NCBI GenBank assembly: GCA_964427735.1 | Contig: CAYRUS010000001.1 | Coordinates: 356,747-420,746 of the forward strand | Direction: 5' to 3' | DNA length: 64,000 nt | From: an uncultured Gammaproteobacteria bacterium | GTDB taxonomy: Bacteria > Patescibacteriota > Microgenomatia > UBA8517 | The notes under the pieces: generated by a model | Seen by the model: the letters and a program-made list of their open reading frames with translations, nothing else | Told to the model about the DNA's origin: nothing | Databases searched by the model: none | Program-made: the position numbers and the translations under genes | Part shown: in pieces, positions 1 through 64,000 of the stretch | Numbering within the stretch: the first letter of the stretch is position 1 | How the letters are laid out: each line of letters starts with the position of its first letter

Positions 1-155
1 CTCAGTTGGGCTAGTTATGGCATTTTCACTTATTAGTTTATTATTTGGTTAATTGTTTTTTACTTCAAATACAAAGAAAGACTGCTTTTGCTTAAAAAAA
101 CAATTAATCCTAACAATTTGAAATATAATAAAATATATGCTATTATTCCTATAAT

Positions 156-719
156 ATGAAGGATTTTTTTGGATTTCTTAGACACCCGTCTGAACCTAGA
201 CCGAGTACTAAACAAAGTTCTGAGGTCCGAAAAATTTGGCCTAAAGAGTACCAACCTATATTAGACTCTCCTGAAATAACCGAACAACAAAAGGCCTTAC
301 TTCGGTTTATTATTTATTTAGCCGAAAAAGAAAGATCAAGCAATGAACCAAACCAAAAAGAATCAGTTAAAGTAATTTGGGATGGGGGGGAAAGCACAGA
401 TGAAATCTTAAATGACATAACAACCAAATTTGAATCTTCTGGAAGCTTTAGTTTTTATACACCAACAATAGCCGATTACACAGTCATACAATGGATTATT
501 ACTGATAAACTAACAGAAGAATATCGAGGATGCCCTGATCTTCGTATATCTACTGATAAAAGCAGTAATCACTTACTCCTAAGAGCAAATATGGGAAGTA
601 TAACAGAAATCTCAGGAGAGCTTGAAGACGCTTTTGGCAATGAAGAATTTCCAGTAGTAGTTAAAGACAGAAACAATATCTATCTAAACAATGCTGCTAA
701 TAAACTTCAATTATTTTGA
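156..719 (+). CDS. hypothetical protein (187 aa)
   Basis: Long ORF with no recognisable motifs. TATAAT lies directly in front of the ATG, so the true start is uncertain. Confidence 0.35.
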   Translation: MKDFFGFLRHPSEPRPSTKQSSEVRKIWPKEYQPILDSPEITEQQKALLRFIIYLAEKERSSNEPNQKESVKVIWDGGESTDEILNDITTKFESSGSFSFYTPTIADYTVIQWIITDKLTEEYRGCPDLRISTDKSSNHLLLRANMGSITEISGELEDAFGNEEFPVVVKDRNNIYLNNAANKLQLF

Positions 720-747
720 AATTAACTAAAGAGAAAGTACTTAAACT

Positions 748-2877
748 CTAATCATTTTCTTTTTCATCATTTCCTCTGCCTCCTCGACCAAAATCATCAT
801 TCCCATTGCCTTGACCTTGATTACCCTCATTTCCGTTGCCTTCTCCTTCATTTCCGTCCCTATTTTGTTCCCCATCTTGATCTTGACCTTCTGGATTCTC
901 TGGAGACGGGCTTATTTGTGGACAAGACTGATTAGACAGAGTACCTTCCAAAACTACTTCTTCATATCTATTAGCCGATACGGGCTGTCTCTGGTCATTA
1001 TAAGAAATCCTACACAAACTCACTTTTTCCACGGTTGAAGGCATATCAAACTCTATTTCCGAAATACTGTCAAGATAGTGTCCCATTAAATCTTTCCAAA
1101 GAGGAGCAGCTCCCAAAGAACCTGCGACTCTACTCATCGGAGTGTTATCACTGTTTCCTACCCAAACTCCTACAACCAGGTTTGGGGTATAACCAATAGT
1201 CAGTGCATCGCGATAATCTTGGGTTGTCCCGGTTTTAACAGCAGCATTTACATTTATATTTAGTAAATTTCCAAATACTTCTGCCCTTGCATTTTTATCT
1301 GATAAAATTGACGAAATCAAATAAGCAGCACCTTCACTGATTACCCTTGTATCAGTTTCTCTTTTTTTACTTATTACTTTTCCATATTTGTCGCGAATCT
1401 CGAGAATAACAATTGGGTCAGCCCTAACTCCTCCATTGGCAAAGACACTATAAGCACTTACCAATTCATCCAGTCTTATTCCAGCTGAACCTAGTACAAA
1501 AGACAAACCATATTCACTTGGTTCACCGATAGTACTAAAACCAAATTCTTTGGCAGAATTCGCTGCTTTAACTAAACCTAATTTATCCATGACCTCGACT
1601 GCAGGAACATTTAAGGAGTTTGCTAATGCACGCCTTACTGTTACTGATCCTCTAAACCTATTATCATAATTACGAGGTCTATAATTTCTTTGAAATTCTC
1701 TTGGCTCATCTCTTAATATTGTTGCCGGGGTTATTATTTTTTCGTCGATTGCTACAGAATAGATTATGGGTTTAAAAGAAGAACCAGATTGACGGGGTGA
1801 TGTAGCCATATTAACTTTACCGTATCTTTCATCATTCCAGTCATAACTCCCAACCATGACTAAAATCTCCCCTGTATCCGGATCAATAACTACCACAGCT
1901 GCATTTGAGGCATTTTGGCTCTTTAGTTCCTCTACTCTTCTTTTGGCTGCTTCTTGAGCATATTCTTGCCAATCTCTATTAAGAGTTGTTTTAACCTGCA
2001 TTCCCGATCTGACAACATACTCCTCACCATATTCCTGACTAAGAATATCCTTTATCATGAGTGCAAAGTGCGGTGCTATTTGGTTTAATCCATCATCTAT
2101 TGGATTTACCACCAACTTTTGAATAGCTGCATCTTCAGCAGCTTCTTTGGTAATGTAACCGGCAGTAACCATTTGACCAAGCACAAGCTTCTGTCTTTCT
2201 TTGGCAATATTAGGATCATTAGATAAAGGTGAATATACAGACGGAGCTGGTAAAAGTCCAATTAATAATGCAGACTCACCTAAAGTTAGATCTTTGGTGC
2301 TTTTACTAAAATAAGTTTGTGCTGCTCCTTCTATCCCTACAGCTCCCTCTCCAAAATAGGCAGAATTTAAGTACATCTCAAGAATTTCATTTTTGGTAAA
2401 TCTTTTTTCCAATTCATTTGCCAAAACTACTTCCTGATATTTTCTGATAAAACTTTTTTCTGGGCTCAGTAGTTGATTTTTGACTAATCCTTGAGAAATT
2501 GTAGACCCACCCTGCTTTATTTCTCCTGCGTTTAAATTAACCCAAAACGCCCGAATGATTCCCCTGGTGGAAAACCCTTCATGGTTATAAAACCCTCTGT
2601 CTTCCATTGCTATTAAAGCATTTATTGTATGTTCAGGAATATCTGAAAGCTCGACATCATCCCTTGTTTTTGCTTGACCAAAAACAAAAAAAGGCTCTCC
2701 CTCACGATCAAGTAAAATAAGTCCGCTCTCATTTCTATTCATTATTCTCTCTTTACTACCTAAATCCCGTGCAAAATATGCATAAGTTGTCATAGGGATA
2801 CCCAAAATCAAAAGAATTGCAGTCATAGAAAGAATAAATAGAACTACCCTTAATGGAATTCCTAGTTTCTTTATCAT
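748..2877 (-). CDS. class A penicillin-binding protein (bifunctional transglycosylase/transpeptidase, PBP1A-like)
   Basis: N-terminal TM helix. GT51 motifs EDRGFYNHEGFS and GGSTISQGL. Transpeptidase motifs SGSSFKP (SxxK), SLN (SxN) and KTGTT. The C-terminal tail is low-complexity, rich in G/N/E/Q/D. Confidence 0.9.
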   Translation of the reverse strand: MIKKLGIPLRVVLFILSMTAILLILGIPMTTYAYFARDLGSKERIMNRNESGLILLDREGEPFFVFGQAKTRDDVELSDIPEHTINALIAMEDRGFYNHEGFSTRGIIRAFWVNLNAGEIKQGGSTISQGLVKNQLLSPEKSFIRKYQEVVLANELEKRFTKNEILEMYLNSAYFGEGAVGIEGAAQTYFSKSTKDLTLGESALLIGLLPAPSVYSPLSNDPNIAKERQKLVLGQMVTAGYITKEAAEDAAIQKLVVNPIDDGLNQIAPHFALMIKDILSQEYGEEYVVRSGMQVKTTLNRDWQEYAQEAAKRRVEELKSQNASNAAVVVIDPDTGEILVMVGSYDWNDERYGKVNMATSPRQSGSSFKPIIYSVAIDEKIITPATILRDEPREFQRNYRPRNYDNRFRGSVTVRRALANSLNVPAVEVMDKLGLVKAANSAKEFGFSTIGEPSEYGLSFVLGSAGIRLDELVSAYSVFANGGVRADPIVILEIRDKYGKVISKKRETDTRVISEGAAYLISSILSDKNARAEVFGNLLNINVNAAVKTGTTQDYRDALTIGYTPNLVVGVWVGNSDNTPMSRVAGSLGAAPLWKDLMGHYLDSISEIEFDMPSTVEKVSLCRISYNDQRQPVSANRYEEVVLEGTLSNQSCPQISPSPENPEGQDQDGEQNRDGNEGEGNGNEGNQGQGNGNDDFGRGGRGNDEKEND

Positions 2878-2975
2878 TTCACCAGCACTATAAGCATTTG
2901 GATGTAAAAATCGGATGAAAGTTAAGTAAGCATTTAACTTATATAGTATTTATCTGTTTGATTTATTGAAGAAAA

Positions 2976-3263
2976 CTAATAACGCTTGCGTCCTCTCCAT
3001 CGTCTTTTGGCTTTTGTCCCTTCCTTTAATTTTCCATCTGGTTGACCACTAATATGTGTAGACGGTCTCCCCTTCCTATGTGCTATCTGTCTAAAAATGT
3101 CTTGCATACTAATTCCAGGATCTTTGTTTAGTCTTGATCGGATTGCCTCTACTGCTGCTGCCTCTGGATCTTCAGGATGTGTAGCAAAAAAAAACCTTTT
3201 TAAATGTTTGGCTAATGTATCTATCTCACTTCCTTCTTTACCAGATTTAAACATTTCAGTCAT
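2976..3263 (-). CDS. hypothetical small basic protein (95 aa)
   Basis: ORF with an Arg/Lys-rich C-terminus (KRRWRGRKRY). No family recognised. Confidence 0.3.
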   Translation of the reverse strand: MTEMFKSGKEGSEIDTLAKHLKRFFFATHPEDPEAAAVEAIRSRLNKDPGISMQDIFRQIAHRKGRPSTHISGQPDGKLKEGTKAKRRWRGRKRY

Positions 3264-3327
3264 ATTAATATTCTATAGTATTAAGTTAATGATTTGGAGA
3301 ACTTATTCTCTCTAATATTTCTCCAGA

Positions 3328-5163
3328 TTAGTTTTGAGATCTGTTTTTATGCTGCCTTCTTTCCACTTCTGTGAGATATTTTTTACGTAGTCTAAGGTTT
3401 AAAGGCGTTATTTCCAAAAGCTCGTCTTTCTCCAAAAAGTCTAACGACTGCTCCAAACTAAGTACTGTTGCCGGAGTGAGTTTTACTGTAGCATCAGCTG
3501 CGGCTGCACGCATATTAGTTAGTTTTTTGCCTTTACAGACGTTTATGCTTATGTCTTCATCTCGGGAATTTTGCCCTATTATCATACCTTCATATACAGG
3601 AGTCCCAGGGCCAACAAAAGTAATACCTCTTCCTTGAGCATTAGCAAGACCATAAGCGAGAGCTTCTCCACTAGTAGCAGAAATTAATGCTCCCTTTCTT
3701 AATTTTGGTAAAACCTTACCCAGTTTTTGATATCCAATCATTTGTGAACTCATGATAACAGTCCCCTTAGTCTTTGTGAGCAAAAGATTCCTAAGACCAA
3801 TAAGAGCTCGTGTAGGAATATGGTAAATAAATTCTGTTTCTGTATCATTTATATTTTCCATTTTTATTAACTCTCCGGTTCTTTTACCTAACTCTTGATT
3901 GATGGTTCCAACAAAATCATTGTGTACAATAATGTCTACCTCTTCCAGAGGTTCTTGATCAACTCCGTCTATTACTTTTGTAATCACTTCTGGTTTACCT
4001 ACTTCCATTTCAAATCCTTCACGTCTTAAAGTTTCTAATAAAATAGCCAAATGTAATTCTCCTCTTCCAGATAACTTGAATTTCCCATTATTTAAAACTT
4101 CTACTCTAAGGCTCAAGTTACTCTCCAATTCCTCTTCTAGCCTTTTTTGTATTTGTCTTGAAGTCGTGTACTTTCCTTCTCTACCTGAAAATGGTGAAGT
4201 ATTTGGACCTAGTGTCATATGAAGCGTAGGATCACTAATTTCTAAAGCTGGCAATGCTTCAAAGTCTTTTGGATCTGTTACTGTTAAACCAATTTGGGCA
4301 TCTTCTATTCCTGCAATTGCAATTATATCTCCTGCTTCAGCTTCTTCTATCTCTATCCGATCCAAACCACTAGCTGTCATTAATTTTTCTATAGTCCAGT
4401 ACTTTTGGGGTGAATTAGCTAAAACTACTTTTTGTCCTTTGGAAACTATACCTTGATGTATTCTTCCTATGGCAATTCTTCCTGTATGTGAATCATAAGC
4501 AAGTGAAGAAATAAGCATTTTAAACGGCTCATTGTTGTCAGCTTCTGGAGCAGGTACTCTACTTAAAATAGTATCCAGTAAAGGATACACATCACCTTCT
4601 TGATCAATACTATCAGGCATTTCATTGAAAACAACACCTTTTCTCCCTATTGCAAATAAAATTGGGAACTCTAAATCTGATTCATCAGAAGCTAATTCCA
4701 GAAATAATTCCTCAACTTTTGCAATAACTTCTTGTACTCTTGCTTGCTTTTTATCTATTTTGTTTATAAGAACAATAACTTTAAGTTTAAGATCCAAAGC
4801 TTTCCTTAAAACAAATCTTGTTTGAGGCATTGGTCCTTCTTGGGCATCTACAATTAAAAGAGCTCCATCAGCCATACTAAGAGTTCTTTCTACTTCACCA
4901 GAAAAATCAGCATGCCCTGGGGTATCGATAATATTTATCTTGACATCCTTATATGTTATTGCACAGTTTTTAGCTAAGATTGTAATACCCTTTTCTTTTT
5001 CCAAGTCATTACTATCCAGAATTCTTTCCATACTCATTTCCTCTTGATTGTCCCGGAAAACATGAGTTTGTTTGAGTAAAGCGTCTACCAACGTTGTCTT
5101 ACCATGATCAACGTGAGCAATCACTGCTATATTTCGTATATTTTTTTCCATTTTTTTGCACAA
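3328..5163 (-). CDS. typA: translational GTPase TypA/BipA
   Basis: G1 motif AHVDHGKTTL, G3 motif DTPGHADF, NKID; EF-G-like domain order; 611 aa. Confidence 0.9.
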   Translation of the reverse strand: MCKKMEKNIRNIAVIAHVDHGKTTLVDALLKQTHVFRDNQEEMSMERILDSNDLEKEKGITILAKNCAITYKDVKINIIDTPGHADFSGEVERTLSMADGALLIVDAQEGPMPQTRFVLRKALDLKLKVIVLINKIDKKQARVQEVIAKVEELFLELASDESDLEFPILFAIGRKGVVFNEMPDSIDQEGDVYPLLDTILSRVPAPEADNNEPFKMLISSLAYDSHTGRIAIGRIHQGIVSKGQKVVLANSPQKYWTIEKLMTASGLDRIEIEEAEAGDIIAIAGIEDAQIGLTVTDPKDFEALPALEISDPTLHMTLGPNTSPFSGREGKYTTSRQIQKRLEEELESNLSLRVEVLNNGKFKLSGRGELHLAILLETLRREGFEMEVGKPEVITKVIDGVDQEPLEEVDIIVHNDFVGTINQELGKRTGELIKMENINDTETEFIYHIPTRALIGLRNLLLTKTKGTVIMSSQMIGYQKLGKVLPKLRKGALISATSGEALAYGLANAQGRGITFVGPGTPVYEGMIIGQNSRDEDISINVCKGKKLTNMRAAAADATVKLTPATVLSLEQSLDFLEKDELLEITPLNLRLRKKYLTEVERRQHKNRSQN

Positions 5164-5311
5164 AAAAAACCTGTCGCCAGGTTTTTAATAAATAAAAATC
5201 GACACATTATTATACCAAAAATAATGCCTAAAATGCATTATTAAAACAAAATAAGCACTATTAAACAAATTTCAGAGGTAATATAATTATTGGAATCTTG
5301 AAATATTAAAG

Positions 5312-6391
5312 ATGAAACAGTCAAAATACAACAAAATCTTGTTTGCCGGATTAATAGTAATTTTTATTGGAACAGTTGTTTATTCTAACCACTCAACTGA
5401 AAATACTGTAACACCTATTAATTATAATTTGATAAACGAAGGAGGTCTTAGTGAACCAGAATTTCATCCTTTATCCATAGAATCATTAAGACAAGGAGAA
5501 TATCCTGGTAGCGAGATAGTTTTTGAACAAAAACTCGAACCTGGATCTAACTACCAAAGATATATAGCTTCCTATAAATCAGAAGGTTTAAAAATTTATG
5601 GACTTTTAACAATTCCTAATGGCTCTACACCAGAAGGCGGGTGGCCTGCAATTATTTTTAATCATGGCTATATACCACCAGCTCAATACAAAACAACAGA
5701 AAGATATCTTGCTTATACTGACGCCTTCTCAAGAAACGGATATGTATTATTTAAACCAGACTATCGAGGACATGGAAATTCAGAAGGTGCAGCATCCGGA
5801 GGATATGGATCAAACGGATATACCATTGATGCCATGAATGCTTTAGCTTCTATAAAAACTCTTAAAGACGAAAACCAGTCACAAATTGTTAACCAAGAAA
5901 ATATCGGTATGTGGGGTCACTCCATGGGAGGGCATATCACACTTGAAAGCATGGTTGTTAATAAAGAGATAAAAGCTGGAGTAATTTGGGCAGGGGTTGT
6001 TGGGTCATATGAAGATTTATTTAACCGATGGAGAAGAAGGGGTACATTAAACACTCCTTCCTCTACATCTCAACCTTCGACAAGAGGTGGTAGATGGAGA
6101 CAAGAGCTCTCTGAATCATATGGGACACCAGAAAAAAATCCAGAATTCTGGAATAGTTTATCCGCAACAAGTTTTCTAAATGATTTATCAGGTCCAATTC
6201 AAATTCATCATGGGACAAACGACACTTCAGTTCCAGTAGAATTTTCTGTTAATTTAGATGAAAAAATAAAGGCAACCAATAAAGTCAGTGAACTGTTTAT
6301 TTATAATGGAGATGACCATAACCTTTCACAAAATTTTAGTATTGCTATCAACCGCTCAGTTGAATTCTTTGATAAATATCTAAAAAATTGA
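5312..6391 (+). CDS. alpha/beta hydrolase (S9 peptidase / dienelactone-hydrolase-like), N-terminally anchored
   Basis: N-terminal TM/signal anchor. Nucleophile elbow GHSMGG. Downstream Asp (GTNDTSVP) and His (GDDHNL) consistent with a catalytic triad. Confidence 0.6.
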   Translation: MKQSKYNKILFAGLIVIFIGTVVYSNHSTENTVTPINYNLINEGGLSEPEFHPLSIESLRQGEYPGSEIVFEQKLEPGSNYQRYIASYKSEGLKIYGLLTIPNGSTPEGGWPAIIFNHGYIPPAQYKTTERYLAYTDAFSRNGYVLFKPDYRGHGNSEGAASGGYGSNGYTIDAMNALASIKTLKDENQSQIVNQENIGMWGHSMGGHITLESMVVNKEIKAGVIWAGVVGSYEDLFNRWRRRGTLNTPSSTSQPSTRGGRWRQELSESYGTPEKNPEFWNSLSATSFLNDLSGPIQIHHGTNDTSVPVEFSVNLDEKIKATNKVSELFIYNGDDHNLSQNFSIAINRSVEFFDKYLKN

Positions 6392-6404
6392 TTGATGCTC
6401 AAAA

Positions 6405-7007
6405 TTATTTGTCTTCAATATAATACCTTATTTCTTCATTTTCAGGGTCTAATAGATTGTAAAGAAACGTAATGTCTTCGTCCTTATGGCGGATGCAGCC
6501 TGAGCTACCGAGATCATTTTCTGATAGCCTATCTTCTTCTCCTGCTACACCATGCAAACCAAATGCCCCTGGAAGTACCCAGTTACACTGACCGTTGCAC
6601 TCGAGGTAAGGCTCAGGACCATATGGTTCATTTTCAGAAACAGGAATGTCCAAAATCAAAAAGTACGGTGCAGTCTCGTCGCTATCTTTTGTCTCTACCT
6701 TTTGTGTAATTATCCAATATTCTCTTCCCATTAATTGAGGCAAAGGGGTTGGCCTCTCGCCAGGAATTCCGGTTTTCACTTTAAATGTTTTTATTAACTT
6801 GCTGTTATTTTTATCTCCTGGAATACCTTGATACAAAAATTCTATATTTGACTTCCTATGAAGTAACATCCAATAATCTTGACTTTGGGTAGATAATCCT
6901 TCTATTAATTCGTTTCCTGGTGGTGTTTTTTTGATTAAAAAAATAACAAAAAATAAAGCACACAAAGAAAAAACTATAACAAATGATTTTATATAAAATG
7001 TTTTCAT
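6405..7007 (-). CDS. L,D-transpeptidase (YkuD-like catalytic domain)
   Basis: N-terminal TM helix. YkuD active-site pattern GLHG...SSGCIRH (His, then the catalytic Cys in S-x-G-C-I-R). Confidence 0.65.
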   Translation of the reverse strand: MKTFYIKSFVIVFSLCALFFVIFLIKKTPPGNELIEGLSTQSQDYWMLLHRKSNIEFLYQGIPGDKNNSKLIKTFKVKTGIPGERPTPLPQLMGREYWIITQKVETKDSDETAPYFLILDIPVSENEPYGPEPYLECNGQCNWVLPGAFGLHGVAGEEDRLSENDLGSSGCIRHKDEDITFLYNLLDPENEEIRYYIEDK

Positions 7008-7044
7008 TTTGTGAAAATTGCCTTAAAACTGGTAAAATACGCTA

Positions 7045-8133
7045 ATGTATAAAAAAATTTTTCTATTTTTACTATTTATAGGAATTGGTTTTTGGCTTAT
7101 TGTTTTTTATTTTAACAATCAAGTTAAAACAGACATGTCTAAAAATGGTGATACTTATGTTACAACACCAATTCCCACAACAACTATCAATAGTTTGCAA
7201 AATCCACCACAGCAAAGAATTTTAGCTAATGACTACCATGTTTTTCAAACTTTCAATAACTGCGGACCGGCTGCCCTATCTATGGCACTTTCGTATTATG
7301 GCATAAATGAGTCGCAACAAAAGCTAGGGCAAGAACTTCGACCATACCAAAACCCTGTAGGTGATAACGACGATAAATCAGTCACTCTAGAGGAGCTTGC
7401 AGAAAAATCAAAAGAATATGGGCTTATTCCTTTTCATAGACCAAATGGCAATACTCAAATGATCAAACAGTTTATAAATTATGACATTCCTATAATAACT
7501 AGAACTTGGTTATACGAAAACGAAGACATTGGTCATTACAGAGTTATTAAAGGATTTGACGATACAACTAGTGAGATTATACAAGACGACTCTTTACAGG
7601 GGAAAAACTTGCGTTACTCTTATCAAGAATTCAATGCAATTTGGAAAAAGTTTAATTATGAATTTTTGGTGCTTGTACCTGAAAACAAAGTAAATATTGC
7701 CAAGCAAATTTTAGGACAAAACTCAGATGAAATAGCATCGTGGAATCTAGCAGCTGAAAATGCATCTAATGAACTGGAGATAAATCCAAATGATATTTAT
7801 TCTCGTTTTAATCTCTCTATTGCTTTATCAAAAGTAGGAAAACACCAAAAAGCAGTCGAAGAGTTTGAAAAAGTAGAAAACAAGCTTCCTTTTAGAACCT
7901 TATGGTATCAAATAGAACCTATTGAATCCTATTATGAGCTTGGTAATTACGATAAAGTTTTTGCCATAACAGATAATATTTTAAATAATCATAACCGTGC
8001 ATTTTCAGAACTTTACCTAATTAGAGGAAATATATACCTTAATGAGGGAAATCAAGAACTAGCAGAAGAGGAATTTGAAAAAGCAGTTTTGTATAACAAT
8101 ACTTTCAGAGATAAAATACCTCACATCAATTAA
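7045..8133 (+). CDS. C39-like cysteine peptidase domain fused to TPR repeats, secreted/anchored
   Basis: N-terminal TM. Cys motif NNCGPAALSMAL and His motif DIGHYRVIKGFDD resemble peptidase_C39-like domains. The C-terminal half has TPR-like helical repeats (YYELGNYDKV..., LIRGNIYLNEGNQELAEEEFEKAV). Confidence 0.5.
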   Translation: MYKKIFLFLLFIGIGFWLIVFYFNNQVKTDMSKNGDTYVTTPIPTTTINSLQNPPQQRILANDYHVFQTFNNCGPAALSMALSYYGINESQQKLGQELRPYQNPVGDNDDKSVTLEELAEKSKEYGLIPFHRPNGNTQMIKQFINYDIPIITRTWLYENEDIGHYRVIKGFDDTTSEIIQDDSLQGKNLRYSYQEFNAIWKKFNYEFLVLVPENKVNIAKQILGQNSDEIASWNLAAENASNELEINPNDIYSRFNLSIALSKVGKHQKAVEEFEKVENKLPFRTLWYQIEPIESYYELGNYDKVFAITDNILNNHNRAFSELYLIRGNIYLNEGNQELAEEEFEKAVLYNNTFRDKIPHIN

Positions 8134-9262
8134 AGATTTTAGGATTAATTTTAATTAGCTTGTCATCCCCTTGGTTTTTCCTTCCTCTACCATCAGTGTT
8201 ACTTGTTGTTATATATAAAAATCCATCGGGACCAAGTCTTACACCTCTGAGTCTCCCGTATTCTCCATCAAAATGCTTTGTCAGGTTTTCCACGTTACTA
8301 CCGTTTAACTTAGCTTGATACAAAGCACTACCCCTTAAACCTACAAAAAATATACTACCATCAACAAAAGCTGCTCCCGAAGGAGCCCATGTTTCATTTG
8401 GACCGGAATGAATTATTGGCTTGACCATTTCAGGATTTTCTTCATCACCTTGTATTTCTGGCCAACCGTAATTTTTCCCTTTTTCAACCAAATTTAACTC
8501 ATCAAATCCTGATCTAACACCACTTCTACCGTGCTCTGTTGCCCATAATCGTCCTTCTGCATCCCAAGCAAGTCCTTGTACGTTTCTATGACCATATGAA
8601 TAAACCTCATTGCCAAAAGGGTTATCTTCTGGAATGGATCCATCATCCTTTACTCGCAATATTTTGCCATTTAGTGAATCTCTATCTTGAGAAAGTCTTT
8701 CTTGACCAGCATCTCCTGTCCCAATATAAAGATAGCCATCAGAACCAATGTGAATTCTGCCCCCATCGTGTACAGATGAACCTAAAATCCCATCAACTAT
8801 TACATCTCTGTTTGTTAAAGAGTTACCGTCTAACTGATACCTTTCTACTCTGTTTACAATCTTTCCATTTTCTTCACTAGTTAAATATAAGTAAATTAAG
8901 TGATTTTCTTCATAATTCGGATGTAAAGCCATTCCCATCAATCCGCCCTCCCCTATGTGTCTTACACCAGAAACCTCTATTACTGACTTATCTTGTATTT
9001 TTAATAATCTTCCTGGTCTTTCTGTGACCAATATTTCTCCACTTGGCAAAAATTCAACTTCCCATGGGATTTCTAAATTTTCTGCTATTACTTCTATATC
9101 CAATATTTCTTCACTTTCTGGAGTTATTTGAACACCATTGTCCGGAGTATAAACGTTTGATGAAGTACTTGATGAAGATGGGTCTGAAATGTTTCGATAA
9201 TAATAAAATCCACCAGCACCAAGTAGTATAAATACTAGAAATATGATTAAATATTTTTTCAT
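8126..9262 (-). CDS. PQQ-dependent sugar (glucose/sorbosone) dehydrogenase-like beta-propeller protein
   Basis: Signal/TM N-terminus. Motifs GLMGMALHPNY, HDGGRIHIGSDGYLYIGTGD and LGPDGFLYITT resemble the soluble quinoprotein GSDH family. Confidence 0.55.
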   Translation of the reverse strand: MKKYLIIFLVFILLGAGGFYYYRNISDPSSSSTSSNVYTPDNGVQITPESEEILDIEVIAENLEIPWEVEFLPSGEILVTERPGRLLKIQDKSVIEVSGVRHIGEGGLMGMALHPNYEENHLIYLYLTSEENGKIVNRVERYQLDGNSLTNRDVIVDGILGSSVHDGGRIHIGSDGYLYIGTGDAGQERLSQDRDSLNGKILRVKDDGSIPEDNPFGNEVYSYGHRNVQGLAWDAEGRLWATEHGRSGVRSGFDELNLVEKGKNYGWPEIQGDEENPEMVKPIIHSGPNETWAPSGAAFVDGSIFFVGLRGSALYQAKLNGSNVENLTKHFDGEYGRLRGVRLGPDGFLYITTSNTDGRGRKNQGDDKLIKINPKIFN

Positions 9263-9365
9263 AAAACCTTACTAGTACTAATTATATACTACTTTTGGTT
9301 ACTGGTAACATGATACAAAACAATTATCAATTGCTCATAATCATGGGAAAAGTATAAATTCAGCT

Positions 9366-9665
9366 TTAACGCCTATTATCTCTTCTATTGAAGTTACGCC
9401 TTGTATCTCCTCTATCTTCTTTTGGTCTTGCTTCATTAACATTAATGGTTCTGCCACCAAAATCTTTACCATTGAGTGTATCAATAGCTTTTTGTGCTTC
9501 TTCATCATTTTCCATTTCCACAAATCCAAAACCTTTACTTCTACCTGAATCTCTATCTGTGATAATAACACAAGAAATAACTGTTCCTATTTCAGAAAAT
9601 AATTCTTGGAGTTCTGCTTCAGTTGAACTGTATGGGAGTCCTCCTACAAATAATCTTTTAGCCAC
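9366..9665 (-). CDS. RNA-binding protein with RRM domain and Arg-rich tail
   Basis: RNP-2 LFVGGL and RNP-1 KGFGFVEM. C-terminal RD/RR-rich tail. About 255 bp of 5' leader. Confidence 0.85.
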   Translation of the reverse strand: MAKRLFVGGLPYSSTEAELQELFSEIGTVISCVIITDRDSGRSKGFGFVEMENDEEAQKAIDTLNGKDFGGRTINVNEARPKEDRGDTRRNFNRRDNRR

Positions 9666-9921
9666 TAATTCTCACCGCCTCTCATTATTTTTGTCTTTGC
9701 TTTAACAAAGACTTATAACAAACTAATTTCTTTGCCGCATCTAATGGGAAAAAACTCAAGAAGGTTTTTGTCTAATTAAATAAAACAGCTAGAAACTCTA
9801 CACTACCCGAAAGTAGTTTGCTTATTATATCACACTAGTAGCTTAATTCACATAATTTGTAGATTAACCAACATTTCTGGATGTTTTTTTGGAACGTAAA
9901 ATCGTCTAAGATATTAATTAT

Positions 9922-10278
9922 ATGTATAATATTTTTTTATACACCCATATTGTAGGAGCAGGAGTTTTAGCAATATTTATTTGTACTGCAGTATTTGAAA
10001 AAGTTATTCCTCATCAAAAACTTGCTTTCATCATTGCGTATTTAACAATGATCCAGCTAATGAGTGGTTCTATCCTTAGTATTATCACAAATACGTCTTT
10101 ACTTTCCTTTTGTAGCAGAATTGGAATATATATGTTTGTAGTAAGTATGGTGGAAATGTATTTATTTTATAAAACCCAAAAAAACAAATTGGAAAAATTT
10201 CCTACAGCTTATGTTTTATCGTCTATATCGGCGGGGATGCTAATTGTATTTGCAACATTAAGCTCATTTATTTTATAA
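9922..10278 (+). CDS. small integral membrane protein (about 4 TM), hypothetical
   Basis: Hydrophobic segments throughout. No motif recognised. Confidence 0.35.
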   Translation: MYNIFLYTHIVGAGVLAIFICTAVFEKVIPHQKLAFIIAYLTMIQLMSGSILSIITNTSLLSFCSRIGIYMFVVSMVEMYLFYKTQKNKLEKFPTAYVLSSISAGMLIVFATLSSFIL

Positions 10279-10411
10279 ATAAATTATCAAAAATCACATC
10301 TGTTGTCTTCTTACTAACTCCTTACTACCGCCTAATGTAAGTCATAAAGTAAAAACATACTCTAATATTGACAACAAATAGTTAGGTTGTCGATAAGGAG
10401 GTGAGAAGGGA

Positions 10412-10657
10412 ATGTCAATTTTACTCTGGATAATTTTAGGTGCACTTGCTGGGTGGATAGCATCCTTAATAGTAGGCACAGATGCACAACAGGGTGCGAT
10501 TATGAATATTGTTTTAGGTATACTTGGTGCATTGGTAGGAGGATTCTTAATGAATCTTCTAGGATTCAGTTCAATAACTGGATTTAATGTGTGGAGCTTA
10601 GTAGTTGCTACACTCGGTGCAGTAGTCTTGGTCTGGTTAAGGCAAGCAATTGCTTAA
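10412..10657 (+). CDS. GlsB/YeaQ/YmgE family transglycosylase-associated membrane protein
   Basis: Characteristic Gly-rich two-TM sequence GALAGWIASLIVG...GILGALVGGFL. Strong SD AAGGAGG 8 nt upstream. Followed by a clean terminator. Confidence 0.75.
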   Translation: MSILLWIILGALAGWIASLIVGTDAQQGAIMNIVLGILGALVGGFLMNLLGFSSITGFNVWSLVVATLGAVVLVWLRQAIA

Positions 10658-10668
10658 AACCACAGAAA

Positions 10669-10720
10669 CCGGCGTACAATCAGTAAAGGGCAGGTCTATT
10701 GTACGCCGGTAGTTTTTTTA
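10669..10720 (+). terminator. rho-independent terminator after the GlsB-family gene
   Basis: 12-bp stem CCGGCGTACAAT / ATTGTACGCCGG, 17-nt loop, then TAGTTTTTTT. Confidence 0.6.
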
Positions 10721-10747
10721 TAAATAACCAATAAAAATAAAAACATC

Positions 10748-10792
10748 AAAGAGGGGTATCAAATGATACCCCTCTTTTTATTGATGGTGAAA
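10748..10792. terminator. bidirectional hairpin terminator (serves the minus-strand acidic ORF)
   Basis: 13-bp stem AAGAGGGGTATCA / TGATACCCCTCTT with a 2-nt loop, flanked by T-runs on both strands. Confidence 0.5.
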
Positions 10793-10796
10793 ATAT

Positions 10797-11000
10797 TTAT
10801 AATTTTGAAGCATCATCTTCAATATCATATTCATCCATTTCACCTTCGTCGTCTTCATACTCAAAGACTTCTTCATCCATATCTTGTCTCTGTCCACCTT
10901 TTTCAAAATCATTTTCATCTTCTAAGTCATTGAGTATTTCGTCCAATTCGTCTTCCATTTCGTTTCTCTTGTTTTTTGCCATTTTTCTCACCCCCTTCAA
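10797..11000 (-). CDS. highly acidic small protein (67 aa, roughly 45% Asp/Glu)
   Basis: ORF MAKNKRNEMEDELDEILNDLEDEND...DEYDIEDDASKL with its own terminator. No family recognised. Confidence 0.45.
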   Translation of the reverse strand: MKGVRKMAKNKRNEMEDELDEILNDLEDENDFEKGGQRQDMDEEVFEYEDDEGEMDEYDIEDDASKL

Positions 11001-11134
11001 ATTAAAATCAATATATTCAATTGAGATAAGTAGGGAGTTACACTCAAGTAAGAGTTAAATAAGAAATCGAGCTTGAAAAACCATCTAAGTTAAGGTATTG
11101 TAATGGCTGTGTAAGACGACTGTAAGGAGATATT

Positions 11135-11632
11135 ATGAACATGAATTCAGCCATTTACCAATCAAAGAGCTTTAATCTTCAAACATCTATAAAAGAAGAT
11201 TATACCAAAATGAGAATGAGCCTTTTGACGCCCTTTGTTACTACTAATGCGTTACCAAAAACTATTGAAATATTGAACAAGCATCTTCCAGATGTTTTTA
11301 AGACACGGTGTTTCAACAACAATAATTATACTTTTTATAAAGAAGCAAAAAATACAGAGATTGCTCACCTTTTTGAACACATTCTTCTTGAGTATCTCTA
11401 CCAAGAGAAAAAAAATTCAGGTGAGAGGTCAATAAATGTCACTGGTAAAACACGATGGAATTGGCAAAAAAACAATTATGGAACTTTTGAGATTTATATA
11501 AATGTTGGGAAAAAAGAATTAGACCATTTAAAAAATGCTTTAAAGAAAGCGATCAGACTAATAGAAAAAGTTTTAGCAAGTGCTACTATTAAAGCTTCTA
11601 ATAAATCAAGATTTAGCCCTTCATATATTTAA
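11135..11632 (+). CDS. hypothetical protein (165 aa)
   Basis: ORF preceded by SD AAGGAG. No motif recognised. Confidence 0.4.
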   Translation: MNMNSAIYQSKSFNLQTSIKEDYTKMRMSLLTPFVTTNALPKTIEILNKHLPDVFKTRCFNNNNYTFYKEAKNTEIAHLFEHILLEYLYQEKKNSGERSINVTGKTRWNWQKNNYGTFEIYINVGKKELDHLKNALKKAIRLIEKVLASATIKASNKSRFSPSYI

Positions 11633-11750
11633 ATAAAAATCCTGATTAAAAAATTGTATTGACCAAACTCAACACGACTTGTAACTTTTGTAAGAAAGGC
11701 ATATAATTCAGTATCTACAAATACAGGAATTAATAAGTAGGTATAAACTT

Positions 11751-12425
11751 ATGAATAACTCAATCTTAATAGTTGAAGACGACAAGGGAATAAGAGATTA
11801 TGTCAAAGAGTTATTGCTGGATAAAAATTATTCGGTAAGAGATACTGGCAAAGGGACAAGGGCGCTGGAAATTATAGAAAGAGTCCAACCAGACTTAGTA
11901 CTTCTTGATTTAAAACTACCTGATATTGATGGTGAAACTGTATGTAAACAAATCAAAAAAAACTATCCTGATATTCATGTAATTATCCTAACAGCAAAAG
12001 ATAGTGTCGATGATATTGTCGAAGGATTGGATATAGGTGCAGACGACTATGTAACAAAGCCATTCACAGCAGAAGAATTACTCGCAAGAATCAGAGCAAG
12101 ACTAAGGGACAAAGGAGACGGAGAAACAAAACTCAAAGTAGCTGATTTAGAACTTGATAAAAGAACTCTCCAGGTTACGCGAGGAGGTAAACAAATTAGC
12201 TTAACACCTCAAGAATTTAAATTACTTGAATACTTAATGGGCAATACAAATAAAGTCATGACCAGAGAAATGATTCTTAATCGTATCTGGCTGATGTCTC
12301 CTGATGTAGAGAGTAGAGTTGTAGATGTGTATATTGGATATCTAAGAAAGAAGATTGATAAAGGTCACGAAAAGAAATTGATTCAATCAGTCAGAGGATT
12401 TGGCTACACAATAAAAGAAGAATAA
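11751..12425 (+). CDS. OmpR/PhoB-family response regulator (receiver + winged-helix)
   Basis: Receiver motifs (LVLLDLKLPDIDG, phospho-acceptor Asp, YVTKPF). C-terminal trans_reg_C-like winged helix (LTPQEFKLLEYLM...VYIGYLRKKI). No kinase gene adjacent. Confidence 0.85.
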   Translation: MNNSILIVEDDKGIRDYVKELLLDKNYSVRDTGKGTRALEIIERVQPDLVLLDLKLPDIDGETVCKQIKKNYPDIHVIILTAKDSVDDIVEGLDIGADDYVTKPFTAEELLARIRARLRDKGDGETKLKVADLELDKRTLQVTRGGKQISLTPQEFKLLEYLMGNTNKVMTREMILNRIWLMSPDVESRVVDVYIGYLRKKIDKGHEKKLIQSVRGFGYTIKEE

Positions 12426-12506
12426 TCTTTATTCATAAACCACTCAAATTGCTCTAAATTGTTCATATCCGCCTCAGCGCTAGAGGTTTTAATCAAGACA
12501 ATTAGC

Positions 12507-12532
12507 GGCCCCCGAGTTTTACCTCGGGGGCC
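12507..12532. other. perfect GC-rich hairpin in AT-rich non-coding DNA (possible terminator or part of an ncRNA)
   Basis: GGCCCCCGAG tttTac CTCGGGGGCC, a 10-bp all-GC/AG stem with no clear U-tract. Sits in about 470 bp lacking convincing ORFs. Confidence 0.3.
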
Positions 12533-12900
12533 TAACTAGAATCTGTACATCATAAGCCTTTCCCCCTATTCAACGGGCGATGTTAATAATAATATAAATG
12601 AATAAAAAATACTTTGCTTAAATAAACTATCCATATATTCCGATAAATTTTTAAGCAATACTGAAAATTTTTCTTTAAACAACTTACTTTTATCAAGGGT
12701 GACAGTCGAGTAGTTTGAGCCAGAGTTAAACCACACAGAATTTGTGGAGAAAGCAGTAGCAGAAGACATTACAAATAAATTTTTGAATATATCTTTCTCT
12801 TTTTCTGCTTTGAATGGATTGAGCAGCTTCATATTGACTAAAAGATACATTTCGAAGTTAAAAATAAATTCAAAGCAAAGTAAGAAGACAGCAAGAACAA

Positions 12901-13236
12901 TTATTTATTCTTTTTTTGGCTTTTAATGTCATTAATTATTTCCTGTACTAAACTTAGTATTTCCATACGGATAAACTCCCTCATGTCTTTTTGTATTTTT
13001 TCACTAAGATAATCCAATAAACCCTCATCATGAGGTGCTTTGTGTAGTTTTACTACGAATTCATGGTGATGTTCCATAGGGAGCTCATGAAATACACAAC
13101 CCAATACTTTGTGGTGCATGATTTCGTCTATGATTTTTTCAAATTCTTCTCTCTCTTCTTTATAGTCGATCACCTTTTTGAGAGCTTTCTCAATTTTGTC
13201 TAATTCAACTAAATTGTCATAAAATACTTTAGCCAT
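12901..13236 (-). CDS. hypothetical His-rich small protein (111 aa)
   Basis: ORF; cluster HHKVLGCVFHELPMEHHHEF suggests metal binding. Co-directional with the upstream gene. Confidence 0.4.
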   Translation of the reverse strand: MAKVFYDNLVELDKIEKALKKVIDYKEEREEFEKIIDEIMHHKVLGCVFHELPMEHHHEFVVKLHKAPHDEGLLDYLSEKIQKDMREFIRMEILSLVQEIINDIKSQKKNK

Positions 13237-13238
13237 GG

Positions 13239-14189
13239 TTAAAAAGATAAAACAAACTTTTTATTATATTCTACAGGACCCAATGGTATTTCGTTATTAG
13301 GATCATCAACAAAAAACACTAAAACCGGGCCTTTCTTGTATCTGGGACCCCCCAAATGATGCATTACCTCTGGACTTCCCCCAAAACTTTTACCAGTCCA
13401 TGCAGCAGGACCTGAGTCGGCAATAGCTGCCACAACTGCCTGACCATTTTTGGTATTTACAATCAATACCTTTCTGTGCTTATACCAATTTTTTAAATAT
13501 GGCTGTCTCGTATTCCAATCTGGTAAATACAATGTTTGCACAACTGCGTACCACTTTTCAATTTCAGCAAGCTCTGGAGTCAATGCTTGTTTGGAAGGTG
13601 CAAAGTAACCCCAGGCTCCTAATCCTGGAGCTATACCTTCTTTTAGAATTATTCCCTCACCATGATCAGCTAAAGAATCTCCAGGATATCTTTTTAAATG
13701 CTGCTCTGCTCCAATAAGTCCATAGGCTGTATTTAAATGTTCGCCTTCAAGACTAGCACGAGCATTGACTCCTGTGGTTTCTCTGATAATTTGTTCTAAA
13801 AATTTTTCTTCATTTCTGCTTAAAGGACGTGTTCTTTCAGGCAAGAATGATGAAAATATTTCTTTTAATACTTCTTGCTTAGAGTCTTCAGTATCCTTTC
13901 CATGAATGTCATCATCCACATCTTCTTTAAAGCGCTCAATCACTTCATCAGGCGAAGGTAACGAATCAGCACTAGCAGGAACAAGAAATAGAGATCCTGC
14001 CAATGCTGATGTACCAACAATTTTCGCGGAATGATCACGAAGTCTACTTATCTCTAGACCCTTGGTTTTTAGTTCCTTTACTACTTTCGGATGCTTTTGA
14101 AGCAAATCTTGTTGTAATTTAAGCTGTTTTAGTTTTAAATTAGTTCTAAGTGCTTCACTAAAATCACTTTTCTGGGCAGAAATAGGCAT
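13239..14189 (-). CDS. RlpA-like double-psi beta-barrel (DPBB) domain protein, hypothetical
   Basis: C-terminal LIVNTKNGQAVVAAIADSGP resembles the RlpA/3D-domain core V.VTN..NGRSVVVRVNDRGP. N-terminal region unassigned. Lies 10 bp downstream of gltX. Confidence 0.4.
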   Translation of the reverse strand: MPISAQKSDFSEALRTNLKLKQLKLQQDLLQKHPKVVKELKTKGLEISRLRDHSAKIVGTSALAGSLFLVPASADSLPSPDEVIERFKEDVDDDIHGKDTEDSKQEVLKEIFSSFLPERTRPLSRNEEKFLEQIIRETTGVNARASLEGEHLNTAYGLIGAEQHLKRYPGDSLADHGEGIILKEGIAPGLGAWGYFAPSKQALTPELAEIEKWYAVVQTLYLPDWNTRQPYLKNWYKHRKVLIVNTKNGQAVVAAIADSGPAAWTGKSFGGSPEVMHHLGGPRYKKGPVLVFFVDDPNNEIPLGPVEYNKKFVLSF

Positions 14190-14199
14190 AGTTCAAGTA

Positions 14200-15492
14200 T
14201 TACACATATTGGCTAAGGCGTTCTAGTACTTCATTCTTTTTCATCAAAGCAATTGAGTCATTAAATGGCGGTGTGACTTTTTGAGAAAAAATAGCAATTC
14301 TTAAATCCATAAAAAACTTTCCTGTATGAAATCCGTATGCATCTTTTACTTTTGAAAGTGCATCATCAATATCTGATTTATTCCAGCTTTTAATTTTCTC
14401 GAAAATTTTAACCGCAGCATTTATATGAGTTTTATAATCTTCACTAAACAATTCTTCTGAAGCCCTATCAGGTCTATCGAAAATTGGACCGGCTAATTTT
14501 TTAAAATCTGAAAGTTTATTAATTCTAGGCTTAACTAATGGAGCAGCATTTATAATAAGCTCTGGATCCCATTCATCAGGGATATAGTCTTCTACAATTT
14601 GGGCTAGTTCTTCATTTGACATACTTCTTATATATTGCCCGTTCATCCAATCTAACTTGTTTACATCAAAAATCGGTCCCGATTTACGTACTCTGTCTAA
14701 ACTAAACTCTTCTACAAACTCAGCTAAAGAAAAAATCTCTTTTTCTTGAGGATGTGACCAGCCAAGCAAAGCCAAAAAATTAACTAAAGCTTCTGGTAGA
14801 TATCCTTCTGATTTGTAAATCCTCAAATCCACCGGATCTCTTCTTTTGGAAAGCTTTTTCCTATCTTGGTTTCTTATCGTTGGTAAATGCGCAAACTCGG
14901 GAATATCAGCCCCAAACGCTTTATATAGTGCAATTTGCCTAGGTGTATTTGAAATATGTTCTTCACCTCTTATGACGTGACTAATTTTGTGTTGGATATC
15001 ATCTACTACTGTTGCGAAGTTATAAGTTGGAAAACCATCCGACTTCAAGATAACAAAATCTCCTACTTCATCACCTGGAAAGCTTACTTCGCCTCTAACA
15101 AGATCATTCCATTTTACATCTTCTTTGTTATTCTTGAACCGAAATGCACCATCGTCTTCATAAGCAAGATTGTTATTGATTAATTTTTGTGCCCAATCTT
15201 TATAGATATCCAATTTTTCAGATTGTCTGTATGGCCCAAACTCTCCACCTTTAATAGGATCCTCATCCCAATTAAGCCCAAGCCAGCTTAGCCCTTTGTA
15301 TATTTCTTCTTCAGCACCTTCTACATGTCTTTTTTGATCTGTGTCATCTATTCTGACGATAAAAGTACCATTGTTTTTCCTGGCAAATGCATAATTAAAA
15401 AGAGCCATCCAGCCTGTGCCAATATGAGCAAAACCTGTTGGTGAAGGAGCTACTCTTACGCGTATTTTTGGGGTTTTCATGATATAATTCAA
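14200..15492 (-). CDS. gltX: glutamyl-tRNA synthetase
   Basis: HIGH-type motif PSPTGFAHIGT and KLSKR (KMSKS). 430 aa class I catalytic core. Confidence 0.9.
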   Translation of the reverse strand: MNYIMKTPKIRVRVAPSPTGFAHIGTGWMALFNYAFARKNNGTFIVRIDDTDQKRHVEGAEEEIYKGLSWLGLNWDEDPIKGGEFGPYRQSEKLDIYKDWAQKLINNNLAYEDDGAFRFKNNKEDVKWNDLVRGEVSFPGDEVGDFVILKSDGFPTYNFATVVDDIQHKISHVIRGEEHISNTPRQIALYKAFGADIPEFAHLPTIRNQDRKKLSKRRDPVDLRIYKSEGYLPEALVNFLALLGWSHPQEKEIFSLAEFVEEFSLDRVRKSGPIFDVNKLDWMNGQYIRSMSNEELAQIVEDYIPDEWDPELIINAAPLVKPRINKLSDFKKLAGPIFDRPDRASEELFSEDYKTHINAAVKIFEKIKSWNKSDIDDALSKVKDAYGFHTGKFFMDLRIAIFSQKVTPPFNDSIALMKKNEVLERLSQYV

Positions 15493-15537
15493 AAGTCAGG
15501 TAAATATAACGTTACTATATTTTATTGATCAGTTTCA

Positions 15538-16626
15538 TTGAATTTTAACACTTGGAGCAGATATACTCAAAGTAAGCAAATTATGACTTCACTAACAAGA
15601 ACAGCAATAACTGCCCGAAAAATAATCCGCTATGGATTATATGGATTTGTACTTTTACTTATCATGCGTTCTGTTATAAAAACAGGCCTCAGAATTTACA
15701 GAACTGCTTTTCCTCCACCCCCACCACCGCCTACAGTTGAATTTGGAATACTAACCCCAATTCCATTACCTGCTCAGGCAGAACGTGATGGAATAACATA
15801 CAAGCTGGAGACACCAACCGGAGAGCTTCCAACTCTACCGGAGCAGATGAAAGTTTATTTTATGCCACAAAAAGCTACAACATTATTTTCATTAGACGAG
15901 GCAAAAACGGATGCAACTACTCTCGGATTTAGCGGTAAGCAAGAACAACTCAATTCAACTGTGTATCGATTTTACCGTCCTGAAATTCCTGCCTACATGG
16001 AAATGGATATCATAAATAAAGTATTTTCTTTAAGCTATGACTTAGCGGCTGACCCTTCACCACTAGAAAATAATCCTCCTGCTACAGAAACAGCAAAAGC
16101 ATATGTGAAGAACTTCTTGTCCAGTGCAAACTTATCTCATCCTGATTTAGAGGGTCCTGTCACTTTTGAATATTTAAAAGTCCAGCAACAAAGATTTGTT
16201 GAGGTTGTTTCACTCTCAGAGGCAGATCTTGTTAAAGTCAATCTTTATAGACAAGCAATAGATGACTATCCAAGTTTAACTCCAAAAGGTGATGAAGCAA
16301 ACGTCTGGTTTATTGTTTCGGGTTCTAACAAACGAGAAAGCCAAGTCATCGCAGGTCAATATCACTACTTCCCAATTGATCTAGAAAAATCTTCCACCTA
16401 TCCAATCAAATCAGCTGAAGTAGCCTGGCAAGAGCTCCAAGCAGGAGGAGGTTATATTCATAGAATACCCGATTCCAAAAATGTCGTGATTAGAAGAGTT
16501 TATCTTGCATATATGGACCCCGGTGTTCCTAGTGAATTTTATCAACCTGTGATTGTATTTGAAGGAGATAATGATTTTGTTGCCTATGTTCCTGCAGTCA
16601 GCCAAGATTATTACGGTGTAAATTAG
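15538..16626 (+). CDS. hypothetical membrane-anchored protein with poly-Pro linker
   Basis: N-terminal TM, then PPPPPPPT. No catalytic motif recognised. Confidence 0.4.
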   Translation: MNFNTWSRYTQSKQIMTSLTRTAITARKIIRYGLYGFVLLLIMRSVIKTGLRIYRTAFPPPPPPPTVEFGILTPIPLPAQAERDGITYKLETPTGELPTLPEQMKVYFMPQKATTLFSLDEAKTDATTLGFSGKQEQLNSTVYRFYRPEIPAYMEMDIINKVFSLSYDLAADPSPLENNPPATETAKAYVKNFLSSANLSHPDLEGPVTFEYLKVQQQRFVEVVSLSEADLVKVNLYRQAIDDYPSLTPKGDEANVWFIVSGSNKRESQVIAGQYHYFPIDLEKSSTYPIKSAEVAWQELQAGGGYIHRIPDSKNVVIRRVYLAYMDPGVPSEFYQPVIVFEGDNDFVAYVPAVSQDYYGVN

Positions 16627-17540
16627 TTATTAGTTAGATAATTCACAGACTCCCAATTATAACTATCATAAATCCACTCAACTATTTCCTTTGTTTCGCC
16701 AAACCTATCCTGACTTGCTAGTAATGCAACCATAACTTTCCTGCCATCTCTATCCACATAAGTCACTAGGTTTTCGCGAGCATTTTCAGTCCACCCTGTT
16801 TTAACACCTAACACGCCTTCCGTTGATCCTAAAAGTTCATTAGTTGTATGTAATAAATGTGTTTTTGTTCCATCCTGGCTTCTTACTAACTTTTGCTCTG
16901 TCCCTACAATTTTTGCAAAGTCCTTGTTTTGCATTGCTACTTCAGCTGCTCTGATTAAATCTCTTGCGGTTGTTAACTGTTCCTTGGCATCAAAACCAGC
17001 GGGATTATTAAAACTTGTTTTTTCTAAATTTAGCTGCTTTGCTTTTAAGTTCATTGCCATAACAAAACTTTGTCTACCTCCAGGATAATTAGCAGCAATA
17101 ACCTCAGCAGCATCATTTGCACTTAAAACCAATAGTCCATACAGCAGATCTTCAAAGGTGAGTGATTCGTCCTTTACTAAACCCATCTTCCTTCCATCTA
17201 CATTAATATCTCCTACAACAAGAATGTCATCCATTTTAAAGTGATCCATTGCAGTTAATGCGGTGACTATTTTTGTTGTTGATGCAGGCAACAAAAGAGC
17301 ATCTGGATTTTTTTCGTATAAAACAACACCAGAATCAAGATCAACCGCAAATACAGACTGAGCAGAAACAACAGGATAGCTTGATACTTCTTTTAATTTA
17401 GGAATAGGAGATAAAGATTTTTGCCCATTAAATGTAGATACTTTTTGAACAACCACATTTTTTACTTTATTTGGTGTCAATGACAAAGCAGTAGAAAGAA
17501 CAAGCAATAAAACAAGACAGGTAAAGTATGTAAATCGCAT
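16623..17540 (-). CDS. D-alanyl-D-alanine carboxypeptidase (peptidase S11, PBP5/6-like)
   Basis: Signal peptide. Motifs ASTTK (SxxK), SAND (SxN) and KTGWT (KTG). Confidence 0.8.
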   Translation of the reverse strand: MRFTYFTCLVLLLVLSTALSLTPNKVKNVVVQKVSTFNGQKSLSPIPKLKEVSSYPVVSAQSVFAVDLDSGVVLYEKNPDALLLPASTTKIVTALTAMDHFKMDDILVVGDINVDGRKMGLVKDESLTFEDLLYGLLVLSANDAAEVIAANYPGGRQSFVMAMNLKAKQLNLEKTSFNNPAGFDAKEQLTTARDLIRAAEVAMQNKDFAKIVGTEQKLVRSQDGTKTHLLHTTNELLGSTEGVLGVKTGWTENARENLVTYVDRDGRKVMVALLASQDRFGETKEIVEWIYDSYNWESVNYLTNN

Positions 17541-17546
17541 TGAAAG

Positions 17547-18983
17547 TTATTTCTTTTTATCAGTTTTAATATATATCCCTAATTCTTTAAGTTGTTCCTC
17601 ACTAGCCTCGCTTGGTGCGTCAATTACAGCTGTTTGCCCTGAAGCAGCAGTTGGGAAAGCAATAACCTCTCTTACAGACTGTTCTCCTAAAAGTGCCATG
17701 AGGAATCGGTCAATTCCAGGTGCAATACCACCGTGTGGAGGAACTCCATACTTGAATGCTGTAAGCATGTGATCAAATTGCATTTTTTGTTCCTTTGAAA
17801 AACCAATCAGCTCAAAAACTTTCCTTTGAACTTTAGGGTCGTGAATCCTTATACTTCCCCCACCAACTTCAAAACCATTAAGAACCATATCGTGTTGCAA
17901 CCCTCTTACCTTTAAAGGGTCTTTATCTAATAACTCAATATCATCAGCGTGTGGAGCAGTGAACATATGATGACTTGGAGCAAATTTTGCAGAACCGGAG
18001 CCATGGAAAAAATCATCTTCTTTCTGTTCATTAAACAAAGGAAAATCTATTGTCCAAGAGAAGGCGAGTTCATTTGGATCACTTTTGTCTTCTCTTAAAT
18101 CTGGTTTATCAGTACCATACTTTTCTATTGCCTCTTTGTGAGGTATTCTTGGCCAAGGTGTTTGAGAAATTCTTTTATCTGGAAACACTTCGCTTACTAA
18201 ATCTGTAAATAATCTTTCTGTGAGTTTGATAATATCCTCTTGTTGGACAAAAGACATTTCCATATCAAGCTGTGTAAATTCTCCGTATGCTCGGTCTGCT
18301 CTTGGATCCTCATCTCTAAAACATCTTGCTAACTGAAAATACCTTTCTACTCCAGCAACCATCAAAAGCTGCTTATATTGCTGTGGACTTTGAGGCAAAG
18401 CATAAAATTTACCGGGTTGAAGTCTTGATGGAACAAGAAAATCTCGTGCTCCCTCTGGTGTCGTTTTGGTAAGTATAGGCGTTTCTATTTCTACAAAGTC
18501 ATGATTTTGAAGCCAATTCCTTATAAATTGTATCGTCTCAAATCTCTTCCTCATGTTTCTTGTCATTCTTGGTCTACGAATATCTAGGTATCTATATTTG
18601 AGCCTTATAGATTCATCAATATCTAGACCATCAGTATCAATTGGAAGTGGTAGCTCTTCTGATTCAGTAATTACATTGAGCTCACTAATTTGAATTTCCA
18701 CCTCTCCAGTAGGTAAATCAGGATTTACTAAGTGTTCTGGTCTTTTTACTACTTCTCCTTTAATTTCTACTACACTTTCCACAGATAACTTAGGAAGATT
18801 CTGACCAACACATTGGACTTTTCCGGTTCGATCTCTTAAATCAATAAATGTGATTTTTCCATGATCCCGTATTGTATCAACCCAACCTTTTAGAAGCACT
18901 TTTTGGTTAACTTTTTCAGGAGTTTCATTAATTAAAGTTCTTTCCATCCTTGATATTTTAACGCCAAGAGCAAAAATACTCAA
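17547..18983 (-). CDS. aspS: aspartyl-tRNA synthetase (compact form, 478 aa)
   Basis: Class II motif 2 region QSPQQYKQLLMVAGVERYFQLARCFRDEDPRADR. Motif 3 GGGSIRIHD...GIAPGIDR. Shorter than typical bacterial AspRS (about 590 aa), suggesting no GAD insertion. Confidence 0.9.
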   Translation of the reverse strand: MSIFALGVKISRMERTLINETPEKVNQKVLLKGWVDTIRDHGKITFIDLRDRTGKVQCVGQNLPKLSVESVVEIKGEVVKRPEHLVNPDLPTGEVEIQISELNVITESEELPLPIDTDGLDIDESIRLKYRYLDIRRPRMTRNMRKRFETIQFIRNWLQNHDFVEIETPILTKTTPEGARDFLVPSRLQPGKFYALPQSPQQYKQLLMVAGVERYFQLARCFRDEDPRADRAYGEFTQLDMEMSFVQQEDIIKLTERLFTDLVSEVFPDKRISQTPWPRIPHKEAIEKYGTDKPDLREDKSDPNELAFSWTIDFPLFNEQKEDDFFHGSGSAKFAPSHHMFTAPHADDIELLDKDPLKVRGLQHDMVLNGFEVGGGSIRIHDPKVQRKVFELIGFSKEQKMQFDHMLTAFKYGVPPHGGIAPGIDRFLMALLGEQSVREVIAFPTAASGQTAVIDAPSEASEEQLKELGIYIKTDKKK

Positions 18984-19000
18984 TAACTAGCCCTAATCTG

Positions 19001-20479
19001 TTATTTGAAGCTTTTTTTGATTTCTCTTCTGGCAGCGGCTGTCACTACAAACTCCAGCCAATCGCGATTAATTTGTCTTTTTTCTCTTGACTTAACTATC
19101 TCCACAACATTTCCACTCGAGAGTTTATAATTCAGCGGAACTATTTTCCCATTCACTTTAGCTGCTTTTATATATTTCCCTAATCCCGTATGAACAGTAT
19201 AAGCTAAATCAACCGGTGTGGCTCCCTTTGGCAAATCATAAACATCTCCTTTAGGGGTAAAAACAAATATTCTCTCTTTGAAGGCGTCAAATTTTACTGC
19301 ATTTAAAAACTCATCTGAGTCTTTTAATTCTTTTTGCCAAGCAACAAGCTGCTTTACCCAATTCAACTTTTCTTTTTTTACTTTTACCCCTTCTTCTTCT
19401 AGTTTATCTTCGGATATTCCTTTTGATTTTTCTTCAGAATAAGCCCAATGAGCTGCTACCCCGTGTTCCGCTTCCTGGTGCATTTTCTCGGTTCTAATTT
19501 GAACCTCGACAATTCTTCCATTTGGACCAAATACTTTTGTGTGTATAGATCTGTAACCGTTTGGCTTTGGTTGTGCAATAAAATCAGATATTCCTATACT
19601 TGGTACTGGTTTATACAAGTCATGAACAATCCCTAAAGCAACATAACACTCTGGCGTCTCATTTACTATAATCCTTAAAGCTACTATATCGTGGATTTTT
19701 TCAAACTCACCACTAATTCCTGGTCGTTCAAGCTTTTTCCAAAGCGAATAAATATGTTTTTTCCTTCCATGGATATTTGCTCTTATTCCTTCTGCTGCAA
19801 GTTTTTTTAGAATGGCTCTTCGTAATTTTTTTATATGCTCCTCTGCTTTTTTGTAATACTTAGCTGATTCTTTTTTAACTTTTCGATATTCTTTTGGGTA
19901 AAGATATGGAAAAGCCAAGTCTTCTAAATTGCCTTTAACCTCTCCAATGCCAAGGCGCTCTGCCAAAGGCGCATAAATTTCCATTGTCTCCAAAGCATTA
20001 TCTAGTTGCTTTTCTTCAGGTAATGCCCATAGAGTTTGCATATTGTGAAGTCTGTCTGCCATTTTAATTAGGACTACACGTACGTCTTTTGCCATGACCA
20101 ATAGCATTTTGCGCAAGTTTTCGACATAAGTCTTTTCTTTGCTTCCGCGAAGTCTGTACTCTGTAATTTTTTTTACACCTTTTACCAGTTTTACAACGTC
20201 TTTATCAAATTCCTTTTTCAGCTCTGACTCTGTCAAACCACCTTCTTGGATTGTGTCATGGAGTAAAGCTGCCATTATGGTGTTTTTATCTAACTTCCAA
20301 TGTGCAACTATTCTGGCAACTTTAAGTGCATGTTGAGCAACAGGCTTACCCGATAATCTTTTTTGGTTTTTGTGTACTTTTTGGGCATACTCCCAGGCAT
20401 GGGTAATTTCTTCAATATCTTTTGAACCAACGTCGTTACCCTTCAAAGTAACAACCAATTTTTCAAAATCTTTTTCCAT
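19001..20479 (-). CDS. RelA/SpoT-family (p)ppGpp synthetase/hydrolase (compact, 492 aa)
   Basis: HD hydrolase motif (HALKVARIV...LLHDTIQ). Synthetase core YRSIHTKV...VEVQIRT. C-terminal TGS-like segment. No ACT domain. Confidence 0.85.
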   Translation of the reverse strand: MEKDFEKLVVTLKGNDVGSKDIEEITHAWEYAQKVHKNQKRLSGKPVAQHALKVARIVAHWKLDKNTIMAALLHDTIQEGGLTESELKKEFDKDVVKLVKGVKKITEYRLRGSKEKTYVENLRKMLLVMAKDVRVVLIKMADRLHNMQTLWALPEEKQLDNALETMEIYAPLAERLGIGEVKGNLEDLAFPYLYPKEYRKVKKESAKYYKKAEEHIKKLRRAILKKLAAEGIRANIHGRKKHIYSLWKKLERPGISGEFEKIHDIVALRIIVNETPECYVALGIVHDLYKPVPSIGISDFIAQPKPNGYRSIHTKVFGPNGRIVEVQIRTEKMHQEAEHGVAAHWAYSEEKSKGISEDKLEEEGVKVKKEKLNWVKQLVAWQKELKDSDEFLNAVKFDAFKERIFVFTPKGDVYDLPKGATPVDLAYTVHTGLGKYIKAAKVNGKIVPLNYKLSSGNVVEIVKSREKRQINRDWLEFVVTAAARREIKKSFK

Positions 20480-20480
20480 A

Positions 20481-22139
20481 TCAGCCCGATATCTTAATAT
20501 CTTTTATTTTAAGCTGTAAACTCCTTGCTCCGTTAAACAAGTTTTCCTCTAATGAGTATGCAATATCAACAACTGCATCCTTTTTAAGGGTAGCTGACAT
20601 CTCTCCAAAATTAAATGCAATTGCTTCCATTGGAAAACTATTTTGCCAAAGCACTAACTTTAGATGTTTCTTTTCTTGTCCTACAGATCTTGATTCTAAA
20701 ATTCTGACTTTTGTGGATGAAAAAGTAGGTGATGGATTACCTAAACCAACTGGTTCAAATATCTTCAAAGCCGTTTCTAATTCCCAGTTTAATTGACTAA
20801 AGTCCAAATTTATATCAATCTTTAATTCTCTTGAAAGTATTTCGCTTGTTATCATCTTATTGCAAACTAATGTAAATTCTTCAATAAATTTATCCAAGTT
20901 GCTTGTTTTGATTGTAAATCCCGCTGCCATCGTGTGGCCCCCTCCTTGTTCTATAATTCCATTTAACTGCCTAATCGCTTCAATTATATTGAAACCAGAA
21001 ATTGATCTAGCAGAGGCTTTAGAGATATCTTTTCCCTTCGTGATTACAATAGAGGGTCTGTAAAATTCTTCAACTAATCGAGAAGCTGCTAAACCTATTA
21101 TTCCTTCGTGGTAATCTTCATTAGCAATTATTATTGGTCCATTATCAGTTAATACTACGTTTTCTCTTGCATGAAGTACCACTTCTTCAACAACACTTTG
21201 GCGTTCTTTATTTGTTTTGGAAAGCAAATACGAGAGTTCTCTTGCTTTGTTTTCTGACTTTGTACACAAAAGCCTTAAAGAGTCCATCGCGTGCTTCATT
21301 CTGCCCATTGCGTTTAATCTAGGAGCAATCATAAATCCAATATGATAAGCGTTTAATTTGTCTTTTTGGAATCCTGAGTCATTGTATAGCGCATCTAACC
21401 CTGGACGTGTACTTTTCCTAAGTTCCTTTATACCAAACTTTGCAAAACTCCTATTCACACCAACAAGCGGCATCATATCTGAAACAGTACCAATAGCAGC
21501 TAATTCCAATCCATTATTTACTTTTTCCTCTTTTGAAAAAGCTCTATATATCTCACGCGCAACTATCCATGCTAAAGCTGAACCACTAACTTTTGTTGTG
21601 TGAACAACTGAATATGCTTCAGGTGGATATTCACCAATCTGATGATGGTCTGTCACGATTACATCAATCCCCAGATTTTGTATTTTTTCAATTTCCTTAT
21701 TTGCAACTATTCCATTATCAACAGTTATAATTAAAGAAATTTTCTTATCATTTTTATTTAAATTTTTTACACTCTTAAAATTTATTCCATATCCTTCACT
21801 AAATCTATTAGGCAAATATGGTAAAGCTTCAATCTTTAATAAATACAAACACTCCCATAAAATTGCTGTTGCAGTAACTCCATCAGCATCATAATCTCCG
21901 TAAATAATAACTCTTTCACCTTTTTCTTTTGCAGCTTTAATTCTTTCTATTAGTTTAAGAATTTGTTTTTTGTTAATATCTAAAGCTCCCAAAGAAATAT
22001 CCTTAGGGTGGGTGGGGTTAGTAAACTCACTCTTCTCAGATTCACTTACCAAGCCTCGATTTGTAAGTAAAGTATCCACAATTTCCTCTGTGGTTAGCTT
22101 TGGATTATCTTTTTTCTCTGATAATATTTTCCAATTCAT
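20481..22139 (-). CDS. recJ: single-stranded-DNA-specific exonuclease RecJ
   Basis: DHH motifs YGDYDADGVTATAIL, ITVDNG, IVTDHH. DHHA1 region GGGHTMAAGF. Confidence 0.85.
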   Translation of the reverse strand: MNWKILSEKKDNPKLTTEEIVDTLLTNRGLVSESEKSEFTNPTHPKDISLGALDINKKQILKLIERIKAAKEKGERVIIYGDYDADGVTATAILWECLYLLKIEALPYLPNRFSEGYGINFKSVKNLNKNDKKISLIITVDNGIVANKEIEKIQNLGIDVIVTDHHQIGEYPPEAYSVVHTTKVSGSALAWIVAREIYRAFSKEEKVNNGLELAAIGTVSDMMPLVGVNRSFAKFGIKELRKSTRPGLDALYNDSGFQKDKLNAYHIGFMIAPRLNAMGRMKHAMDSLRLLCTKSENKARELSYLLSKTNKERQSVVEEVVLHARENVVLTDNGPIIIANEDYHEGIIGLAASRLVEEFYRPSIVITKGKDISKASARSISGFNIIEAIRQLNGIIEQGGGHTMAAGFTIKTSNLDKFIEEFTLVCNKMITSEILSRELKIDINLDFSQLNWELETALKIFEPVGLGNPSPTFSSTKVRILESRSVGQEKKHLKLVLWQNSFPMEAIAFNFGEMSATLKKDAVVDIAYSLEENLFNGARSLQLKIKDIKISG

Positions 22140-22157
22140 AATAAATTTGTCTAATCA

Positions 22158-23561
22158 ATGACTACACTCTATCGTATAATAGAAACAATGGAAATAGCAT
22201 TAGATGATTTTGTAATAGAAATTATTAAAACTTTTGAACAATCCAACTATGAAATATATATTGTTGGCGGTGCTGTTAGGGATATTTTAACAGGCCGACC
22301 AGTCTATGATTGGGACTTTACTACAAATGCAAGACCAGAGCAAATACTTGAACTTTTTCCAGATAATAGTTTTTACGATAACAAATTTGGAACCGTGGGT
22401 ATATCGCACGAATCAAGCCCAAAACCTTATGAAATCACGACATATCGCACCGAGTATGGATATTCAGACTCAAGACGACCAGACAAAGTAGAGTGGGGAA
22501 ATTCGCTAGAAGAAGATTTAAAAAGACGCGACTTCACTATAAACGCTATGGCTTTGAAACCATCATCAACTAAACCGCAGAAAGATGGTAAATATACAGT
22601 AGAATTGATTGACCCCCACAATGGTCAAGAAGATCTAAATAATAAATTAATTAGGGCAGTTGGAAATATCAATGAACGTTTTAGAGAAGATGCACTAAGA
22701 ATGATGAGAGCAATCAGGTTTGCGGCTGAATTAGGATTCACGATAGAAGAAAACACATTTAAAGCTATTCAAGAAGATGCTGACTTAATAAACAAAATTG
22801 CTAAAGAAAGAATTAAAATAGAACTCATGAAAATTCTAGGATCAGCAAATCCTTATGAGGGAATGGTTATGTTTAGAGAATCGGGTTTAATGAAAGAAAT
22901 TCTTCCTGAGCTAGAAGCAACTTTTGGAGTAGAACAAAAGTCACCAGGTAGACATCATATTTATGATGTAGGTACACATAGCCTTCTTTCACTCAAACAT
23001 TGCCCAAGCAAAGACCCAATAGTACGTTTTGCCTGCCTAATCCATGATATTGGTAAACCACAAACCTTCAAAAAATTAGAAAGCGGAACAATTACTTTTT
23101 ATAATCACGAAGTTGTAGGAGCTAAAATTGCCAGAAGAATTGCAAACCGGTTGAGATTCTCCAAAAAAGAAACCGAAAAGCTAGTAAAACTCGTGCGGTG
23201 GCATCAATTTACAGTAGACGAAGATCAGAGTGATAAATCTATCAGGAGGTTTATAAAAAGAGTTGGAAAGGAAAATATTCAAGATATGTTAGACCTGAGG
23301 ACAGGGGACAGGCTAGGTAGTGGGGCAAGAGAAACGTCATGGAGGACAGAAGAATTTAAACAAAGATTGATAGAAGTTCAAAAGCAGCCTTTTAGTATTA
23401 AAGACCTTAAAGTTACAGGTAATGATGTAATGGAAATACTGGAGATTAAACCTGGTCCGAAAGTCGGGGAAATTTTAAATAATATTTTTGAAGAAGTAGA
23501 GGATAATAAGTTACCAAATGAAAGGGAGGCATTAATTGAAAAAATAAAGGAATTGAAGTAA
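22158..23561 (+). CDS. cca: CCA-adding tRNA nucleotidyltransferase with HD domain
   Basis: Pol-beta NTase head IVGGAVRDIL...D.D. RRDFTINAMA. HD motif LIHDIGK. Confidence 0.85.
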   Translation: MTTLYRIIETMEIALDDFVIEIIKTFEQSNYEIYIVGGAVRDILTGRPVYDWDFTTNARPEQILELFPDNSFYDNKFGTVGISHESSPKPYEITTYRTEYGYSDSRRPDKVEWGNSLEEDLKRRDFTINAMALKPSSTKPQKDGKYTVELIDPHNGQEDLNNKLIRAVGNINERFREDALRMMRAIRFAAELGFTIEENTFKAIQEDADLINKIAKERIKIELMKILGSANPYEGMVMFRESGLMKEILPELEATFGVEQKSPGRHHIYDVGTHSLLSLKHCPSKDPIVRFACLIHDIGKPQTFKKLESGTITFYNHEVVGAKIARRIANRLRFSKKETEKLVKLVRWHQFTVDEDQSDKSIRRFIKRVGKENIQDMLDLRTGDRLGSGARETSWRTEEFKQRLIEVQKQPFSIKDLKVTGNDVMEILEIKPGPKVGEILNNIFEEVEDNKLPNEREALIEKIKELK

Positions 23562-23563
23562 GT

Positions 23564-24160
23564 ATGGAAGATTATTCAATCGATATTTTTCAGATCAACC
23601 CCTCAAAAGAAAGAGTATTTCAATCAATTCTAAACTTGTCAACTTATCATGAGGGACAAAAAGTCACATTAGATGAGCTCATTTTTGAAAATGGAGTTAT
23701 GTTGGATTTAGGCTGTGGTAGTGGAGAAATAGGATTGTTATTATCAAAAAGAAAGCAAGCCGCAAAACTTTTCCAGGCAGATATACAGGATAGAAGAGAA
23801 AGTGTTGCAAAGACAGACTCTTTTATTAAACTTCCCAGGAATATCCCTCCTGAATTTCAGGACAAACTTTTCGGTTCAATTGATACAATTTTACTAGTAG
23901 ATGTCCTGGACAAAGTAGGCTACTCTCATTTGACCAAACAGGAATCTCAAGTAATCTTACTTAAAACTTTACACGAACTGTTAAGTGAAAATGGGAAAAT
24001 TATAGTTATATCTCAGAGGGAGTCAAATGTTCATAGCTTGCAAACAAGCCAGATCATCGAGCAAGTAATGCAATATGAGAAGTTAAGACCAGTGGTAGCC
24101 TTTTTCCCAAATCCTATATCAGAAAGTCAAAGTCTAAAAGAAAAAATAAAATTAGGTTAA
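23564..24160 (+). CDS. class I SAM-dependent methyltransferase (probable)
   Basis: Motif I MLDLGCGSGEIG. Translationally coupled 2 bp after cca. Confidence 0.5.
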   Translation: MEDYSIDIFQINPSKERVFQSILNLSTYHEGQKVTLDELIFENGVMLDLGCGSGEIGLLLSKRKQAAKLFQADIQDRRESVAKTDSFIKLPRNIPPEFQDKLFGSIDTILLVDVLDKVGYSHLTKQESQVILLKTLHELLSENGKIIVISQRESNVHSLQTSQIIEQVMQYEKLRPVVAFFPNPISESQSLKEKIKLG

Positions 24161-24163
24161 TTG

Positions 24164-25081
24164 TTATTTTTTAAATGGAAGTAATAATTTAGGTCTTAAA
24201 GCTATATCCTTTTCTTTAACTTTATTAATTGCCTCTTTAATTGTCACCAATAGTGGAACTGCCACAAAGGGAGAAGAGTATGTCCCCAATATTGTTCCAA
24301 TTAATAATGCAGTTGCAAACCAGCGAATCGAAACTCCCCCCATAAGCACTAAAGCAACAAGCATAAAAATAATAGTAAATGAGTTATTTAGAGATCTTAC
24401 CATTGTCTCTGATACTGCTCTGTTAGCAAGATACTCTATACTACCTCCTTCTTTTTTCTGAAGTTCTCTAATCCTGTCAAAAACGACAATAGTGTCATGA
24501 ACAGAAAAAGATAAAGTAGTTAAAAGAGCAGTAACGAACAGAAAATCAATTTCAGCTCCAAAAAAGTAGCCAAGATAAGCAAAGGATCCGATCAAAATAA
24601 AACTATCATGAAACATCGCAAGTACAGCGGCAGTACCAAAAACTAAGCTTTTGAACTGATAAGCAATCCATAAAAGTATTGCGATAGAAGCAATGGCTAT
24701 TGCATTAGTAGTTTTCTTTATTAGCTCTGGTCCTACGGTTGGGCCAACAGTCTCAACGCTAAGTCTTTCAGTGTTTTTGTCACTTAAATTATTAATTTTA
24801 GAATCCATTTTATTTACGGCTTCAGTATCTAAAACTTCGGTGTATATAAAATATGTATTCTCTGACGACTTCTGGACTTTTTGGACAACTATGCCTTCTT
24901 CTTCTAAGGCAGTTGTGATATTTTCGGTTGAGGTTTCTCCTTCAATTCGGTACTCAAGTACTGTACCTCCGCTAAAATCTACTCCTAAATTTAATCCCCA
25001 TTTAAGTAAACCAAATGCACTTAAAGCAATTAAAATTGCGGAAAACAAGAAATATACGTATTTGTATTTATTCCAATTCAT
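24164..25081 (-). CDS. secF: protein translocase subunit SecF
   Basis: Six-TM SecD/SecF family signature. Immediately downstream of secD. Confidence 0.85.
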   Translation of the reverse strand: MNWNKYKYVYFLFSAILIALSAFGLLKWGLNLGVDFSGGTVLEYRIEGETSTENITTALEEEGIVVQKVQKSSENTYFIYTEVLDTEAVNKMDSKINNLSDKNTERLSVETVGPTVGPELIKKTTNAIAIASIAILLWIAYQFKSLVFGTAAVLAMFHDSFILIGSFAYLGYFFGAEIDFLFVTALLTTLSFSVHDTIVVFDRIRELQKKEGGSIEYLANRAVSETMVRSLNNSFTIIFMLVALVLMGGVSIRWFATALLIGTILGTYSSPFVAVPLLVTIKEAINKVKEKDIALRPKLLLPFKK

Positions 25082-25083
25082 AA

Positions 25084-26415
25084 TTATCTTCTCACAAAAA
25101 CCCTTAACAAATTTCGTGATACAAAAACACCTGTAAAAATACTAATTAAAATTCCCAATGCTAATGTTATAGCAAAACCTCGCACAGGTCCTGACGTATG
25201 CAAAAAAGACCAATCCAGTGGATTAGCCAAGATAAACGCCGTAACAAGAGTCGCAATATTCGCATCTCTAATTGAATCCCATGCCCTTCCAAACGAAACT
25301 TCTAGCGCATCAGCATATGGACGAAACTGCTTTTCTTCTTTGAATCGTTCAAAGATGAGAATATTAGCATCAACTGCCATACCAACAGATAGTAAAAATC
25401 CTGCAATTCCCGGCAACGTGAGAACAATTGGAATCAATTTATATAAAGAAAGTGTTATAACTCCAAATATAATAAGTCCTACGCAAGCAATCAATCCCAA
25501 TCCTCCATAAGACAGTATCATAAACAACAAAACCATAATAAGACCAATTAGTCCTGCTCTGATACTTTTTTCAACTGAATCTGCTCCTAATGCGGCTCCT
25601 ACAGTTCTTTGTTCCACCAAATCAATAGACAAGGGAAGCGCTCCTGCGTTTAACTGAATGGTCAATTCCTTTGCTTCCTCAGTTGTAAAATCACCGCTGA
25701 TAAGTGCGGGACCACCTGTAATTTTCTCCTGAACAACAGGAGCAGACACTACTTGTCCATCAAGAAATATAACCAGGGGCTTGCCTATATTCTTTTCTGT
25801 TAAGTTTGCAAATTTTTCTGTTCCTTCTTCTGTAAAATCTATTGATACAGCAGGTCTTCCTGTTGTTGGATCAAATATTACATTTGCACTTTTTAAATCA
25901 GAACCAGTCAAATCAGTATTTACAAAACCTGAGTCTTCCTCACTATCTGACTCAGATATCTCAGAAAAAACAAGCTGTGCTGTTGTTCCAATTAAATTAA
26001 CAGCTTCTTGAGGATCATTAATTCCTGGAAGTTCCACAATGATTCTCTTTTTACCTTCAAATGAAGAGGTTTGAACATTAGGTTCAGAAACACCAAATAA
26101 GTTAACTCTTCTCTCAATTACATTTCTTGCTGATTCAACTGCAATGTCTACCTCTTCAGCGGGAATTCCTGAGGTGTTCGCTTCAAATACTAAATGACTG
26201 CCTCCAGCTAAATCTAAACCTAATGCTAAGTCAAACTTTTTATTAATATTTAGTTTTCCTTTTTGAATTACTAAATCAGGTCTGACAATTTGTTTACTAA
26301 TTTCCTTTCCCGCAAAAGAGAAATTAAGAGGAATCGTTTTAGGCATACTTATAATTGCAGCTAGTATGCTAATCGTGACAATAATAATAAAATTTCTTAA
26401 TATTTTTTTCTCCAT
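25084..26415 (-). CDS. secD: protein translocase subunit SecD
   Basis: N-terminal TM, large periplasmic domain, C-terminal six-TM SecD/F domain (LIGLIMVLLFMIL...). Confidence 0.85.
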   Translation of the reverse strand: MEKKILRNFIIIVTISILAAIISMPKTIPLNFSFAGKEISKQIVRPDLVIQKGKLNINKKFDLALGLDLAGGSHLVFEANTSGIPAEEVDIAVESARNVIERRVNLFGVSEPNVQTSSFEGKKRIIVELPGINDPQEAVNLIGTTAQLVFSEISESDSEEDSGFVNTDLTGSDLKSANVIFDPTTGRPAVSIDFTEEGTEKFANLTEKNIGKPLVIFLDGQVVSAPVVQEKITGGPALISGDFTTEEAKELTIQLNAGALPLSIDLVEQRTVGAALGADSVEKSIRAGLIGLIMVLLFMILSYGGLGLIACVGLIIFGVITLSLYKLIPIVLTLPGIAGFLLSVGMAVDANILIFERFKEEKQFRPYADALEVSFGRAWDSIRDANIATLVTAFILANPLDWSFLHTSGPVRGFAITLALGILISIFTGVFVSRNLLRVFVRR

Positions 26416-26419
26416 AAAA

Positions 26420-27004
26420 TCAACTTACCAGAGATTCTTCGTCACCAATAATCATCACCCTACTTTCGGCAAAAATGGAGAGTAAAAACGGATCTCTTCT
26501 TTTTTTCCTAAACTCAAACTCTTCACGACTCATTACTGTGTAGTTAATCTCGTGCTTTCTCTTTGATTCTTCTTTACTTATGTAAGTAGATAGTTCGGGT
26601 AAAATTACATCTCCTACAACCAATATATCGACATCGTCTTCTCTTTTTCTTTCTATTCTTCTTACGAATCTACCTGAAAACATTACAAAATTAATTCTCC
26701 CGATTTTTTTCCTGTTCTGTATTATATCTAACCCTATACCCACTGATTTTGCTGCAATTGATAAAAAATCACAAAAAAAAGGATAGTCTGGCCTCGCCCA
26801 GTAGTATACTCTATTGCCTCTTTTTTCCTTTTTTATAACACCTGCTACCTCGAGGTTATTTAATTCTCTTCGAACTGCATTTATTTCAACACCAATTTTC
26901 CTGCAAACACCACGAACATGATACATTTCAGTTATATCTGAGTAAAACAACTCTATTAGTTTGGCTCGTACTTTTGAAGTGGTAATGTCTGAAAAATCCG
27001 GCAT
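26420..27004 (-). CDS. winged-HTH domain fused to a minimal nucleotidyltransferase-like domain (hypothetical regulator)
   Basis: N-terminal wHTH (VRGVCRKIGVEINAVRRELNNLEVAGVI). C-terminal FSGRFVRR...EDDVDILVVGD fits the Pol-beta-superfamily NTase hG[GS]...DxD pattern. Confidence 0.4.
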   Translation of the reverse strand: MPDFSDITTSKVRAKLIELFYSDITEMYHVRGVCRKIGVEINAVRRELNNLEVAGVIKKEKRGNRVYYWARPDYPFFCDFLSIAAKSVGIGLDIIQNRKKIGRINFVMFSGRFVRRIERKREDDVDILVVGDVILPELSTYISKEESKRKHEINYTVMSREEFEFRKKRRDPFLLSIFAESRVMIIGDEESLVS

Positions 27005-27031
27005 TATATTTATACAAAGGCAGGACTTTTT

Positions 27032-28249
27032 TTAATAATCTACTTTGTTCCCATCGGGAAGAGCTTCAATCCAGGTTACTCCGCGAACAAACTCAATCTC
27101 CCTGCCTTGATTATCGTAAAATATAGTTCTTGCCGATTGGTTGGTTTTCTCCCATGTTCCTGTTACAACATCTCCATTTTGAAACAATATCATGTCACCT
27201 TTTGATATCACATTATAGAACATATGCTTTTCCTCATCTACAGGACCTCGCTCTTCAACAAATTGTATTACTATATTTTTTGCTGTAAGTTGTTCATCTG
27301 TATCCATATCTATATGAGGTTGATTTCCATGATATCTCTTATAGCTATTTGAGGCACTGTCGTACTCCCAAGTAACATCATAATTAGGCATGCCATTCCA
27401 GAACATAAATGATATTCTTGAAGCTTTTGGGTTCGCCATTGGACTCTCATCTTTAAATTTCCATTTTCTAAAATTTTCAATCCAAGCTTCTCCGTCTGCA
27501 TTTTCATATCCGAAGCCTCTCTCAGCACCTACTTCATACAGTTTATCTGTTGATCCCATAAATGTATGCTCAGTTGCAGCTCCTGGAATCCTTTCATAAT
27601 CTCTCCAAACTTCAGGGAAACCAACATTAGCTCCTGCATCAAGAGCATTTCCTTTAGCATGACGCCATCCTAGATTTATTAATTCTTCTAATGCCAAAAC
27701 TTCCTTTGCTACTTTTCCTTTCTCTTTAACTCCTCCTGGGCAGTTACCACAAATGTTATTTGCTCCTCCTGCGTGCAAATACAAAGGGGAGTCATATTCA
27801 GATGCCCAATTTATAAAGTATATTCGAGCACTTCTTATTGGACCAATTCTTACATCTTTGTCAGCAGCATCACAATAAAAAACAGAAGCAAAGCGTGTTA
27901 TTCCTCCTTCAGCCACTGCCTCATAGATAATATCTGCTTGGGAAAGTCCTGATTGAGGTCTTGAATCCAAATGATTCTCAATCATTGCTACAAGTGGTCT
28001 TCTTTGCTCCCAGATAGCTTCTTCTGCTTTCGTAAACATATCTCCGTTAGTTGGACATTCCTGCGTTTTTGGAGCATCTGAGATTTGCGAACGGGCATCT
28101 GCAAGATCTCCATTAAATGCAAACCCAGGATCCTGCCTAATAAATGAAAACAATGCAAGACTTATTCCAGCAGATAGCAGATACAACCCCAAAAATCCTG
28201 CAAAATACATGAATTTGGAAGATGAAAATATTTTTGATAGGTTATTCAT
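27032..28249 (-). CDS. secreted/anchored hypothetical protein (possibly DUF3048-like)
   Basis: N-terminal signal anchor. 405 aa. No catalytic motif. Family guess is from memory only. Confidence 0.35.
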   Translation of the reverse strand: MNNLSKIFSSSKFMYFAGFLGLYLLSAGISLALFSFIRQDPGFAFNGDLADARSQISDAPKTQECPTNGDMFTKAEEAIWEQRRPLVAMIENHLDSRPQSGLSQADIIYEAVAEGGITRFASVFYCDAADKDVRIGPIRSARIYFINWASEYDSPLYLHAGGANNICGNCPGGVKEKGKVAKEVLALEELINLGWRHAKGNALDAGANVGFPEVWRDYERIPGAATEHTFMGSTDKLYEVGAERGFGYENADGEAWIENFRKWKFKDESPMANPKASRISFMFWNGMPNYDVTWEYDSASNSYKRYHGNQPHIDMDTDEQLTAKNIVIQFVEERGPVDEEKHMFYNVISKGDMILFQNGDVVTGTWEKTNQSARTIFYDNQGREIEFVRGVTWIEALPDGNKVDY

Positions 28250-28251
28250 AT

Positions 28252-28698
28252 TTATATTGCTTTATCAATTGCTTGCTGCTCTTCTTTACTCAATTCTAAA
28301 TTACTTTTTCCGGCTTTTACATCTTTTATGTATATTCTGGTTCTCTCTCGTGTGTGTAAACAAGTAATTAGTACTCCAGTCAATTTGCCATCTAATAATG
28401 ATAATGTAAAGCTGTGATCTCCACCTGTTTCCGCAAAAGGATTATATCTCACAAGTCCAACCTTTTGTATGTGATTCTCTGTACGATTCTCCAGTGATAC
28501 AAGCCTTTTAAGCAGCAACTTTTGATCTTGGTAGTTTTTGTCGCCTTTTTTGATTGCTTCGTTTAATACCGTTATAAAGCCTTTCTTATTAGTATCTTTT
28601 GAAAGCTTTCTTATTGTTGAAAATATATACAAAAGTATACCAGTTACTACGACTAACCAAACAAATACAATTATTAAAGAAACTGCGTATAAAGACAT
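28252..28698 (-). CDS. small membrane-anchored protein (DUF4446-like)
   Basis: N-terminal TM; conserved-looking core LVRYNPFAETGGDHSFTLSLLD...GVLITCLHTRERTRIY. A TTACTAACTAATTAGTAA palindrome sits just upstream of the start. Confidence 0.4.
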   Translation of the reverse strand: MSLYAVSLIIVFVWLVVVTGILLYIFSTIRKLSKDTNKKGFITVLNEAIKKGDKNYQDQKLLLKRLVSLENRTENHIQKVGLVRYNPFAETGGDHSFTLSLLDGKLTGVLITCLHTRERTRIYIKDVKAGKSNLELSKEEQQAIDKAI

Positions 28699-28936
28699 AT
28701 ATAGACTTTTTTCATTGTAAATTTTACTAACTAATTAGTAAAGGAAACAAAATGCTCAATTATTGTACTCAGATTACTTTCAGCATGTCAACACTTAGGT
28801 ATTAAACTTTTTTCCTCAACTTACCTATAAACGATAATTATTATTCTAAAATTTAATGACACGACAAAACCTTACAGACCTAACTTTACTTATGTTAATC
28901 GATTTTATAAAAACAATATAGTATCATTGGTTTCAA

Positions 28937-29209
28937 ATGGCAAAAAAAAGCAAAAAAAGTGTACGCCATCCATTCCTCGTAAATTGGGATGAAATCAACA
29001 AAGAAAGCACTAATAACAAGCCTGTCAAGAGGAAAATTAAAAATTCTCCTATAAAAAATGCAAATAATACAAAAACCCCTAAAAAAACCATAAAACTGGA
29101 CAATCTAAACAGTTCAGCCTCAATCAAGCGTGAGGTTTTAAAAAGCCTTATGTTTGCCTCAGTAATTCTCGCACTAGAATTGGTGATATACTTTAGCTTG
29201 CAGGCATGA
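28937..29209 (+). CDS. Lys-rich small protein with C-terminal TM helix, hypothetical
   Basis: ORF; highly basic N-terminal 60 aa, then a hydrophobic tail. Confidence 0.35.
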   Translation: MAKKSKKSVRHPFLVNWDEINKESTNNKPVKRKIKNSPIKNANNTKTPKKTIKLDNLNSSASIKREVLKSLMFASVILALELVIYFSLQA

Positions 29210-29251
29210 GATTAAAAATTGTCTGCCTATTTGAAGGGGGTGAGTTTATAA

Positions 29252-29392
29252 ATGATGTACTGTGTTAAATGCCGCGACAAAAGAGAAGGCAAGAACAAAG
29301 AAGAGGTTACTATGAAAAATGGTAAACCTGCTACAAAAGCTGTTTGTGAAGTTTGTGGCACAACAATGTTTAAGATCGGTAAAGCAAAATAA
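29252..29392 (+). CDS. 46-aa zinc-ribbon protein (CxxC...CxxC), absent from the ORF track
   Basis: MMYCVKCRDKREGKNKEEVTMKNGKPATKAVCEVCGTTMFKIGKAK. Strong SD AAGGGGGTGA 8 nt upstream. Two CxxC pairs. Followed by a compound hairpin. Confidence 0.5.
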   Translation: MMYCVKCRDKREGKNKEEVTMKNGKPATKAVCEVCGTTMFKIGKAK

Positions 29393-29409
29393 CCGATTTA
29401 AGCAAAAAT

Positions 29410-29452
29410 ACACAAAAGGGAAATCTGCGTTAGCAGATCCTTTTGTGTGTTA
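29410..29452 (+). terminator. hairpin terminator after the zinc-ribbon ORF
   Basis: ACACAAAAGG...ATCTGC gtta GCAGAT CCTTTTGTGT interrupted stem, then a GT-rich tail. Confidence 0.4.
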
Positions 29453-29464
29453 TGAACAATAATT

Positions 29465-30076
29465 ATGACTATTTCTCCATCTCCCAAAAAAGTAATTAAA
29501 GCATTTGGATCTTTACCAACAGATGTCCCACTAGAAGTTTTTCACTCTGATCCTTATAAAGCGTTAATATCTACAGTTATGTCGTCAAGAACAAAAGATG
29601 AAACTACACTCGATGCAGCTAATAAACTTTTCAAGAAAGCACCTGATATTTATAAACTTAGCAAATTAAAAAAGGAAACTATAGAAAAACTAATTTACCC
29701 CGTTGGCTTTTATAAAACCAAAGCAAAAAACCTTCTACTACTTGCAGACAAAATTATCAATGAATATGATGGCATGGTTCCTAATACCAGAGAAGAGTTA
29801 ATGTCGCTTCCTGGAGTAGGCAGAAAAACTGCAAATCTGGTTTTAAACAGAGCGTTTGATAAACCAGCAATTGCAGTAGACACACATGTTCACAGAATAA
29901 GTAACATCATAGGTTGGGCAAAAAGTAAAAGCCCGGAGGAGACCGAAAAACAACTAATGCAAAAACTACCCAAAAAGTATTGGAAAGATATTAATGTTTA
30001 TTTTGTTTCTGTAGGTAGACAGTTTAGGTCAATGAAAAGACTTCTGGAATTTTTAGATGAAAAGGGATTGATATAA
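29465..30076 (+). CDS. HhH-GPD DNA glycosylase (endonuclease III-like, no Fe-S cluster)
   Basis: HhH-GPD motif LPGVGRKTANLVL with catalytic Lys and Asp (AVDTHV). C-terminus lacks the four-Cys Fe-S loop. Confidence 0.75.
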   Translation: MTISPSPKKVIKAFGSLPTDVPLEVFHSDPYKALISTVMSSRTKDETTLDAANKLFKKAPDIYKLSKLKKETIEKLIYPVGFYKTKAKNLLLLADKIINEYDGMVPNTREELMSLPGVGRKTANLVLNRAFDKPAIAVDTHVHRISNIIGWAKSKSPEETEKQLMQKLPKKYWKDINVYFVSVGRQFRSMKRLLEFLDEKGLI

Positions 30077-30077
30077 A

Positions 30078-30974
30078 CTAAATTTTCCCATTCAATAATC
30101 GCTTCTCCAATTCTTTTTGTAATTTTAAACTTGTTATATTATCTGACTCAGCATCCATGTATCCACCAACAATTCTTTGTGCCAAAATAAGTTTAAAACA
30201 ATAATTATCTTCGTCTAAGAATTTGTATACCTGGCGAAATTCGTCTAAAAATTTATCTGCGATATCTGGACGTTTGAGTTTTGTATAAACTCTATGATAA
30301 AAGTAAGCCACGTCATAAAACTTAATTCCTTTTAATCTTGCTCTTTCTCCGTCTATCAGATAAAGACTATTATTCTTTGTAATTATAAAATGCCACGGTA
30401 CAAAATCTGAGTGTATAGGTGCTATTTGTACATGGTTAATATAACTTTCTATGTATTCGATAAGATTAGTGGTGTTGGTTGATGTTTTGGTGCTCCATTC
30501 TTTAACTTTCTCAAGGATTTTTTGTGAGAGTGTAATTTCATTTATATCCTCGTTCCCTTTAGTAAATTCATCGGGTATTGTGTCCATTTTAATTATTTTT
30601 TCAGCAGTTAAAGCTATCTTTCCAAGGTTTGTTATTAATAATTGAACGTCATCTTTATTTTCAACTTTTACTAACTCATGACCTTCTACATACTCACCTA
30701 TGTACCAGAATAATTGATCAAGTTTTCCTGAATTGTAAACTTTGGGTACTTTTACTGGAAAGTCATTGACTTCACTATTAATAAAATTATTCCAACTAAA
30801 TTCGTTTTCAGTTAACGGGCTAACTTCTGGGAAAGCTGCGAGTTTTAAAAAATAAGTTTTACTGTCTATTACTGCTTTTCCTACCAAATGCCTCCATGGC
30901 TGATGTAAGTTTGAAAGGACATAACCTTTTTTGCCAAAATAATTTTCAACATACTGAATATCAAGTTTTTCCAT
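30078..30974 (-). CDS. APH/choline-kinase-family phosphotransferase-like protein (possibly degenerate)
   Basis: Kinase-like catalytic loop HSDFVPWHF (HxDxxxxN with Asn replaced by His) and IDGERA (DxE-like). Confidence 0.45.
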   Translation of the reverse strand: MEKLDIQYVENYFGKKGYVLSNLHQPWRHLVGKAVIDSKTYFLKLAAFPEVSPLTENEFSWNNFINSEVNDFPVKVPKVYNSGKLDQLFWYIGEYVEGHELVKVENKDDVQLLITNLGKIALTAEKIIKMDTIPDEFTKGNEDINEITLSQKILEKVKEWSTKTSTNTTNLIEYIESYINHVQIAPIHSDFVPWHFIITKNNSLYLIDGERARLKGIKFYDVAYFYHRVYTKLKRPDIADKFLDEFRQVYKFLDEDNYCFKLILAQRIVGGYMDAESDNITSLKLQKELEKRLLNGKI

Positions 30975-30982
30975 TGCAATTT

Positions 30983-31057
30983 TTACTCATATGCAGCAAT
31001 TACTACTCCAAAAGTGTTTTGGACGTATATGCACAAAAATAGTTTAACATAAGGAGT
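30983..31057 (-). pseudogene. remnant 3' end (about 25 codons + stop + 8 nt) of a paralogue/orthologue of the CAP-domain gene at 32242-32892
   Basis: 52-nt stretch about 88% identical to 32242-32293. Translates ...PYVKLFLCIYVQNTFGVVIAAYE* versus the intact gene's ...EYVYGCIYAQNTFGVAIAAYE*. In frame with, but separated by a stop from, the gene at 31058. Confidence 0.55.
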
Positions 31058-31660
31058 TTACTTTCTAGCTTGAACTACTTTTGTATATTGATAAAATGCC
31101 TCTATTGAATCTTCATCTTCCCACCATCCTGATTTTTGATGAATCGGAATTTGATCTGGCCTAGTACACCTTATATACCCAGGACTCCACCTCCAACCTG
31201 CTGGCCAATTCTGCTTATCTGTACCTGGTTTACCTTGTCTTACCTGAATTGGTTTACTGCCTTTAAATTTCATTCCCAAGAACCATTCCAGTGCAATATT
31301 TAAGGATGTGTGATGAAATTGATTTGGTATGCCAGGTTTATTATAAAAGGCATATGGATCAAAAGCCTCCCTCCTTGTAATTAAATATTTATCATATGTA
31401 TAAGAATGCTTATTAACTAAAAATTCGGCTTGATCAGGATTAAGAAGAAAGTGCCTTACATATCCAGAAACATAAACTTTCCAAAATACATTTTCATATT
31501 CCATGATTTCCCCGTCTTTAGTTTGGTGCACGATTCTCCAGTTTCCTTCACCATATTCTTTATTCCATCTCATAAATAACTCTTCTTTCCTCTTTCCAAA
31601 ATAGCCAGGTCTCTCTACTGTAACCCAGTCAAGTTTTAATAAATTTTCCTTTTCAACCAT
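31058..31660 (-). CDS. hypothetical Trp-rich protein (about 200 aa; start moved to internal Met)
   Basis: The ORF track extends to 31807, but that extension is AT-rich low-complexity and overlaps the nrdR start. MVEKENLLKL at 31660 leaves a 125-bp divergent promoter region. Confidence 0.4.
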   Translation of the reverse strand: MVEKENLLKLDWVTVERPGYFGKRKEELFMRWNKEYGEGNWRIVHQTKDGEIMEYENVFWKVYVSGYVRHFLLNPDQAEFLVNKHSYTYDKYLITRREAFDPYAFYNKPGIPNQFHHTSLNIALEWFLGMKFKGSKPIQVRQGKPGTDKQNWPAGWRWSPGYIRCTRPDQIPIHQKSGWWEDEDSIEAFYQYTKVVQARK

Positions 31661-31785
31661 ACAAATATTAAATGATATAATAATATATATTGATATGACA
31701 TTATCTATATATAAAACTATGTTCATACTTAATTTGTCAAACTCTACGATATATCTCTTTATGTTTATTATGTCAATAAATTGAT

Positions 31786-32241
31786 ATGGAATGTCCGTAT
31801 TGTTCAAAGCAACAAACTTTTGTAACTAATTCAAGAATTACCAGAAAAAATACTCAAGTTTGGAGAAGGCGTAAATGTGCAGCTTGTAAAAATTTATTTT
31901 CTACTTATGAAATAATAGATCTGTCACATCTTAATGTAATTAAAAAATCTGGTAAAACTGAAAGGTTTTCAAAATATAAACTTTATTCGGGAATCTACGG
32001 AGCAACAATTGGATCAAAAACCCCAAACAGGGAAAAAGTTGTTGAAAGCCTTACGTTAATTGTAGAGAAGAAAATTTTGTTGCTTAATAAAAAAAGAGTT
32101 AGTTCACAAGAAATTGCAGACATAGTACTAAACATTCTTAGAAAAAAAAGTACTGGTACATTTCTTCGTTTTCTGGCTTATACGAAGGATATAAAAACTG
32201 AAGTTCAAATGAGGAAAGAATTAAACAAATATACAAAATAA
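31786..32241 (+). CDS. nrdR: transcriptional repressor NrdR (zinc ribbon + ATP-cone)
   Basis: N-terminal CPYC...x22...CAAC zinc ribbon, then an ATP-cone (VIKKSGKTERFSKYKL). No nrd genes in the window. Confidence 0.85.
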   Translation: MECPYCSKQQTFVTNSRITRKNTQVWRRRKCAACKNLFSTYEIIDLSHLNVIKKSGKTERFSKYKLYSGIYGATIGSKTPNREKVVESLTLIVEKKILLLNKKRVSSQEIADIVLNILRKKSTGTFLRFLAYTKDIKTEVQMRKELNKYTK

Positions 32242-32892
32242 TTACTCATATGCTGCAATTGCTACTCCAAAAGTGTTTTGAGCATAGATGCACCCATATA
32301 CATATTCACCACCCGTCATGAGTTTTTTATGACCTAGTGTGTTCTCCCACAACTGAACTGCTTCTTGAGGAGTTGTTGCTCCTTGAACTAAAAATTCACT
32401 TATAGCGTATTTTTCAAAAATCCATTTTAAGTCAGGTCTTCTTTCAGGCAGATTACTAAAACCTTCGTGACCGTCTAACTTACCCATTTCCAATAGTTCA
32501 TTTAAACGAAGTGAGGCAATTGTACATAATTCTTCTCTTATTGTAAGCTGAGCAACTCCATGTCCGACTCTTGCTATGTTTACCTCTTCCCAAAGCTCTG
32601 GTCCTCCCCAAGGGACAGGAGTACTGCTGATTTTTTTAACAGGTCTTTCATCCACAGTAACAGGTAGCGGTTCTGGAGTTTCTGGTATAGAATCTGAAGT
32701 ACCAACCCGCCTCCCTATCAAACTTAAAATGTTTGAAAATTGTGCCTCTGTCTCAGACTTTCCATCATTCACCCCATTAAAATATCCTGCCATGTATATT
32801 CCTGACATCAATACCAATATTGCAAATACGCCTAATACATATAAAAAACCTTCTAAAAGGCTTTTAGTTATTGGTTTAATTTTATTTTTCAT
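32242..32892 (-). CDS. membrane-anchored CAP/SCP (YkwD-like) domain protein
   Basis: N-terminal TM. C-terminal LWENTLGHKKLMTGGEYVYGCIYA matches the CAP-family W.NS.GHR.N.L......IG.G pattern. Confidence 0.5.
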   Translation of the reverse strand: MKNKIKPITKSLLEGFLYVLGVFAILVLMSGIYMAGYFNGVNDGKSETEAQFSNILSLIGRRVGTSDSIPETPEPLPVTVDERPVKKISSTPVPWGGPELWEEVNIARVGHGVAQLTIREELCTIASLRLNELLEMGKLDGHEGFSNLPERRPDLKWIFEKYAISEFLVQGATTPQEAVQLWENTLGHKKLMTGGEYVYGCIYAQNTFGVAIAAYE

Positions 32893-33326
32893 TGTTCAAT
32901 GATAATCGTCACCGGACCGTCTAAAGATGCTTCAATATTCATATATTCTCCAAAACTTCCTGTTTCCACTTTAATATCCAGACTTTTTAACTTTTCCACA
33001 AAGTAATTATAAAGTACTTTTGCGTTTTTGGGAGATGCTGCTTTAATAAATGATGGTCTGTTCCCAGCATTGGTGTCTGCGTATAACGTAAACTGAGACA
33101 CAACAATAATTGGTAAGTTTTTGTCCTTTATCGAGAAATTCATTTTTCCATCTTTATCAGCAATAATACGAAGTTTAGCAAGCTTTTCTGCAAGCTTATC
33201 AGCAGATTCTTTTGTGTCTTTTTGACTAATTCCTAATAATAGGAATAACCCTTTTTCAATTTGTCCGACAACCTTATCATCCACTCTTACTTTTGTCCTG
33301 TTCACTCTTAGAATAACTGCTTTCAT
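32889..33326 (-). CDS. dtd: D-aminoacyl-tRNA deacylase
   Basis: Full-length match to the DTD pattern, including SQFTLYAD and the C-terminal DGPVTI. Confidence 0.9.
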   Translation of the reverse strand: MKAVILRVNRTKVRVDDKVVGQIEKGLFLLLGISQKDTKESADKLAEKLAKLRIIADKDGKMNFSIKDKNLPIIVVSQFTLYADTNAGNRPSFIKAASPKNAKVLYNYFVEKLKSLDIKVETGSFGEYMNIEASLDGPVTIIIEQ

Positions 33327-33348
33327 TTCTTTGTAATTCTATCAAATT

Positions 33349-34887
33349 TTATAGATATTCGTTATCAACAGGGCGATATTGCAAAGCTTCTGCAATGTGT
33401 TGTGTTTTAATTTCTTCGGATTTATCTAAATCTGCTATTGTTCTTGCTACTTTAACAACCTTAAAGTAGCTTCTTGCAGAAAGATTCATCTTTGAAATAG
33501 CACTTCGCATAATAATTAAGCACTCATCTGATAACTTGCAATATTTTTTAGCTTCTCTGGTGGTCATTTCACTATTTGATATTATTTTTGTATTTTGAAA
33601 ACGTTTTGTTTGGACATCTCTTGCCTTTTGTACTCTTTTTTGTATTATTGCAGATGATTCTGTATTTTTTTCTGGATTCTTTTCTACAAGCTTTTGCGTT
33701 TCGACTGAGGGAACAGAAATGTGGATGTCAATTCTATCCATAATCGGACCAGATATCCTTTTTTGATATCTTGATATTTGCCCGGGCAGGCACTTGCATT
33801 GCCGCTTTTTATCACCAAAGTAGCCGCATGGACAGGGGTTAGCAGCAGCTACTAGCAAAAAACTAGCAGGAAAAGTTACAGAAGCTTTAGCTCTTGAGAT
33901 ACTAACAATATGATCTTCGAGTGGCTGCCTAAGTGCCTCTAGAACATTTCGAGGAAACTCTGGAAACTCATCTAAAAAAAGTACTCCTCTATGAGCAAGT
34001 GAAATTTCACCAGGAGATGGATTAGTACCACCACCAATCAAACCAATTCTACTTGTTGTATGATGCGGGCTTCTAAATGGCCGGCTTGTGATGAGTGACT
34101 CATTTTGGGTAAGGTTTCCTGTTATTGAAAAGATTTTAGTTACCTCTAGAGATTCATCCTCTGTCAAGTCAGGCAAGATACCGGGAAGTGCTCGAGCTAA
34201 CATCGTTTTCCCTGATCCGGGAACTCCTTTAAGAAAGATATTGTGTCCTCCTGCGGCTGCCACTTCCAATGATCTTTTTGCCTGCTCTTGTCCAATCACC
34301 TCTTTGAAGTCAAAGTCGGAGTTCGATGATTTAATAAGCTTTTTGAGTTCTATCTTTTCACTTTTTTCTATTTTTAGTCTACCAGTTAAATGCCTTACCA
34401 AAGCAAGTAGGTTGTCAAAGGCATAAATATCTATACCAGGAACCACAGCAGCTTCTGTTTCATTCACTTTTGGAAGATATACTTTTTTAAAACCTTTTTC
34501 TTTTGCAAGAAACGCAAGGGGCAAAATTCCTTTAGTGTGTCTTAAAGTACCATCTAACGATAATTCACCGAAAAAAAGTGAGTCAGAAGTGTTTACTGAA
34601 ATTTGACCAGAAGCAATTAGGATTCCGAGAGCTATTGGAAGATCATACACAGGGCCTTCTTTGGGCAAATCAGCAGGTGCTAGATTAATAGTTATTCTGC
34701 TGATGGGAAAATCAGCACCGGAATTTTTAATAGCAGACCGGACTCTCTCTTTTGCTTCTTCAACAGCTTTCCCAGGCAAACCTACAATTGTCAAAGAAGG
34801 TAATCCTTCGTTAGGTATATCAACTTCTACTTCAACCGGTATTGCATTCATTCCAACAGTTGCAGCTGAAGTGATTTTGGCAAGCAT
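33349..34887 (-). CDS. YifB/ComM-family Mg-chelatase-like AAA+ ATPase
   Basis: N-terminal Lon-protease-like domain. Walker A GVPGSGKT, Walker B VLFLDEF. Cys-rich insert CPCGYFGD...CKC. Confidence 0.85.
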   Translation of the reverse strand: MLAKITSAATVGMNAIPVEVEVDIPNEGLPSLTIVGLPGKAVEEAKERVRSAIKNSGADFPISRITINLAPADLPKEGPVYDLPIALGILIASGQISVNTSDSLFFGELSLDGTLRHTKGILPLAFLAKEKGFKKVYLPKVNETEAAVVPGIDIYAFDNLLALVRHLTGRLKIEKSEKIELKKLIKSSNSDFDFKEVIGQEQAKRSLEVAAAGGHNIFLKGVPGSGKTMLARALPGILPDLTEDESLEVTKIFSITGNLTQNESLITSRPFRSPHHTTSRIGLIGGGTNPSPGEISLAHRGVLFLDEFPEFPRNVLEALRQPLEDHIVSISRAKASVTFPASFLLVAAANPCPCGYFGDKKRQCKCLPGQISRYQKRISGPIMDRIDIHISVPSVETQKLVEKNPEKNTESSAIIQKRVQKARDVQTKRFQNTKIISNSEMTTREAKKYCKLSDECLIIMRSAISKMNLSARSYFKVVKVARTIADLDKSEEIKTQHIAEALQYRPVDNEYL

Positions 34888-34957
34888 TAATTTAGCTTAC
34901 CACTTTTATAAACTGACTTACTATTATTAAAATTTGTATCTTAAAAGCTGAAAATCT

Positions 34958-35332
34958 TTACCCTAAATATTTTCTAATTTTTTCTACTACTTGTGTTGGA
35001 GTTAAATCAGCTTTAAGCAAATATTCTTTAGCACCTAACTCTAAAGCCCTTTTTGATTCGGTTTCTTGGGACAAATTAGATAAAACAATAACCGGAACAT
35101 TTTTGCCATATGAATCGGCACGTAATTTTGCAAGCATGTCTATTCCTGAAAGTTTAGGCATCATAACATCCAAAATTATTAAATCCGGTTTTTCTTTTAA
35201 AGCTACTTCTAAGCCTTCTTCTCCATCCTCGGCAGATACTACATCAAAATTTTCGCTTTTAAGTTTTGCTGAATACATTTTTATCAGCATAGGATCATCT
35301 TCAACTAAAAGAATTTTATGATTATTACTCAT
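34958..35332 (-). CDS. stand-alone response-regulator receiver (CheY-like)
   Basis: KILLVEDD, DLIILDVMMP, conserved Lys near the C-terminus. Immediately downstream of the kinase. Confidence 0.8.
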   Translation of the reverse strand: MSNNHKILLVEDDPMLIKMYSAKLKSENFDVVSAEDGEEGLEVALKEKPDLIILDVMMPKLSGIDMLAKLRADSYGKNVPVIVLSNLSQETESKRALELGAKEYLLKADLTPTQVVEKIRKYLG

Positions 35333-35366
35333 CGCAGAATTATACTAGCTTAGTAGGAAGTTAGAA

Positions 35367-36965
35367 TCAACTTTCTTTTCTAATTATAGGCAACTCTATC
35401 CAAAACGTACTTCCTTTTCCTAACTCAGATTCCATTCCTACCTTTCCCTTAAACTTATTTATAAGTAGTTTGGTTATATAAAGACCAAGACCTGAACCTA
35501 TAACTTTACCTGCAGATGACTCTGCTCGCTGAAACTTTTGAAACAACTTCTTCTTATCCTGATCAGAAATTCCTGGACCACTATCATTTACCTCAAGTTT
35601 TACCGTAGAGGACGAAGGATTATACAACTTTACTTCAACATAACCCTTATCCGTATATTTAATTGCATTATTTATTAAGTTTGATACAACTTCAAAAATT
35701 CTATCCTCATCCACATATACAGTGTCTGAAAGATTATTAGAAATTTCTAGTTTATAATCTAGTTTCTTATCTTTAGCTACGTATTCATGTTCAGAGAAAA
35801 TTTTCCGTGCAACATCGCTTAACTTAACATTACCCATCTTAAAGACCATTCTACCTTCCTCAATTCTATTCATATTAAGCATATTGTTGACTAGTCTTAT
35901 TAGTCTATCGTTGCTTGATGAAGCATCTGCTAAATACTCTAAAGCCTCGGACGAGACTTTTCCTGCATCACCTTCCAGCACCATAGAGATATATCCTTTA
36001 ATCGCAGTCATCGGTGCTCTAAGCTCATGTGCAGCAACATTTACAAACTCATCCTTTTGGGCATCAAGCTTTTTTAATTTTTCTGTTAAATCTTCTAATT
36101 GTTGACGCTGCTTTATTTCATTTTTTACACTTCTGATTAAGAATATTCCAAAAATTATAGTAACTAATAAAACTAGAGTATCAACTAACGTTTCAGCTAA
36201 ATCCTGCGAGACAAATAATTTTGAAAATAAAATTATCCAAATAATTACCGTTAATGCTTCTGTTGCAAATATTCTTACATCAAATAAATTATGTTTTACG
36301 ATTGCATATGCTGTAAAACAAAGTAAAAATATAGCAGAAAAGTCTCCGAATATTTGATACTTCACACTCTGAAAGAGCACTTGAGAGATTACATTGAAAA
36401 TTAAATTAGCGCTAACAAAAACAAACACTCCTACCAAAAAGTACTGCAACTTGATCTTCATGTCTTTGGAAAGAGACCTATAACTTTTAAGGCTGTAGAC
36501 CACTATTGAAATAGCTACAAAGGCCGCAAACAAATTAAAAAAGATCGCTAAATTTCCAAAAACAATAGCATTGCCCCAATCCAGCCGAACTACATCTTCA
36601 ATAATTAAATCTGTAAAAAGCGACATCAAAAATAAAGCAACTGATAATAGCAAAATCACATATCCAAGTCTTTTTGCAAATTTACCTGCTTTAAGAAAAT
36701 AAACTATAAAAAAATTATAAAATGATGTTAAAAAAAGTGAGACAGAGGCCCAATTTAATCTATATAAAAGCACTGAATTATTTATACTTATAGACTTTGA
36801 TCCTAGGTAAGAAAAATTTGACCACATTAACACAAAAAATGCCATCATAGTAAACCAAAACTTTAATTGCTTCGAATTACCACCATGTATAACCCACCAA
36901 ACCAGTACAAATCCCAGTGCATTTATTGCTAATAGTATGATTTGAGCAAATAATTCAAAGTCCAT
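35367..36965 (-). CDS. sensor histidine kinase with multi-TM N-terminal sensor
   Basis: About 6-7 TM helices. H-box AAHELRAPMTAIKGY. N-box LINNAIKYT. G-boxes DSGPGIS and GSGLGL. Confidence 0.8.
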   Translation of the reverse strand: MDFELFAQIILLAINALGFVLVWWVIHGGNSKQLKFWFTMMAFFVLMWSNFSYLGSKSISINNSVLLYRLNWASVSLFLTSFYNFFIVYFLKAGKFAKRLGYVILLLSVALFLMSLFTDLIIEDVVRLDWGNAIVFGNLAIFFNLFAAFVAISIVVYSLKSYRSLSKDMKIKLQYFLVGVFVFVSANLIFNVISQVLFQSVKYQIFGDFSAIFLLCFTAYAIVKHNLFDVRIFATEALTVIIWIILFSKLFVSQDLAETLVDTLVLLVTIIFGIFLIRSVKNEIKQRQQLEDLTEKLKKLDAQKDEFVNVAAHELRAPMTAIKGYISMVLEGDAGKVSSEALEYLADASSSNDRLIRLVNNMLNMNRIEEGRMVFKMGNVKLSDVARKIFSEHEYVAKDKKLDYKLEISNNLSDTVYVDEDRIFEVVSNLINNAIKYTDKGYVEVKLYNPSSSTVKLEVNDSGPGISDQDKKKLFQKFQRAESSAGKVIGSGLGLYITKLLINKFKGKVGMESELGKGSTFWIELPIIRKES

Positions 36966-36972
36966 GTAAGTT

Positions 36973-37830
36973 TTATTCCATTATCACTTTACCGAGTAAA
37001 AGAGCAAGAGGCCATAAAATATATTCACCATCCACCATGATGTAAGAAATCTTACGTAGCTGAACGCTTGTTAGATTATTAACTTTTATTAAATAAATTA
37101 AGCTGTATATTGGGAAAAATAGTAAAACTATCGAATAGAATGGTAAAATTCTTAACCATATAGCTAACGCGACTATTGTCCCTGAGGCAATATTTACTAT
37201 ATGTAAATAGTAAACGGTTTTATGGAGACCGAATACTACAGGTAAAGTCTTTAGTCCATCTTTTTTATCTCCACTAACGTCTTTAATATCAAAAAAGGCA
37301 GAATTAATTATCCACCTTAAAAATACAAAAAATAAAAAAGTTAACACTAACCACCTAAGTGGAAAAATAGAATAATGCAGAGGAACAATAAATCCTAGCA
37401 TAGTCCAAAAAAATGCAACATATAAATTCTTTAAAGCTACAACCTTTTTCATTAAGTATTTTACTTTTAATGAATAAATTATTCCTCCTGCCACTATAAT
37501 TACTGCCAATAAAGCAGCAAAGTAAGTTGTAGTAAACAGCAGTGATATAAATAAAGTTATATAAATAATCATTGTGAATATTTGGATATTCCTTGTTTCA
37601 GAGAGATAAATAGAACGCTCCAAATTGTCTTTGTTTTCTTCGATTGTCTCTAACAAATGATCGTGATTATATACAATCTGAGAGACTAAGTATGCAATGA
37701 TAAAAATCTGCCATTCCCATTCAACATCAAGAAGTATAGTTACAGACCATACAATGGAGGCTGCCCCTAAAGACAATAAATGACCACCATATACAAACTC
37801 ACTTATCAGTATTCTTACCAGTTTTTTCAT
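36973..37830 (-). CDS. UbiA-superfamily aromatic/glyceryl prenyltransferase-like membrane protein
   Basis: 8-9 TM. Second Asp-rich motif DIKDVSGDKKDGLKTLPV is typical of UbiA/DGGGP-synthase-like enzymes. The first motif is degenerate (NHDHLLE). Confidence 0.5.
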   Translation of the reverse strand: MKKLVRILISEFVYGGHLLSLGAASIVWSVTILLDVEWEWQIFIIAYLVSQIVYNHDHLLETIEENKDNLERSIYLSETRNIQIFTMIIYITLFISLLFTTTYFAALLAVIIVAGGIIYSLKVKYLMKKVVALKNLYVAFFWTMLGFIVPLHYSIFPLRWLVLTFLFFVFLRWIINSAFFDIKDVSGDKKDGLKTLPVVFGLHKTVYYLHIVNIASGTIVALAIWLRILPFYSIVLLFFPIYSLIYLIKVNNLTSVQLRKISYIMVDGEYILWPLALLLGKVIME

Positions 37831-37900
37831 CTACTTTGATAATACAAGCTTCTACTCACTAATCCAACTAAATAAATGATGTTACGGCAAAAAGGAAGAT

Positions 37901-38977
37901 TTACATATCTCTTTCCATAACAAAAACTGCTAATTCTCTTAGATTTTTTGCTGCTTTTTTGTTTTTAAAAAAAGTTAAATCTTCATCAAATACTTTTAAT
38001 GCATGATCTTTATACTCCTCTGCCCGTTTTTTTGCATATGCAATACTTCCACAATCATCCAACATTCTCACTACTCTCAACACTTCTTGGAGTGACTTTT
38101 CTTCTCTTTTTTTGTTTAAGACTTTCACAACATAATCCCGATCTCTTCCAGAAGCATTTTTCAAAAAGTGACTCATTATCAAAGTTTTTTTCCCTTCGTA
38201 TATATCATTTGCAAATTCCTTAAGCCCATTAAAATCGCTTGTAATGTCTAATATATCGTCTATTAACTGAAAACATCTCCCTAGGTTAAAACCAAACTCA
38301 GTAATTTTATACAATTGATCTTTGCTTGCCTCTCCGATAATAGACCCAAGTCTCAAAGGACCTGTTATTGAATAATAAGAAGATTTACCATCTGCAATAA
38401 AATACCAATCATTATCAGAAAATGTTTTAATCTTTTCCTGCATTAACTTAATCTCTGATGACTGGCCAATAATAGTTCTAGTAATTATGCTATAAAATTC
38501 ATCAACAACTTTGTCTGCAATTTTTTTATCAAGCTTTTTGTAAATATCAAATATAATGCGCCACATTACAGCATGAAGAGCATCACCGGAATTAATTGCT
38601 TGTTCAGCTCCGTAAATCCTATGAAGCGCAGGTTTACCTCTCCTTTTGACAGAATTGTCCTCAAAATCATCGTGGATAAGAATCCACTCTTCAGATAGCT
38701 GCATTGCTGCTGCTGCCTTTAATGAGTACCTTTTCTTTTTGCCCATAGCTTCAGCAGCTAACATCAACAATGTGGGTCGTAAATATTTGCCCTTTCTTTC
38801 TGGATAATCTCTTGTTATTTTCCAAAAGTATTTCTCATCAGATTTATATTTTCCGTTAATTTTAAAATGATCAGGAAGGTCTGGTGTATATAAATAGGTT
38901 TCTATCTCAGGCCAAATAATATTTTTATAACTAGAAAGGATTACTAATGCGGGATGCGTGTGTTTCTTGTTCCCCAT
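37901..38977 (-). CDS. trans-polyprenyl diphosphate synthase
   Basis: FARM LIHDDFEDNSVKRRGKP and SARM FQLIDDILD. Confidence 0.8.
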   Translation of the reverse strand: MGNKKHTHPALVILSSYKNIIWPEIETYLYTPDLPDHFKINGKYKSDEKYFWKITRDYPERKGKYLRPTLLMLAAEAMGKKKRYSLKAAAAMQLSEEWILIHDDFEDNSVKRRGKPALHRIYGAEQAINSGDALHAVMWRIIFDIYKKLDKKIADKVVDEFYSIITRTIIGQSSEIKLMQEKIKTFSDNDWYFIADGKSSYYSITGPLRLGSIIGEASKDQLYKITEFGFNLGRCFQLIDDILDITSDFNGLKEFANDIYEGKKTLIMSHFLKNASGRDRDYVVKVLNKKREEKSLQEVLRVVRMLDDCGSIAYAKKRAEEYKDHALKVFDEDLTFFKNKKAAKNLRELAVFVMERDM

Positions 38978-39075
38978 ATAAATCAGAATAGCTTATAAAT
39001 TAAGTCTTGAAAAGGATTATAAACTTACTAAACTAATCTTTATAATTATTTAGCAAATAGAAGCTCAATCTACAA

Positions 39076-39132
39076 TAAAAAAGAGAGAAGCTCTTTTCGC
39101 ATAATTATTTTAGGCAGGAACTTCTCTCTTTA
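39076..39132 (-). terminator. terminator downstream of the pilin gene
   Basis: On the minus strand: AAAGAGAGAAG ... CUUCUCUCUUU 11-bp stem, then UUUUAUUG. The long loop contains a nested short hairpin. Confidence 0.45.
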
Positions 39133-39134
39133 AG

Positions 39135-39608
39135 TTACCTAGTCACGGTAATTGTTGGTGTCAATTCACCAGTAGCACTCGCAACTACACGTCCGTCTGA
39201 ATCAACATAAATTGTATATCCTGTATTTGCATCGGTGCCTGTTGACGGATCTGCAGGAATAGAAGCAATATAAGTTGGTACGATTACTTCTGTACCTGCT
39301 TCGTTCGTAGCAGCTCCTAAGTCAAAACAAGGTGCAGTGTCACCAATACAAGTAGCTGATGAAGGAAAGTTTGTTTCAGTATCATCTCCATCAGTATCAG
39401 GTAAATTACCATCGTGCTCGGCAGCGAATTGATATATAGAACTCGTTATAGAGTGAAGATCAGCTCGACGTTGTTGATCTCTTGCTAAAGCAAATTGTCT
39501 ACCTGGGTTAACTGCTACTACGACTATTGCAGCCAAAATAGCAATAATACCGATAACAACTAATAACTCAATAAGGGTAAAACCTCTTGTGTTTTTATTT
39601 AGTTTCAT
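39135..39608 (-). CDS. type IV (major) pilin with prepilin-peptidase signal
   Basis: Class III signal KNTRG/FTLIELLVVIGIIAILAAIVV with Glu at +5. Ser/Thr/Asp-rich C-terminal half. Own terminator. Confidence 0.8.
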   Translation of the reverse strand: MKLNKNTRGFTLIELLVVIGIIAILAAIVVVAVNPGRQFALARDQQRRADLHSITSSIYQFAAEHDGNLPDTDGDDTETNFPSSATCIGDTAPCFDLGAATNEAGTEVIVPTYIASIPADPSTGTDANTGYTIYVDSDGRVVASATGELTPTITVTR

Positions 39609-39659
39609 TAATATCTTTCACCCCCTATCATATTATCCTATTACTAGTATTACATATAT

Positions 39660-39890
39660 CTACTCACCTAAGTCAAGTCTATCTACATTCTCAGGTACTA
39701 AAGACTGCTGAGCAGAACGTAATGATGTCACATCAAGATTAACCTCACTTGTTTGCTCAACTTTAACCTCTAAAGTCTCATGCCAAGCAGAAAACATCGT
39801 CCGAACCACAACAGCTATTAGAACCGCAAGTAGACCTAAAACTATAAATATTGCTAAATAAAAACGATTTAATTTGCTAAATTTATTCAT
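39660..39890 (-). CDS. small single-TM protein in the pilus operon, hypothetical
   Basis: 76-aa ORF with an N-terminal TM. Overlaps the upstream gene by 8 nt. Confidence 0.3.
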   Translation of the reverse strand: MNKFSKLNRFYLAIFIVLGLLAVLIAVVVRTMFSAWHETLEVKVEQTSEVNLDVTSLRSAQQSLVPENVDRLDLGE

Positions 39891-40536
39891 TTATATATAA
39901 AAGTATTCCATAGTCTAAAATATAAATATTATCATTGCTGTTTTTACTAAGATCAAAACTTACAGGTCTAAAAAGATAGGGTAAATCTTGAATTTCTTCT
40001 ATAGCTTGTGTGATTTTATTGATATCACCATTAACTGAAATTTTTATTGGATAACCCATTGTAGAAGTTTTGTCTGTAACTTTTTGATTTGATACAAACG
40101 AAAAGTTATCTACAATTCCATTTTTCTTCATTTGATCTAATTCTCCAACAAAATCTACAAGTCTTTGCTCATCTGCTATGAAATTTTCAATGAAGGAAAT
40201 TCTCTCTTCATTTGCCGCAAGCTGAGATCTCAAAACTCCTTCATCATAGTTTATCTCAGTCAGACTATCTTGTTCTAATGTCTCAGGAAGGTTCCCAATT
40301 TTAATTATAAAAATAGTTAATCCAGCAAACAATAAAATATTAATAATACCAAGAATGATAAATCGAGTTGATCTTGAAGAACGCAGACTTGTCTTTTTCT
40401 TTTCCAGCTGATTTACAATAGAATTATTCACATTATTCTCATTTTCTAGCTTATTTTCCTCAGCTTTATTTATGCTTTGTGGAAATTCTTTTTGAGAATC
40501 TTTTTTTTGTTGTGTGCTTTTTATTTGGTCTGGCAT
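39883..40536 (-). CDS. PilO/PilN-like bitopic pilus assembly protein
   Basis: Cytoplasmic N-terminus, one TM, coiled-coil periplasmic part. Position directly after the pilM-pilN fusion. Confidence 0.4.
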   Translation of the reverse strand: MPDQIKSTQQKKDSQKEFPQSINKAEENKLENENNVNNSIVNQLEKKKTSLRSSRSTRFIILGIINILLFAGLTIFIIKIGNLPETLEQDSLTEINYDEGVLRSQLAANEERISFIENFIADEQRLVDFVGELDQMKKNGIVDNFSFVSNQKVTDKTSTMGYPIKISVNGDINKITQAIEEIQDLPYLFRPVSFDLSKNSNDNIYILDYGILLYINE

Positions 40537-40537
40537 G

Positions 40538-41968
40538 TTATTGCAATTTCAACTTTGGTTTTGTAACCGGTTTTAAGGGTAAGTATTCAAAAGTCATATC
40601 AAAAGAAATATCTGCCTCTTGTTCCAAAGCATTTACAGGAATAACAACATTTCCAAAATCACCACTTGACTCTAAACTTGTTTTAAAGGAAAGTAAGTCA
40701 CTTCTCGAAGGGGCAGTTCCTGCTACTGATACTCCTCCTTTATCTAAATCTAACTGGTAGCTATCAATAACTACTCCTTCTGGTTTCGCTTCATTGATTG
40801 GGTTAATAATTTCTTGAGGCATTGTTCTGGCTTCACTAATAGCTAATATTTTTTTTGTTAAGCTATTTATTTTATTAACCCTATCTAATACTTCCTGCGA
40901 TTGGGCAGGTAAGTTTTCCTGTATAGAATTCCCATTTGAAAACCTGCTTTGCATAAAAATATAAAACGAAATAGCTGATAATAAACAAACAAGTAAAACA
41001 AATGCCGAAAACCCAAACAAAAAAGTCATCTTAAGCCCAAAATCCTTTTCCTGGCGACTTTCATAAAAAACAGCAGGAAGAAGATTAACAGATTTGCTAT
41101 CAGCTGGTGCTTCTGGGGTTGCCATTTGCGATGAAATAGGAACAAGATACTCGTTAAATTCTTCACTAGACAGGCCATCAACTGATGGAGGAATACCTTC
41201 AGGAGCAAGTCCTGTTAACTGCTCTATTTTTTGATAAAAAGAAGCATTAAATCCTTTCCCTGCAACAACAATTTTTTCCGGCTTGAATTTATTATAATGC
41301 TGGAGCATCCTTCTAATCGTATTCAAAACAACATCTTCTTCATCAACAGCAACAACAGAACTTCCTGCAATTCGCCAACCCTTTGACAAAACGAGAATTA
41401 CTTCCTCGAAGTTTTTATATATTATTAATCTACTAAGATCTTCTTTTCCAGCAATTCTAACTAAAGATAATGCTTGAGTTTCTACAGCAACAGGAGTTAA
41501 ATCTGCAAAAATTACTGCATCTATATACCCATACAAAAGTTCTTTATCGATTGCTACCACCAAATATTGAATAGATGTACCAACCTCTCCAGCAATTTTC
41601 CAATCAACGATCATCTCATTTGTGGCAGATGGAAGAAAATCCTTTACTTGCCATTTTAAAGCTTCTGTTACTTCTTCATCTTTTAGTCTTGGAAGATCTA
41701 TTAACTTTGTGTAAGTTGAAAATTCTGGTATTACCAACGAAACTTGAGATTCCTCTATACCTACTTCCTTAATACTTTTTTTGATTAAATCACTGAGTTT
41801 TTGTTTATCTACTACTTTGTAATCAACAATTGTATTTTCCGGCAAATTCACATTTGCTATCGTACGTGTTTTTTTGAGACTTGTGTCATTAAGATAAACA
41901 ATTTGGAGCTTATCTTTGGTAAAAGATATTGTAAAAAATTCACTTTTTATCATGGCAGGTATATCCAT
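40538..41968 (-). CDS. pilM: type IV pilus assembly protein PilM fused to a PilN-like C-terminal domain
   Basis: Actin-like ATPase fold over about 300 aa. Then NLLP motif and a TM helix (FLFGFSAFVLLVCLLSAISFYIF) plus a periplasmic tail. Confidence 0.65.
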   Translation of the reverse strand: MDIPAMIKSEFFTISFTKDKLQIVYLNDTSLKKTRTIANVNLPENTIVDYKVVDKQKLSDLIKKSIKEVGIEESQVSLVIPEFSTYTKLIDLPRLKDEEVTEALKWQVKDFLPSATNEMIVDWKIAGEVGTSIQYLVVAIDKELLYGYIDAVIFADLTPVAVETQALSLVRIAGKEDLSRLIIYKNFEEVILVLSKGWRIAGSSVVAVDEEDVVLNTIRRMLQHYNKFKPEKIVVAGKGFNASFYQKIEQLTGLAPEGIPPSVDGLSSEEFNEYLVPISSQMATPEAPADSKSVNLLPAVFYESRQEKDFGLKMTFLFGFSAFVLLVCLLSAISFYIFMQSRFSNGNSIQENLPAQSQEVLDRVNKINSLTKKILAISEARTMPQEIINPINEAKPEGVVIDSYQLDLDKGGVSVAGTAPSRSDLLSFKTSLESSGDFGNVVIPVNALEQEADISFDMTFEYLPLKPVTKPKLKLQ

Positions 41969-42078
41969 TATATAATAAGTATTAGACGATGTTTAAATCA
42001 TTATGTGACAAAATCTTTTCAGTCAATTGACCATAAAAAAATTAGTCCCAACAAGCCTTAGTTGTTATACTGGAAATA

Positions 42079-43434
42079 ATGCCTACACTGCCTAAAACAA
42101 TTTTCATTAAAGGTAACACGATCATAGGTATTCTTATTGGTTTAGGTGTTCTTTCGATTCTTTCCTATACTGTTATTATATTGTCCACTACAACATACCA
42201 ACTGGTTGGTTATACAAGAGCCAGAACAGTTGCAAGAAATATAGCTGTCACTCAAATTGAGATGATCAGAAATATGCCATATGATGAGATTGGAACACAA
42301 GGAGGCATCCCACAAGGGGATTTACTTCAAACCCAAGACATTGTAGAAAATGGTCAAAATTATCAAATTAGAAGAACTATAACTTATGTTGATGATCCAT
42401 TTGACCAACTGACCCCAATTGATACGTTGCCTACTGATTACAAAAGAGTTCGTATCGAAATCTCATGGGAAGGCGTATCAAAATCAAATGCAGCACCAGT
42501 AGTATTAACAACTGATGTGGTTCCAAAAGGAGTTGAATCTACTGAAGGTGGAGGTACATTATCTATTTTGGTTTTTAATTCTCAAGGTTTACCAGTACCT
42601 CAAGCTCAAGTCCATATTGTATCTAATGATCAAACAAACCCAGTCGATTTAACTCAATTTACAAGTGATACAGGACATATAGTTTTACCCGGTACGCCTG
42701 CCTGCCTGGAGTGCTATGAAATTACAGTAACAAAAGATGGGTTTAGTATTGACAAAACTTACTCAAATACAGAAGTTGATACTCCTGATAAACCTCATAT
42801 TAGTGTCATAGAGGGAAACCTGACAGAAACTAGCTTTGCGATCGATAGAGTTTCCTCACTCACTTTAAATACATACGGATCAAGAGAAGACGGCTTTCCT
42901 ATTATGGTAAATGTACCTATTATAGTCAAAGGAGAAAAAACAATTGGGGTAGATGTAGCAGATCAACCTGTTTATAAATTTAGCCAAGAGTTTGTTACAA
43001 ATGAGAATGGAGAATTAACAATTGAAAACCTCGAATGGGACAACTATTACATCTCAGTTCCAGATCAATCTTCTTACTCTATAAGCGGTCTTAGTAAAAC
43101 CATGCCATATTCTATTTTGCCAAACACAGACGACTCTTTGGATATTTCTATATCTTCATTTACACCAAATTCCCTACTCACGGCTTTTGTGGACGAAAAC
43201 AAATCACCGATAGCTTCTGTCTCAGCTATTCTAAAAGATGGCAATGTACCAATTGCAACAATCTCCAGTGGACTAGAAAATGACCCAGACTTTGGACAAG
43301 CGTTCTTTAGTGATCTAGCCCAAAAAACTTATGCTTTGGAAGCAACTGCAGCTGGGTTTATAGATTTTAGCGGAATAGTGAATATATCGGGACAAGTTTA
43401 TGACTTAATACCACTCACAAAAGAAGAGTTGTAA
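42079..43434 (+). CDS. large N-terminally anchored pilus-associated protein (minor-pilin-like, degenerate prepilin motif)
   Basis: N-terminus KGNTIIGILIGLGVL resembles a class III signal but lacks Glu+5. First gene of the divergent module upstream of two prepilin-type genes. Confidence 0.35.
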   Translation: MPTLPKTIFIKGNTIIGILIGLGVLSILSYTVIILSTTTYQLVGYTRARTVARNIAVTQIEMIRNMPYDEIGTQGGIPQGDLLQTQDIVENGQNYQIRRTITYVDDPFDQLTPIDTLPTDYKRVRIEISWEGVSKSNAAPVVLTTDVVPKGVESTEGGGTLSILVFNSQGLPVPQAQVHIVSNDQTNPVDLTQFTSDTGHIVLPGTPACLECYEITVTKDGFSIDKTYSNTEVDTPDKPHISVIEGNLTETSFAIDRVSSLTLNTYGSREDGFPIMVNVPIIVKGEKTIGVDVADQPVYKFSQEFVTNENGELTIENLEWDNYYISVPDQSSYSISGLSKTMPYSILPNTDDSLDISISSFTPNSLLTAFVDENKSPIASVSAILKDGNVPIATISSGLENDPDFGQAFFSDLAQKTYALEATAAGFIDFSGIVNISGQVYDLIPLTKEEL

Positions 43435-43437
43435 ATT

Positions 43438-44052
43438 ATGAAAAACAAGCAAACATATAGTCTAAAAGGTTTTACACTTATAGAAATAATAGTAGCAACC
43501 TCAATTTCTGTAACTCTCCTTGCTGGAGTTTATCTGGTCCAAAGAATCATTGCCGACACACAATCAGTTACTTGGGACAGTACAATAAAAGTTGAAATTG
43601 CAAATAAAGCCACCGCACCAATAATTAAAGAAATTAGAACTATGAGACCAAGCCAAGACGGAAGATATCCACTTGAAACTGCAGAAAGCCATGAAATTGT
43701 ATTCTATTCAGATATAGATTTCGACGAAAGCGTAGAAAGAGTTAGATATGTTCTAGATGGGAATGTTCTTAGAAAAGGTGTTACAGAACCAAGCGGTTCT
43801 CCGATTGGTTATAACCAAGAAGATGAAGAGTTAACTATTATAAGCGACACAATACAAAATGAGTCAAATCCTGTTTTTTATTACTATAATGAAGATTGGC
43901 CCTCAAATAATAACCCTCTAAATTATCCTGCTCCTACTTCAGAAGTTAAAGTTGTTAAAGTCATGCTAAAAATAGGTAGTAGTCTTGAAGATAATCAGCC
44001 TTATGAGGTTGAAGCTTTTACTAATATTAGAATGTTGAAAGAAAATCTCTAA
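43438..44052 (+). CDS. prepilin-type N-terminal cleavage/methylation domain protein (minor pilin/pseudopilin)
   Basis: LKG/FTLIEIIVATSISV canonical motif. Coupled 3 nt after the upstream gene. Confidence 0.7.
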   Translation: MKNKQTYSLKGFTLIEIIVATSISVTLLAGVYLVQRIIADTQSVTWDSTIKVEIANKATAPIIKEIRTMRPSQDGRYPLETAESHEIVFYSDIDFDESVERVRYVLDGNVLRKGVTEPSGSPIGYNQEDEELTIISDTIQNESNPVFYYYNEDWPSNNNPLNYPAPTSEVKVVKVMLKIGSSLEDNQPYEVEAFTNIRMLKENL

Positions 44053-44054
44053 AT

Positions 44055-45452
44055 ATGAAAAAAGAAGCAGGTTCAGTTACGCCAGCCTTGTTAGTTATTA
44101 TTGGCACGATGGTTGTTGTTATTTATGGTCTTTTGTTGATTTTAGCAATGCAGTTAAATTATTCCCACAGACAAATTGCTTCTGAAGAGGCTCTTCATAT
44201 TGCTGAAGCAGGTATCAATTATTACAGATGGCATCTTGCTCATGATCCAAATGATTACACAGATGGAACTGGTAATCCAGGTCCTTATGTCCGCGAATAT
44301 CACGACCCTGAAGGAGGTTTAGTAGGATACTATGAATTAGAGATCACACCACCCGAATCCGGATCTTCAATTGTTACATTAAAGTCGACAGGTTGGACAA
44401 ATCAATTCCCTTCAGTAAAGCGTACAATAACTGCAAAATACGGAAAACCTTCATTAGCGAGATTTTCTTTCTTATCAAATGCAAGCAGCTGGTATGGTGA
44501 AGGTATAACAGTAAATGGACAAATACACTCAAATAACGGAATAAGGATGGACGGCATCAACACTTCCTCAACTACAAGTGCTAAAGACACTTATATGTGT
44601 GGATCAGAAACAGGGTGTCATCCTCCAGATAACAGACCTGGGGTTTGGGGATTAGGACCAAATTATAATCTTTGGGAATTTCCTGTTCCATCCATTGATT
44701 TTGATTCTATATCATTTGATTTCGCCCAGATGAGAGCAGAAGCTCAAGCTAATGGATTGTATTTGAATGATTCAAAGGCAGAAGGTTATCATCTAGTATT
44801 TAATTCAAATGGAACTTTTGATGTATACAAAGTTAGAAATACCGACTTTATTAGAGGTTATAGTGTTCCTGGACAAGGATTAGGACAAGAAGGTCAAGGA
44901 GGATGTAGAAGATTATTCCAAATAATTACAAAAGAAGATCATGTCGCTACTTATATTGTTGATGATAATCCAATCGTTTTTATTGAAGATCACGTGTGGG
45001 TAGAAGGCACGGTAAAAGGAAGACTAACATTAACTGCTGCCACGTTCCCAATTGCTTCCAGTGATGTAGATATTTGGATAAAAAACAGCATTAAATACAC
45101 CAATTATGACGGTAGTGATATATTAGGGCTAATATCCCAAAATAATATTTACTTTGTTCGCGATGTGCCTGAAAATTTCCAAGTTGATGCAGTTTTAATT
45201 GCCAAAAATGGAAAAATTCTTAGACATGCTTATTATAGTGGTTGTGGAGGTACATTCGGGGGAATTAAGCAAAATCTAACGATCAATGGTTCCTTGATAT
45301 CATTTCATAAATCATACTGGAATTTTGGTGATCCTCTAGTATCTGGGTTTATTTCAAGAACTATAAATTACGATGGTAATGCGCTATATAACCCCCCACC
45401 TTATTTCCCTACATCTGGAGAGTTTGAGTTTATATCTTGGAAAGAAGAATAG
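44055..45452 (+). CDS. PilX-like pilus assembly/minor pilin protein
   Basis: N-terminal hydrophobic helix LLVIIGTMVVVIYGLLLILA typical of PilX-N-like proteins. 465 aa. Coupled to the upstream pseudopilin gene. Confidence 0.4.
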   Translation: MKKEAGSVTPALLVIIGTMVVVIYGLLLILAMQLNYSHRQIASEEALHIAEAGINYYRWHLAHDPNDYTDGTGNPGPYVREYHDPEGGLVGYYELEITPPESGSSIVTLKSTGWTNQFPSVKRTITAKYGKPSLARFSFLSNASSWYGEGITVNGQIHSNNGIRMDGINTSSTTSAKDTYMCGSETGCHPPDNRPGVWGLGPNYNLWEFPVPSIDFDSISFDFAQMRAEAQANGLYLNDSKAEGYHLVFNSNGTFDVYKVRNTDFIRGYSVPGQGLGQEGQGGCRRLFQIITKEDHVATYIVDDNPIVFIEDHVWVEGTVKGRLTLTAATFPIASSDVDIWIKNSIKYTNYDGSDILGLISQNNIYFVRDVPENFQVDAVLIAKNGKILRHAYYSGCGGTFGGIKQNLTINGSLISFHKSYWNFGDPLVSGFISRTINYDGNALYNPPPYFPTSGEFEFISWKEE

Positions 45453-45453
45453 T

Positions 45454-46215
45454 TTATAAAGTAGGGAGAGGTGTAGGTGTGACTAAGCAAAGAGTATTTG
45501 AAATTATAGTACGAGATGAAACTGTTTCTGATCCAAGATCACAATCAAAAACATACGGCACTTCACCTTGATAGGCACCACTAGAAGATGGCGTAGGTGT
45601 TGGTGTCACAGCTGGGTCAGCACAATAGCTTAGCTTCCACAACCTACAGCCCGGTGGAGCAATGAGATCACCACTTCCTGATGTTGGAGTTGGTGTAGTA
45701 GTCCCGCCTGGATTATCAAAGTAATCAGAAATATCATCATCACTCCCATCATTATCATCTCCTCCACCGCCACCCGACCCTGGACCATTATCAACAGTTT
45801 CTTCTATAACCACTGACACCAATTCGTCATCATTAATTTTAATCGCAGAACCATCACCAAAAGTAACTGTTGTATTGCCACTAAGATTATTACTTTGAAG
45901 ACGAAGGTAATCTAAGAATTCATTTATTTTTTCATTTGACCAAACTTCGTTGTAGATCTGACCATTTTTGGATTCCAATGTATAGTTTCCATCTGTGTCA
46001 ATGGTAATTAAATCTCCATCCTTCTCAACAGAAACCAACAGACTTTCACCAACATTGGTATCTACAGAGTTTTTACCAGATCTAATTAAAATCACTGCCA
46101 TTAACACAATCATTAACAATCCAAAAACAAAAACTAACAACATTCCTCTCTTTGTTTTTATTACTTTTAAAATATTTTCCATGTTATCTTTGTACCTCCT
46201 GCGACAAGTTTCCAA
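45454..46215 (-). CDS. secreted low-complexity protein (Gly/Asp and Thr/Pro linkers) within the pilus locus
   Basis: N-terminal TM. GPGSGGGGGDDNDGSDDD and TPTPT repeats. Four Cys in the C-terminal part. Overlaps the pilC 3' end. Confidence 0.35.
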   Translation of the reverse strand: METCRRRYKDNMENILKVIKTKRGMLLVFVFGLLMIVLMAVILIRSGKNSVDTNVGESLLVSVEKDGDLITIDTDGNYTLESKNGQIYNEVWSNEKINEFLDYLRLQSNNLSGNTTVTFGDGSAIKINDDELVSVVIEETVDNGPGSGGGGGDDNDGSDDDISDYFDNPGGTTTPTPTSGSGDLIAPPGCRLWKLSYCADPAVTPTPTPSSSGAYQGEVPYVFDCDLGSETVSSRTIISNTLCLVTPTPLPTL

Positions 46216-47401
46216 CTATGCTATATATCGGAGCAATCATAACAATAACCATTATTCCTACAGCCACTCCGATAATAAGCATAAGAACAGGCTCCAACAA
46301 AGCAGTGGCTTTTTTAAGACTGTGATCAACTTCTTTCTCGTAAAATTCTGCCATTTCTTCTAAGACAGATTCCAGAGTACCTGTTTTTTCACCTGCTCTG
46401 ACTGTTTGAACCATCACAGTAGGAAATGAATATTTTGAGTCCATCAAAATCTGAGAAAGACTTTCACCTCTAGAAACTCCAGCACTAAAGCCTATCGCCT
46501 GCTTTTGTAAGTGAGGCTGGCTAATACTTTTAGCAGCAACGTCAAGGGACTCTACAATAGACACACCACTTTTAAGCAAAGTTGAAAGAGTTCTGGCAAA
46601 TCTAGCTACATCTATTTGATCCATCATTTTCCTAACAATCGGCAGTTTCCCAAACATCTGAAGGATAACTCTTCTTGTTTTATAGTAGTAAAACAAGAAA
46701 AAAACTAGTCCAAATATAATCCCTAATACAATCAAAAATAAAAACGTATTCTCACCTACAAATGTACCAAAACCCATAAATAATTTGGTCATAGCAGGCA
46801 GTTCAATATCCATTTTTGTAAATGCTGAAGCTATCCTAGGCAATACAAACACAAGCATCAAAACCCCATTGCCGAGCATTGCTACCAAGATGACTGCAGG
46901 ATACATAAGCGAGCCTTTAATTTTTTGAGTTAATTCGTAGGTCGCCGACAGTTGCTTTGATAAATAATCAAAAGACTTTGCAAGGGACCCAGTTTCTTCT
47001 CCAGCTTTTATCATTGTTAAAAAAACAGAATCAAAATCCCCAGGATATTGAGAAAGCACAGAGGAAACACTATTCCCTTTTCTTGTCTGAAAAGCAATAT
47101 CTGAAAGAATCTGCTGAAGCTTTTTCTTTTTTGCCTCTTGTCGAATAATCTCAACTGCTTCAGGTACAGACAACCCAGAACGGAGCATTGTAGCAAGGAG
47201 TCGACACAATTCGGCCTTTTCTGGCAACGTGATTTTACCGGAGAATAGTGAGTGTCTACCAGTACCTACCTGTTTAACAGTAAGGATCTGCAATTCTTCT
47301 GCTTTTAGAATGGAAACCACTTCTTCTTGAGAAGTAGCTTGTAGTGTGTCTTCTTTAATTGAACCAAATTTATCTTTTGCTTTATATAAAAATAGCGGCA
47401 T
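46184..47401 (-). CDS. pilC: type IV pilus platform protein PilC (GspF family)
   Basis: Two repeated T2SSF domains, three TM segments. Immediately downstream of pilB. Confidence 0.85.
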   Translation of the reverse strand: MPLFLYKAKDKFGSIKEDTLQATSQEEVVSILKAEELQILTVKQVGTGRHSLFSGKITLPEKAELCRLLATMLRSGLSVPEAVEIIRQEAKKKKLQQILSDIAFQTRKGNSVSSVLSQYPGDFDSVFLTMIKAGEETGSLAKSFDYLSKQLSATYELTQKIKGSLMYPAVILVAMLGNGVLMLVFVLPRIASAFTKMDIELPAMTKLFMGFGTFVGENTFLFLIVLGIIFGLVFFLFYYYKTRRVILQMFGKLPIVRKMMDQIDVARFARTLSTLLKSGVSIVESLDVAAKSISQPHLQKQAIGFSAGVSRGESLSQILMDSKYSFPTVMVQTVRAGEKTGTLESVLEEMAEFYEKEVDHSLKKATALLEPVLMLIIGVAVGIMVIVMIAPIYSIVGNLSQEVQR

Positions 47402-47402
47402 A

Positions 47403-49082
47403 TTAGTCTTCTCTAACTACTCTAATCACTTCTTCAATAGTTGTTAATCCGGCTGAAACTTTATTTAATCCGTCTTGTAATAATGTTGTCATTCCTTCTT
47501 TTATAGCTTGATCTTGTATTTGACTACTGGTTGCTTTGTTTGCAATAAGACTTCTTACCTTTTCACTTACATCTAGTGCTTCATAAATACCAATTCTACC
47601 TAGATAACCATTTCCTCCACACTCTTGACATCCTTCACCTTTATAAAATCTTTGATTAGATAAGTCAGTTCCCAAATCTTCACTTAGTTTTCCTAAAACA
47701 GGAGTGTCTGGCTTATACTCTTTAAGACAACTTGAACAAATCTTCCTTACAAGTCTCTGAGCCATTACAATGTTCACAGTAGAAGCAAGTAGATAGCCTT
47801 CTACCCCCATATCAAGCATTCTAGGTACAGCCCCTGAAGCTTGGTTTGTATGCAAAGTTGATAAAACAAGGTGACCAGTCGTAGCAGCATTCACTGCAAT
47901 TTTTGCTGTTTCTGGATCACGAATCTCACCTACCATAATAATATCTGGATCATGTCTAAGAAGTGACCTTAGCCCTGCCGCGAAATCAAGCCCTGCTTTT
48001 GGGTTAACCTGAATTTGGCTCACTCTATTTATTCCATATTCAATAGGATCTTCAATTGTACAGATTTTCACTTCGACCGTGTTTAAAATATTCAATACAG
48101 AATATAAAGTAGTTGTTTTACCGGAACCAGTAGGACCAGTCACTAAAACCATTCCGTGTGGTCTATTGATACTTTTTTGCAAAGACTTTAGAATTGATCC
48201 GCTTAATCCTAACTCTTCTAAGCTGCTTGGCCGATTAGTTTCCAACAATAGCCTCATAACCACGTTTTCTCCATAAAACCCAGGGATTATTGAAATACGA
48301 AGGGAAATTTTATCGTCATCTATAGTAAATTTGTATCGACCGTCTTGAGGTATTCTATGTTCGTCTATTTTTAGATTAGAAAGAATCTTAATTCTTGCAA
48401 TTAACGCATTTTCTATACCTCTGTCTAATTTGACAATATCTTCTAATACACCATCTATTCGAAACCTTATGACTACTTGCTCTGCCATTGTCTCGATATG
48501 TACATCAGATGCTCTCTCTGCGACAGCATAGCTAAGAATGGTGTCCAACACTTTAATAATAGGAAGCTTTTCTGCTGATTTTACAGGATCTTCGTTGGTA
48601 GGAGCTTTTTTAATATTCTCCTCAATTACTGCATCAAAGTCTTTGCGAATATTTTTTTTATACTGACCAAGCGCCCGTCTTATGGATTCTCTACTCGAAT
48701 AAAAAGGTGTAACTTGAAGACCTGTCTGCCTACGAGCTAATTCTATTGCTTCAAAATCCTGTGGATTTTGCATTGCAATTTTTAGTTCCCTAGCATTGGC
48801 ATCAAAAGGAATCATCCAAAAATTACGTGCAACTTTTTCTGGGATGAGATTCAAAACATTTTCTGGAATAACCAACCTACCAACATTTGTGTATGGAACT
48901 TGGAGGTGTTCTGAAATTAATTTCGCAAGAGCATCCTCATTAATGAGTCCTCTAAATAGTAAAATGTCTGTTATATCTCGGCCAAAATCCTCTGAAGTTT
49001 TGGCAGCTTCTTCAAAATCCTTTTCTGAAATATATCCTGATCCAACAAGAATTTGCTTTAAACGGTCTTTGTTTAAGTCCAT
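47403..49082 (-). CDS. pilB: type IV pilus assembly ATPase PilB (GspE family)
   Basis: Walker A GPTGSGKTTTLYS. Asp/His boxes. Tetracysteine CSSC...CQEC. N-terminal GspE_N-like region. Confidence 0.9.
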   Translation of the reverse strand: MDLNKDRLKQILVGSGYISEKDFEEAAKTSEDFGRDITDILLFRGLINEDALAKLISEHLQVPYTNVGRLVIPENVLNLIPEKVARNFWMIPFDANARELKIAMQNPQDFEAIELARRQTGLQVTPFYSSRESIRRALGQYKKNIRKDFDAVIEENIKKAPTNEDPVKSAEKLPIIKVLDTILSYAVAERASDVHIETMAEQVVIRFRIDGVLEDIVKLDRGIENALIARIKILSNLKIDEHRIPQDGRYKFTIDDDKISLRISIIPGFYGENVVMRLLLETNRPSSLEELGLSGSILKSLQKSINRPHGMVLVTGPTGSGKTTTLYSVLNILNTVEVKICTIEDPIEYGINRVSQIQVNPKAGLDFAAGLRSLLRHDPDIIMVGEIRDPETAKIAVNAATTGHLVLSTLHTNQASGAVPRMLDMGVEGYLLASTVNIVMAQRLVRKICSSCLKEYKPDTPVLGKLSEDLGTDLSNQRFYKGEGCQECGGNGYLGRIGIYEALDVSEKVRSLIANKATSSQIQDQAIKEGMTTLLQDGLNKVSAGLTTIEEVIRVVRED

Positions 49083-49183
49083 GGGCAGATTAACTTTATA
49101 TTACACTAGCTTCAATTGTTATACTAGCATTTTGATAACAAGGCTCAGTAGTCCAGAGCTTTGGTATAGACCCAAAGCCACTA

Positions 49184-49870
49184 TTAAGCACTTTTAATCT
49201 TATCGTACCAGTCGCTTAATGCCCGAGACACTACATCCTTTGCACCAAGACCAAAAGATAATCCAACAGCAAGTACTATAGTGTAAGTAAGCCCTTGGAA
49301 AAAAATGTTTATAATCTCTTGTGCAATTTCTAATTGACTTATACCAGCAAATACTGCTGAAACAACAATTAGCCATCTAGCAAATTTACCTAGTAAACGA
49401 GCTAAATCCAGATCTACTGATGCAACTGCTCCCCTGACTAATCCATCCACCAATCTTGATATGATGTATCCTGCTGCAATGATAAACGCAGCCGCAAATA
49501 TATTGGGTATGTAACCTAAAACATCAACCAACACACGAGAAACGGATTCAAGACCAAGAATATCTACTGCTGCCAAGAAGAAAACAAAAATCACAACCCA
49601 TTCCACCAATACACCAACCAATTCTGATAAACTCAAATCTATCTCAGCTTTTTTAAGATAATTTTCTAGACCGGTTGATTTGCTGAATTTCTCCAAATCT
49701 AGATTTTCAAAAAGTTTTACTATGATTTGCTTCAGCCAATACGCAATAATCAAACCTATTATAAAAATTAGAATTGCACCGAGTATGTTTGGGAGTACAG
49801 ATAAGAAAGAATTCCAAACCTGCTGCCATGAATCAATTAAGGCAACTTGCCAGGTTCTTAACGTATTCAA
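49184..49870 (-). CDS. membrane protein with repeated conserved-TM-helix motifs (MscS N-terminal-like)
   Basis: Four similar helices of the form L....A..I...G.....LV. No MscS beta-domain. Confidence 0.4.
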   Translation of the reverse strand: MNTLRTWQVALIDSWQQVWNSFLSVLPNILGAILIFIIGLIIAYWLKQIIVKLFENLDLEKFSKSTGLENYLKKAEIDLSLSELVGVLVEWVVIFVFFLAAVDILGLESVSRVLVDVLGYIPNIFAAAFIIAAGYIISRLVDGLVRGAVASVDLDLARLLGKFARWLIVVSAVFAGISQLEIAQEIINIFFQGLTYTIVLAVGLSFGLGAKDVVSRALSDWYDKIKSA

Positions 49871-49976
49871 AGTTAATCACCTCCTTTCCCACTACTCATA
49901 TTAGAACAAGTTCTTTAGAAGTTGTCAAGTCTATAGGACAATTATTTGTGAAGGAAGATAATAATAGTGAATTTTA

Positions 49977-50358
49977 TAGCTGGAGGCTAGTAAGCCAGGT
50001 TCTGTTTACTACTCTCAAATAAAGAAAGTAGCTGACAATCATCTATCTTTGCCCTTCCTTGAAACGTATCCTATTGGATTCGGGAAGACATCCTTATAAC
50101 GTCCCGGTCGAAGGTTGCTGCGGAGGGGATTGCCCGTTTCACTCGCCTTACTTCATCTAAAAGTAAAGAGACTCGTCTCTGTTGCTCTCAAAAGTGGTTA
50201 ATTCCACTTCTGTGTCACTTTTAAAGTGACCACCAGCCCTTCATTTCAATTAGTATTTATTACTATTGAAATTTCAGGTCACCGATTGCCCGGCGTCTCC
50301 TGTCTTCTGCAGCCTGGACTTTCCTCTACAATAAGTAGCGATTGTCCCGCCTCCAGCG
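49977..50358 (-). ncRNA. rnpB: RNase P RNA, bacterial type A
   Basis: Minus-strand read: P1 GCUGGAGGC/GCCUCCAGC. P2 GACAAUC/GAUUGUC. P4 5' strand GAGGAAAGUCCAGGCUGC. GCAGCAAC...UUAUAAGGAUG (P15-P18 region). P4 3' strand ACAGAACCUGGCUUAC. Spurious + strand ORFs overlap it. Confidence 0.8.
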
Positions 50359-50363
50359 CTGTT

Positions 50364-50392
50364 ATTATACCATAGATAAGGCAATTTTTGAA
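50364..50392 (-). promoter_or_regulatory. sigma70-like promoter of rnpB
   Basis: Minus strand: TTCAAA, 17-bp spacer, TGgTATAAT, ending about 6-7 nt before the predicted RNA 5' end. Confidence 0.5.
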
Positions 50393-50425
50393 GCTAATCA
50401 TTCCTATTCTAAACCCAAAAATGGG

Positions 50426-50773
50426 TTAAAAAGTATAATTACTCAACCAAATCACATAATCCAAACCATCCACAAATCCGTTGCCATCATAGTCTCCTTT
50501 TGTTCCTGAAGCTACCTGTTTATTGTAATTTAAAAGCCAAATTACATAATCCAAGCCATCGACTTTACCATCTTGATTTGCATCACCAGGTTTTGGATTA
50601 TTGGGGTTTGTCACTGGCGGAGTAATGGGTGTATCATGACTTGCCTTTGAGAGCCTAAAATCCTTTGGATCCAGGACATAAAATACACTTACAGGTATTG
50701 TTAGCAATGTTAAAACTAGTAAAGCCAAACTAATTTTGTTACTGAAATTTCGATTAATATATCTTCCAAACAT
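50426..50773 (-). CDS. membrane-anchored mini-protein with a dockerin-like double Ca-binding repeat
   Basis: N-terminal TM. Pro-rich linker. Two repeats, DANQDGKVDGLDYVIWLLNY and DYDGNGFVDGLDYVIWLSNY, match the dockerin type I pattern. Confidence 0.55.
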   Translation of the reverse strand: MFGRYINRNFSNKISLALLVLTLLTIPVSVFYVLDPKDFRLSKASHDTPITPPVTNPNNPKPGDANQDGKVDGLDYVIWLLNYNKQVASGTKGDYDGNGFVDGLDYVIWLSNYTF

Positions 50774-50814
50774 TAAATTTTTGTTAAGCTATTTTTATGG
50801 TAGATTAAAGCAAA

Positions 50815-51972
50815 GTGGTTAGTCAAATAAAATTATCCAAAAATAACGGCCTATTTATTAAAACTCTTTGTCTTGGATTTTTACTTTTACCATTTATATA
50901 TTATCCACCACTATATTTGCCATACGAAATCCCGCGAGTACTGTTTGTTTTGCTTTGGGTAGAATTAATGATAGTTATTTTCTTGATAACAAGAAGTCAA
51001 GCTAAAATAAAAGTTTCTAGGCAATCAAAACTCTCAGTTTTTCTCTTATTTGTTGCCTTTATAGGCTCTTTTTTGGGATCAAATTTACAAAAAAGCATAA
51101 TTGGTAATTTTTATCGTTTAGACGGGTTAATAACTTTAATACATCTAGTGGTTTTTTCCTTAATAGTTTCAAACTTATGGCAAAAAAAGTATAAACAAGC
51201 ATTATACAAAACTTTTTTGATTGCCAATACTGTTTTATCATTTTTTGTGATTTTAAGTGCGATTCAACTTGTGATTGCCAATCATATGCAAAATGGCATT
51301 AATATCTTTTTTGGACAACCAAATTTTTTGGCAGGATATATTTTAATTACAATCCCTTTTTCAGCTTTTTTATATAAAGACAACCTAAAAAAACTACTAA
51401 TAGTTATAATCCCCCAATCTTTGGCAATAATCTCTACTCATTCTAGAGCTAGTATTATTCTACTCGTTATTTTTTTATGTTTATTTTTTGTCTACAAATC
51501 TCGTGATAAGTATTTAAAATACCTTGGATTATTTTTTGTTTTTACAAGTATCTTAGTATCTGCTTTTTATCTAAAACATTCCCAAAGTCCTTTGTTTGTT
51601 GCTGAGGGAAGAGAACGAATCTTTAAAAAAGGACTACTCGCGTTCCAACAAAAACCTTTATTGGGATGGGGTTGGGCAAACTTTGACCATGCATTTGATA
51701 ACACCGTGTGGCCTTTTAAATTAAACAATGATGTTTATGTAGACAAAGCCCATTCACATTTTTTGGAGTATCTTGTAACTACCGGATTTATTGGTTTTTT
51801 AGCTTACATTCTTCTCATATCGTTTACAATACTTACCTTAAAAAGGAATAAAGAATTTGGATTATTGATTGTTTTAATGCTTTATATAATTCATTCACAA
51901 ACTAATGTGGTTTCAATAGCAGAAGATATAATATTTTGGTTTATTGTAGGTGTGTCAGGGAATAAAACTTAA
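50815..51972 (+). CDS. O-antigen ligase / O-oligosaccharyltransferase family (Wzy_C) membrane protein
   Basis: About 10-12 TM. Periplasmic-loop motif KAHSHFLEYLVTTGFIGF matches the WaaL/PglL/TfpO pattern. Confidence 0.6.
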   Translation: MVSQIKLSKNNGLFIKTLCLGFLLLPFIYYPPLYLPYEIPRVLFVLLWVELMIVIFLITRSQAKIKVSRQSKLSVFLLFVAFIGSFLGSNLQKSIIGNFYRLDGLITLIHLVVFSLIVSNLWQKKYKQALYKTFLIANTVLSFFVILSAIQLVIANHMQNGINIFFGQPNFLAGYILITIPFSAFLYKDNLKKLLIVIIPQSLAIISTHSRASIILLVIFLCLFFVYKSRDKYLKYLGLFFVFTSILVSAFYLKHSQSPLFVAEGRERIFKKGLLAFQQKPLLGWGWANFDHAFDNTVWPFKLNNDVYVDKAHSHFLEYLVTTGFIGFLAYILLISFTILTLKRNKEFGLLIVLMLYIIHSQTNVVSIAEDIIFWFIVGVSGNKT

Positions 51973-52949
51973 GAAGCCTTGTCTAGCACATATTCATCAA
52001 TTAAAACTTGGAGTGTAATAACGACAGGTACAGACATAAAAACACCTACTATTCCCGCTACCTTAAAACCAATGGCAAGTGCAAGCAAAGTTACAATTGG
52101 ACTAACTCCAGCTGATCTTTGCATTACTTTTGGTACAAATAAATAATTTTCCATTTGCTGAATTAAAAAGGCAAGAGCTACAGTAGCAAAACCCATAACC
52201 GGAGATATTCCAAACCCTATAATCACAGCTGGAATTGCAGAAATAATAGGACCTAAATAGGGTATTATTTCCAGCAGTCCAGCTAATATTGCCAAAGGCA
52301 AAGCATAGGGTATACCAAGCAGTAAAAGTCCAACGTAGGTTGATATGCCGACAAGGAAAACTAATGCTAATTGTCCTCTTGCCCAACCTCCGAGTCTTTT
52401 TTCAAGCTTATCTACGATTCTTGTTATTTCGTTTTGGGTTTTTTCATCAAAAAAAGTACCTACCTGGTTGTCTAGTTTATTCCTGGCTAAAAGCAAATAA
52501 AAAGCAAAAATTAATACTGTTAATATCCCAAACAGATCAGAAAACACTGCTAAGCCAAAACGGGCAATCTGAGCAGGAAGTCTACCTATTTCCGATACAA
52601 TTTCATTCACAATTCTGTCAGAAAAATCTCCTGCGAACCCATTACTGGATAAGTATGTTGGAATATCATTTACAAATGTTGTCGTCTGTTCTATCAAAGG
52701 AGGGACTATCCCGGCTATTGAAGTTATAACCAAACCAATAAACAAAAGATACACAAGCAAAATTGAAAGAGCACGGGGAATATGATTTTTAGCAAGACGC
52801 TCAACCAGAGGATTGAGTATAGCCATTATTAGAAGAGCAACAAAAAATTGTATAAGAATTTCTCGAATATAAAAAAGGAACCAAATACATATTAAAAAAA
52901 TAACTGTAAAAATAATTGTTTTGTGCGATATTTCAATTTTTCTTGGCAT
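51969..52949 (-). CDS. AI-2E family transporter (PerM/YdiK-like)
   Basis: Eight-TM architecture. Typical PYALPLAILAGLLEIIPYLGPIISAIP segment. Confidence 0.8.
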   Translation of the reverse strand: MPRKIEISHKTIIFTVIFLICIWFLFYIREILIQFFVALLIMAILNPLVERLAKNHIPRALSILLVYLLFIGLVITSIAGIVPPLIEQTTTFVNDIPTYLSSNGFAGDFSDRIVNEIVSEIGRLPAQIARFGLAVFSDLFGILTVLIFAFYLLLARNKLDNQVGTFFDEKTQNEITRIVDKLEKRLGGWARGQLALVFLVGISTYVGLLLLGIPYALPLAILAGLLEIIPYLGPIISAIPAVIIGFGISPVMGFATVALAFLIQQMENYLFVPKVMQRSAGVSPIVTLLALAIGFKVAGIVGVFMSVPVVITLQVLIDEYVLDKAS

Positions 52950-52961
52950 AAGTGCTGCTGC

Positions 52962-53930
52962 TTATTCTTTTTCCTTATACCATTCTTTTACCAAATTTTC
53001 CACTAATTTATGGCAATCTTTTTGATTTGCATCAAACCATTTAATTTCTTTGTCTCTTTTGAACCAGGTAATTTGACGTTTTGCATACTGCTTTTCTTCC
53101 CTAATCCAGTTTTTCACAGCCTCCTCTTTTGAAACTTTTCCTTGGTGGTAATCTAGCCATTGTCTGTAACCTAAGGAAGTCATTGACTGAGAATTAATGT
53201 TAATTCCTAGATCTAGAAGCTTATTGAATTCTTCTTCAAAACCTTGGTCTAATCTCTGAACAACTCTTTTTTCAATTTTCTTATAAAGTAAATCTTTATC
53301 TAATCTAAGACCAATTTTTAGAGTATTGAAATTTTTGGGTACAATTTTTTTTAAATTCTTACCCGAATATTTTTCAATCTCAATAGCACGAATTAGACGT
53401 CTGGGATTATTTTTATCAGATTGATTTAAACTTAGTGCTTTTTCTGGATTAATATTTAATAGCTCACTATATAATTCTGCAGGGCTCTTATTTAATAAAG
53501 TCTTTCTTATCTTCTCATTTCTAGGAACTTCAATTGTATCTATTCCCTCAGTTATTGACTGTATGTACAGACCAGTCCCACCTTCTACAATTGGTAACCT
53601 ATTTCTTTCATGGATATTTTCAATTAAAGCTCTAGCAAATTCCTGAAAATATGCGACACTAAACTCTTCGTATGGGGAAATTAAATCATATCCCCAGATT
53701 TTTGTATTTCCGTCAGAATAAAATCCAATTTTCTTGTTAAGAACTTCCAAATCAGTCAACTCCATTTCAAAACCATTTGGAATATCTTTTCCTGTTCCAA
53801 TATCCATTCCCTTATACACCTGCCGACTATCAGCAGATATAATTTCTCCATCAAATACTTTAGCCAAATGAAGTGCCAAACTAGTTTTACCAGTACCAGT
53901 TGATCCTAATATTATTAATATTCTCTCCAT
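52962..53930 (-). CDS. miaA: tRNA dimethylallyltransferase
   Basis: P-loop GSTGTGKTSLAL. SADSRQVYKGMDIGTGK. Full-length IPPT architecture. Confidence 0.9.
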   Translation of the reverse strand: MERILIILGSTGTGKTSLALHLAKVFDGEIISADSRQVYKGMDIGTGKDIPNGFEMELTDLEVLNKKIGFYSDGNTKIWGYDLISPYEEFSVAYFQEFARALIENIHERNRLPIVEGGTGLYIQSITEGIDTIEVPRNEKIRKTLLNKSPAELYSELLNINPEKALSLNQSDKNNPRRLIRAIEIEKYSGKNLKKIVPKNFNTLKIGLRLDKDLLYKKIEKRVVQRLDQGFEEEFNKLLDLGININSQSMTSLGYRQWLDYHQGKVSKEEAVKNWIREEKQYAKRQITWFKRDKEIKWFDANQKDCHKLVENLVKEWYKEKE

Positions 53931-53970
53931 CTTGGTTTACATTATAAATGCTCACTGTAAAATATAAAAT

Positions 53971-54414
53971 ATGTCAGAAAAACCTAGTGGATATATACCA
54001 GACAATGAAAACGGTAAAAATACTACACTCACCTTGCAAGAAAGACAAATAAATTTAGATGACCAAAGACTATTTGTTTCTTCTCACTTGGGTACTAATT
54101 TCTCTATATTATTAGAAAGTGAACCAAGTGTTTTCGGTAATCTAAGAGAAAGTGCACAAAACTCAATAACAACCACTTTGGAAGGTATAAGAACGTTTAG
54201 AGAAAATAATAAAGCTTCATTTTGGGAAAAAATAGGTAAAAAGAACACTAATATCTTCCACCTTGAAGGACTAGATGAGAGTGAGAGAGAGATTGCTGCT
54301 GCAGCTCTTATTCGAATGTACAAAATGCCTCGTAGATTGTTAGGATTTATTTCAATGAATATCGTCCTCAATTTACTAGAGAACAAAATCCAACAAATAA
54401 TGAAAAATTTATAG
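53971..54414 (+). CDS. hypothetical protein, probably the 5' part of a frameshifted longer gene (continues in another frame to 54611)
   Basis: ORF ends at a TAG just after the GAAAAATTT run. An ATG-less open frame of about 90 codons continues to 54611. A 1-nt change in the A5 run fuses the two into one protein of about 213 aa. Confidence 0.35.
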   Translation: MSEKPSGYIPDNENGKNTTLTLQERQINLDDQRLFVSSHLGTNFSILLESEPSVFGNLRESAQNSITTTLEGIRTFRENNKASFWEKIGKKNTNIFHLEGLDESEREIAAAALIRMYKMPRRLLGFISMNIVLNLLENKIQQIMKNL

Positions 54415-54607
54415 AAGCAATTGCTAGTGGTTTAGGATTTGAAGAAGATTTTGGAATTATCAGCAATACACTTGTTAGAAACTATCTCGCCGGACAAGAA
54501 TATGACACATTATTTTTACTAATTAACACTCACTTACTAAAGGAAAAAGAAAAATATTCAATAGTTGAATTCTTTAAAAAAATCAAAGGTATTCCTGTAA
54601 TTTTTTG

Positions 54608-55408
54608 CTAACTACTCGCACTTGTATAAAATTTCAGTGCATAGTTCCAAAATTTAATTGAGACAAATATTAAAACAAGTCCTAGCATAAAACCAAAAAT
54701 TACAGCAAAAGGACTCACTAAGCCCATTATCGCCTTTGCTGGCAAAGTTATCATCAACCCAACGGGAACAATAAATGTCAAAACTGCTCTTAGCGGCTGT
54801 CTGTATATATCAACAGGTAAAGTTCCTAAACGGGTAAAATCTCTATAAATCATTATTGTATGATCAAGTTCCAATGTAATAACACCTAAGCTTATTACAG
54901 CTATATGAAAAGCTGCAGCGATTAAAATTCCGTTGAAAATTAAAATTATATATGTAATTACTTGGAAAAAAGTCGGATCAAGAGATTGTCCCACCCAAAT
55001 AATTGCAAGAATGAGAGGAGGAAGTGTCACTAAATCTATCAAATCAATACCACCCAAAAGGACTCTTAAAAGTGCGTTTATTGGTTTTAATAATATCAAA
55101 TCAAACTCACCGCTTATCAGCAAAGGTCGAAAACGATAAACCTCTCTAAACAAAAATTGCGCCAAAATATCGATTAAGTTAAAGGATAAATAAAAAAATA
55201 TTATCTGAGTCCGATCAAACCCTGCAATACTTTGAGTACCACTAAACAAAAAATACAAAAACCCTAAAAAAAGTCCAAACCTTAAAATCTTACCCAACAA
55301 AAACACAAAAAAAAGCATTTTACTGACCATAACAATTTGTAGTGAGTTCTTACTCATTAGTAACCACACTTTCAAATAATGTCTTATGTTATCTACCATA
55401 TGCTCCAT
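54608..55408 (-). CDS. ABC-2-type transporter permease
   Basis: Six TM. Directly downstream of a second permease and the ATPase. Confidence 0.6.
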   Translation of the reverse strand: MEHMVDNIRHYLKVWLLMSKNSLQIVMVSKMLFFVFLLGKILRFGLFLGFLYFLFSGTQSIAGFDRTQIIFFYLSFNLIDILAQFLFREVYRFRPLLISGEFDLILLKPINALLRVLLGGIDLIDLVTLPPLILAIIWVGQSLDPTFFQVITYIILIFNGILIAAAFHIAVISLGVITLELDHTIMIYRDFTRLGTLPVDIYRQPLRAVLTFIVPVGLMITLPAKAIMGLVSPFAVIFGFMLGLVLIFVSIKFWNYALKFYTSASS

Positions 55409-56249
55409 AAACTTTTATACCTCTACTCCATACTTTATTCACAACAAACCATAACACTAGAACCCAGGATCCAGCTATTGCCAGCCCTTGGTAAATCATT
55501 AAAGTAGATATCTTACCTAAATATATTTCTATTGGAAAAAATATTAAGTATGGGAAAGGGGTTAAATATAAAATCTTCAAAAAAACTTGTGGAAATATAT
55601 CTAGTGGGAAAATAGCACCAGAAAGAAATTCAACTACAATTACTGTCACTAAAAAATGTGCACCCCAGGCAAACTCAGGTGTCCAAAAAGGGACAGTGCT
55701 CGTCAATAAAACAATATAAAAATACAAAATAACTGCCAAAGCTAATGCTACCAAAAAACCAAAAATCAAATAAGGATTTTGTTGTAAGTAAATAGGTGGC
55801 TTCAAAAGTAAGTATAAAATAAAGACTTCAAAAGCTGCAAAAGATAAGTTTAATGCCTTACTAGCCATATCTCTTGTAAACCAATAACCAAAAACACTCA
55901 TCGGTTTGGCCAAAAAATCATTAAGACCTCCACCTGCAATCTGTCCGGCTAGATCAGTTGTTTTTGTAGCAAAAACAATTGCTCTTACAAGAAGAACCAT
56001 AAAAATATATGTAAATATTTGAGAACGTGTGTAACCTGCAACTTCCCGATCAGTACCTTGGAAGACTGCGTCCCAAAGAAAAAACAATAAGAAAATCGAG
56101 ATGATATTCCTTACTCTCCACATAACGAAATTAACTCTATATGCAAATTCTTGCTGAATTGAAGTAGAAAAAATTGCTTTAAACTTCTCCATTTTATTTT
56201 TCTCCTTGAAAAATTCTTTTAATAATGTCCTCAAGAGGCTCTTCCTCAA
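55389..56249 (-). CDS. ABC-2-type transporter permease (start probably at internal MEKFK, about 56192)
   Basis: Six TM. With the internal start, its ATG overlaps the ATPase stop by 4 nt. Confidence 0.6.
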   Translation of the reverse strand: MRKSLLRTLLKEFFKEKNKMEKFKAIFSTSIQQEFAYRVNFVMWRVRNIISIFLLFFLWDAVFQGTDREVAGYTRSQIFTYIFMVLLVRAIVFATKTTDLAGQIAGGGLNDFLAKPMSVFGYWFTRDMASKALNLSFAAFEVFILYLLLKPPIYLQQNPYLIFGFLVALALAVILYFYIVLLTSTVPFWTPEFAWGAHFLVTVIVVEFLSGAIFPLDIFPQVFLKILYLTPFPYLIFFPIEIYLGKISTLMIYQGLAIAGSWVLVLWFVVNKVWSRGIKVYGAYGR

Positions 56250-57174
56250 TATTTAAATCAGCAACAGGAAAATTCTGCAGGATCTCAGAGGCAGCATGAG
56301 CTGCTACCTCTCGATCAATAGACAATTCGATATGAGGGTAATCTACTTTAACTACCTCTCCGATACTATCAAATTTTTTAAGGTCGCTCTCTCTAGCCAA
56401 AAATACATGTATGGTTTTATGTTTGGCATACTCCTGAGTTAACTCAGTTAGCTTTCCATCAAAAATAATATCTCCATTATTTATGATTATTACTCTCTTT
56501 GCCAAATTAACCACATCATCCATATCATGGGAAGTTAGCATAATTGTTGCGCCATAGCGTCTGTTGTAGTCATAAATAAAATCCCGCATTTTACCCTGAG
56601 CTACTACGTCAAGACCTATGGTAGGTTCGTCTAAAAATAATACTTTCGGTCCATGCACAAGTGCAGCCACCAATTCCATCCGCATCCGTTGTCCTAGAGA
56701 CAATTTACGAACCTGTTTGCCTAATAAATCTTTGACTTCCAACAAATCCACCAAACTATTAAGCATTTCCTTATATTTTTTATCAGGAATTTCGTAAATA
56801 GCCTTATTTAACTCAAAAGTGTCAACTGCTGGGAGATCCCACCAAAGCTGATTTTTCTGCCCCATTATTAAAGATATTTTTTTGAGATACTCCTTTTGGC
56901 GATGCCATGGATCAAATCCTAATACTTGCACAAATCCAGAAGTAGGATATAAAAGCCCGGAAAGGATTTTCATAGTTGTTGTCTTTCCTGCTCCGTTTGG
57001 TCCTATAAAACCTACTAATTCTCCGCTTTCTATACTAAAAGAAATTTTCTTAAGAGCTTTAATGTTTTTAATCTCAGGAGAGATTAGTCCCTTAATGCTA
57101 GGTATTAGACCTGCTTTTTTTTCTTTTGATTGAAAAGTCTTTGAAAGTCCGTCTACAACAATCGCACTATCCAT
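56194..57174 (-). CDS. ABC transporter ATP-binding protein
   Basis: Walker A GPNGAGKTT. Q-loop. Signature LSLGQRMRMEL. Walker B LFLDEPTIGLD. H-loop. Confidence 0.85.
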   Translation of the reverse strand: MDSAIVVDGLSKTFQSKEKKAGLIPSIKGLISPEIKNIKALKKISFSIESGELVGFIGPNGAGKTTTMKILSGLLYPTSGFVQVLGFDPWHRQKEYLKKISLIMGQKNQLWWDLPAVDTFELNKAIYEIPDKKYKEMLNSLVDLLEVKDLLGKQVRKLSLGQRMRMELVAALVHGPKVLFLDEPTIGLDVVAQGKMRDFIYDYNRRYGATIMLTSHDMDDVVNLAKRVIIINNGDIIFDGKLTELTQEYAKHKTIHVFLARESDLKKFDSIGEVVKVDYPHIELSIDREVAAHAASEILQNFPVADLNIEEEPLEDIIKRIFQGEK

Positions 57175-57190
57175 AAAGATATTATAGCAA

Positions 57191-57466
57191 TCACTTGCTA
57201 ACTTTTCTCTTTAGTGCTTCTCCAGCTGTAAATCTTGGGGATCTGTAAGGCTTAATTGTTACGTATTTATCGGTATTCGGGATTTTTACTGTTTTACCAG
57301 ACATTGGTTTTGACCTAAATGTACCAAAACCATGGATTGTGACTTTTTCTCCTTTTGCCAATGCTCTACCGATTTCTTCTAAAAATACATTTACGGATTC
57401 TTCTGCTGCTTTTTTTGTAAGATGTGCTTTCTTGGCAACTATATTTATTAAGTCACGCTTTGTCAT
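57191..57466 (-). CDS. hup: DNA-binding protein HU
   Basis: 91 aa. Full-length match to the HU/IHF fold, including the GFGTF...R.P.TG arm. Confidence 0.9.
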   Translation of the reverse strand: MTKRDLINIVAKKAHLTKKAAEESVNVFLEEIGRALAKGEKVTIHGFGTFRSKPMSGKTVKIPNTDKYVTIKPYRSPRFTAGEALKRKVSK

Positions 57467-57571
57467 TTCGAAATAAGAATAATGTAAAGACTCAATAAAG
57501 TCAAGTTTTAGGACAAATTGTTTTCTTTGACATATAAACCAACTATTTTAGAAGATTTTTAGACCTACAAA

Positions 57572-58843
57572 TTAGTGAGCTTTAGTATACCCTTCAGCTC
57601 TTGTCTCTCGTATTGCTGTTACTTTAATTTGCCCTGCATATTCTGCTTCTTTTTCAAGACGCTTTGCTATATTTCTTGCAAGAATTGTTAACTCATCATC
57701 TGTTATTTCATCAGGTTTTACTATAACTCTTACATCACGCCCTGCCTGAAATGCATAAACTGTTTCTACACCATTAAAACTTCCTGCTATTTCCTCGATT
57801 TTCTCCATTCTCTTCACATAGCCCTCATGTGGTTCATACCTTGCACCTGGTCTTGAACCAGAAATAGCATCAGATATCCAAACGATGACTGACTCAAGAG
57901 AAGAAAAAGGTTTATCTTCGTGATGCTCTGCTACCGCATTAATAACTTCTCTTGGAAATCCATGTTTTTTAAGTACTGAGACACCCACTTCAACATGTGT
58001 ACCTTCCTCATCTGTTACAACTTTTCCAATATCATGCAATAAACAGCCAAGTCTCACTGTCTCAACATCTGCACCAACCTCATTTGCTATTGCCACTCCC
58101 ATTTTTGTTTCTTCTATTGTGTGAACTGCTAAGTTTTGTCCATAGGAAGTTCTAAATTTAAAACGCCCTAACAACTTCAAAATTTCTGTTGGTAAATTAT
58201 AAACTTTAACTTCTTCAGCAATTTTTTTGCCTTCTTCCAGTAGAACATCATCCATTTTTTTGCGTGTTTCAGCTACGACCTCTTCTATTCTTGAAGGCTG
58301 AATTCTACGATCATTTATTAAAGTTTCCAAAGCTCTTCTAGCAATTTCTCGTCTGACAGAGTCAAAGGAAGACAAACGTATCTCGTTACTCTCATCAATT
58401 TCCAACTCTACACCAGTTTCCTTTTCAAAAGTTCTAATATTTTTACCTTCACGACCAATTATCCTTCCTTTTACGTCTTCGTTTGGAACTTCTACTGTAG
58501 ATATTGTAAATTCAGCAACATAATCTGTTGCGCCATGCCTCATTGCATCCACCAAAATTTCTCGTGCTTTATCTTTTGCTTCTTGTTGGACTCTTTCTTG
58601 TGCTGCTCTAATTTTTCGAGCAACTTCTCCTTTTATGTCTTTTTCAACCTCATCTAATAAAATCTTCTTTGCCTCATCAGATGTCATGTTGGATACCTTT
58701 TCCAAACGATCCTTGAGTTCTTCTGATCGGTTTTTGAGTTCTTCTTCCTTTTTATCTAGCTTTTCTTTTTCTTTTCTTAAATCTTCCACTAATACTTTCA
58801 GTTCATCTGCACCAATTTTTTGTTTATCGTTATTTGTTGACAT
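57572..58843 (-). CDS. rny: ribonuclease Y (KH + HD domains; no N-terminal TM helix)
   Basis: Coiled-coil N-terminus. KH domain (IIGREGKNIR). HD motif LLHDIGKV. 423 aa, shorter than canonical RNase Y. Confidence 0.85.
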   Translation of the reverse strand: MSTNNDKQKIGADELKVLVEDLRKEKEKLDKKEEELKNRSEELKDRLEKVSNMTSDEAKKILLDEVEKDIKGEVARKIRAAQERVQQEAKDKAREILVDAMRHGATDYVAEFTISTVEVPNEDVKGRIIGREGKNIRTFEKETGVELEIDESNEIRLSSFDSVRREIARRALETLINDRRIQPSRIEEVVAETRKKMDDVLLEEGKKIAEEVKVYNLPTEILKLLGRFKFRTSYGQNLAVHTIEETKMGVAIANEVGADVETVRLGCLLHDIGKVVTDEEGTHVEVGVSVLKKHGFPREVINAVAEHHEDKPFSSLESVIVWISDAISGSRPGARYEPHEGYVKRMEKIEEIAGSFNGVETVYAFQAGRDVRVIVKPDEITDDELTILARNIAKRLEKEAEYAGQIKVTAIRETRAEGYTKAH

Positions 58844-59025
58844 GGGCTTAATTAATTTAGGAGATAATAGAGAAAATAGCTATCCCTCTGATCAGATTAT
58901 CAGAAGTCTTCTAGAAGGAAATGTGAATTGAATTTCCATATTTTCCCTAATCTCTGGCTTTATGATACAAGTTAAAATAAAAAATAGCAAGAATTCAAGA
59001 ATTAATGATATAAAACATATAAATA

Positions 59026-59649
59026 TTATGTTTTTCTTTGGTACTTCTCAACTGCTTTTTTTATTACTTCCCAACTAAAGCCTTTTCTTGCCAAATATTC
59101 ATACATTTTTTGTTGTGTTTTGTCCTTTTCAAATCGTTTCCATCTACTTTCTCTTTTTTTTAATAAATCTAAGGCAATTTTATCTTCATCAACACTTACA
59201 TCTTCTAAGGTTTTTTTAATTAATTTTCTATCAATTCCTTTTTTTAACAGCTCAGAATACAGCTGTTTTTCACTTCGCGGACGAAAAGTGTTTCTTTGAT
59301 CTATCCACCATTTTGCAAATTTTATATCATCAACTAATTCCAACCGCTTTAGTCTATTAAAGAGTTTTTTAAATAAACTTGAATGTACTTTTTTTCGACT
59401 TAACCAGTCATTAATTTCTTTTGCTGAACGGGGACGGACCATCGCAAATTTTATAAGTTTTTCATAAGTTTTTGCAAATTCTGCTCTCCCAATTATCTCT
59501 TCAATTTCTTTTTCTGAATATTCACTTCCGACTTTTAAATTAAGTTTTACAAAATTTTCTAAGTCAATTCCAAAACCAAATTTATCATCAAGATAGATAT
59601 TTACACGGTTTTTATCCTTTTGTTGTTTTATTTTTGTAATCACTGGCAT
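59026..59649 (-). CDS. recX: RecA regulator RecX
   Basis: Three-helical-repeat RecX-like sequence. Located directly downstream of recA. Confidence 0.7.
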   Translation of the reverse strand: MPVITKIKQQKDKNRVNIYLDDKFGFGIDLENFVKLNLKVGSEYSEKEIEEIIGRAEFAKTYEKLIKFAMVRPRSAKEINDWLSRKKVHSSLFKKLFNRLKRLELVDDIKFAKWWIDQRNTFRPRSEKQLYSELLKKGIDRKLIKKTLEDVSVDEDKIALDLLKKRESRWKRFEKDKTQQKMYEYLARKGFSWEVIKKAVEKYQRKT

Positions 59650-59709
59650 AAATGAAGTCTAACAAAAATTCGCATAAACTATTACTTGTAGAATTCTTAG
59701 GGAGAATAA

Positions 59710-60852
59710 TCACTCTCCATCAACATCGCCAATTTCTTTGGGGATTTTCTTTCCATCTTTAAGTGATTTTCTAATTTCTTCTTCAATTTTCTTTGCTAGC
59801 TTATCATCTGTCTTAAGAGCTTCTTTAGAAGCTTCACGACCTTGTGCGATCACATCCCCATTGTAGCTGTAAAAAGATCCTCTCTTTTCCACAATTCCAA
59901 GCTCAGTTCCTACATCAATAAGTCCTCCCATCTTGGAAATCCCCTCTCCTGCCATAATATCTATTTCAGCCACATGAAGTGGCGGGGCTACTTTGTTTTT
60001 AACCACGCGAATTCTGTGTCGCGAACCTATTGCCTTGTCTCCATCTTTAAGTACTTCAATACGCCTTACGTCAAGTCTCACAGAACAATAAAACTTAAGT
60101 GCTAAACCACCGGGAGTAGTCTCGGGATTACCAAACATCACTCCGATTTTTTGTCTCAACTGATTAGTGAAGATAAGAATTGTTTTTGACTTAGAAATAG
60201 CACCTGTTAATTTTCTTAGTGCCTGGCTCATAAGCCTTGCCTGTAAACCAATTACAGCATCACCCATTTCACCTTCTAATTCGGCTCTTGGCACTAAAGC
60301 TGCTACTGAGTCAACAACAATCACATCAAGAGCACCTGAACGCACCAAAGTTTCTGTAATCTCTAATGCCTGCTCTCCTGTATCTGGCTGAGATAAAAGA
60401 AGATCATCCAAGTTTACTCCAATGGTTTCTGCCCAAACAGGATCAAGAGCATGTTCAGCATCAACAAAAGCAGCTTGTCCTCCTGCTTTTTGTGCTTCTG
60501 CAACTACAGAGAGTGCTATTGTTGTTTTTCCTGAGGCTTCAGGTCCGTACATCTCAACAATTCTTCCTCGAGGAAGTCCACCAACTCCCAAAGCCAAATC
60601 AAGAGCGATAGCACCAGTTGAGATAGTTTCTACACCAACTCCACCTTTTGTTTTCTCTCCAAGTCTCATAATAGAGCCTTTGCCGTATTGCTTTTCAATT
60701 TGATCCATAGCAATTTTTATAGCTTGAAGTTTTTGAGAAGCATTAGTGTCTTTACTTTCTGCCTTACCAGTAGAAGAGTCATTATCTTTTTGAGATTTTT
60801 TCTTTCTAGGCATCTTAGGTTTACTTTTAACATAGTCCTGTAATAAATACAA
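59710..60852 (-). CDS. recA: recombinase RecA
   Basis: Walker [11 protein letters not shown]1/L2 loops. Full RecA core. Acidic C-terminal tail. Confidence 0.95.
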
Positions 60853-60951
60853 GACTAATTAACTGTTTAATTGTTGCACGAATAAAACCCGAAGTCAACA
60901 CTGAATCTAGTTAAACCAACAATTTGGGTTAAATTATCTAAAGTTAAACCA

Positions 60952-62073
60952 CTACTTCTTGCTCAAAAAATAAGCAGCCAGATAAGTAGAGATCGGAACT
61001 GCAAAAATTAAAGCAGAGCTGCCAACCAAAGTTCTCACTATCTCTTCAGCAATAAACTCTGAATTGATTGTTACCCAAAATGGTAAGTTCTGATTAATAC
61101 TAAACAGCAAAAATAGCGGCATAGAAGCACCTGCATAAGCTAAAACAAGTGTATTTACCAAGGAAGCAATATGCTCTGTTCCTACACTAACTCCTCTATT
61201 ATAAAGACTTTTTATTTTTAACTTAGGGTTAGCCTTTCTTATTTCATCCACAGCTGCCACCTGGCTTGTTGTAATATCGTCGAGTACTCCTAAAACTCCA
61301 ATTATTATTCCACCCAACAAAAGTCCACGCATATTTATACTTTCAAAAGGTCCAAACTGCAAAAATGCAGCTTCCTCTGTACCATAACCTGTCAAGTTAG
61401 ACATATATACAAAAAGAAAAGATAAACCTGTTGCAATTACTAAAGTTATTAATGTTGCTGCAAGAGCTATAGAGGTTCTTTTAGAAAAACCATGAGCTAC
61501 ATACAAAGAAACAATCGCAATGACAAATGCTCCAAAAAGACTGACGAAAACAGGGTTAGATCCTTGTGCGATTTGAGGAACTATAAAAAGAGCTAAAATT
61601 AGAATACTAAAAACAAGCCCGAGTAGTGATGATGCCCCTTTAATACCAGCAAACAAAACTGCTGTGAAGAAAAATAATCCCAAAATTATAGCTAGTGAAT
61701 TAATTCTGTATCGATCGGTAACAAAAAAATTTTCTCCTGCAAGTGTAGAAGACATTACCACCACTATTGTTTCACCCGCACGAAGTTCCTCACCTTGAGC
61801 AAAACCGGTAAATTGTGCTTCAATCTCTTCACCTTTTCTTGAACCATTTTGAAGTCTTACGGATACAGTCTGCGGCTCTGCTTCTTCAAGATTTACTGCT
61901 TCAACTATTCTTGTCTCCAAAACTTCAGCTCGGTAGTACTCTTCAGAATAATTATCAACTTGAGCATCAATGCTACTTACTGATAGCACAAAAAAAGCAA
62001 TTATTAAATTAAGAATAAAAAATGGTTTATTCATTAAGTTAAGATATAATACAATATGCATAATGGCAAACAT
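60952..62073 (-). CDS. YibE/F-family integral membrane protein (true start possibly MNKPFF at 62034)
   Basis: N-terminal signal-like helix, soluble domain, then six TM with a GVLDDITTSQVAAV-type segment. Confidence 0.55.
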   Translation of the reverse strand: MFAIMHIVLYLNLMNKPFFILNLIIAFFVLSVSSIDAQVDNYSEEYYRAEVLETRIVEAVNLEEAEPQTVSVRLQNGSRKGEEIEAQFTGFAQGEELRAGETIVVVMSSTLAGENFFVTDRYRINSLAIILGLFFFTAVLFAGIKGASSLLGLVFSILILALFIVPQIAQGSNPVFVSLFGAFVIAIVSLYVAHGFSKRTSIALAATLITLVIATGLSFLFVYMSNLTGYGTEEAAFLQFGPFESINMRGLLLGGIIIGVLGVLDDITTSQVAAVDEIRKANPKLKIKSLYNRGVSVGTEHIASLVNTLVLAYAGASMPLFLLFSINQNLPFWVTINSEFIAEEIVRTLVGSSALIFAVPISTYLAAYFLSKK

Positions 62074-62695
62074 TCTAGTTTTCGGTGACAGTATTACTTA
62101 TGGAAGTTGGGATTTAGAAGGAGGTTGGGTAGATAGACTTAAACATTCCTTGTTAGGAAAAAGTTTAGACTCAAAATTTGAAGAATACTTCGAAGTATAT
62201 AACTTGGGCGTTCCTGGTGACACAACTTCCGATTTACTTTTACGGTTTAATCGTGAAGCAAAGTCGCGTTTTGGAAATAAAGATAAAACAGTTGTTTTGT
62301 TCCAAGTAGGAGTAAACGATTCTACAGTACTTAGCAGCAGTAGCAGAAAAGTAAGCCAAAAAGAATTTGAGAAAAATTTAACTACATTAATAAAGGAAGG
62401 CAAAAATTATGCATACTTTATAATGTTTATCGGTCTTACTCCTGTAATAGATGAGCAAGTTTCACCTATTCCATGGAGTCCAAATGAAAGTTATATTGAT
62501 TCTGAGATTAAAAGTTATGATACCATAATTAGAAAAGTATCCAATAAAACTGGGGTAGAATATCTTGATTTATTCGATGAAATAAGTAGGGAAGAGTATA
62601 AGAACTATCTAGAAGATGGGGTGCACCCAAATTCAGAAGGCCACAGAATCATTTTTGAAACTGTAAAGGAAAATCTATTACGCCATCTCTTATAA
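62063..62695 (+). CDS. SGNH/GDSL-family hydrolase (start moved to MANILVFGDS)
   Basis: Block I GDSITYG, block III GVND, block V DGVHPNSEGH. The track's upstream extension overlaps the divergent YibE/F gene. Confidence 0.7.
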   Translation: MANILVFGDSITYGSWDLEGGWVDRLKHSLLGKSLDSKFEEYFEVYNLGVPGDTTSDLLLRFNREAKSRFGNKDKTVVLFQVGVNDSTVLSSSSRKVSQKEFEKNLTTLIKEGKNYAYFIMFIGLTPVIDEQVSPIPWSPNESYIDSEIKSYDTIIRKVSNKTGVEYLDLFDEISREEYKNYLEDGVHPNSEGHRIIFETVKENLLRHLL

Positions 62696-62709
62696 GTTAA
62701 GCAAGTTTT

Positions 62710-63225
62710 TTATCTCCGTTTCCTTCTTCTTTTATTAGCTTTCCGTTTTTTCCTTCTAAAAGCATCCTGTTCTGTATCTAACCATTCTCCTGCTACTCTT
62801 ATTTCATGTTCAATTTTCTCACTTAAATCTGTATTAATATTAGTCAAGAATAACTCACCTAATTCTATAACCTTTTCAAACGATTGGTTATAATTTTTTA
62901 GACGCTTATTGCGTCCATCTATACCCTTCCTGTTTTCCCTTCTCATTGAATACAAGAAACATAAACCCACATTTGAGACACCGTTTTTACTACCTTCAGA
63001 CTGGTAGCCTGTTGCTGAAAGTAAATATAACACCATCGCATCTTGATGACTTTCAATTTCATCTAGTTTTTTTGCTATCTCGCATTGAGAATAAGGATTT
63101 TGATGTACTTTTTTTTGAGAAAGCTCTAATAACTTACTCCGTATTATATTCGAATCTTTATATACAGTACAGGATCTTAGATCCCATTTAACTGCTTCTT
63201 TAAAAATAGACTTGAATATCTCCAT
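62710..63225 (-). CDS. hypothetical protein with poly-basic C-terminus
   Basis: ORF ending RRKKRKANKRRRKRR. 14 nt downstream of tRNA-Pro. Confidence 0.35.
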   Translation of the reverse strand: MEIFKSIFKEAVKWDLRSCTVYKDSNIIRSKLLELSQKKVHQNPYSQCEIAKKLDEIESHQDAMVLYLLSATGYQSEGSKNGVSNVGLCFLYSMRRENRKGIDGRNKRLKNYNQSFEKVIELGELFLTNINTDLSEKIEHEIRVAGEWLDTEQDAFRRKKRKANKRRRKRR

Positions 63226-63244
63226 TTGTAAGTATCTTCTTGGG

Positions 63245-63315
63245 TCGGGGTACCAGGAATCGAACCTGGACCAGACGGCCCCCAGCCGCCTATTCTGCCA
63301 CTAAACTATACCCCG
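63245..63315 (-). tRNA. tRNA-Pro (anticodon GGG)
   Basis: Minus strand: CGGGGUA UA GUUU AGUGGCA GAAU A GGCGG CUGGGGG CCGUC UGGU CCAGG UUCGAUU CCUGG UACCCCG A. Cloverleaf with U33, anticodon GGG, G37, T-loop UUCGAUU, discriminator A. 3' CCA not encoded (CCC follows). Confidence 0.85.
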
Positions 63316-63375
63316 TATTCCTATATTTTACCAAACCTAAATATTTAACGGAAATTATTTGCTCAGCAAACAAAA

Positions 63376-64000
63376 CTAAAATAATTTTTGGCCTTGATTA
63401 GGCATTTTTAGACCTAAATGCTTATATGCATTTTCTGTTACTACTCTACCTTTTGGAGTTCTCTTAAGCATTCCCACACGCATTAAAAAGGGTTCATAAA
63501 CTTCTTCTATAGTTGCTGAATCCTCCGCAATCGAAGCTGATAAAGTAGATAGCCCAACAGGTCCACCTGCGTGTTTTTCTATCATTACTGTTAGTACCAT
63601 CCTATCATTGGCATCCAGTCCAAGTTCATCTACTCCTAGCATAGATAGGGCTTCATCCACAGCTTTTTTATTTATCACACTAAGATTGCTGACTTGTGAG
63701 TAATCCCTCACTCTTTTAAGAAGCTTCAGTGCGATTCTTGCAGTTTTCCTTGATCTTGCTGCTAGCATTTTTGCTGCAGTATCATCAATTTCAACTTCCA
63801 ATTTTTTTGATGCCGATTTGATAATATCAGCCAACTCATTATCTTCATAAAAATCCATCCTGTGAATAACACCAAAACGATCTCTTAAAGGTGATGATAT
63901 CTTTCCTATTTGTGTAGTTGCACCAATAATTGTAAATGGAGCTAAATCCAATCTTACAGTTCGAGCCCCTGGCCCCTTTCCTAATATCACATCTAGACGT
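63376..64000 (-). CDS. ruvB: Holliday junction helicase RuvB (3' portion; gene runs off the window edge)
   Basis: ...DVILGKGPGARTVRLDLAPFTIIGATT (sensor 2 region) and the winged-helix C-terminal domain. The frame stays open to position 64000. Confidence 0.85.
   Translation of the reverse strand, partial: RLDVILGKGPGARTVRLDLAPFTIIGATTQIGKISSPLRDRFGVIHRMDFYEDNELADIIKSASKKLEVEIDDTAAKMLAARSRKTARIALKLLKRVRDYSQVSNLSVINKKAVDEALSMLGVDELGLDANDRMVLTVMIEKHAGGPVGLSTLSASIAEDSATIEEVYEPFLMRVGMLKRTPKGRVVTENAYKHLGLKMPNQGQKLF

What the first reader, a model, noticed from the sequence alone, without database searches (positions are those of the whole stretch)
30983..32293. Diverged direct repeat / gene remnant brackets a two-gene cassette (Trp-rich hypothetical + nrdR)
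A 52-nt stretch at 30983-31034 is about 88% identical to 32242-32293 (46/52 nt by my count). The second copy is the genuine 3' end of the CAP-domain gene at 32242-32892. The first copy is an orphan fragment in the 83-bp gap between the kinase-like gene and the hypothetical gene at 31058. It still encodes ...CIYVQNTFGVVIAAYE* versus CIYAQNTFGVAIAAYE*. Protein-level similarity extends about 11 more codons upstream. The fragment is in frame with the hypothetical gene through its TAA stop. The 1.2-kb segment between the copies holds only the unassignable Trp-rich protein and an orphan nrdR with no nrd genes nearby. This looks like the scar of an insertion/replacement or a partial gene duplication then deletion. 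The 12% divergence argues against a very recent event.
Basis: seen in the sequence. Interest (0 to 1): 0.55.

Follow-up and report, generated by a model that had tools for sequence, protein, structure and literature searches.

The report
Insertion scar: duplicated gene end
A short orphan copy of the last 17 codons of a conserved secreted-protein gene marks where extra genes were spliced into the end of that gene in an uncultured groundwater bacterium, and the same scar recurs at the same gene end in at least three (probably four) other lineages, each time with different inserted genes and no visible recombination enzyme.

Summary
The repeat is real. Window 30983-31034 matches 32242-32293 at 46/52 nt (37/39 in the stop-proximal core), and it is the only strong repeat in 64 kb. 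The claimed further 11 codons of similarity are background.

The genome is a Candidatus Woesebacteria (CPR) bacterium. In relatives the usual order is Dtd > CAP >|< Nth, often with overlapping stop codons. Here nrdR, a Trp-rich gene, the orphan CAP end and an APH kinase lie between CAP and Nth.

An orphan CAP 3' end also lies 0.55-1.45 kb downstream of an intact CAP gene in three other lineages, and probably a fourth. The genes enclosed differ: a toxin-antitoxin pair, a GH1 glycosidase, an unknown gene, and HD plus hydrolase. Two remnants start exactly 38-39 nt before the end of the stop codon. A near-identical empty-site strain shows that the gene-proximal end came in with the insert and the distal remnant is the native end, as with attL/attR.

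No recombinase, transposon ends, terminator or RNA structure was found. Best reading: a recombination scar at a recurrent insertion point in the CAP 3' end. Whether the mechanism is att-like or illegitimate recombination between strains is unresolved.

Side finding: nrdR and the Trp-rich gene form a conserved divergent pair with NrdR-box-like palindromes. The Trp-rich protein has a confident model with no known fold.

The parts
32242..32892 (-). Intact CAP/SCP (YkwD-like) gene, 216 aa, with an N-terminal membrane anchor. Its 3' end is the recombination target.
   Evidence: Weak Pfam CAP hit. About 800 homologs at 50-60% identity in Woesebacteria and other Microgenomates, with a nearly invariant C-terminus.
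32242..32293 (-). Gene-proximal repeat copy (attL-like): the last 16 codons plus the stop of the working CAP gene. High-identity core 32242-32280. Contains CAAAA-CAC-TTTTG dyad symmetry.
31786..32241 (+). nrdR (Zn-ribbon plus ATP-cone repressor). Its stop codon directly abuts the CAP stop codon. It lies between the two repeat copies.
   Evidence: Pfam PF22811 and PF03477. Sequence.
31661..31785 (.). Divergent nrdR / Trp-rich gene intergenic region with two NrdR-box-like palindromes (31683-31694 and 31774-31785).
   Evidence: Six-genome alignment A6. Pattern search. Conserved box positions C4, A6, A8, T9, T11, G13 from PMC13584703.
31058..31660 (-). Trp-rich 200-aa protein of unknown function, conserved partner of nrdR. 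It lies between the two repeat copies.
30983..31034 (-). Distal orphan copy (attR-like remnant) of the CAP 3' end: CIYVQNTFGVVIAAYE*. Core 30983-31021. It carries two Ala-to-Val changes at family-invariant positions, consistent with decay. Contains a perfect 7-3-7 palindrome, TCCAAAA-CAC-TTTTGGA.
30078..30974 (-). APH-family kinase-like gene starting 8 nt after the remnant's stop codon. Its homologs sit in unrelated contexts, so its presence at this locus is specific to this genome.
   Evidence: Pfam PF01636. Homologs at most 47% identical. Contexts L208-L210.
29465..30076 (+). Endonuclease III (Nth), the conserved convergent neighbour that abuts CAP directly in most relatives. It marks the far edge of the variable spot.
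32889..33326 (-). D-Tyr-tRNA deacylase (Dtd), the conserved upstream neighbour. It marks the near edge of the conserved frame.

Best explanation
The orphan fragment is a recombination scar. DNA was inserted into the last roughly 39-54 nt of the CAP gene. The incoming DNA carried its own copy of the CAP gene end, so the gene stayed intact (proximal copy, attL-like). The displaced original end was left non-coding on the far side of the insert (distal copy, attR-like).

By analogy with the other lineages, the inserted unit in the window is the 1,259-nt segment holding the replacement gene end plus nrdR and the Trp-rich gene. The older arrangement would then be Dtd-CAP-APH-Nth.

The CAP 3' end behaves as a recurrent, position-specific insertion point in Woesebacteria and related Microgenomates. 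My preferred mechanism is att-like recombination at or next to the dyad-symmetric CCAAAA-N3-TTTTGG motif, about 38-39 nt before the end of the stop codon. The enzyme would not be encoded in the insert, so it acts in trans or has been lost, as with cis-mobilizable elements.

Shown:
- the repeat itself
- its recurrence with different cargo
- the conserved CAP|Nth frame
- the native-distal, foreign-proximal pattern in L014 against L174
- the absence of a recombinase in the inserts, flanks and window

Inferred:
- that the window followed the same route
- which of the window's two copies is native
- that a site-specific enzyme is involved

I put about 0.8 on the general claim that this is an insertion or recombination scar at a recurrent site. 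I put about 0.45 on the att-like, site-directed mechanism.
For: 1. The repeat is real and unique in the window.
2. Across 101 loci with both CAP and a convergent Nth, 68 abut and 33 carry variable inserts. The frame Dtd>CAP>|<Nth<DUF5679 is conserved.
3. Orphan CAP ends in the same orientation lie 0.55-1.45 kb downstream of an intact CAP gene in other lineages, enclosing unrelated genes:
   - L014 (also L103, L187): Gp49-like toxin plus HTH antitoxin
   - L054 (also L096, L144): GH1 glycosidase
   - L126: unknown 159-aa protein
   - L179 (decayed remnant): HD plus serine hydrolase

4. In a profile of the CAP end, the remnants start at model positions 19, 20 and 21 in L014, L054 and L126, and at position 10 in the window. 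DNA conservation along CAP shows no step there that could explain this through homology alone.
5. Empty site: L174 matches L014 at 98.8% over the 1,163-nt alignment that runs to the CAP stop codon, and the two are identical over the aligned stretch just upstream of GCCCAA. L174's last 33 nt match the L014 distal remnant (3 differences) and not the proximal copy (about 10 differences, mostly synonymous). The shared sequence at the switch is only about 6 nt.
6. In L054 both copies share a 31-nt identical block. After it, the distal copy continues into sequence about 95% identical to the native downstream of L160, while the proximal copy continues into the GH1 gene.
7. Control: no orphan Nth or Dtd 3' ends in 107 and 105 loci.
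8. In the window, the distal copy's closest relative among 192 CAP ends is its own proximal copy. Both share an extra Glu codon seen in only 1 of 192 others.
9. There is no terminator, no RNA structure beyond shuffles and no terminal inverted repeats.
Against: - No integrase or other site-specific recombinase was found in any insert, within 6-8 kb of the site in the loci examined, or in the Pfam-screened ORFs of the window. That screen covered all but a few of the ORFs of 100 aa or more.
- The sequences flanking the repeats share no arm motif between lineages (read).
- The window's repeat runs to about -54, not -39. The L126 boundary depends on where a 1-nt gap is placed.
- In L054 the CAP body is only about 79% identical to L160, while the remnant plus downstream is about 95%. 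That suggests a larger replaced tract than a small circular cassette would give.
- nrdR's stop codon abuts the CAP stop codon with 0 nt between them. That looks like a long-settled chromosomal junction rather than the edge of a dedicated mobile element.
- The nrdR / Trp-rich pair also sits at this locus, without any flanking remnant of its own, in L126, L206 and L200. In the window the added part could therefore equally be the remnant plus APH.
- No viral contig carries the CAP-end sequence.
- There are only four to five cases, so the clustering of boundaries is suggestive rather than proven.
Confidence: 0.45

Rival explanations
1. Illegitimate (homology-facilitated) recombination between two strain variants of the same locus. 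One chromosome type carried CAP|nrdR-TrpRich|Nth and another carried CAP-APH|Nth. DNA from one entered the other, for example by natural transformation. It recombined homologously on one side, in CAP or in Nth, and joined non-homologously on the other side inside the CAP 3' end. This produced an additive hybrid with a leftover CAP end. No dedicated element or site-specific enzyme is involved. The recurrence would reflect a break-prone or join-prone spot, such as the palindrome, together with loss of longer and unstable direct repeats.
For: - The cargo in every case consists of ordinary chromosomal genes that lie next to CAP or in the CAP|Nth gap in other lineages. The HD gene follows CAP directly in L179 and follows the remnant in L014/L103. 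The nrdR / Trp-rich pair lies at this locus in L126, L206 and L200.
- Junctions are as tight as settled chromosomal ones; the CAP and nrdR stop codons abut.
- The CAP body of L054 diverges from L160 far more than the downstream region does.
- Between L014 and L174 the region downstream of the site also differs. L014 has an extra HD gene, and by eye its Nth is only about 75% identical.
- The window encodes RecA, RecJ and a type IV pilus set.
- No recombinase was found anywhere.
Against: - In L014 the switch from 98.8% identity to foreign sequence and the start of the remnant fall at the same about 6-nt point. That is automatic for a single reciprocal exchange but a coincidence for two independent junctions.
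- Two or three independent remnants start within 3 nt of each other, although CAP is equally conserved for about 70 nt.
- All inserts end within 0-23 nt of intact genes and contain no truncated gene fragments.
- No orphan Nth ends exist, although the symmetric event should create them.
Confidence: 0.35
2. In-situ origin: a tandem duplication spanning the CAP 3' end, followed by deletions, with no foreign DNA involved.
For: The two window copies are each other's closest relatives and share a rare extra Glu codon.
Against: - It needs a duplication plus two precise deletions, removing the CAP body and everything between the CAP stop and the APH start.
- No other duplicated sequence remains in the window.
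- It cannot explain L014, where the copies differ by many synonymous changes and the proximal one differs from the empty-site strain.
- It cannot explain the different cargo at the same point in other lineages.
Confidence: 0.06
3. The orphan copy is kept because it does something: a terminator for the Trp-rich gene, an expression signal for the downstream APH, a small peptide, or an antisense or decoy element.
For: - In all cases a co-oriented gene starts 4-35 nt after the remnant's stop codon.
- The remnant keeps its reading frame and stop codon.
- A TTG codon precedes the Cys codon.
Against: - No terminator-like site was found.
- Folding energy is no better than shuffles, with z of -0.5 and -0.1.
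- Two invariant Ala residues have changed to Val, and upstream similarity has been lost.
- Most occupied loci have no remnant at all (28 of 33).
- The remnant in L179 is frameshifted.
Confidence: 0.06
4. Chance similarity or an assembly artefact.
For: None beyond the short length of the repeat.
Against: - 0 matches are expected in shuffles.
- The window arrangement appears in independent assemblies: two Logan runs, and the CAP protein record also lists an NCBI source with a 759,860-nt contig.
- The L014-type and L054-type structures were each recovered from three assemblies of different wells or samples.
Confidence: 0.02

Closest known systems
Genomic islands / integrative elements inserted in the 3' end of a protein-coding gene (e.g. 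SGI1 at trmE; ICESt1/ICESt3 at fda, the latter recalled from memory), and their decayed forms, cis-mobilizable elements (CIMEs)
   Same: - Direct repeats made of the target gene's 3' end flank the inserted DNA.
- The gene stays intact because the incoming DNA supplies a look-alike end.
- The displaced native end sits at the far border.
- Like a CIME, there are no integration or transfer genes between the repeats. The CIME definition is from PMC5704250. SGI1 integration at the 3' end of trmE is from PMC8409611 (abstract).
   Different: - No integrase was found in any of the four to five cases, or nearby.
- The inserts are tiny (0.55-1.45 kb, one or two ordinary genes), with no decayed mobility genes.
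- No conserved arm sequences exist.
- The cargo looks like normal chromosomal neighbours of the same gene in other strains.
- The host is a CPR bacterium, for which I found no description of such elements.
Homology-facilitated illegitimate recombination during natural transformation (described in Acinetobacter and Streptococcus; recalled from memory)
   Same: It is additive: foreign DNA is gained next to a conserved anchor gene without any mobile-element genes. One junction is homologous and the other falls at microhomology.
   Different: The known process gives scattered junctions. Here the junctions recur within a few nucleotides in one gene end, and in L014 both junctions coincide.
Tycheposons and other cargo-carrying islands at conserved hot spots in streamlined genomes (Prochlorococcus; bioRxiv 10.1101/2020.12.28.424599, listed; details recalled from memory)
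   Same: A streamlined genome, a recurrent insertion spot next to a conserved gene, partial repeats of the target gene flanking variable cargo, and some units without a recombinase.
   Different: Tycheposons target tRNA genes and are defined by a tyrosine recombinase family. Neither a tRNA nor such a recombinase is present here.
Integron gene cassettes
   Same: Compact units of one or two genes with minimal flanks, added next to a fixed site. Newer insertions appear to lie closest to the anchor, as in L014 against L179.
   Different: There is no IntI, attI or attC. The repeated site is the coding end of a gene. No array with several remnants was seen in about 200 loci.

Membership tests
Site-specific integrative element in the 3' end of a gene (GI/IME/ICE type) | Direct repeats (attL/attR) consisting of the 3' end of the target gene flank the insert | tested here: met
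   Window 46/52 nt. The same holds in L014, L054 and L126, and in decayed form in L179.
Site-specific integrative element in the 3' end of a gene (GI/IME/ICE type) | The proximal gene end is supplied by the insert and the distal repeat is the native end, as judged against an empty site | tested here: inconclusive
   Met for L014 against the empty-site strain L174. Consistent for L054 against L160. Not testable for the window, because no close relative with an empty site was found.
Site-specific integrative element in the 3' end of a gene (GI/IME/ICE type) | An integrase (tyrosine or serine recombinase) is encoded next to an att site | tested here: not met
   Pfam on the window genes and the cargo genes found none. 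The gene lists around the site show none. A tyrosine-recombinase box II regex found nothing in the window or any locus (a crude test).
Site-specific integrative element in the 3' end of a gene (GI/IME/ICE type) | Excision to a circular form carrying attP, regenerating attB | not testable with these tools
   Needs reads or PCR across the predicted junctions. The viral contig scan for the CAP-end sequence gave 0 hits.
Cis-mobilizable element (CIME) | [quoted passage not shown] | tested here: met
   The repeats are present and no mobility genes lie between them. This shows descriptive agreement only.
Cis-mobilizable element (CIME) | Derives from a decayed ICE/IME and can be mobilised in trans by a related element's integrase | not testable with these tools
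   No related integrase-bearing element was found at this site in about 200 loci.
Transposon / insertion sequence | Terminal inverted repeats, a short target-site duplication and a transposase | tested here: not met
   No meaningful terminal inverted repeats. The duplication is 39-54 nt and, in L014, differs at synonymous sites. No transposase was found.
Diversity-generating retroelement (template repeat / variable repeat at a gene's 3' end) | A reverse transcriptase nearby, with mismatches confined to adenines of the non-coding copy | tested here: not met
   No RT in the Pfam-screened genes of the window. The mismatches include C/T and T/C positions.
Xer-dependent element (IMEX) at dif | The site lies at the replication terminus and resembles a 28-bp dif site | tested here: not met
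   There is no switch of gene-strand bias or skew at the locus. By eye the repeat has no dif-like 11-6-11 layout. The dif consensus is recalled from memory, so this is a weak test.
Integron cassette array | IntI integrase, an attI site and attC sites bounding each cassette | tested here: not met
   No integrase was found. The repeated site is the CAP coding end. No locus has more than one remnant.
NrdR regulon (side finding: the Trp-rich gene as an NrdR target) | 16-bp partially palindromic NrdR boxes with conserved C4, A6, A8, T9, T11, G13, normally two boxes 15-16 bp apart (PMC13584703) | tested here: inconclusive
   Two boxes are conserved across six genomes in the nrdR / Trp-rich intergenic region. 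They match 6/6 conserved positions in most genomes and 5/6 in the window. However, they lie about 90 nt apart rather than at the canonical spacing.

The most novel reading that the evidence does not exclude
The coding 3' end of the CAP gene is a dedicated gene-capture site in Woesebacteria and other Microgenomates. A host-encoded or trans-acting enzyme, either a recombinase or a site-specific nuclease acting at the CCAAAA-N3-TTTTGG dyad, repeatedly opens the gene about 39 nt before its end. Small modules of one or two genes, each bringing its own synonymous replacement gene end, are stitched in. This would be a recombinase-less, integron-like way for ultra-small genomes to acquire and shuffle accessory genes. 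The incoming ends in L014, L126 and L179 lack the perfect dyad, so each capture may make the site resistant to further capture.
Probability: 0.15. Interest if true: 0.8.

Novelty: new variant of a known kind. Interest (0 to 1): 0.5.

Why it matters
How CPR/Patescibacteria, with genomes under 1 Mb and few recognisable mobile elements, gain and exchange accessory genes is poorly understood. This locus gives a concrete and testable example. One conserved gene end serves repeatedly as the seam where unrelated genes are added, including a toxin-antitoxin pair, a glycosidase, hydrolases, a kinase and a regulator pair. The gene is repaired each time by a look-alike end, and no recombinase is visible.

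If an enzyme or a structural hot spot is responsible, it would define a new route of gene flow in streamlined genomes. It would also provide a marker, orphan gene ends, for finding other such seams.

If instead this is ordinary illegitimate recombination between strains, it is still a clean natural record of additive gene gain.

Separately, nrdR is paired with a conserved protein of unmatched fold, behind NrdR-box-like sites and with no ribonucleotide reductase nearby. This points to an undescribed member of the dNTP-supply regulon in organisms thought to depend on nucleotide salvage.

Tried and rejected
- **Generic terminator-associated or dispersed repeat:** rejected. The window holds only two copies, the motif is specific to CAP genes, and there is no terminator or stable structure.
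- **tRNA-linked island:** rejected. The only tRNA is at 63.2 kb.
- **Transposon with target duplication:** rejected.
- **DGR template/variable repeat pair:** rejected. No RT, and the mismatch pattern is wrong.
- **dif/Xer site:** rejected. There is no terminus signature.
- **Phage or plasmid attP carrying the CAP end:** a degenerate 33-nt pattern found nothing in IMG/VR.
- **Homology-only explanation for the -39 boundary:** rejected, because DNA conservation is flat over the last roughly 70 nt.
- **APH context:** I looked for CAP-APH-Nth in relatives to decide which part of the window is the insert. APH homologs (at most 47% identity) all sit in unrelated contexts, so this did not settle the matter.
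- **Trp-rich gene contexts:** these showed that the nrdR / Trp-rich pair is a conserved module often found at this locus. That weakened the simple "mobile two-gene cassette" reading.
- **Literature searches for comparable elements in CPR bacteria:** nothing specific found.
- **Palindrome enrichment:** a dyad of 5 bp or more occurs in 4/4 distal remnants against 21% of 154 CAP ends. This is post hoc and depends on how the spacer is scored, so I treat it only as a lead.
Full report
**1. What is in the sequence**

The window comes from a low-GC Candidatus Woesebacteria (Microgenomates, CPR) genome. The nearest homologs of its CAP protein are about 57% identical, and the named ones come from Woesebacteria MAGs.

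Genes around the finding, in window coordinates:

| Feature | Coordinates |
|---|---|
| Nth (endonuclease III) | 29465-30076 (+) |
| APH-family kinase-like gene | 30078-30974 (-) |
| 83-nt gap holding the orphan fragment | fragment at 30983-31034 (-) |
| Trp-rich gene, 200 aa, no Pfam domain | 31058-31660 (-) |
| nrdR | 31786-32241 (+) |
| CAP/YkwD-like gene | 32242-32892 (-) |
| Dtd | 32889-33326 (-) |
| ComM | 33349-34887 (-) |

The two repeat copies are 46/52 identical. The 39 nt nearest the stop match at 37/39, and the next 13 nt at 9/13 (P about 0.0025). Beyond that the match falls to background, 12/33 against 9.1 +/- 2.6.

The repeat is the strongest in the 64 kb and is not expected by chance.

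The orphan reads CIYVQNTFGVVIAAYE*. Its two Val residues replace Ala at nearly invariant positions of the family, as expected for a non-coding copy in decay. It is in frame with the Trp-rich gene through the TAA, which I regard as a 1-in-3 coincidence.

Both copies end with an extra Glu codon before the stop. Only 1 of 192 other CAP ends has any extra codon there. The orphan's nearest relative among all CAP ends is the window's own gene end, 44/54 against at most 39/54 for any other. The two copies therefore come from the same or very closely related lineages.

**2. The conserved frame**

I fetched 77 species-representative loci anchored on CAP and 120 metagenome loci.

The recurring order is Dtd > CAP >|< Nth < DUF5679 < small protein > DUF4446 > DUF3048. 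Of 101 loci holding both CAP and a convergent Nth, 68 abut and 33 carry inserts of 250 nt or more. In the abutting loci the spacing suggests that the two stop codons often overlap.

The inserts encode rhomboid protease, M23 peptidase, serine hydrolases, an MBL-fold protein, a Memo-like protein, DUF1749, an HD protein, the nrdR / Trp-rich pair, APH and unknowns. One also has an acetyltransferase-like ORF that I did not run against Pfam. None encodes a recombinase or transposase.

The CAP|Nth seam is thus a variable spot inside a conserved frame. The window carries 2.17 kb there.

**3. The scar is recurrent**

A six-frame fuzzy search and then a nucleotide profile of the last 60 nt of CAP found second, orphan CAP ends downstream of intact CAP genes in other lineages. 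All are in the same orientation.

| Lineage | Distance downstream | Genes enclosed |
|---|---|---|
| L014 (also L103, L187; Hainich wells H51/H41) | 644 nt | Gp49-like toxin + HTH antitoxin |
| L054 (also L096, L144) | 1,449 nt | GH1 glycosidase |
| L126 | 576 nt | 159-aa unknown protein |
| L179 (decayed, frameshifted remnant, E = 0.12) | about 1.15 kb | HD protein + serine hydrolase |

In the profile the remnants begin at model positions 19, 20 and 21 in L014, L054 and L126. That is 37-39 nt before the end of the stop codon. The window's remnant begins at position 10.

DNA conservation along CAP is flat over the last roughly 70 nt. A drop in homology therefore does not explain that boundary.

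The boundary sits at the left edge of a dyad, CCAAAA-N3-TTTTGG, which encodes QNxFG. All four clear remnants carry a dyad of 5-7 bp, against 21% of 154 CAP ends. This is a post hoc observation.

As a control, the same profile approach found no orphan Nth or Dtd 3' ends in 107 and 105 loci.

**4. Which copy is native**

*L014 against L174.* L174 comes from the same aquifer as the L014 type. BLAST aligns it to L014 at 98.8% over 1,163 nt covering Dtd and CAP, and it has CAP directly against Nth. In the three-way alignment, L174 and L014 are identical over the aligned stretch up to GCCCAA. After that point:
- L174's last 33 nt match the L014 distal remnant, with 3 differences.
- The L014 proximal copy differs at about 10 positions, nearly all synonymous.

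The working gene end in L014 therefore arrived with the toxin-antitoxin genes, from a lineage in which it had evolved as a functional gene end. The native end was displaced. Only about 6 nt are shared at the switch, which is too few for RecA-type homologous exchange.

*L054 against L160.* Both copies share an identical 31-nt block. After it, the distal copy runs into sequence about 95% identical to the native downstream region of relative L160, while the proximal copy runs into the GH1 gene.

This is the classical attL/attR pattern of elements that integrate into gene 3' ends.

There are complications:
- Downstream of the L014 remnant lies an HD gene that L174 lacks. The Nth beyond it is, by eye, only about 75% identical to L174's.
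- The same HD gene follows CAP directly in L179. The simplest history is therefore CAP-HD-Nth, with the toxin-antitoxin pair inserted later.
- The CAP body of L054 is only about 79% identical to L160's, which hints at a larger exchanged tract.

**5. The window's own history**

By analogy, the 1,259-nt unit consisting of the replacement end, nrdR and the Trp-rich gene would be the insert, and Dtd-CAP-APH-Nth the older state.

However, the nrdR / Trp-rich pair is not an arbitrary cassette. The Trp-rich protein family is small (56 clusters), and the pair is conserved as a divergent unit in several loci:

| Locus | Arrangement |
|---|---|
| L126 | CAP-hyp159-remnant-hyp78-nrdR-TrpRich\|Nth (the pair lies distal to the remnant) |
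| L206 | Dtd\|nrdR-TrpRich\|Nth (no CAP) |
| L200 | nrdR-TrpRich-MazG-DUF5679 |
| L205, L207 | other contexts |
| L201 | Dtd-TrpRich\|Nth |

APH homologs (at most 47% identical) are never at this locus.

The window can therefore be described equally well as a hybrid of a CAP|nrdR-TrpRich|Nth chromosome and a CAP-APH|Nth chromosome, joined 23 nt after the Trp-rich gene's stop and about 54 nt before the CAP stop. I could not find a close enough relative to decide which part came in.

**6. Mechanism**

Several readings are excluded or disfavoured:
- Chance or assembly artefact. Independent assemblies agree.
- Terminator or structured RNA.
- Transposon.
- tRNA-linked island.
- DGR.
- dif/Xer.
- Integron.
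- In-situ duplication followed by deletion.

Two mechanisms remain.

(a) *Att-like, position-specific recombination at the CAP end, by an enzyme not encoded in the insert* (a CIME-like situation; definition in PMC5704250). In its favour:
- recurrence at one gene end
- coincident boundaries
- the single-point switch in L014
- intact compact cargo
- the absence of orphan Nth ends

(b) *Homology-facilitated illegitimate recombination between strain variants, with a break-prone spot at the dyad.* In its favour:
- the complete absence of recombinases
- the chromosomal character of the cargo and of its tight junctions
- the larger divergent tracts in L054 and L014
- the presence of RecA, RecJ and type IV pilus genes in the window

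I put about 0.8 on "insertion or recombination scar at a recurrent site". Within that I assign 0.45 to (a) and 0.35 to (b).

**7. Comparison with known systems and novelty**

The anatomy matches islands integrated in gene 3' ends and their recombinase-less CIME derivatives. The defining integrase was looked for and not found, so I do not file it as a member of that family.

I found no description of such a seam in CPR bacteria.

I rate it a new variant of a known kind, of moderate interest. The interest would rise sharply if a trans-acting enzyme or a nuclease-triggered capture process were shown.

**8. Side findings**

- The nrdR / Trp-rich intergenic region carries two palindromes conserved across six genomes.
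  - They fit the conserved positions of NrdR boxes, C4, A6, A8, T9, T11 and G13 (PMC13584703).
  - Their spacing is not the canonical 15-16-bp linker.
- In L200 the Trp-rich gene is followed by a MazG-like dNTP pyrophosphohydrolase.
- No ribonucleotide reductase was found in the window.

Noticed in passing
window 31661-31785 (boxes at 31683-31694 and 31774-31785); also L126 7510-7630, L200 461-589, L205 4876-5000, L206 1537-1663, L207 1332-1455: The divergent nrdR / Trp-rich gene intergenic region holds two palindromes conserved in six genomes (consensus ATCAATATATTGAC and TATATCAATATATwG). They match the six conserved positions of NrdR boxes (5/6 in the window). One abuts the nrdR start codon and the other lies about 25-30 nt upstream of the Trp-rich gene's start. 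Their spacing of about 90 nt is not the canonical 15-16-bp linker. This suggests NrdR autoregulation and NrdR control of the Trp-rich gene in genomes where no nrd gene is nearby.
   Followed up: partly
[not shown]
   Followed up: partly
L014 8564-9208 / L103 / L187 compared with L174 (Hainich groundwater wells H41 and H51): Two alleles of the CAP|Nth seam occur in the same aquifer. They are 98.8% identical over Dtd and CAP. One has CAP directly against Nth (a contig labelled cov 41). The other has a toxin-antitoxin pair, the CAP-end remnant and an HD gene (contigs labelled cov 5-11). Contigs tend to break here. This is a natural population in which excision or insertion could be tested from reads.
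   Followed up: partly
L201/L202 5001-5594 and L206 1078-2272: In some lineages the CAP gene is absent from the Dtd-Nth frame. Its place is taken by the Trp-rich gene alone (Dtd-TrpRich|Nth) or by nrdR plus the Trp-rich gene (Dtd|nrdR-TrpRich|Nth), again with overlapping or abutting gene ends. The slot therefore exchanges whole genes, including CAP itself.
   Followed up: no
window 39135-49082 and 59710-60852, 20481-22139: The window encodes a type IV pilus set (pilin with N-methylation motif, PilM, PilC/T2SSF, PilB/T2SSE) plus RecA and RecJ. This machinery is compatible with DNA uptake and recombination. No integrase, transposase or ribonucleotide reductase was found among the screened ORFs.
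   Followed up: partly
window 32242-32244 / 32239-32241; 30074-30080; L005, L007 and other loci at the CAP/Nth junction: Convergent genes here are packed with zero or negative spacing. The CAP and nrdR stop codons abut (TAA|TTA), Nth and APH are 1 nt apart, and in many relatives the spacing between CAP and Nth implies overlapping stop codons. There is no room for terminators between convergent genes.
   Followed up: no
L203/L204 1-1872: Near a Trp-rich gene homolog in another groundwater CPR contig, a pyruvate:ferredoxin oxidoreductase beta-type gene carries an intein with a LAGLIDADG endonuclease domain, according to precomputed Pfam hits.
   Followed up: no

Follow-up and report, generated by a model that had tools for sequence, protein, structure and literature searches.

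The isoprenyl diphosphate synthase (IDS) and UbiA-like genes of the window (the whole 64,000-nucleotide stretch of DNA that was analysed) are best explained as the biosynthetic half of one four-gene module that is conserved across CPR bacteria. All four genes lie on the minus strand, in the order predicted GGPP-type IDS (358 aa; 37901..38977), UbiA-fold enzyme (285 aa; 36973..37830), sensor histidine kinase with a probable HisKA_7TM domain (532 aa; 35367..36965) and receiver-only response regulator (124 aa; 34958..35332). The gaps between these open reading frames (ORFs) are 70, 7 and 34 nt, with the kinase start codon 7 nt past the stop codon of the UbiA-like gene and the regulator 34 nt downstream of the kinase. 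We see about an even chance that the module unites the synthase of an isoprenoid product with a dedicated membrane receptor kinase. The host genome is patescibacterial (the module's own protein lies on a contig of 759,860 bp), and the named homologues are from Patescibacteria as well. We found no published account of the UbiA-like/kinase pairing in the literature on UbiA, HisKA_7TM, terpene synthases or Patescibacteria/CPR.

The IDS and UbiA-like ORFs are co-directional, in agreement with the original prediction. The IDS matches the Pfam family polyprenyl_synt (PF00348; E 1.8e-46, 158.9 bits against a threshold of 27) and has both motifs of the canonical trans-IDS that had been proposed: DDFED, the FARM, at aa 103–107 (nt 38657–38671) and DDILD, the SARM, at aa 240–244 (nt 38246–38260). 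Its best NCBIfam matches are archaeal-type GGPP synthase and IdsA, all under their cut-offs (for example, 171 bits against a cut-off of 500 for NF041003). The best PDB relative is the GGPP synthase of T. thermophilus (1wmw; E 1e-49), followed by the GGPPS of P. horikoshii (1wy0) and G. acetivorans (5jfq). In 1wmw, the aligned position five residues before DDIED is occupied by W, like W98 of the IDS, which stands at position −5 before the FARM (within nt 38672–38686). The residues before the FARM, which had been suggested as a check of chain length, thus predict a short-chain, GGPP-type synthase. The neighbouring IDS genes of module loci are of two or more subtypes, position −5 being aromatic in some and small in others, and IDS genes were recruited to the module repeatedly. 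The IDS may also be the cell's only short-chain synthase; a penicillin-binding protein is encoded in the window too.

As had been stated earlier, no quinone or haem biosynthesis families were detected among the window ORFs of at least 100 aa. Neither GGGP synthase nor G1P dehydrogenase turned up in the annotation of the 64-kb window, and a source of IPP/DMAPP was not found within it. A 512-aa ChlI-like protein has the ChlI/Mg_chelatase/Mg_chelatase_C domain set that is typical of a ComM/YifB-type ATPase. Scans of the window for tRNAs and Rfam families returned only a tRNA-Pro (63243–63315). Promoter and terminator counts between 34.7 and 39.7 kb are no higher than in shuffled sequence, and are therefore uninformative.

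The UbiA-like protein exceeds the gathering score of the Pfam model UbiA (PF01040; 55.8 against 34.2 bits), with only residues 80–252 aligned. Its AF2 model (pLDDT 95, pTM 0.92) consists entirely of helices, nine long ones in a bundle and a short one at the N-terminus, and the top Foldseek matches of the model are 7bpu, 6m31, 4tq3/4 and 4od4 (probability 1.0, TM 0.6–0.7). The assignment to the UbiA superfamily with nine transmembrane helices is therefore upheld by the Pfam match and by a nine-helix model that matches solved members. Also sustained is the claim that the second Asp-rich motif is kept. Within DIKDVSGDKKDGLKTLPV (aa 181–198), motif II reads D181-x-x-D184-x-x-x-D188 (D181-I-K-D184-V-S-G-D188; nt 37267–37290), and D181, D184 and D188 are invariant in 119 homologues. 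In UbiA-type terpene synthases, all three Asp residues of a motif II of this form, DxxDxxxD, are essential by mutagenesis (PMC9835599).

The first Asp motif had been called degenerate on account of NHDHLLE (aa 55–61), which in the AF2 model spans the end of TM2 (helix 40–60) and the following loop. Canonical NDxxDxxxD is indeed absent from the protein, but the motif is not degenerate, since a variant of it is conserved family-wide. The variant, D57-H58-L-L-E61-T-I-E-E65...N69..R72 (nt 37615–37662), corresponds to a consensus of [N81/D38][H72/R45]xx[E90/D19]xxxD(100)...N(115)..R(119) in the 119 homologues. From these sequences, motif I appears to be an in-register form, [N/D][H/R]xx[E/D]xxxD...NxxR, that is conserved rather than decayed, and in which the residues equivalent to N, D and D of the canonical motif still have carboxylate or amide side chains. 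The register itself is a model-based assignment from AF2 position and spacing, with no significant alignment to a solved UbiA enzyme behind it. PDB chains were matched by the single sequence and by a 32-sequence profile in the surroundings of motif II only (E 0.005–0.03), and when the 119-sequence alignment was compared with E. coli UbiA by hhalign, the motif II region alone was aligned, with a probability of 11 per cent; these alignments therefore provide no independent alignment for the motif I register. Catalytic-type residues are conserved throughout the family: G15, H17, S20, Y47, R72, K124, K134, D181, K183, D184, D188, D267 and E269 are invariant in the 119 homologues. Further sequence features are the N-terminal EFVYGGHLLSLG (aa 11–22) and the C-terminal VDGEY (nt 37021–37035).

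On sequence comparison, the UbiA-like protein belongs to an uncharacterized, sharply separated UbiA clade that occurs in CPR bacteria and some archaea and comprises 521 clusters (E ≤ 1e-30; clusters at 50 per cent identity). PRK13591, its best NCBIfam match, was rejected as a family assignment (59 bits against a cut-off of 238); the same model is the best match for every clade member, archaeal ones included, at 27–67 bits. Scores against the three DGGGPS models are 18.8, 16.7 and 15.2 bits (cut-offs 296, 353 and 278, respectively), against MenA 13.8 bits (cut-off 277), against BchG 20.3 bits (cut-off 212) and against ChlG 18.2 bits (cut-off 313), and neither 4-HB UbiA nor haem O synthase (CyoE/CtaB) models match at E ≤ 1. 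The protein is thus below every curated UbiA subfamily cut-off and outside any characterized clade, and does not show the clustering that would have refuted the original prediction. Close archaeal homologues are found in Methanobacteriaceae and Nitrososphaerota. These archaea must also possess a canonical DGGGPS, and their clade copies score only 16–30 bits against the DGGGPS models; the archaeal clade members are therefore extra paralogues. No fusion proteins were seen among the best 150 clade representatives, which are 209–384 aa long.

The kinase has HisKA (E 1.7e-15) and HATPase_c (E 2.2e-25) domains, which together span nt 35367–36095 and include an invariant phospho-acceptor, H313. The regulator matches Pfam Response_reg (E 1.8e-25), and Pfam detects no output or DNA-binding domain in its 124 aa. 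By domain content, the two proteins qualify as a putative two-component system. The sensor domain (aa 1–290; nt 36096–36965) appears to be of the seven-helix HisKA_7TM type. It reaches 17.0 bits against the HisKA_7TM model (PF16927), below the gathering score of 28.6, across model positions 2–222 of 224; close homologues of the kinase carry a precomputed PF16927 match, and 27 of 31 partner kinases match the model at E ≤ 0.1 (best 1.1e-11). Two sensor signatures, NxxFN (N187-x-x-F190-N191; nt 36393–36407) and GD[YF]S (G207-D208-F-S210; nt 36336–36347), are kept in isoprenoid-linked kinases and missing from related CPR kinases that lie behind ThiF, amino-acid dehydrogenase or adenylating-enzyme genes. 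The AF2 model of the kinase (pLDDT 92.5) is polytopic and has no large extracytoplasmic domain. Foldseek searches with the sensor domain returned only weak GPCR-like seven-helix matches (E ≥ 3e-3, TM 0.4–0.5), which we treat as reflecting a generic bundle and not homology.

The gene neighbourhood ties the UbiA-like gene to the kinase. We used the UbiA-like protein to fetch 35 bacterial loci; in 34 of them, a kinase gene with a homologous 290-aa sensor domain follows downstream in the same orientation, and in 28 of those 34 the two genes overlap or are at most 15 nt apart; 4-nt overlaps are common in the module. An IDS gene lies within 10 kb of the UbiA-like gene in 20 of the 35 loci and directly adjacent to it (within 200 nt) in eight, so that the kinase is the more constant companion. 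The two-component system adjoining the pair had been regarded as a mere neighbour; the adjacency is real, and the kinase is the most constant partner that the UbiA-like gene has. According to record titles, the loci come from Saccharibacteria, Paceibacterota/Parcubacteria, Berkelbacteria, Dojkabacteria, Nealsonbacteria and Moraniibacteriota, among other CPR groups. The module is retained while its flanks vary, and the gene clusters that accompany it repeatedly in other loci do not include the type IV pilus genes next door in the window. A cluster of response regulators (median length approximately 124 aa) is found within 6 kb in 15 loci, and a receiver protein of 125–153 aa directly follows this kinase family in L053–L055. 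The archaeal homologues fetched with the UbiA-like protein have no kinase partner, and the enzyme can therefore work without one.

The linkage also holds when approached from the kinase. We fetched 80 metagenome loci with the sensor domain from an independent collection, 73 of which had enough upstream sequence. A word-indexed search with the sensor domain alone gave only eight matches, and the full-length kinase was needed; 31 diverse sensor domains have no conserved stretch, and the fetch pattern was taken from a 10-sequence sensor alignment. As the fetch patterns included GD[FY]S, motif conservation within this sample is biased. An isoprenoid enzyme gene is upstream of the kinase in 67 of the 73 loci, making the synteny near-obligate in both directions. 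It is a UbiA-like gene in 46 loci (43 directly upstream, three one gene away), a gene for a soluble class-I terpene-synthase-like protein of approximately 300–400 aa with DDxxD in 20, and an IDS directly upstream of the kinase in one. The larger terpene-synthase-like subfamily (12 loci) has an invariant N-x3-T-x3-E triad, and in the other subfamily two proteins exceed the gathering score of the Pfam model Terpene_syn_C_2 (39.8 and 40.5 against 23.7 bits).

The UbiA-like and soluble terpene-synthase-like genes interchange in one and the same slot, and the type of enzyme co-varies with the sensor half of the kinase. Specifically, L072 and L080 come from near-identical genomes (IDS 96.8 per cent and response regulator 92.5 per cent identical), one of which has a UbiA-like gene between IDS and kinase and the other a terpene-synthase-like gene. 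Their kinases are 61 per cent identical over residues 1–290 and 88 per cent identical over residues 291–544. The mosaic extends beyond the module (the next gene is 82 per cent identical, the following one 50 per cent), and recombination hot spots, instead of co-adaptation, could account for part of the sensor divergence. Frequent companions of the module IDS genes are NUDIX, geranylgeranyl reductase, SAM methyltransferase and FAD oxidoreductase genes, which by annotation would encode the sort of tailoring enzymes that one would expect to act on a small isoprenoid product.

From these data, we infer a scheme for catalytic activity, chain length, product, sensing and output. The IDS would make a C15–C20 allylic diphosphate, most likely GGPP, which the UbiA-like enzyme would bind in the membrane, with Mg2+ held by D57/E61/E65 and D181/D184/D188 and the diphosphate by R72, K124 and K134. 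The enzyme would then ionize its substrate and form a hydrophobic terpenoid from the prenyl cation, with transfer to an acceptor or, as in UbiA-type terpene synthases, with none. This product would stay in the membrane, where the seven-helix sensor of the adjacent kinase may read its presence or level and signal, through the CheY-like regulator, to a protein target. The nearly constant tie between the UbiA-like enzyme and a seven-helix kinase suggests that a home-made terpenoid is sensed by the cell itself. More tentatively, CPR/Patescibacteria might produce a GGPP-derived terpenoid signal of their own, for which the seven-helix histidine kinase would be a dedicated receptor; the maker would be the new UbiA-fold clade or, interchangeably, a soluble class-I terpene-synthase-like enzyme.

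Among solved structures, archaeal UbiA enzymes (DGGGP synthases 7bpu and 6m31; A. fulgidus 4tq3-6; A. pernix 4od4/5) share with the window protein the nine-helix intramembrane fold, an Asp-rich motif II that lies where TM6 ends and precedes GxxTxP, and basic residues conserved around TM2-3 and TM4-5. Textbook NDxxDxxxD is also missing from the A. fulgidus and A. pernix homologues, which have DxxxD only (PMC9835599). Identity to the archaeal enzymes is 10–17 per cent and rmsd 4–7 Å, with the sequence profile reaching motif II only (E 0.005), and the window clade differs from them by an N-terminal YGGHLxS, by His/Arg as the second motif I residue, by the C-terminal VDGEY and by its obligate kinase partner in bacteria. 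In UbiA-type terpene synthases (Fma-TC, EriG, Tps1A/Tps2A), the UbiA fold ionizes a prenyl diphosphate without an aromatic acceptor; their motif I, NxxxG/AxxxD, departs from the canonical form, and their motif II is extended to QDxxDxxxD (PMC9835599). Compared through the motif descriptions in PMC9835599 only, the window protein shares their DxxDxxxD, whereas its clade has F instead of Q before motif II and E/D instead of G/A in the middle of motif I. The examples cited there are mainly fungal, and a kinase link is not described for them. The likeness extends to the gene slot, in which a soluble class-I terpene-synthase-like protein replaces the UbiA-like one in sister genomes.

In ComQXPA of Bacillus subtilis, an isoprenoid-handling enzyme, a polytopic histidine kinase and a response regulator are encoded in one operon, and the kinase, which is of the HisKA_3 type in ComP, senses the prenylated product. 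The window module similarly has an isoprenoid-enzyme gene beside genes for a polytopic kinase and a regulator. Unlike ComQXPA, however, its 70-, 7- and 34-nt gaps leave no room for a ComX-like peptide gene, its transferase has the UbiA fold, its IDS looks like a genuine chain-elongating synthase, its kinase is HisKA PF00512 and its regulator is receiver-only, without a DNA-binding domain. A pheromone module of the ComQXPA type is rejected on the missing peptide gene, the kinase type and the regulator, and we keep the comparison as an analogy. In cqsA-cqsS and luxM-luxN, the synthase gene of a hydrophobic autoinducer lies beside a multi-pass membrane histidine kinase that reads the product, and in des-desK-desR, a lipid-modifying enzyme gene lies beside the kinase DesK, which reads the altered membrane state. 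The window module likewise places a small-molecule or lipid enzyme gene directly beside a multi-pass kinase, but it differs in its unrelated enzyme families and sensor domains, its isoprenoid chemistry, its receiver-only regulator and its CPR host.

Synteny marks a functional link without giving it a direction, and the kinase could instead sense the state of the membrane and control the enzyme. In homeostasis of the des-desK-desR type, it would monitor the thickness, fluidity or curvature of a membrane of scavenged lipids, to which the enzyme would add isoprenoid 'membrane modifiers'. The juxtaposition of a membrane-lipid-directed enzyme with a polytopic kinase devoid of a large extracytoplasmic domain conforms to this explanation, and neighbouring geranylgeranyl reductase genes would suit the tailoring of bulk lipids. 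CPR bacteria are generally regarded as devoid of fatty-acid synthesis, which would leave isoprenoids among the few lipids that they can make. Homeostasis is nevertheless rather unlikely: co-variation of the sensor half with enzyme type in otherwise near-identical genomes, and signature motifs unlike those of sister kinases of non-lipid enzymes, are difficult to reconcile with a generic physical sensor, the regulator lacks a DNA-binding domain with which to control the enzyme gene, and one enzyme of approximately 285 aa together with one IDS seems too little to supply lipid in bulk. It is improbable that the enzyme prenylates a head group of aromatic or quinone-like nature, whether synthesized or scavenged, in MenA/UbiA/tocopherol fashion to yield a redox or antioxidant lipid, given scores of 13.8–20.3 bits for MenA, BchG and ChlG (cut-offs 212–313), a 64-kb window without a head-group pathway or respiratory genes, and a soluble class-I terpene-synthase-like enzyme that can fill the same slot. 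The UbiA fold and motif II would suit such chemistry, as would some Saccharibacteria loci, where a UbiE/CMAS-like SAM methyltransferase between UbiA-like gene and kinase, with a geranylgeranyl reductase nearby, resembles quinone tailoring; beyond these occasional neighbours in other genomes, the scavenged quinone-like head group of the original prediction is unsupported.

The other acceptor proposed there, a glycerol-phosphate derivative that receives a geranylgeranyl group as in DGGGP synthase to form an archaeal-type ether lipid, also lacks support. The top structural matches are DGGGP synthases (7bpu, 6m31), the IDS is predicted to be of the GGPP type and some cassettes include a geranylgeranyl reductase, but DGGGPS equivalog scores of 15–19 bits against 278–353, archaeal clade members that are themselves far under these cut-offs, the absence of PcrB/GGGPS and G1P dehydrogenase from the window annotations and the annotated conserved neighbours, and a tight kinase link that is not typical of lipid-core genes make this very unlikely. 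It is also highly doubtful that the UbiA-like protein has lost catalysis and, in the manner of LiaF or BceAB, assists an intramembrane-sensing kinase as a co-sensor that binds polyprenyl diphosphate. Its variant motif I, its translational coupling with the kinase and a Pfam match confined to residues 80–252 could be read in this way; however, the diphosphate- and Mg-binding-type residues are all invariant or conservatively kept in 119 sequences, IDS genes were repeatedly recruited, cassettes include tailoring enzymes, and a soluble enzyme in which the DDxxD and NSE-type motifs are intact can take its place. Finally, an IDS that supplies FPP/GGPP for undecaprenyl phosphate might lie beside a separate UbiA-like gene by chance, an idea in keeping with a sole short-chain synthase, with the penicillin-binding protein in the window and with the looser IDS linkage (8 of 35 loci within 200 nt, 20 of 35 within 10 kb). 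Linkage in 34 of 35 loci in the forward direction and in 67 of 73 in the reverse one, across CPR groups and two independent collections, with common 4-nt overlaps and a module that is kept while flanks differ, makes such coincidence extremely unlikely.

CPR bacteria, which make up a large share of bacterial diversity, have minimal genomes and probably obtain the bulk of their lipids by scavenging; little is understood of the way in which they perceive partners or their own condition. Since the module is kept across several CPR groups, it likely matters to the CPR lifestyle. The analysis defines a new UbiA clade of approximately 520 clusters at 50 per cent identity with a distinctive catalytic signature, puts forward a definite class of candidate ligands for HisKA_7TM, an orphan sensor domain, and yields an enzyme–receptor pair that is directly testable. 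If the product is a membrane modifier, the module would show how lipid-scavenging cells tune their membranes. If it is a signal, episymbiotic bacteria would have a new chemical language, in an undescribed isoprenoid-based system of autocrine, quorum or symbiont–host signalling, and the related kinases behind ThiF, dehydrogenase and adenylating-enzyme sets would imply a general 'synthase plus 7TM receptor kinase' cassette in CPR.

The conserved partner of the UbiA-superfamily gene in this window is a histidine kinase, and the true feature is larger than the gene pair originally flagged, comprising four minus-strand genes (34958–38977). Both genes of that pair were confirmed as co-directional open reading frames (ORFs): a trans-isoprenyl diphosphate synthase (IDS; 37901–38977, 358 amino acids [aa]) and a UbiA-superfamily membrane protein (hereafter UbiA-like; 36973–37830, 285 aa), with the quoted strings NHDHLLE at aa 55–61 and DIKDVSGDKKDGLKTLPV at aa 181–198 of the latter. 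A gap of 7 nt separates the UbiA-like gene from a HisKA_7TM-type sensor histidine kinase (35367–36965), which is followed by a receiver-only response regulator (34958–35332). The window is of patescibacterial origin; besides the module, it encodes type IV pilus components, SecDF, MiaA, a penicillin-binding protein and further housekeeping proteins. Immediately upstream of the module is the pilus cluster (39135–49082), which encodes pilin-like N_methyl proteins, T2SSF, T2SSE/PilB and a PilM/PilN fusion; it is absent from the set of gene clusters found repeatedly near the module elsewhere. At 11751–12425, an OmpR-type response regulator (domains Response_reg and Trans_reg_C) is encoded, and none of the annotated genes around it is a histidine kinase.

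The UbiA-like protein matches Pfam UbiA over residues 80–252 only (55.8 bits vs a threshold of 34.2). Its AlphaFold2 model, built with 119 homologues as input (pLDDT 95, pTM 0.92), has as best PDB matches DGGGP synthase and the A. fulgidus and A. pernix UbiA homologues (TM 0.6–0.7, identity 10–17 per cent). The first Asp-rich motif (motif I), which had been called degenerate, follows a family-wide pattern across 119 sequences: the position of window D57 is N (81) or D (38), H58 is H (72) or R (45), E61 is E (90) or D (19), and E65 is D (100), followed by N69 (115 of 119) and then an invariant R72, giving [N/D][H/R]xx[E/D]xxxD...NxxR. In the model, this variant is located at the end of TM2 and in the next loop, the NDxxDxxxD site of UbiA enzymes. 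Positions 1, 5 and 9 retain potential metal-binding side chains and position 2 alone is altered in character. This register is inferred from position and spacing: significant alignment with UbiA enzymes, whether solved or canonical, was not obtained over this region. Motif II has the form DxxDxxxD, with D181, D184 and D188 invariant in the 119 homologues; G15, H17, S20, Y47, K124, K134, K183, D267 and E269 are also invariant. The two crystallised archaeal UbiA homologues likewise depart from the textbook motif I, having DxxxD only, and membrane-bound UbiA-type terpene synthases carry NxxxG/AxxxD with an extended QDxxDxxxD (PMC9835599), the latter of the DxxDxxxD form also seen in the window protein. 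Judged by sequence conservation, motif I is best read as a conserved variant rather than a decayed one, and the retention of both motifs and the other residues across the family speaks for catalytic activity.

At least 147 close relatives were recovered in a word-indexed search, and an HMM scan of 1.84 billion representatives assigned 521 clusters to the family at E ≤ 1e-30, all of stand-alone size among the matches listed. For the window protein and every clade member tested, the top NCBIfam model was the unnamed 'PRK13591 prenyltransferase', membership of which was rejected at 27–67 bits vs a cut-off of 238. On the window protein, the NCBIfam models of DGGGPS, MenA and (bacterio)chlorophyll synthase scored 14–20 bits vs cut-offs above 200, and those of haem O synthase gave no match. 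The protein is a UbiA-superfamily member by fold and motif II that falls outside the characterised clades by every subfamily test, no firm placement in a known clade having been found, and the group is a new UbiA clade. Its archaeal members come from Methanobacteriaceae, Nitrososphaerota and a Thermoplasmatales bin. These archaea must already possess a canonical DGGGPS, and the UbiA-like clade is therefore a separate paralogue. Three archaeal loci, from the Thermoplasmatales bin (L012:151–3886), Nitrososphaerota and an unclassified archaeon (L022:8047–12329 and L029:8025–11855), are without the kinase and have a KaiC-like ATPase gene nearby. The UbiA-like gene is present in two tandem copies in L012; in L022 and L029, it is directly followed by an IDS gene, and a winged-helix protein is also encoded.

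The window IDS (Pfam polyprenyl_synt, E = 1.8e-46) carries the motifs DDFED (aa 103–107) and DDILD (aa 240–244). Its top NCBIfam matches, all under the equivalog cut-offs, are archaeal-type GGPP synthase and IdsA. The closest solved relative is the Thermus thermophilus GGPP synthase 1wmw (E = 1e-49), in which a Trp occupies the aligned site, five residues ahead of the first Asp-rich motif, and the next are two archaeal GGPP synthases. Because the nearest solved relatives and the Trp position are of the GGPP synthase type, the product is predicted to be short-chain, most likely C20. The IDS genes near UbiA-like genes fall into two or more subtypes, distinguished by whether the residue at position −5 is aromatic or small, which suggests repeated recruitment. 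MiaA (tRNA dimethylallyltransferase; IPPT, E = 3e-59) is encoded at 52962–53930, so the cell needs DMAPP; no MEP, mevalonate or Idi genes are present within the 64-kb window.

Gene neighbourhoods were compared in 48 loci (35 of them bacterial) on one-genome-per-species contigs, fetched with the UbiA-like alignment; neighbours were clustered and distances measured. In 34 of the 35 bacterial loci, the UbiA-like gene is followed on its own strand by a kinase gene; over the first 290 residues, this kinase is homologous to the one in the window. The genes overlap or are at most 15 nt apart in 28 of these loci. An IDS gene is found within 10 kb of the UbiA-like gene in 20 of the 35, and a receiver-only regulator of about 124 aa within 6 kb in 15 loci. 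Also recurring in the cassettes are genes for isoprenoid tailoring: those of geranylgeranyl reductase, of NUDIX proteins (fused to the IDS or encoded beside it), of FAD oxidoreductases, and of UPF0047 and radical SAM proteins. In four Saccharimonas-type loci (L020, L028, L033 and L034; 10807–11700 in each), a CMAS/UbiE-like SAM methyltransferase gene separates the UbiA-like gene from that of the kinase, implying a methylated product in this lineage. A literature search found no published description of the UbiA-like/kinase pairing.

Pfam HisKA_7TM is matched by 27 of 31 partner kinases; the window kinase matches it weakly (17 bits), though over the whole model. In the model of the sensor domain (pLDDT 92.5), seven helices form a bundle accompanied by a small hairpin; no solved relative was found for it. 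One 842-aa partner kinase (L011:10816–13344) has this domain tandemly duplicated (matches at 24–253 and 282–564).

The kinase family is far larger than the UbiA clade. Four reverse look-ups of kinase relatives found one behind IDS–IDS–UbiA and three beside ThiF (E1-like) genes, in cassettes with a HisKA_7TM kinase and a receiver-only regulator (L053:1473–7236, L055:1326–7001 and L054:3288–6993) from Woesebacteria, WWE3 and other Patescibacteria (CPR) genomes. The L053 and L055 kinases lie behind ThiF, a Glu/Leu/Phe/Val dehydrogenase and a 504–508-aa PaaK/F390-synthetase-like adenylating enzyme, and in L054 a FeeM-like gene (N-acyl amino acid synthase family) adjoins ThiF. The sensor motifs NxxFN and GD[YF]S, common to UbiA-linked kinases, are absent from all three ThiF-linked ones. 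Together, these loci suggest that 'small-molecule synthase plus 7TM kinase' is a general design of CPR cassettes. A ChlI/Mg-chelatase-like AAA+ protein, which we take to be of the ComM/YifB type from its domain set, is encoded just downstream of the window kinase–regulator pair (33349–34887) and again a few genes downstream in L053 (9227–10291); the kinase–regulator locus may be syntenic between the two, with the upstream synthase genes exchanged.

A further 80 metagenome loci were fetched with the sensor domain, 73 of them with sufficient upstream sequence. The UbiA-like gene is directly upstream of the kinase in 43, mostly with a 4-nt overlap, and one gene removed in three; a soluble protein of about 300–400 aa takes its place in 20, and an IDS in one. 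An isoprenoid enzyme gene thus stands upstream in about 92 per cent of this kinase subfamily, the fetch patterns having contained GD[FY]S, so that the sample is the isoprenoid-linked subfamily by construction. The 20 soluble proteins, which are class-I terpene-synthase-like (TS-like), form two subfamilies. Two tested members of one exceed the Pfam Terpene_syn_C_2 gathering score; the other is sub-threshold in Pfam, has an invariant DD (of DDxxD) and an invariant N-x3-T-x3-E triad, and has as its sole PDB match a plant terpene synthase, aligned exactly at these motifs. The TS-like genes (L080:4967–5962, L106:4989–5969, L102:286–1182, L121:720–1820 and 16 further loci, on CPR-type contigs) are usually preceded by IDS, UPF0047 and NUDIX genes. 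No paper on terpene synthases in CPR was found in a literature search. Two cassettes contain both enzyme types: L008:46–4982, in the order UbiA-like, geranylgeranyl reductase, TS-like, kinase, and L069:3982–7075, in which the TS-like gene, broken into two ORFs, is possibly in decay. In a nearest-neighbour test of 72 sensor domains, 53 matched the partner type of their neighbour (random mean 34; maximum over 2000 shuffles 49), and the two partner types are interleaved at deeper levels of the sensor tree.

The strongest indication of a match between the sensor domain and the enzyme, or the product of the enzyme, is a natural swap between two near-identical genomes with identical gene order (L072:4104–8182 and L080:3942–8100). 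The slot between IDS and kinase holds a UbiA-like gene in L072 and a TS-like gene in L080, with no nucleotide similarity over it, whereas the IDS is 96.8 per cent identical (97 per cent in nucleotides), the regulator 92.5 per cent (95.5 per cent) and the next gene 82 per cent. The kinases (544 aa each) are 88 per cent identical at residues 291–544 vs 61 per cent at 1–290; identity is 50–57 per cent in helices 1–6 and rises sharply near residue 211. It looks as if the enzyme gene and sensor TM1–6 were replaced as a single unit: enzyme type and sensor helices change together, while the kinase catalytic core, IDS and regulator stay in place.

Functional coupling of enzyme and kinase is well supported; its direction, product and output we infer. 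IDS would provide GGPP, which the UbiA-fold enzyme would ionise within the membrane to yield a hydrophobic terpenoid, possibly without an acceptor, as in UbiA-type terpene synthases, since a soluble TS-like enzyme can occupy the same slot; the seven-helix kinase would monitor the terpenoid, and the CheY-like protein would pass the signal on. We give this mechanism as a whole about an even chance. The main rival is a loop of the DesK type: here the kinase would respond to the state of the membrane, with the enzyme acting as effector. This reading is clearly less probable, as the sensor co-varies with enzyme type and the regulator lacks a DNA-binding domain.

The original interpretation is partly supported: it holds for the gene identities, and the proposed acceptors gained no support. 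Prenylation of a quinone-type acceptor is improbable given the low MenA and (bacterio)chlorophyll synthase scores, and no quinone or haem biosynthesis family occurs among the window ORFs, as had been noted. DGGGPS-like chemistry, despite the structural matches, is still harder to credit with model scores in the same low range and archaeal clade members that form a separate paralogue. That the UbiA-like protein is a pseudoenzyme co-sensor is equally doubtful in view of its conserved motifs, and chance adjacency, set against the pairing in 34 of 35 loci, is the least probable reading.

The module, with its proposed terpenoid sensing, would work most like the synthase–receptor cassettes comQXPA, cqsA–cqsS and luxM–luxN, or like des–desKR. 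It belongs to none of them, differing in the lack of a peptide gene, in its kinase and sensor types and in its receiver-only regulator, and it is new. Widespread in CPR, uncharacterised and directly testable, the module is of above-average interest.

Follow-up and report, generated by a model that had tools for sequence, protein, structure and literature searches.

A leader-bearing dockerin mini-protein and a Wzy_C-family enzyme form a conserved gene pair in Microgenomates

Proteins of the Wzy_C superfamily include the O-antigen ligase WaaL and the O-linking oligosaccharyltransferases (O-OTases) of the PglL, TfpO (PilO), PglS and TfpM families, all four of which have been described in Gram-negative bacteria. 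The genes for PglL-type O-OTases adjoin the gene for the acceptor in 21 of 31 species, and a PglL_A motif (PF15864) flanking Wzy_C marks the pilin-associated PglL enzymes (PMC3643930). PglL favours disordered regions rich in Ala and Pro (PMC12645811). H338 of EcWaaL is equivalent to H349 of NmPglL, and R288 to R298 (roles from PMC3643930 and PMC12800693); in WaaL, these conserved residues form the site for the Und-PP-glycan (PMC12800693). The first conserved Arg is R215 in EcWaaL and R224 in NmPglL, and corresponds approximately to R191 of CmWaaL, the enzyme of Cupriavidus metallidurans.

Microgenomates, like the rest of the CPR, are believed to live in attachment to other cells, and CPR organisms are regarded as monoderms lacking lipid A. 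To our knowledge, almost nothing has been learned experimentally about their cell surface. Our literature search found no paper linking CPR organisms with O-antigen-ligase-family proteins, and for Saccharibacteria it found a dockerin mentioned solely as an essential envelope protein. Here we describe a pair of genes from an ultra-small CPR/Microgenomates bacterium, located in a 64-kb stretch of DNA that was analysed as a whole (the window). An earlier note on this DNA had proposed a surface or pilin glycosylation module. The new element is comparative: one of the two proteins carries a conserved leader, and leader and Wzy_C genes are paired throughout the lineage.

The two genes and their products

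Both open reading frames (ORFs) were recovered where the earlier note had placed them, in the divergent arrangement it described, with 41 nt between them. The features are as follows.

50426-50773, minus strand: mini-protein ORF, 115 aa, with TM segment, Pro/Thr stretch and double dockerin
50639..50773, minus strand: leader of the mini-protein, aa 1-45, with short cytoplasmic n-region ..FSNK, TM helix ISLALLVLTLLTIPVSVFYVL and S-K-A motif
50591..50638, minus strand: juxtamembrane Pro/Thr motif, aa 46-61, SHDTPITPPVTNPNNP, with a consensus across 37 sequences; putative acceptor stalk
50426..50590, minus strand: double dockerin module, aa 62-115, with the stop codon included (Pfam, Dockerin_1; AF2; Foldseek)
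50774..50814, no strand: divergent spacer common to both genes, 41 nt, read from the sequence
50815..51972, plus strand: Wzy_C-family enzyme, WaaL/PglL-like, 12 TM helices, GT-C fold, 385 aa, GTG start (Pfam, AF2, Foldseek)

The mini-protein has every part that had been attributed to it, namely a membrane helix, a Pro-rich stretch (TPITPPVTNPNNPKP) and a double dockerin within 115 residues. Residues 62-108 match Pfam Dockerin_1 (PF00404) with 27.3 bits against a cutoff of 22.9, the sequence contains both repeats of the Ca loop (DANQDGKVDGLD and DYDGNGFVDGLD), and the dockerin half of the AF2 model has a pLDDT of 87-91. All 18 Foldseek matches of this model in the PDB are dockerins, headed by 2y3n_B (rmsd 1.4 A over 52 columns). 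The protein bears no catalytic cargo and lies in no cellulase or scaffoldin context. A domain scan of all window ORFs with 100 aa or more revealed no cohesin domain, consistent with the earlier remark that no cohesin partner is present there. The seemingly empty gap of 555 nt upstream of the mini-protein is the RNase P RNA gene, which is outside the module.

The second gene had been described as encoding a Wzy_C/WaaL/PglL-family membrane protein with a periplasmic KAHSHFLEYLVTTGFIGF motif, and this description holds. Residues 199-332 match Wzy_C (PF04932; 65.4 bits, cutoff 31.7) and the KAHSHFLEYLVTTGFIGF motif is present. The AF2 model (pLDDT 87.9, pTM 0.88) contains 12 long helices, and its top Foldseek match is the WaaL structure 7tpg_B (TM 0.62); the SEDS proteins RodA and FtsW rank next. 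WaaL is also the sole sequence match in the PDB (7TPG/7TPJ; E 2.4e-4, identity about 12%). Among 30 homologues, R268 and the motif residue His313 are conserved in all and R266 in 29. The conserved set comprises R266/R268, P281xxG284xG286, D310-K-A-H313, E318, H360 and E370, and all of these motifs are placed on extracytoplasmic loops. The Arg and His align to R265 and H313 of CmWaaL, which alone was used for residue mapping because E. coli K-12 WaaL gave no meaningful alignment with the family profile (hhalign probability 0.3%). By an approximate alignment, R211 is the putative counterpart of CmWaaL R191; its column holds Trp in 15 and Arg in 6 of the 30 homologues. PglL_A is absent, Wzy_C being the sole Pfam match at E values up to 0.1, and the best NCBIfam match (TIGR03097, 32.6 bits) is well under its cutoff of 188.1. 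By domain, fold and Arg/His site, the enzyme belongs to the Wzy_C/O-antigen-ligase superfamily.

Conservation of the leader and of the gene pair

The first ~60 residues of the mini-protein represent a conserved leader outside the reach of any Pfam or NCBIfam model, and the proteins that bear it constitute an undescribed family defined in this analysis. The leader opens with W-x-x-L-x-x-S-Q-K and a TM helix in which one Pro is nearly invariant; after 14 residues come [S/P]-[R/K]-A and then P-[IV]-T-P-P-[IV]-T-P-P. It resembles an extended signal peptide, with a conserved n-region, an h-region containing Pro, and an AXA-like S-R-A site at a fixed distance. Position-by-position counts for the terminal motif in 37 sequences are P28-[IV]-T29-P20-P32-[IV]-T23-P19-P30. 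The Pro-rich linker reported earlier is indeed present, although it had been seen only as a linker and proves to be a conserved Pro/Thr motif. The window mini-protein carries the marks of the family (FSNK, the TM Pro, SKA and TPITPPVT), with S-K-A located 14 residues past the conserved Pro.

The invariable part of these proteins is the anchor with its PT motif, while the cargo is exchanged. Among 56 leader proteins, the cargo is an Ig-like C-terminal domain in 20, a Laminin_G motif in 9 and a dockerin in 8. Cohesin is present in 2 of the 41 that were scanned against Pfam; leader proteins of two relatives (L031 and L054) carry cohesin and dockerin together, and cohesin is also found in L099. 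Some members, 78-137 aa in length, have no cargo. Another locus (L015) encodes an independent mini-protein with the same layout of leader, PT stretch and dockerin.

A hidden Markov model (HMM) of the leader was built from 30 sequences. The window mini-protein scores 67.1 bits (E 1.7e-19), a high value that is expected because it was one of the 30, and it is the sole match in the window. When applied to 1.18 Mb of Microgenomates loci, the HMM matches almost exclusively the gene flanking the Wzy_C orthologue: about 45 matches were obtained, each at most 3.1 kb from Wzy_C, and the roughly 0.76 Mb beyond that distance contain none. A matching ORF is divergent from Wzy_C and at most 400 nt away in 33 of 50 evaluable orthologue loci, and in about five others it occurs within 1 kb or in variant form. 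The gap between the genes is typically 1-80 nt. In a held-out test on 154 kb, each of eight new loci contained exactly one match, always flanking Wzy_C. Almost all members of the core clade in a neighbour-joining tree carry the leader neighbour, and Wzy_C is present without a nearby leader gene in L003 and in an outlying clade.

Two broader searches were also conducted. A profile of 25 leader sequences found one match only, the fragment P0126, in a large protein database. A metagenome scan with an alignment of the Laminin_G cargo yielded two leader loci, whose source organisms are probably those of L021 and L023, and 15 leaderless loci, none of which has Wzy_C within 6 kb.

The genomic contexts of the pair differ and include T4P/perM/miaA, rplKAJ-nusG, and groEL or glycolysis genes. 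Every other gene family is confined to 8 or fewer of the 57 neighbourhoods, and no third conserved gene was found among them. The minor recurrences (rplK/A/J-nusG, thioredoxin/TrxB and RimK) reflect synteny, not function. A scan of the divergent spacer for promoters and terminators gave no excess over the shuffled expectation. In one locus, L097, the gene directly next to Wzy_C encodes an LCP (LytR_cpsA_psr) glycopolymer ligase. The window contains no initiating transferase, flippase or glycosyltransferase, no LPS or core (waa) genes and no polysaccharide-cluster genes of the Wzx or Wzz kind. No gene of the first three kinds is conserved near the pair; LPS or core genes do not recur in the 57 + 8 loci, Wzx, Wzz and glycosyltransferase genes are not conserved nearby in those loci, and no exosortase was seen in any locus. 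The dockerin and Wzy_C genes are a two-gene unit conserved lineage-wide, which moves as such across Microgenomates in many genomic contexts.

Candidate acceptors and alternative roles

The pilin gene (39135-39608, minus strand, with G|FTLIE) is 11.2 kb from the ligase-like gene, and its product has 27% Ser+Thr in the C-terminal half, compared with 10% in the N-terminal half and a background of 12%; the earlier note was accurate on both the distance and the Ser/Thr richness. PilM/N/O, PilC, PilB, an MscS-like gene and rnpB (RNase P RNA) lie between the pilin and Wzy_C genes. Among orthologous loci, T4P genes occur within 10 kb of Wzy_C only in a Woesebacteria-type synteny block (L003, L009, L014, L092-L094 and L098), and the leader-bearing neighbour is retained in other contexts. 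The link between enzyme and pilin is weak, and the pilin may be an additional substrate.

Domain identities, fold, conserved residues, leader motif and gene pairing are observed, and we infer that the enzyme is a transferase with Thr as acceptor, together with its donor and the state of leader cleavage. The unit most likely comprises an enzyme that glycosylates a surface protein, paired with an acceptor of its own, and not a system for modifying pilin; the divergent neighbour, through its conserved Pro/Thr motif, is more likely to be the acceptor than the pilin is. Our tentative proposal, to which we give somewhat less than an even chance, is that the WaaL/PglL-like enzyme moves a lipid-linked glycan to Thr in the juxtamembrane PT stalk of this neighbour. 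The leader would direct insertion of the mini-protein via Sec, with a cytoplasmic N-terminus and one TM helix; P-I-T-P-P-V-T would thereby lie immediately outside the membrane, with the dockerin farther out. The enzyme, with its WaaL-like 12-TM GT-C fold and outward-facing invariant Arg/His site, would bind a polyprenyl-diphosphate-linked glycan and transfer it to Thr hydroxyls in the stalk, where TPITPPVTNPNNPK-type peptides are the predicted modified stretch. The TM helix of the leader may act as a membrane-embedded handle, as lipid A-core does for WaaL and the pilin N-terminal helix for PglL/TfpO; this idea is weaker if signal peptidase cleavage at S-[RK]-A is real. The glycosylated stalk would then display the downstream cargo, here a dockerin, for a cohesin-bearing partner encoded outside the window.

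Several observations count against an enzyme with a dedicated protein acceptor. The closest solved structure, WaaL, is that of a lipid-acceptor ligase and not a protein O-OTase. The genes of the pair are divergent and not co-transcribed, PglL_A is absent, and the TIGR03097 score is far under its cutoff. Glycan genes are missing from the window, L003 and the outlying clade have Wzy_C without a leader gene close by, and half of the family has Trp at the putative equivalent of CmWaaL R191. Also, it is GT39/PMT-type enzymes that glycosylate the PT linkers of other monoderms (PMC6151902).

An alternative that we consider unlikely, though it retains appreciable weight, is that the Wzy_C protein is a Wzy- or WaaL-like polymerase or ligase of an envelope glycopolymer, with a lipid or cell-wall acceptor, and that the leader protein is co-regulated without being a substrate, perhaps binding the polymer or embedded in it. 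WaaL is both the sole solved sequence relative and the best fold match, the PglL_A motif is lacking, L003 and outlying branches keep Wzy_C without the leader gene, the abutting gene in L097 is an LCP gene, and many cargo domains, for example Laminin_G and dockerin, are of carbohydrate-binding types. However, such a role is at odds with the lack of conserved Wzx, Wzz and glycosyltransferase genes near the pair and with the view of CPR organisms as monoderms without lipid A. It also leaves unexplained why the sole conserved partner is a protein with an invariant TM anchor and a Thr-Pro motif, even when cargo-less. A different function for the leader, which seems improbable to us, is that of a specialised sorting signal peptide, with the Wzy_C-like protein acting without glycosylating it, for example as a factor for sorting or anchoring by which the protein is attached to the envelope or kept there, comparable to sorting-signal/sortase-type pairs. 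The signal-peptide-like organization of the leader is consistent with this, as is the identity of the best NCBIfam match, an exosortase-associated ligase family tied to a protein-sorting signal. This match is far under cutoff, however, no non-glycan activity is known for any Wzy_C family member, and the conserved Arg and His correspond to the Und-PP-glycan site of WaaL (PMC12800693).

The idea put forward earlier, that a PglL/TfpO-like O-OTase acts chiefly on the type IV pilin encoded 11 kb away, is in our estimate also improbable. The Ser/Thr content of the pilin and the occurrence of the T4P cluster and Wzy_C in one synteny block, which includes the window, are in its favour, and general O-OTases can modify pilins regardless of gene position (PMC3643930). 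Nevertheless, the pilin gene is separated from Wzy_C by the genes listed above, PF15864 is absent, and most loci outside that block lack any T4P gene within 10 kb but still keep the leader neighbour. What stands of the proposed module is the union of the two genes in one putative surface-glycosylation unit, as indicated by the conserved pairing and by all eight held-out loci; its pilin part is not supported. Finally, the chance that two unrelated genes are adjacent by accident is vanishingly small. Their pairing is maintained in several contexts and over deep divergence, with Wzy_C identity falling to 26-30%, and the orthologous and held-out loci together effectively refute this explanation.

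A glycan-ligase-like enzyme that is found lineage-wide with a short acceptor-like signal provides a concrete hypothesis for how these bacteria decorate and display surface proteins, and expression in E. coli offers a way to test it. Should the enzyme prove to be an O-OTase that uses a Thr-Pro sequon, O-OTase biology would extend past Gram-negative bacteria, and glycoconjugate engineering would gain a new enzyme and an acceptor tag of 78-115 aa. Among the cargo-bearing members of this modular family of surface proteins, which also includes cohesin-dockerin chains, the dockerin mini-protein is the smallest. A bolder view, which we hold to be doubtful if far from negligible, is that the leader (WxxLxxSQK, TM, S-R-A, PxTPPxTPP) is a new acceptor/sorting signal and that the enzyme founds a fifth, monoderm/CPR class of O-linking oligosaccharyltransferase. 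The glycan on the membrane-anchored Pro/Thr stalk would then be a protein-anchored ‘O-antigen’, the counterpart of LPS O-antigen in cells without lipid A, and the stalk would show swappable adhesion modules (dockerin, cohesin, Ig-like, Laminin_G) by which episymbionts attach to hosts or each other.

Comparison with known systems

Like PglL, TfpO (PilO), PglS and TfpM, the enzyme has a Wzy_C domain with conserved periplasmic Arg and His, and its gene lies beside that of a protein with an N-terminal TM anchor (PMC3643930). As with PglL-type enzymes, the putative acceptor hydroxyl is in a Pro-rich disordered stretch (PMC12645811). The window enzyme lacks the PglL_A motif, and its gene adjoins that of a TM-anchored non-pilin protein, with no G|FxxxE signal, instead of a pilin or pilin-like acceptor. 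Moreover, the motif is based on Thr-Pro and not on Ser/Ala, the genes are divergent and not co-transcribed, and the host is a CPR bacterium, presumed monoderm, rather than Gram-negative.

WaaL of C. metallidurans (7TPG/7TPJ) is similar in sequence (E 2.4e-4) and fold (TM 0.62), and the Arg and His of its Und-PP site align with those of the enzyme. However, identity is about 12%, the putative R191 equivalent is not conserved, E. coli WaaL is unalignable to the family, no LPS core genes are nearby, and the conserved genomic partner is a protein, not lipid A-core. TIGR03097 (PEP_O_lig_1), the exosortase-A-associated putative O-glycosylation ligase, together with PEP-CTERM likewise ties a Wzy_C-type enzyme to secreted proteins with a short sorting-type signal and variable cargo. 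In that system the signal is C-terminal, whereas here it is N-terminal, no exosortase was noticed at any locus, and the score is 32.6 against a cutoff of 188.

The mini-protein shares with the cellulosomal dockerin-cohesin modules of Clostridia and Bacteroides cellulosolvens the double Ca-loop dockerin fold (2y3n_B) and a Pro/Thr linker before the module, and relatives L031 and L054 combine cohesin with dockerin. Pro/Thr linkers of cellulosomes are glycosylated. Unlike cellulosomes, the locus has no cellulase or scaffoldin context, no catalytic cargo and, in the window, no cohesin. The S-layer O-glycosylation ligases of Gram-positive bacteria (WsaB/WsfB type) are located inside large glycan-biosynthesis (slg) clusters, whereas no glycan genes accompany the window pair. 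The two share the basic arrangement of a monoderm Wzy_C-domain enzyme, with a lipid-linked glycan as its proposed donor and the surface protein of a nearby gene as its proposed acceptor.

The dockerin mini-protein and its genomic setting

The window is housekeeping DNA, with genes for PBP1, BipA, aminoacyl-tRNA synthetases, RelA, RecJ, SecDF, MiaA, RNase Y, RecX, RecA and RuvB, and a type IV pilus (T4P) cluster. Five features locate the matter.

39135-39608, minus strand: major pilin gene, a true type IV pilin (Ser+Thr 27% in the C-terminal half)
49975-50357, minus strand: RNase P RNA gene, bacterial class A (84.7 bits, below the Rfam gathering score of 100; full-length, E 1.9e-25)
50426-50773, minus strand: mini-protein, 115 aa (Dockerin_1 above the Pfam threshold)
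50815-51972, plus strand: Wzy_C protein, 385 aa, divergent from the mini-protein gene (Pfam Wzy_C 65.4 bits, cutoff 31.7)
63243-63315, minus strand: tRNA-Pro(GGG), the window's sole tRNA gene

As the earlier note claimed, the mini-protein carries two canonical Ca-loop/helix repeats and its gene lies divergent from a Wzy_C-family gene. Dockerin_1 scores 27.3 bits (cutoff 22.9), and 41 nt separate the two genes. The AF2 model of the mini-protein is confident over the dockerin half only (pLDDT 87-91), and each of its 18 Foldseek PDB matches is a dockerin module (best 2y3n_B, rmsd 1.4 Å). The same note correctly reported that no cohesin is encoded in the 64-kb window, although the lineage does have cohesin partners: two Microgenomates proteins related to the mini-protein hold cohesin and dockerin within one chain (L031 1835-3427 and L054 6993-7838, both minus strand), and a separate 218-aa cohesin protein lies 9 kb from Wzy_C at another locus (L099 417-1073, minus strand).

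The RNase P RNA gene fills what looks like a 555-nt gap between the genes for the MscS-like protein and the mini-protein, and it occupies the same place in loci L003 (101.4 bits) and L093 (88.2 bits). The order PilB, MscS-like, rnpB, [slot], Wzy_C, PerM, MiaA, ..., RecA is common to the window and several Woesebacteria-type loci. What fills the slot divergent from Wzy_C is always a secreted, TM-anchored protein with a 'PITPP'-type stretch after the anchor, and its C-terminal domain differs between the syntenic loci.

Three genes inside the T4P cluster (42079-45452, plus strand) stay with it in L003, L014, L092-L094 and L098. They encode a CarboxypepD_reg-domain protein of 451 aa, an N_methyl pseudopilin of 204 aa and a protein of 465 aa without a Pfam match. 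Directly downstream of the major pilin gene are a UbiA-family prenyltransferase and a polyprenyl synthetase (36973-38977, minus strand), and in L096 a UbiA gene adjoins a Glycos_transf_4 (MraY/WecA-family) gene. These genes may serve lipid-carrier or lipid synthesis in a host not expected to make quinones.

A leader family paired with Wzy_C

Across 71 genome loci, the upstream neighbour of Wzy_C is mostly a divergent ORF 1-80 nt away, encoding an N-terminal TM helix and a segment strongly rich in Pro, Thr and Ser. Judged by sequence alignment, the N-termini of these neighbours are a real homologous leader. It comprises a cytoplasmic n-region (W-x-x-L-x-x-S-Q-K), a Leu-rich TM helix with a Pro kept in 32 of 37 sequences, a spacer of exactly 14 residues, [S/P]-[R/K]-A (Ala kept in 33 of 37) and a closing P-[IV]-T-P-P-[IV]-T-P-P. 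No model in Pfam or NCBIfam covers this region. The window mini-protein displays the pattern (FSNK ... TIP ... SKA ... TPITPPVT) and is the minimal dockerin-bearing member of the family.

The cargo that follows the leader is diverse. Dockerins are present in 8 of 56 leader proteins. A custom HMM made for this analysis detects an Ig-like C-terminal domain in 20 of the 56; its identity as He_PIG is tentative because only 3 of 41 reach that Pfam model. Nine of the 56 show a Laminin_G sequence motif (Pfam Laminin_G_3 in 6 of 41), the L031 and L054 proteins combine cohesin with dockerin, and other members carry an S8 peptidase, a beta-helix, PKD or fn3. Some, of 78-137 aa, are cargo-less, with the leader and a Pro/Thr (PT) tail alone. 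L015, from an unrelated Roizmanbacteria genome, independently encodes a mini-protein built of the leader, a PT stretch and a double dockerin. Since the membrane anchor and juxtamembrane Thr-Pro motif are invariant while cargo varies or is missing, they are presumably the functional partner of Wzy_C. Other very small secreted proteins, the metagenome proteins P0003 and P0004 (97-103 aa), combine a signal peptide with a KPGDANxDGKVDGLDYVIWL-type double dockerin like that of the mini-protein, without this leader.

A leader HMM was run against all ORFs of 60 aa or more in the window and 72 loci (1.18 Mb in total). It matched approximately 45, none further than 3.1 kb from a Wzy_C gene; most occupy the adjacent divergent position, and the window has exactly one. 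Strict adjacency was found in 33 of 50 evaluable loci, and in about five others the neighbour is a variant or slightly displaced. Because the HMM had been trained on Wzy_C neighbours, the prediction was also put to eight additional, held-out homologues taken from JGI and Logan assemblies (154 kb, no duplicate of earlier loci). All eight loci gave exactly one match, always flanking Wzy_C (six divergent-upstream, one a gene further upstream, one convergent-downstream). In a negative control, Wzy_C was found within 6 kb in none of 15 metagenome loci with Laminin_G cargo lacking the leader. At L097 the leader protein is convergent-downstream instead of divergent-upstream.

Wzy_C genes without a leader gene are mostly on outlying tree branches. 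In the closest syntenic Woesebacteria locus (L003 9641-10007), rnpB directly adjoins Wzy_C and leaves no leader-protein gene between them. The absence is therefore genuine, and the enzyme persists at this locus without its usual neighbour. When all neighbours were clustered, no third gene family recurred near the pair beyond 8 of 57 loci; ribosomal-protein, nusG, thioredoxin and RimK genes are the minor ones. The pair is thus a two-gene unit moving through different genomic contexts.

Possible functions of the pair

The best-supported reading, which we hold tentatively at somewhat under even chances, is that the Wzy_C enzyme and leader protein form a dedicated enzyme-acceptor pair. The leader would insert the protein so that the PT motif sits at the outer face of the membrane, and the WaaL/PglL-like enzyme would move a polyprenyl-PP-linked glycan onto Thr residues of that motif, with the leader TM helix as an in-membrane handle. 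Here we infer the enzyme's activity, acceptor residue and donor and the cleavage state at S-[RK]-A, beside the domains, fold, conserved site, leader motif and conserved pairing that we observe. O-oligosaccharyltransferase genes habitually adjoin acceptor genes (21 of 31 species; PMC3643930), and PglL prefers disordered Ala/Pro-rich sites (PMC12645811). Against this reading, the leader neighbour is missing in some clade members, the genes are divergent rather than operonic, and GT39/PMT enzymes glycosylate PT linkers in other monoderms (PMC6151902). Glycan-assembly genes are also absent from the 64-kb window, and none is conserved near the pair.

An unlikely but weightier alternative is that the enzyme is an envelope glycopolymer ligase or polymerase and its leader neighbour merely co-regulated. 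This is favoured by L097, where a gene for a LytR_cpsA_psr (LCP) glycopolymer ligase (8906-10000, plus strand) lies directly against the Wzy_C orthologue. The earlier note proposed a surface/pilin glycosylation module. The conserved leader/Wzy_C pairing sustains the module, and the Ser/Thr-rich C-terminal half of the pilin is as described, but T4P adjacency is restricted to one synteny block, and the pilin is improbable as the main substrate. We consider a sorting role for the Wzy_C protein without glycosylation quite doubtful too. Adjacency by chance is effectively refuted, its probability being negligible. The leader/Wzy_C pair opens the surface biology of CPR bacteria to direct testing.

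Relation to known Wzy_C enzymes

Hundreds of homologues share 35-44% identity with the Wzy_C protein, and the named hosts (Woese-, Roizman-, Gottesman-, Collier-, Blackburn- and Levybacteria) are all CPR/Microgenomates. By sequence, the Cupriavidus WaaL O-antigen ligase (CmWaaL; 7TPG/7TPJ, E 2.4e-4) is the one relative with a solved structure; it is also the best fold match of the AF2 model (pLDDT 87.9; TM 0.62), ahead of the SEDS proteins RodA and FtsW. Essentially invariant in the family are R266/R268 and H313, which align to CmWaaL R265 and H313 and correspond to the Arg/His set common to WaaL and PglL (PMC3643930), proposed as pyrophosphate-binding Arg and catalytic His (PMC12800693). In the AF2 model, every conserved motif lies on an extracytoplasmic loop. 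Residue 211, near CmWaaL R191 by alignment, is Arg in the window protein and Trp in 15 of 30 homologues, which may reflect a different lipid-linked donor or binding mode.

The literature searched contains no report tying CPR organisms to this enzyme family. Unlike PglL, the enzyme lacks the PglL_A motif; its best NCBIfam match, TIGR03097, reaches 32.6 bits against 188, leaving no NCBIfam equivalog, and the family gives no alignment with E. coli WaaL. The components, a Wzy_C superfamily enzyme and a dockerin, are of known kinds. The leader family appears to be undescribed, as do its pairing, throughout the lineage, with a distinct Wzy_C clade and the re-reading of the mini-protein that follows from it.
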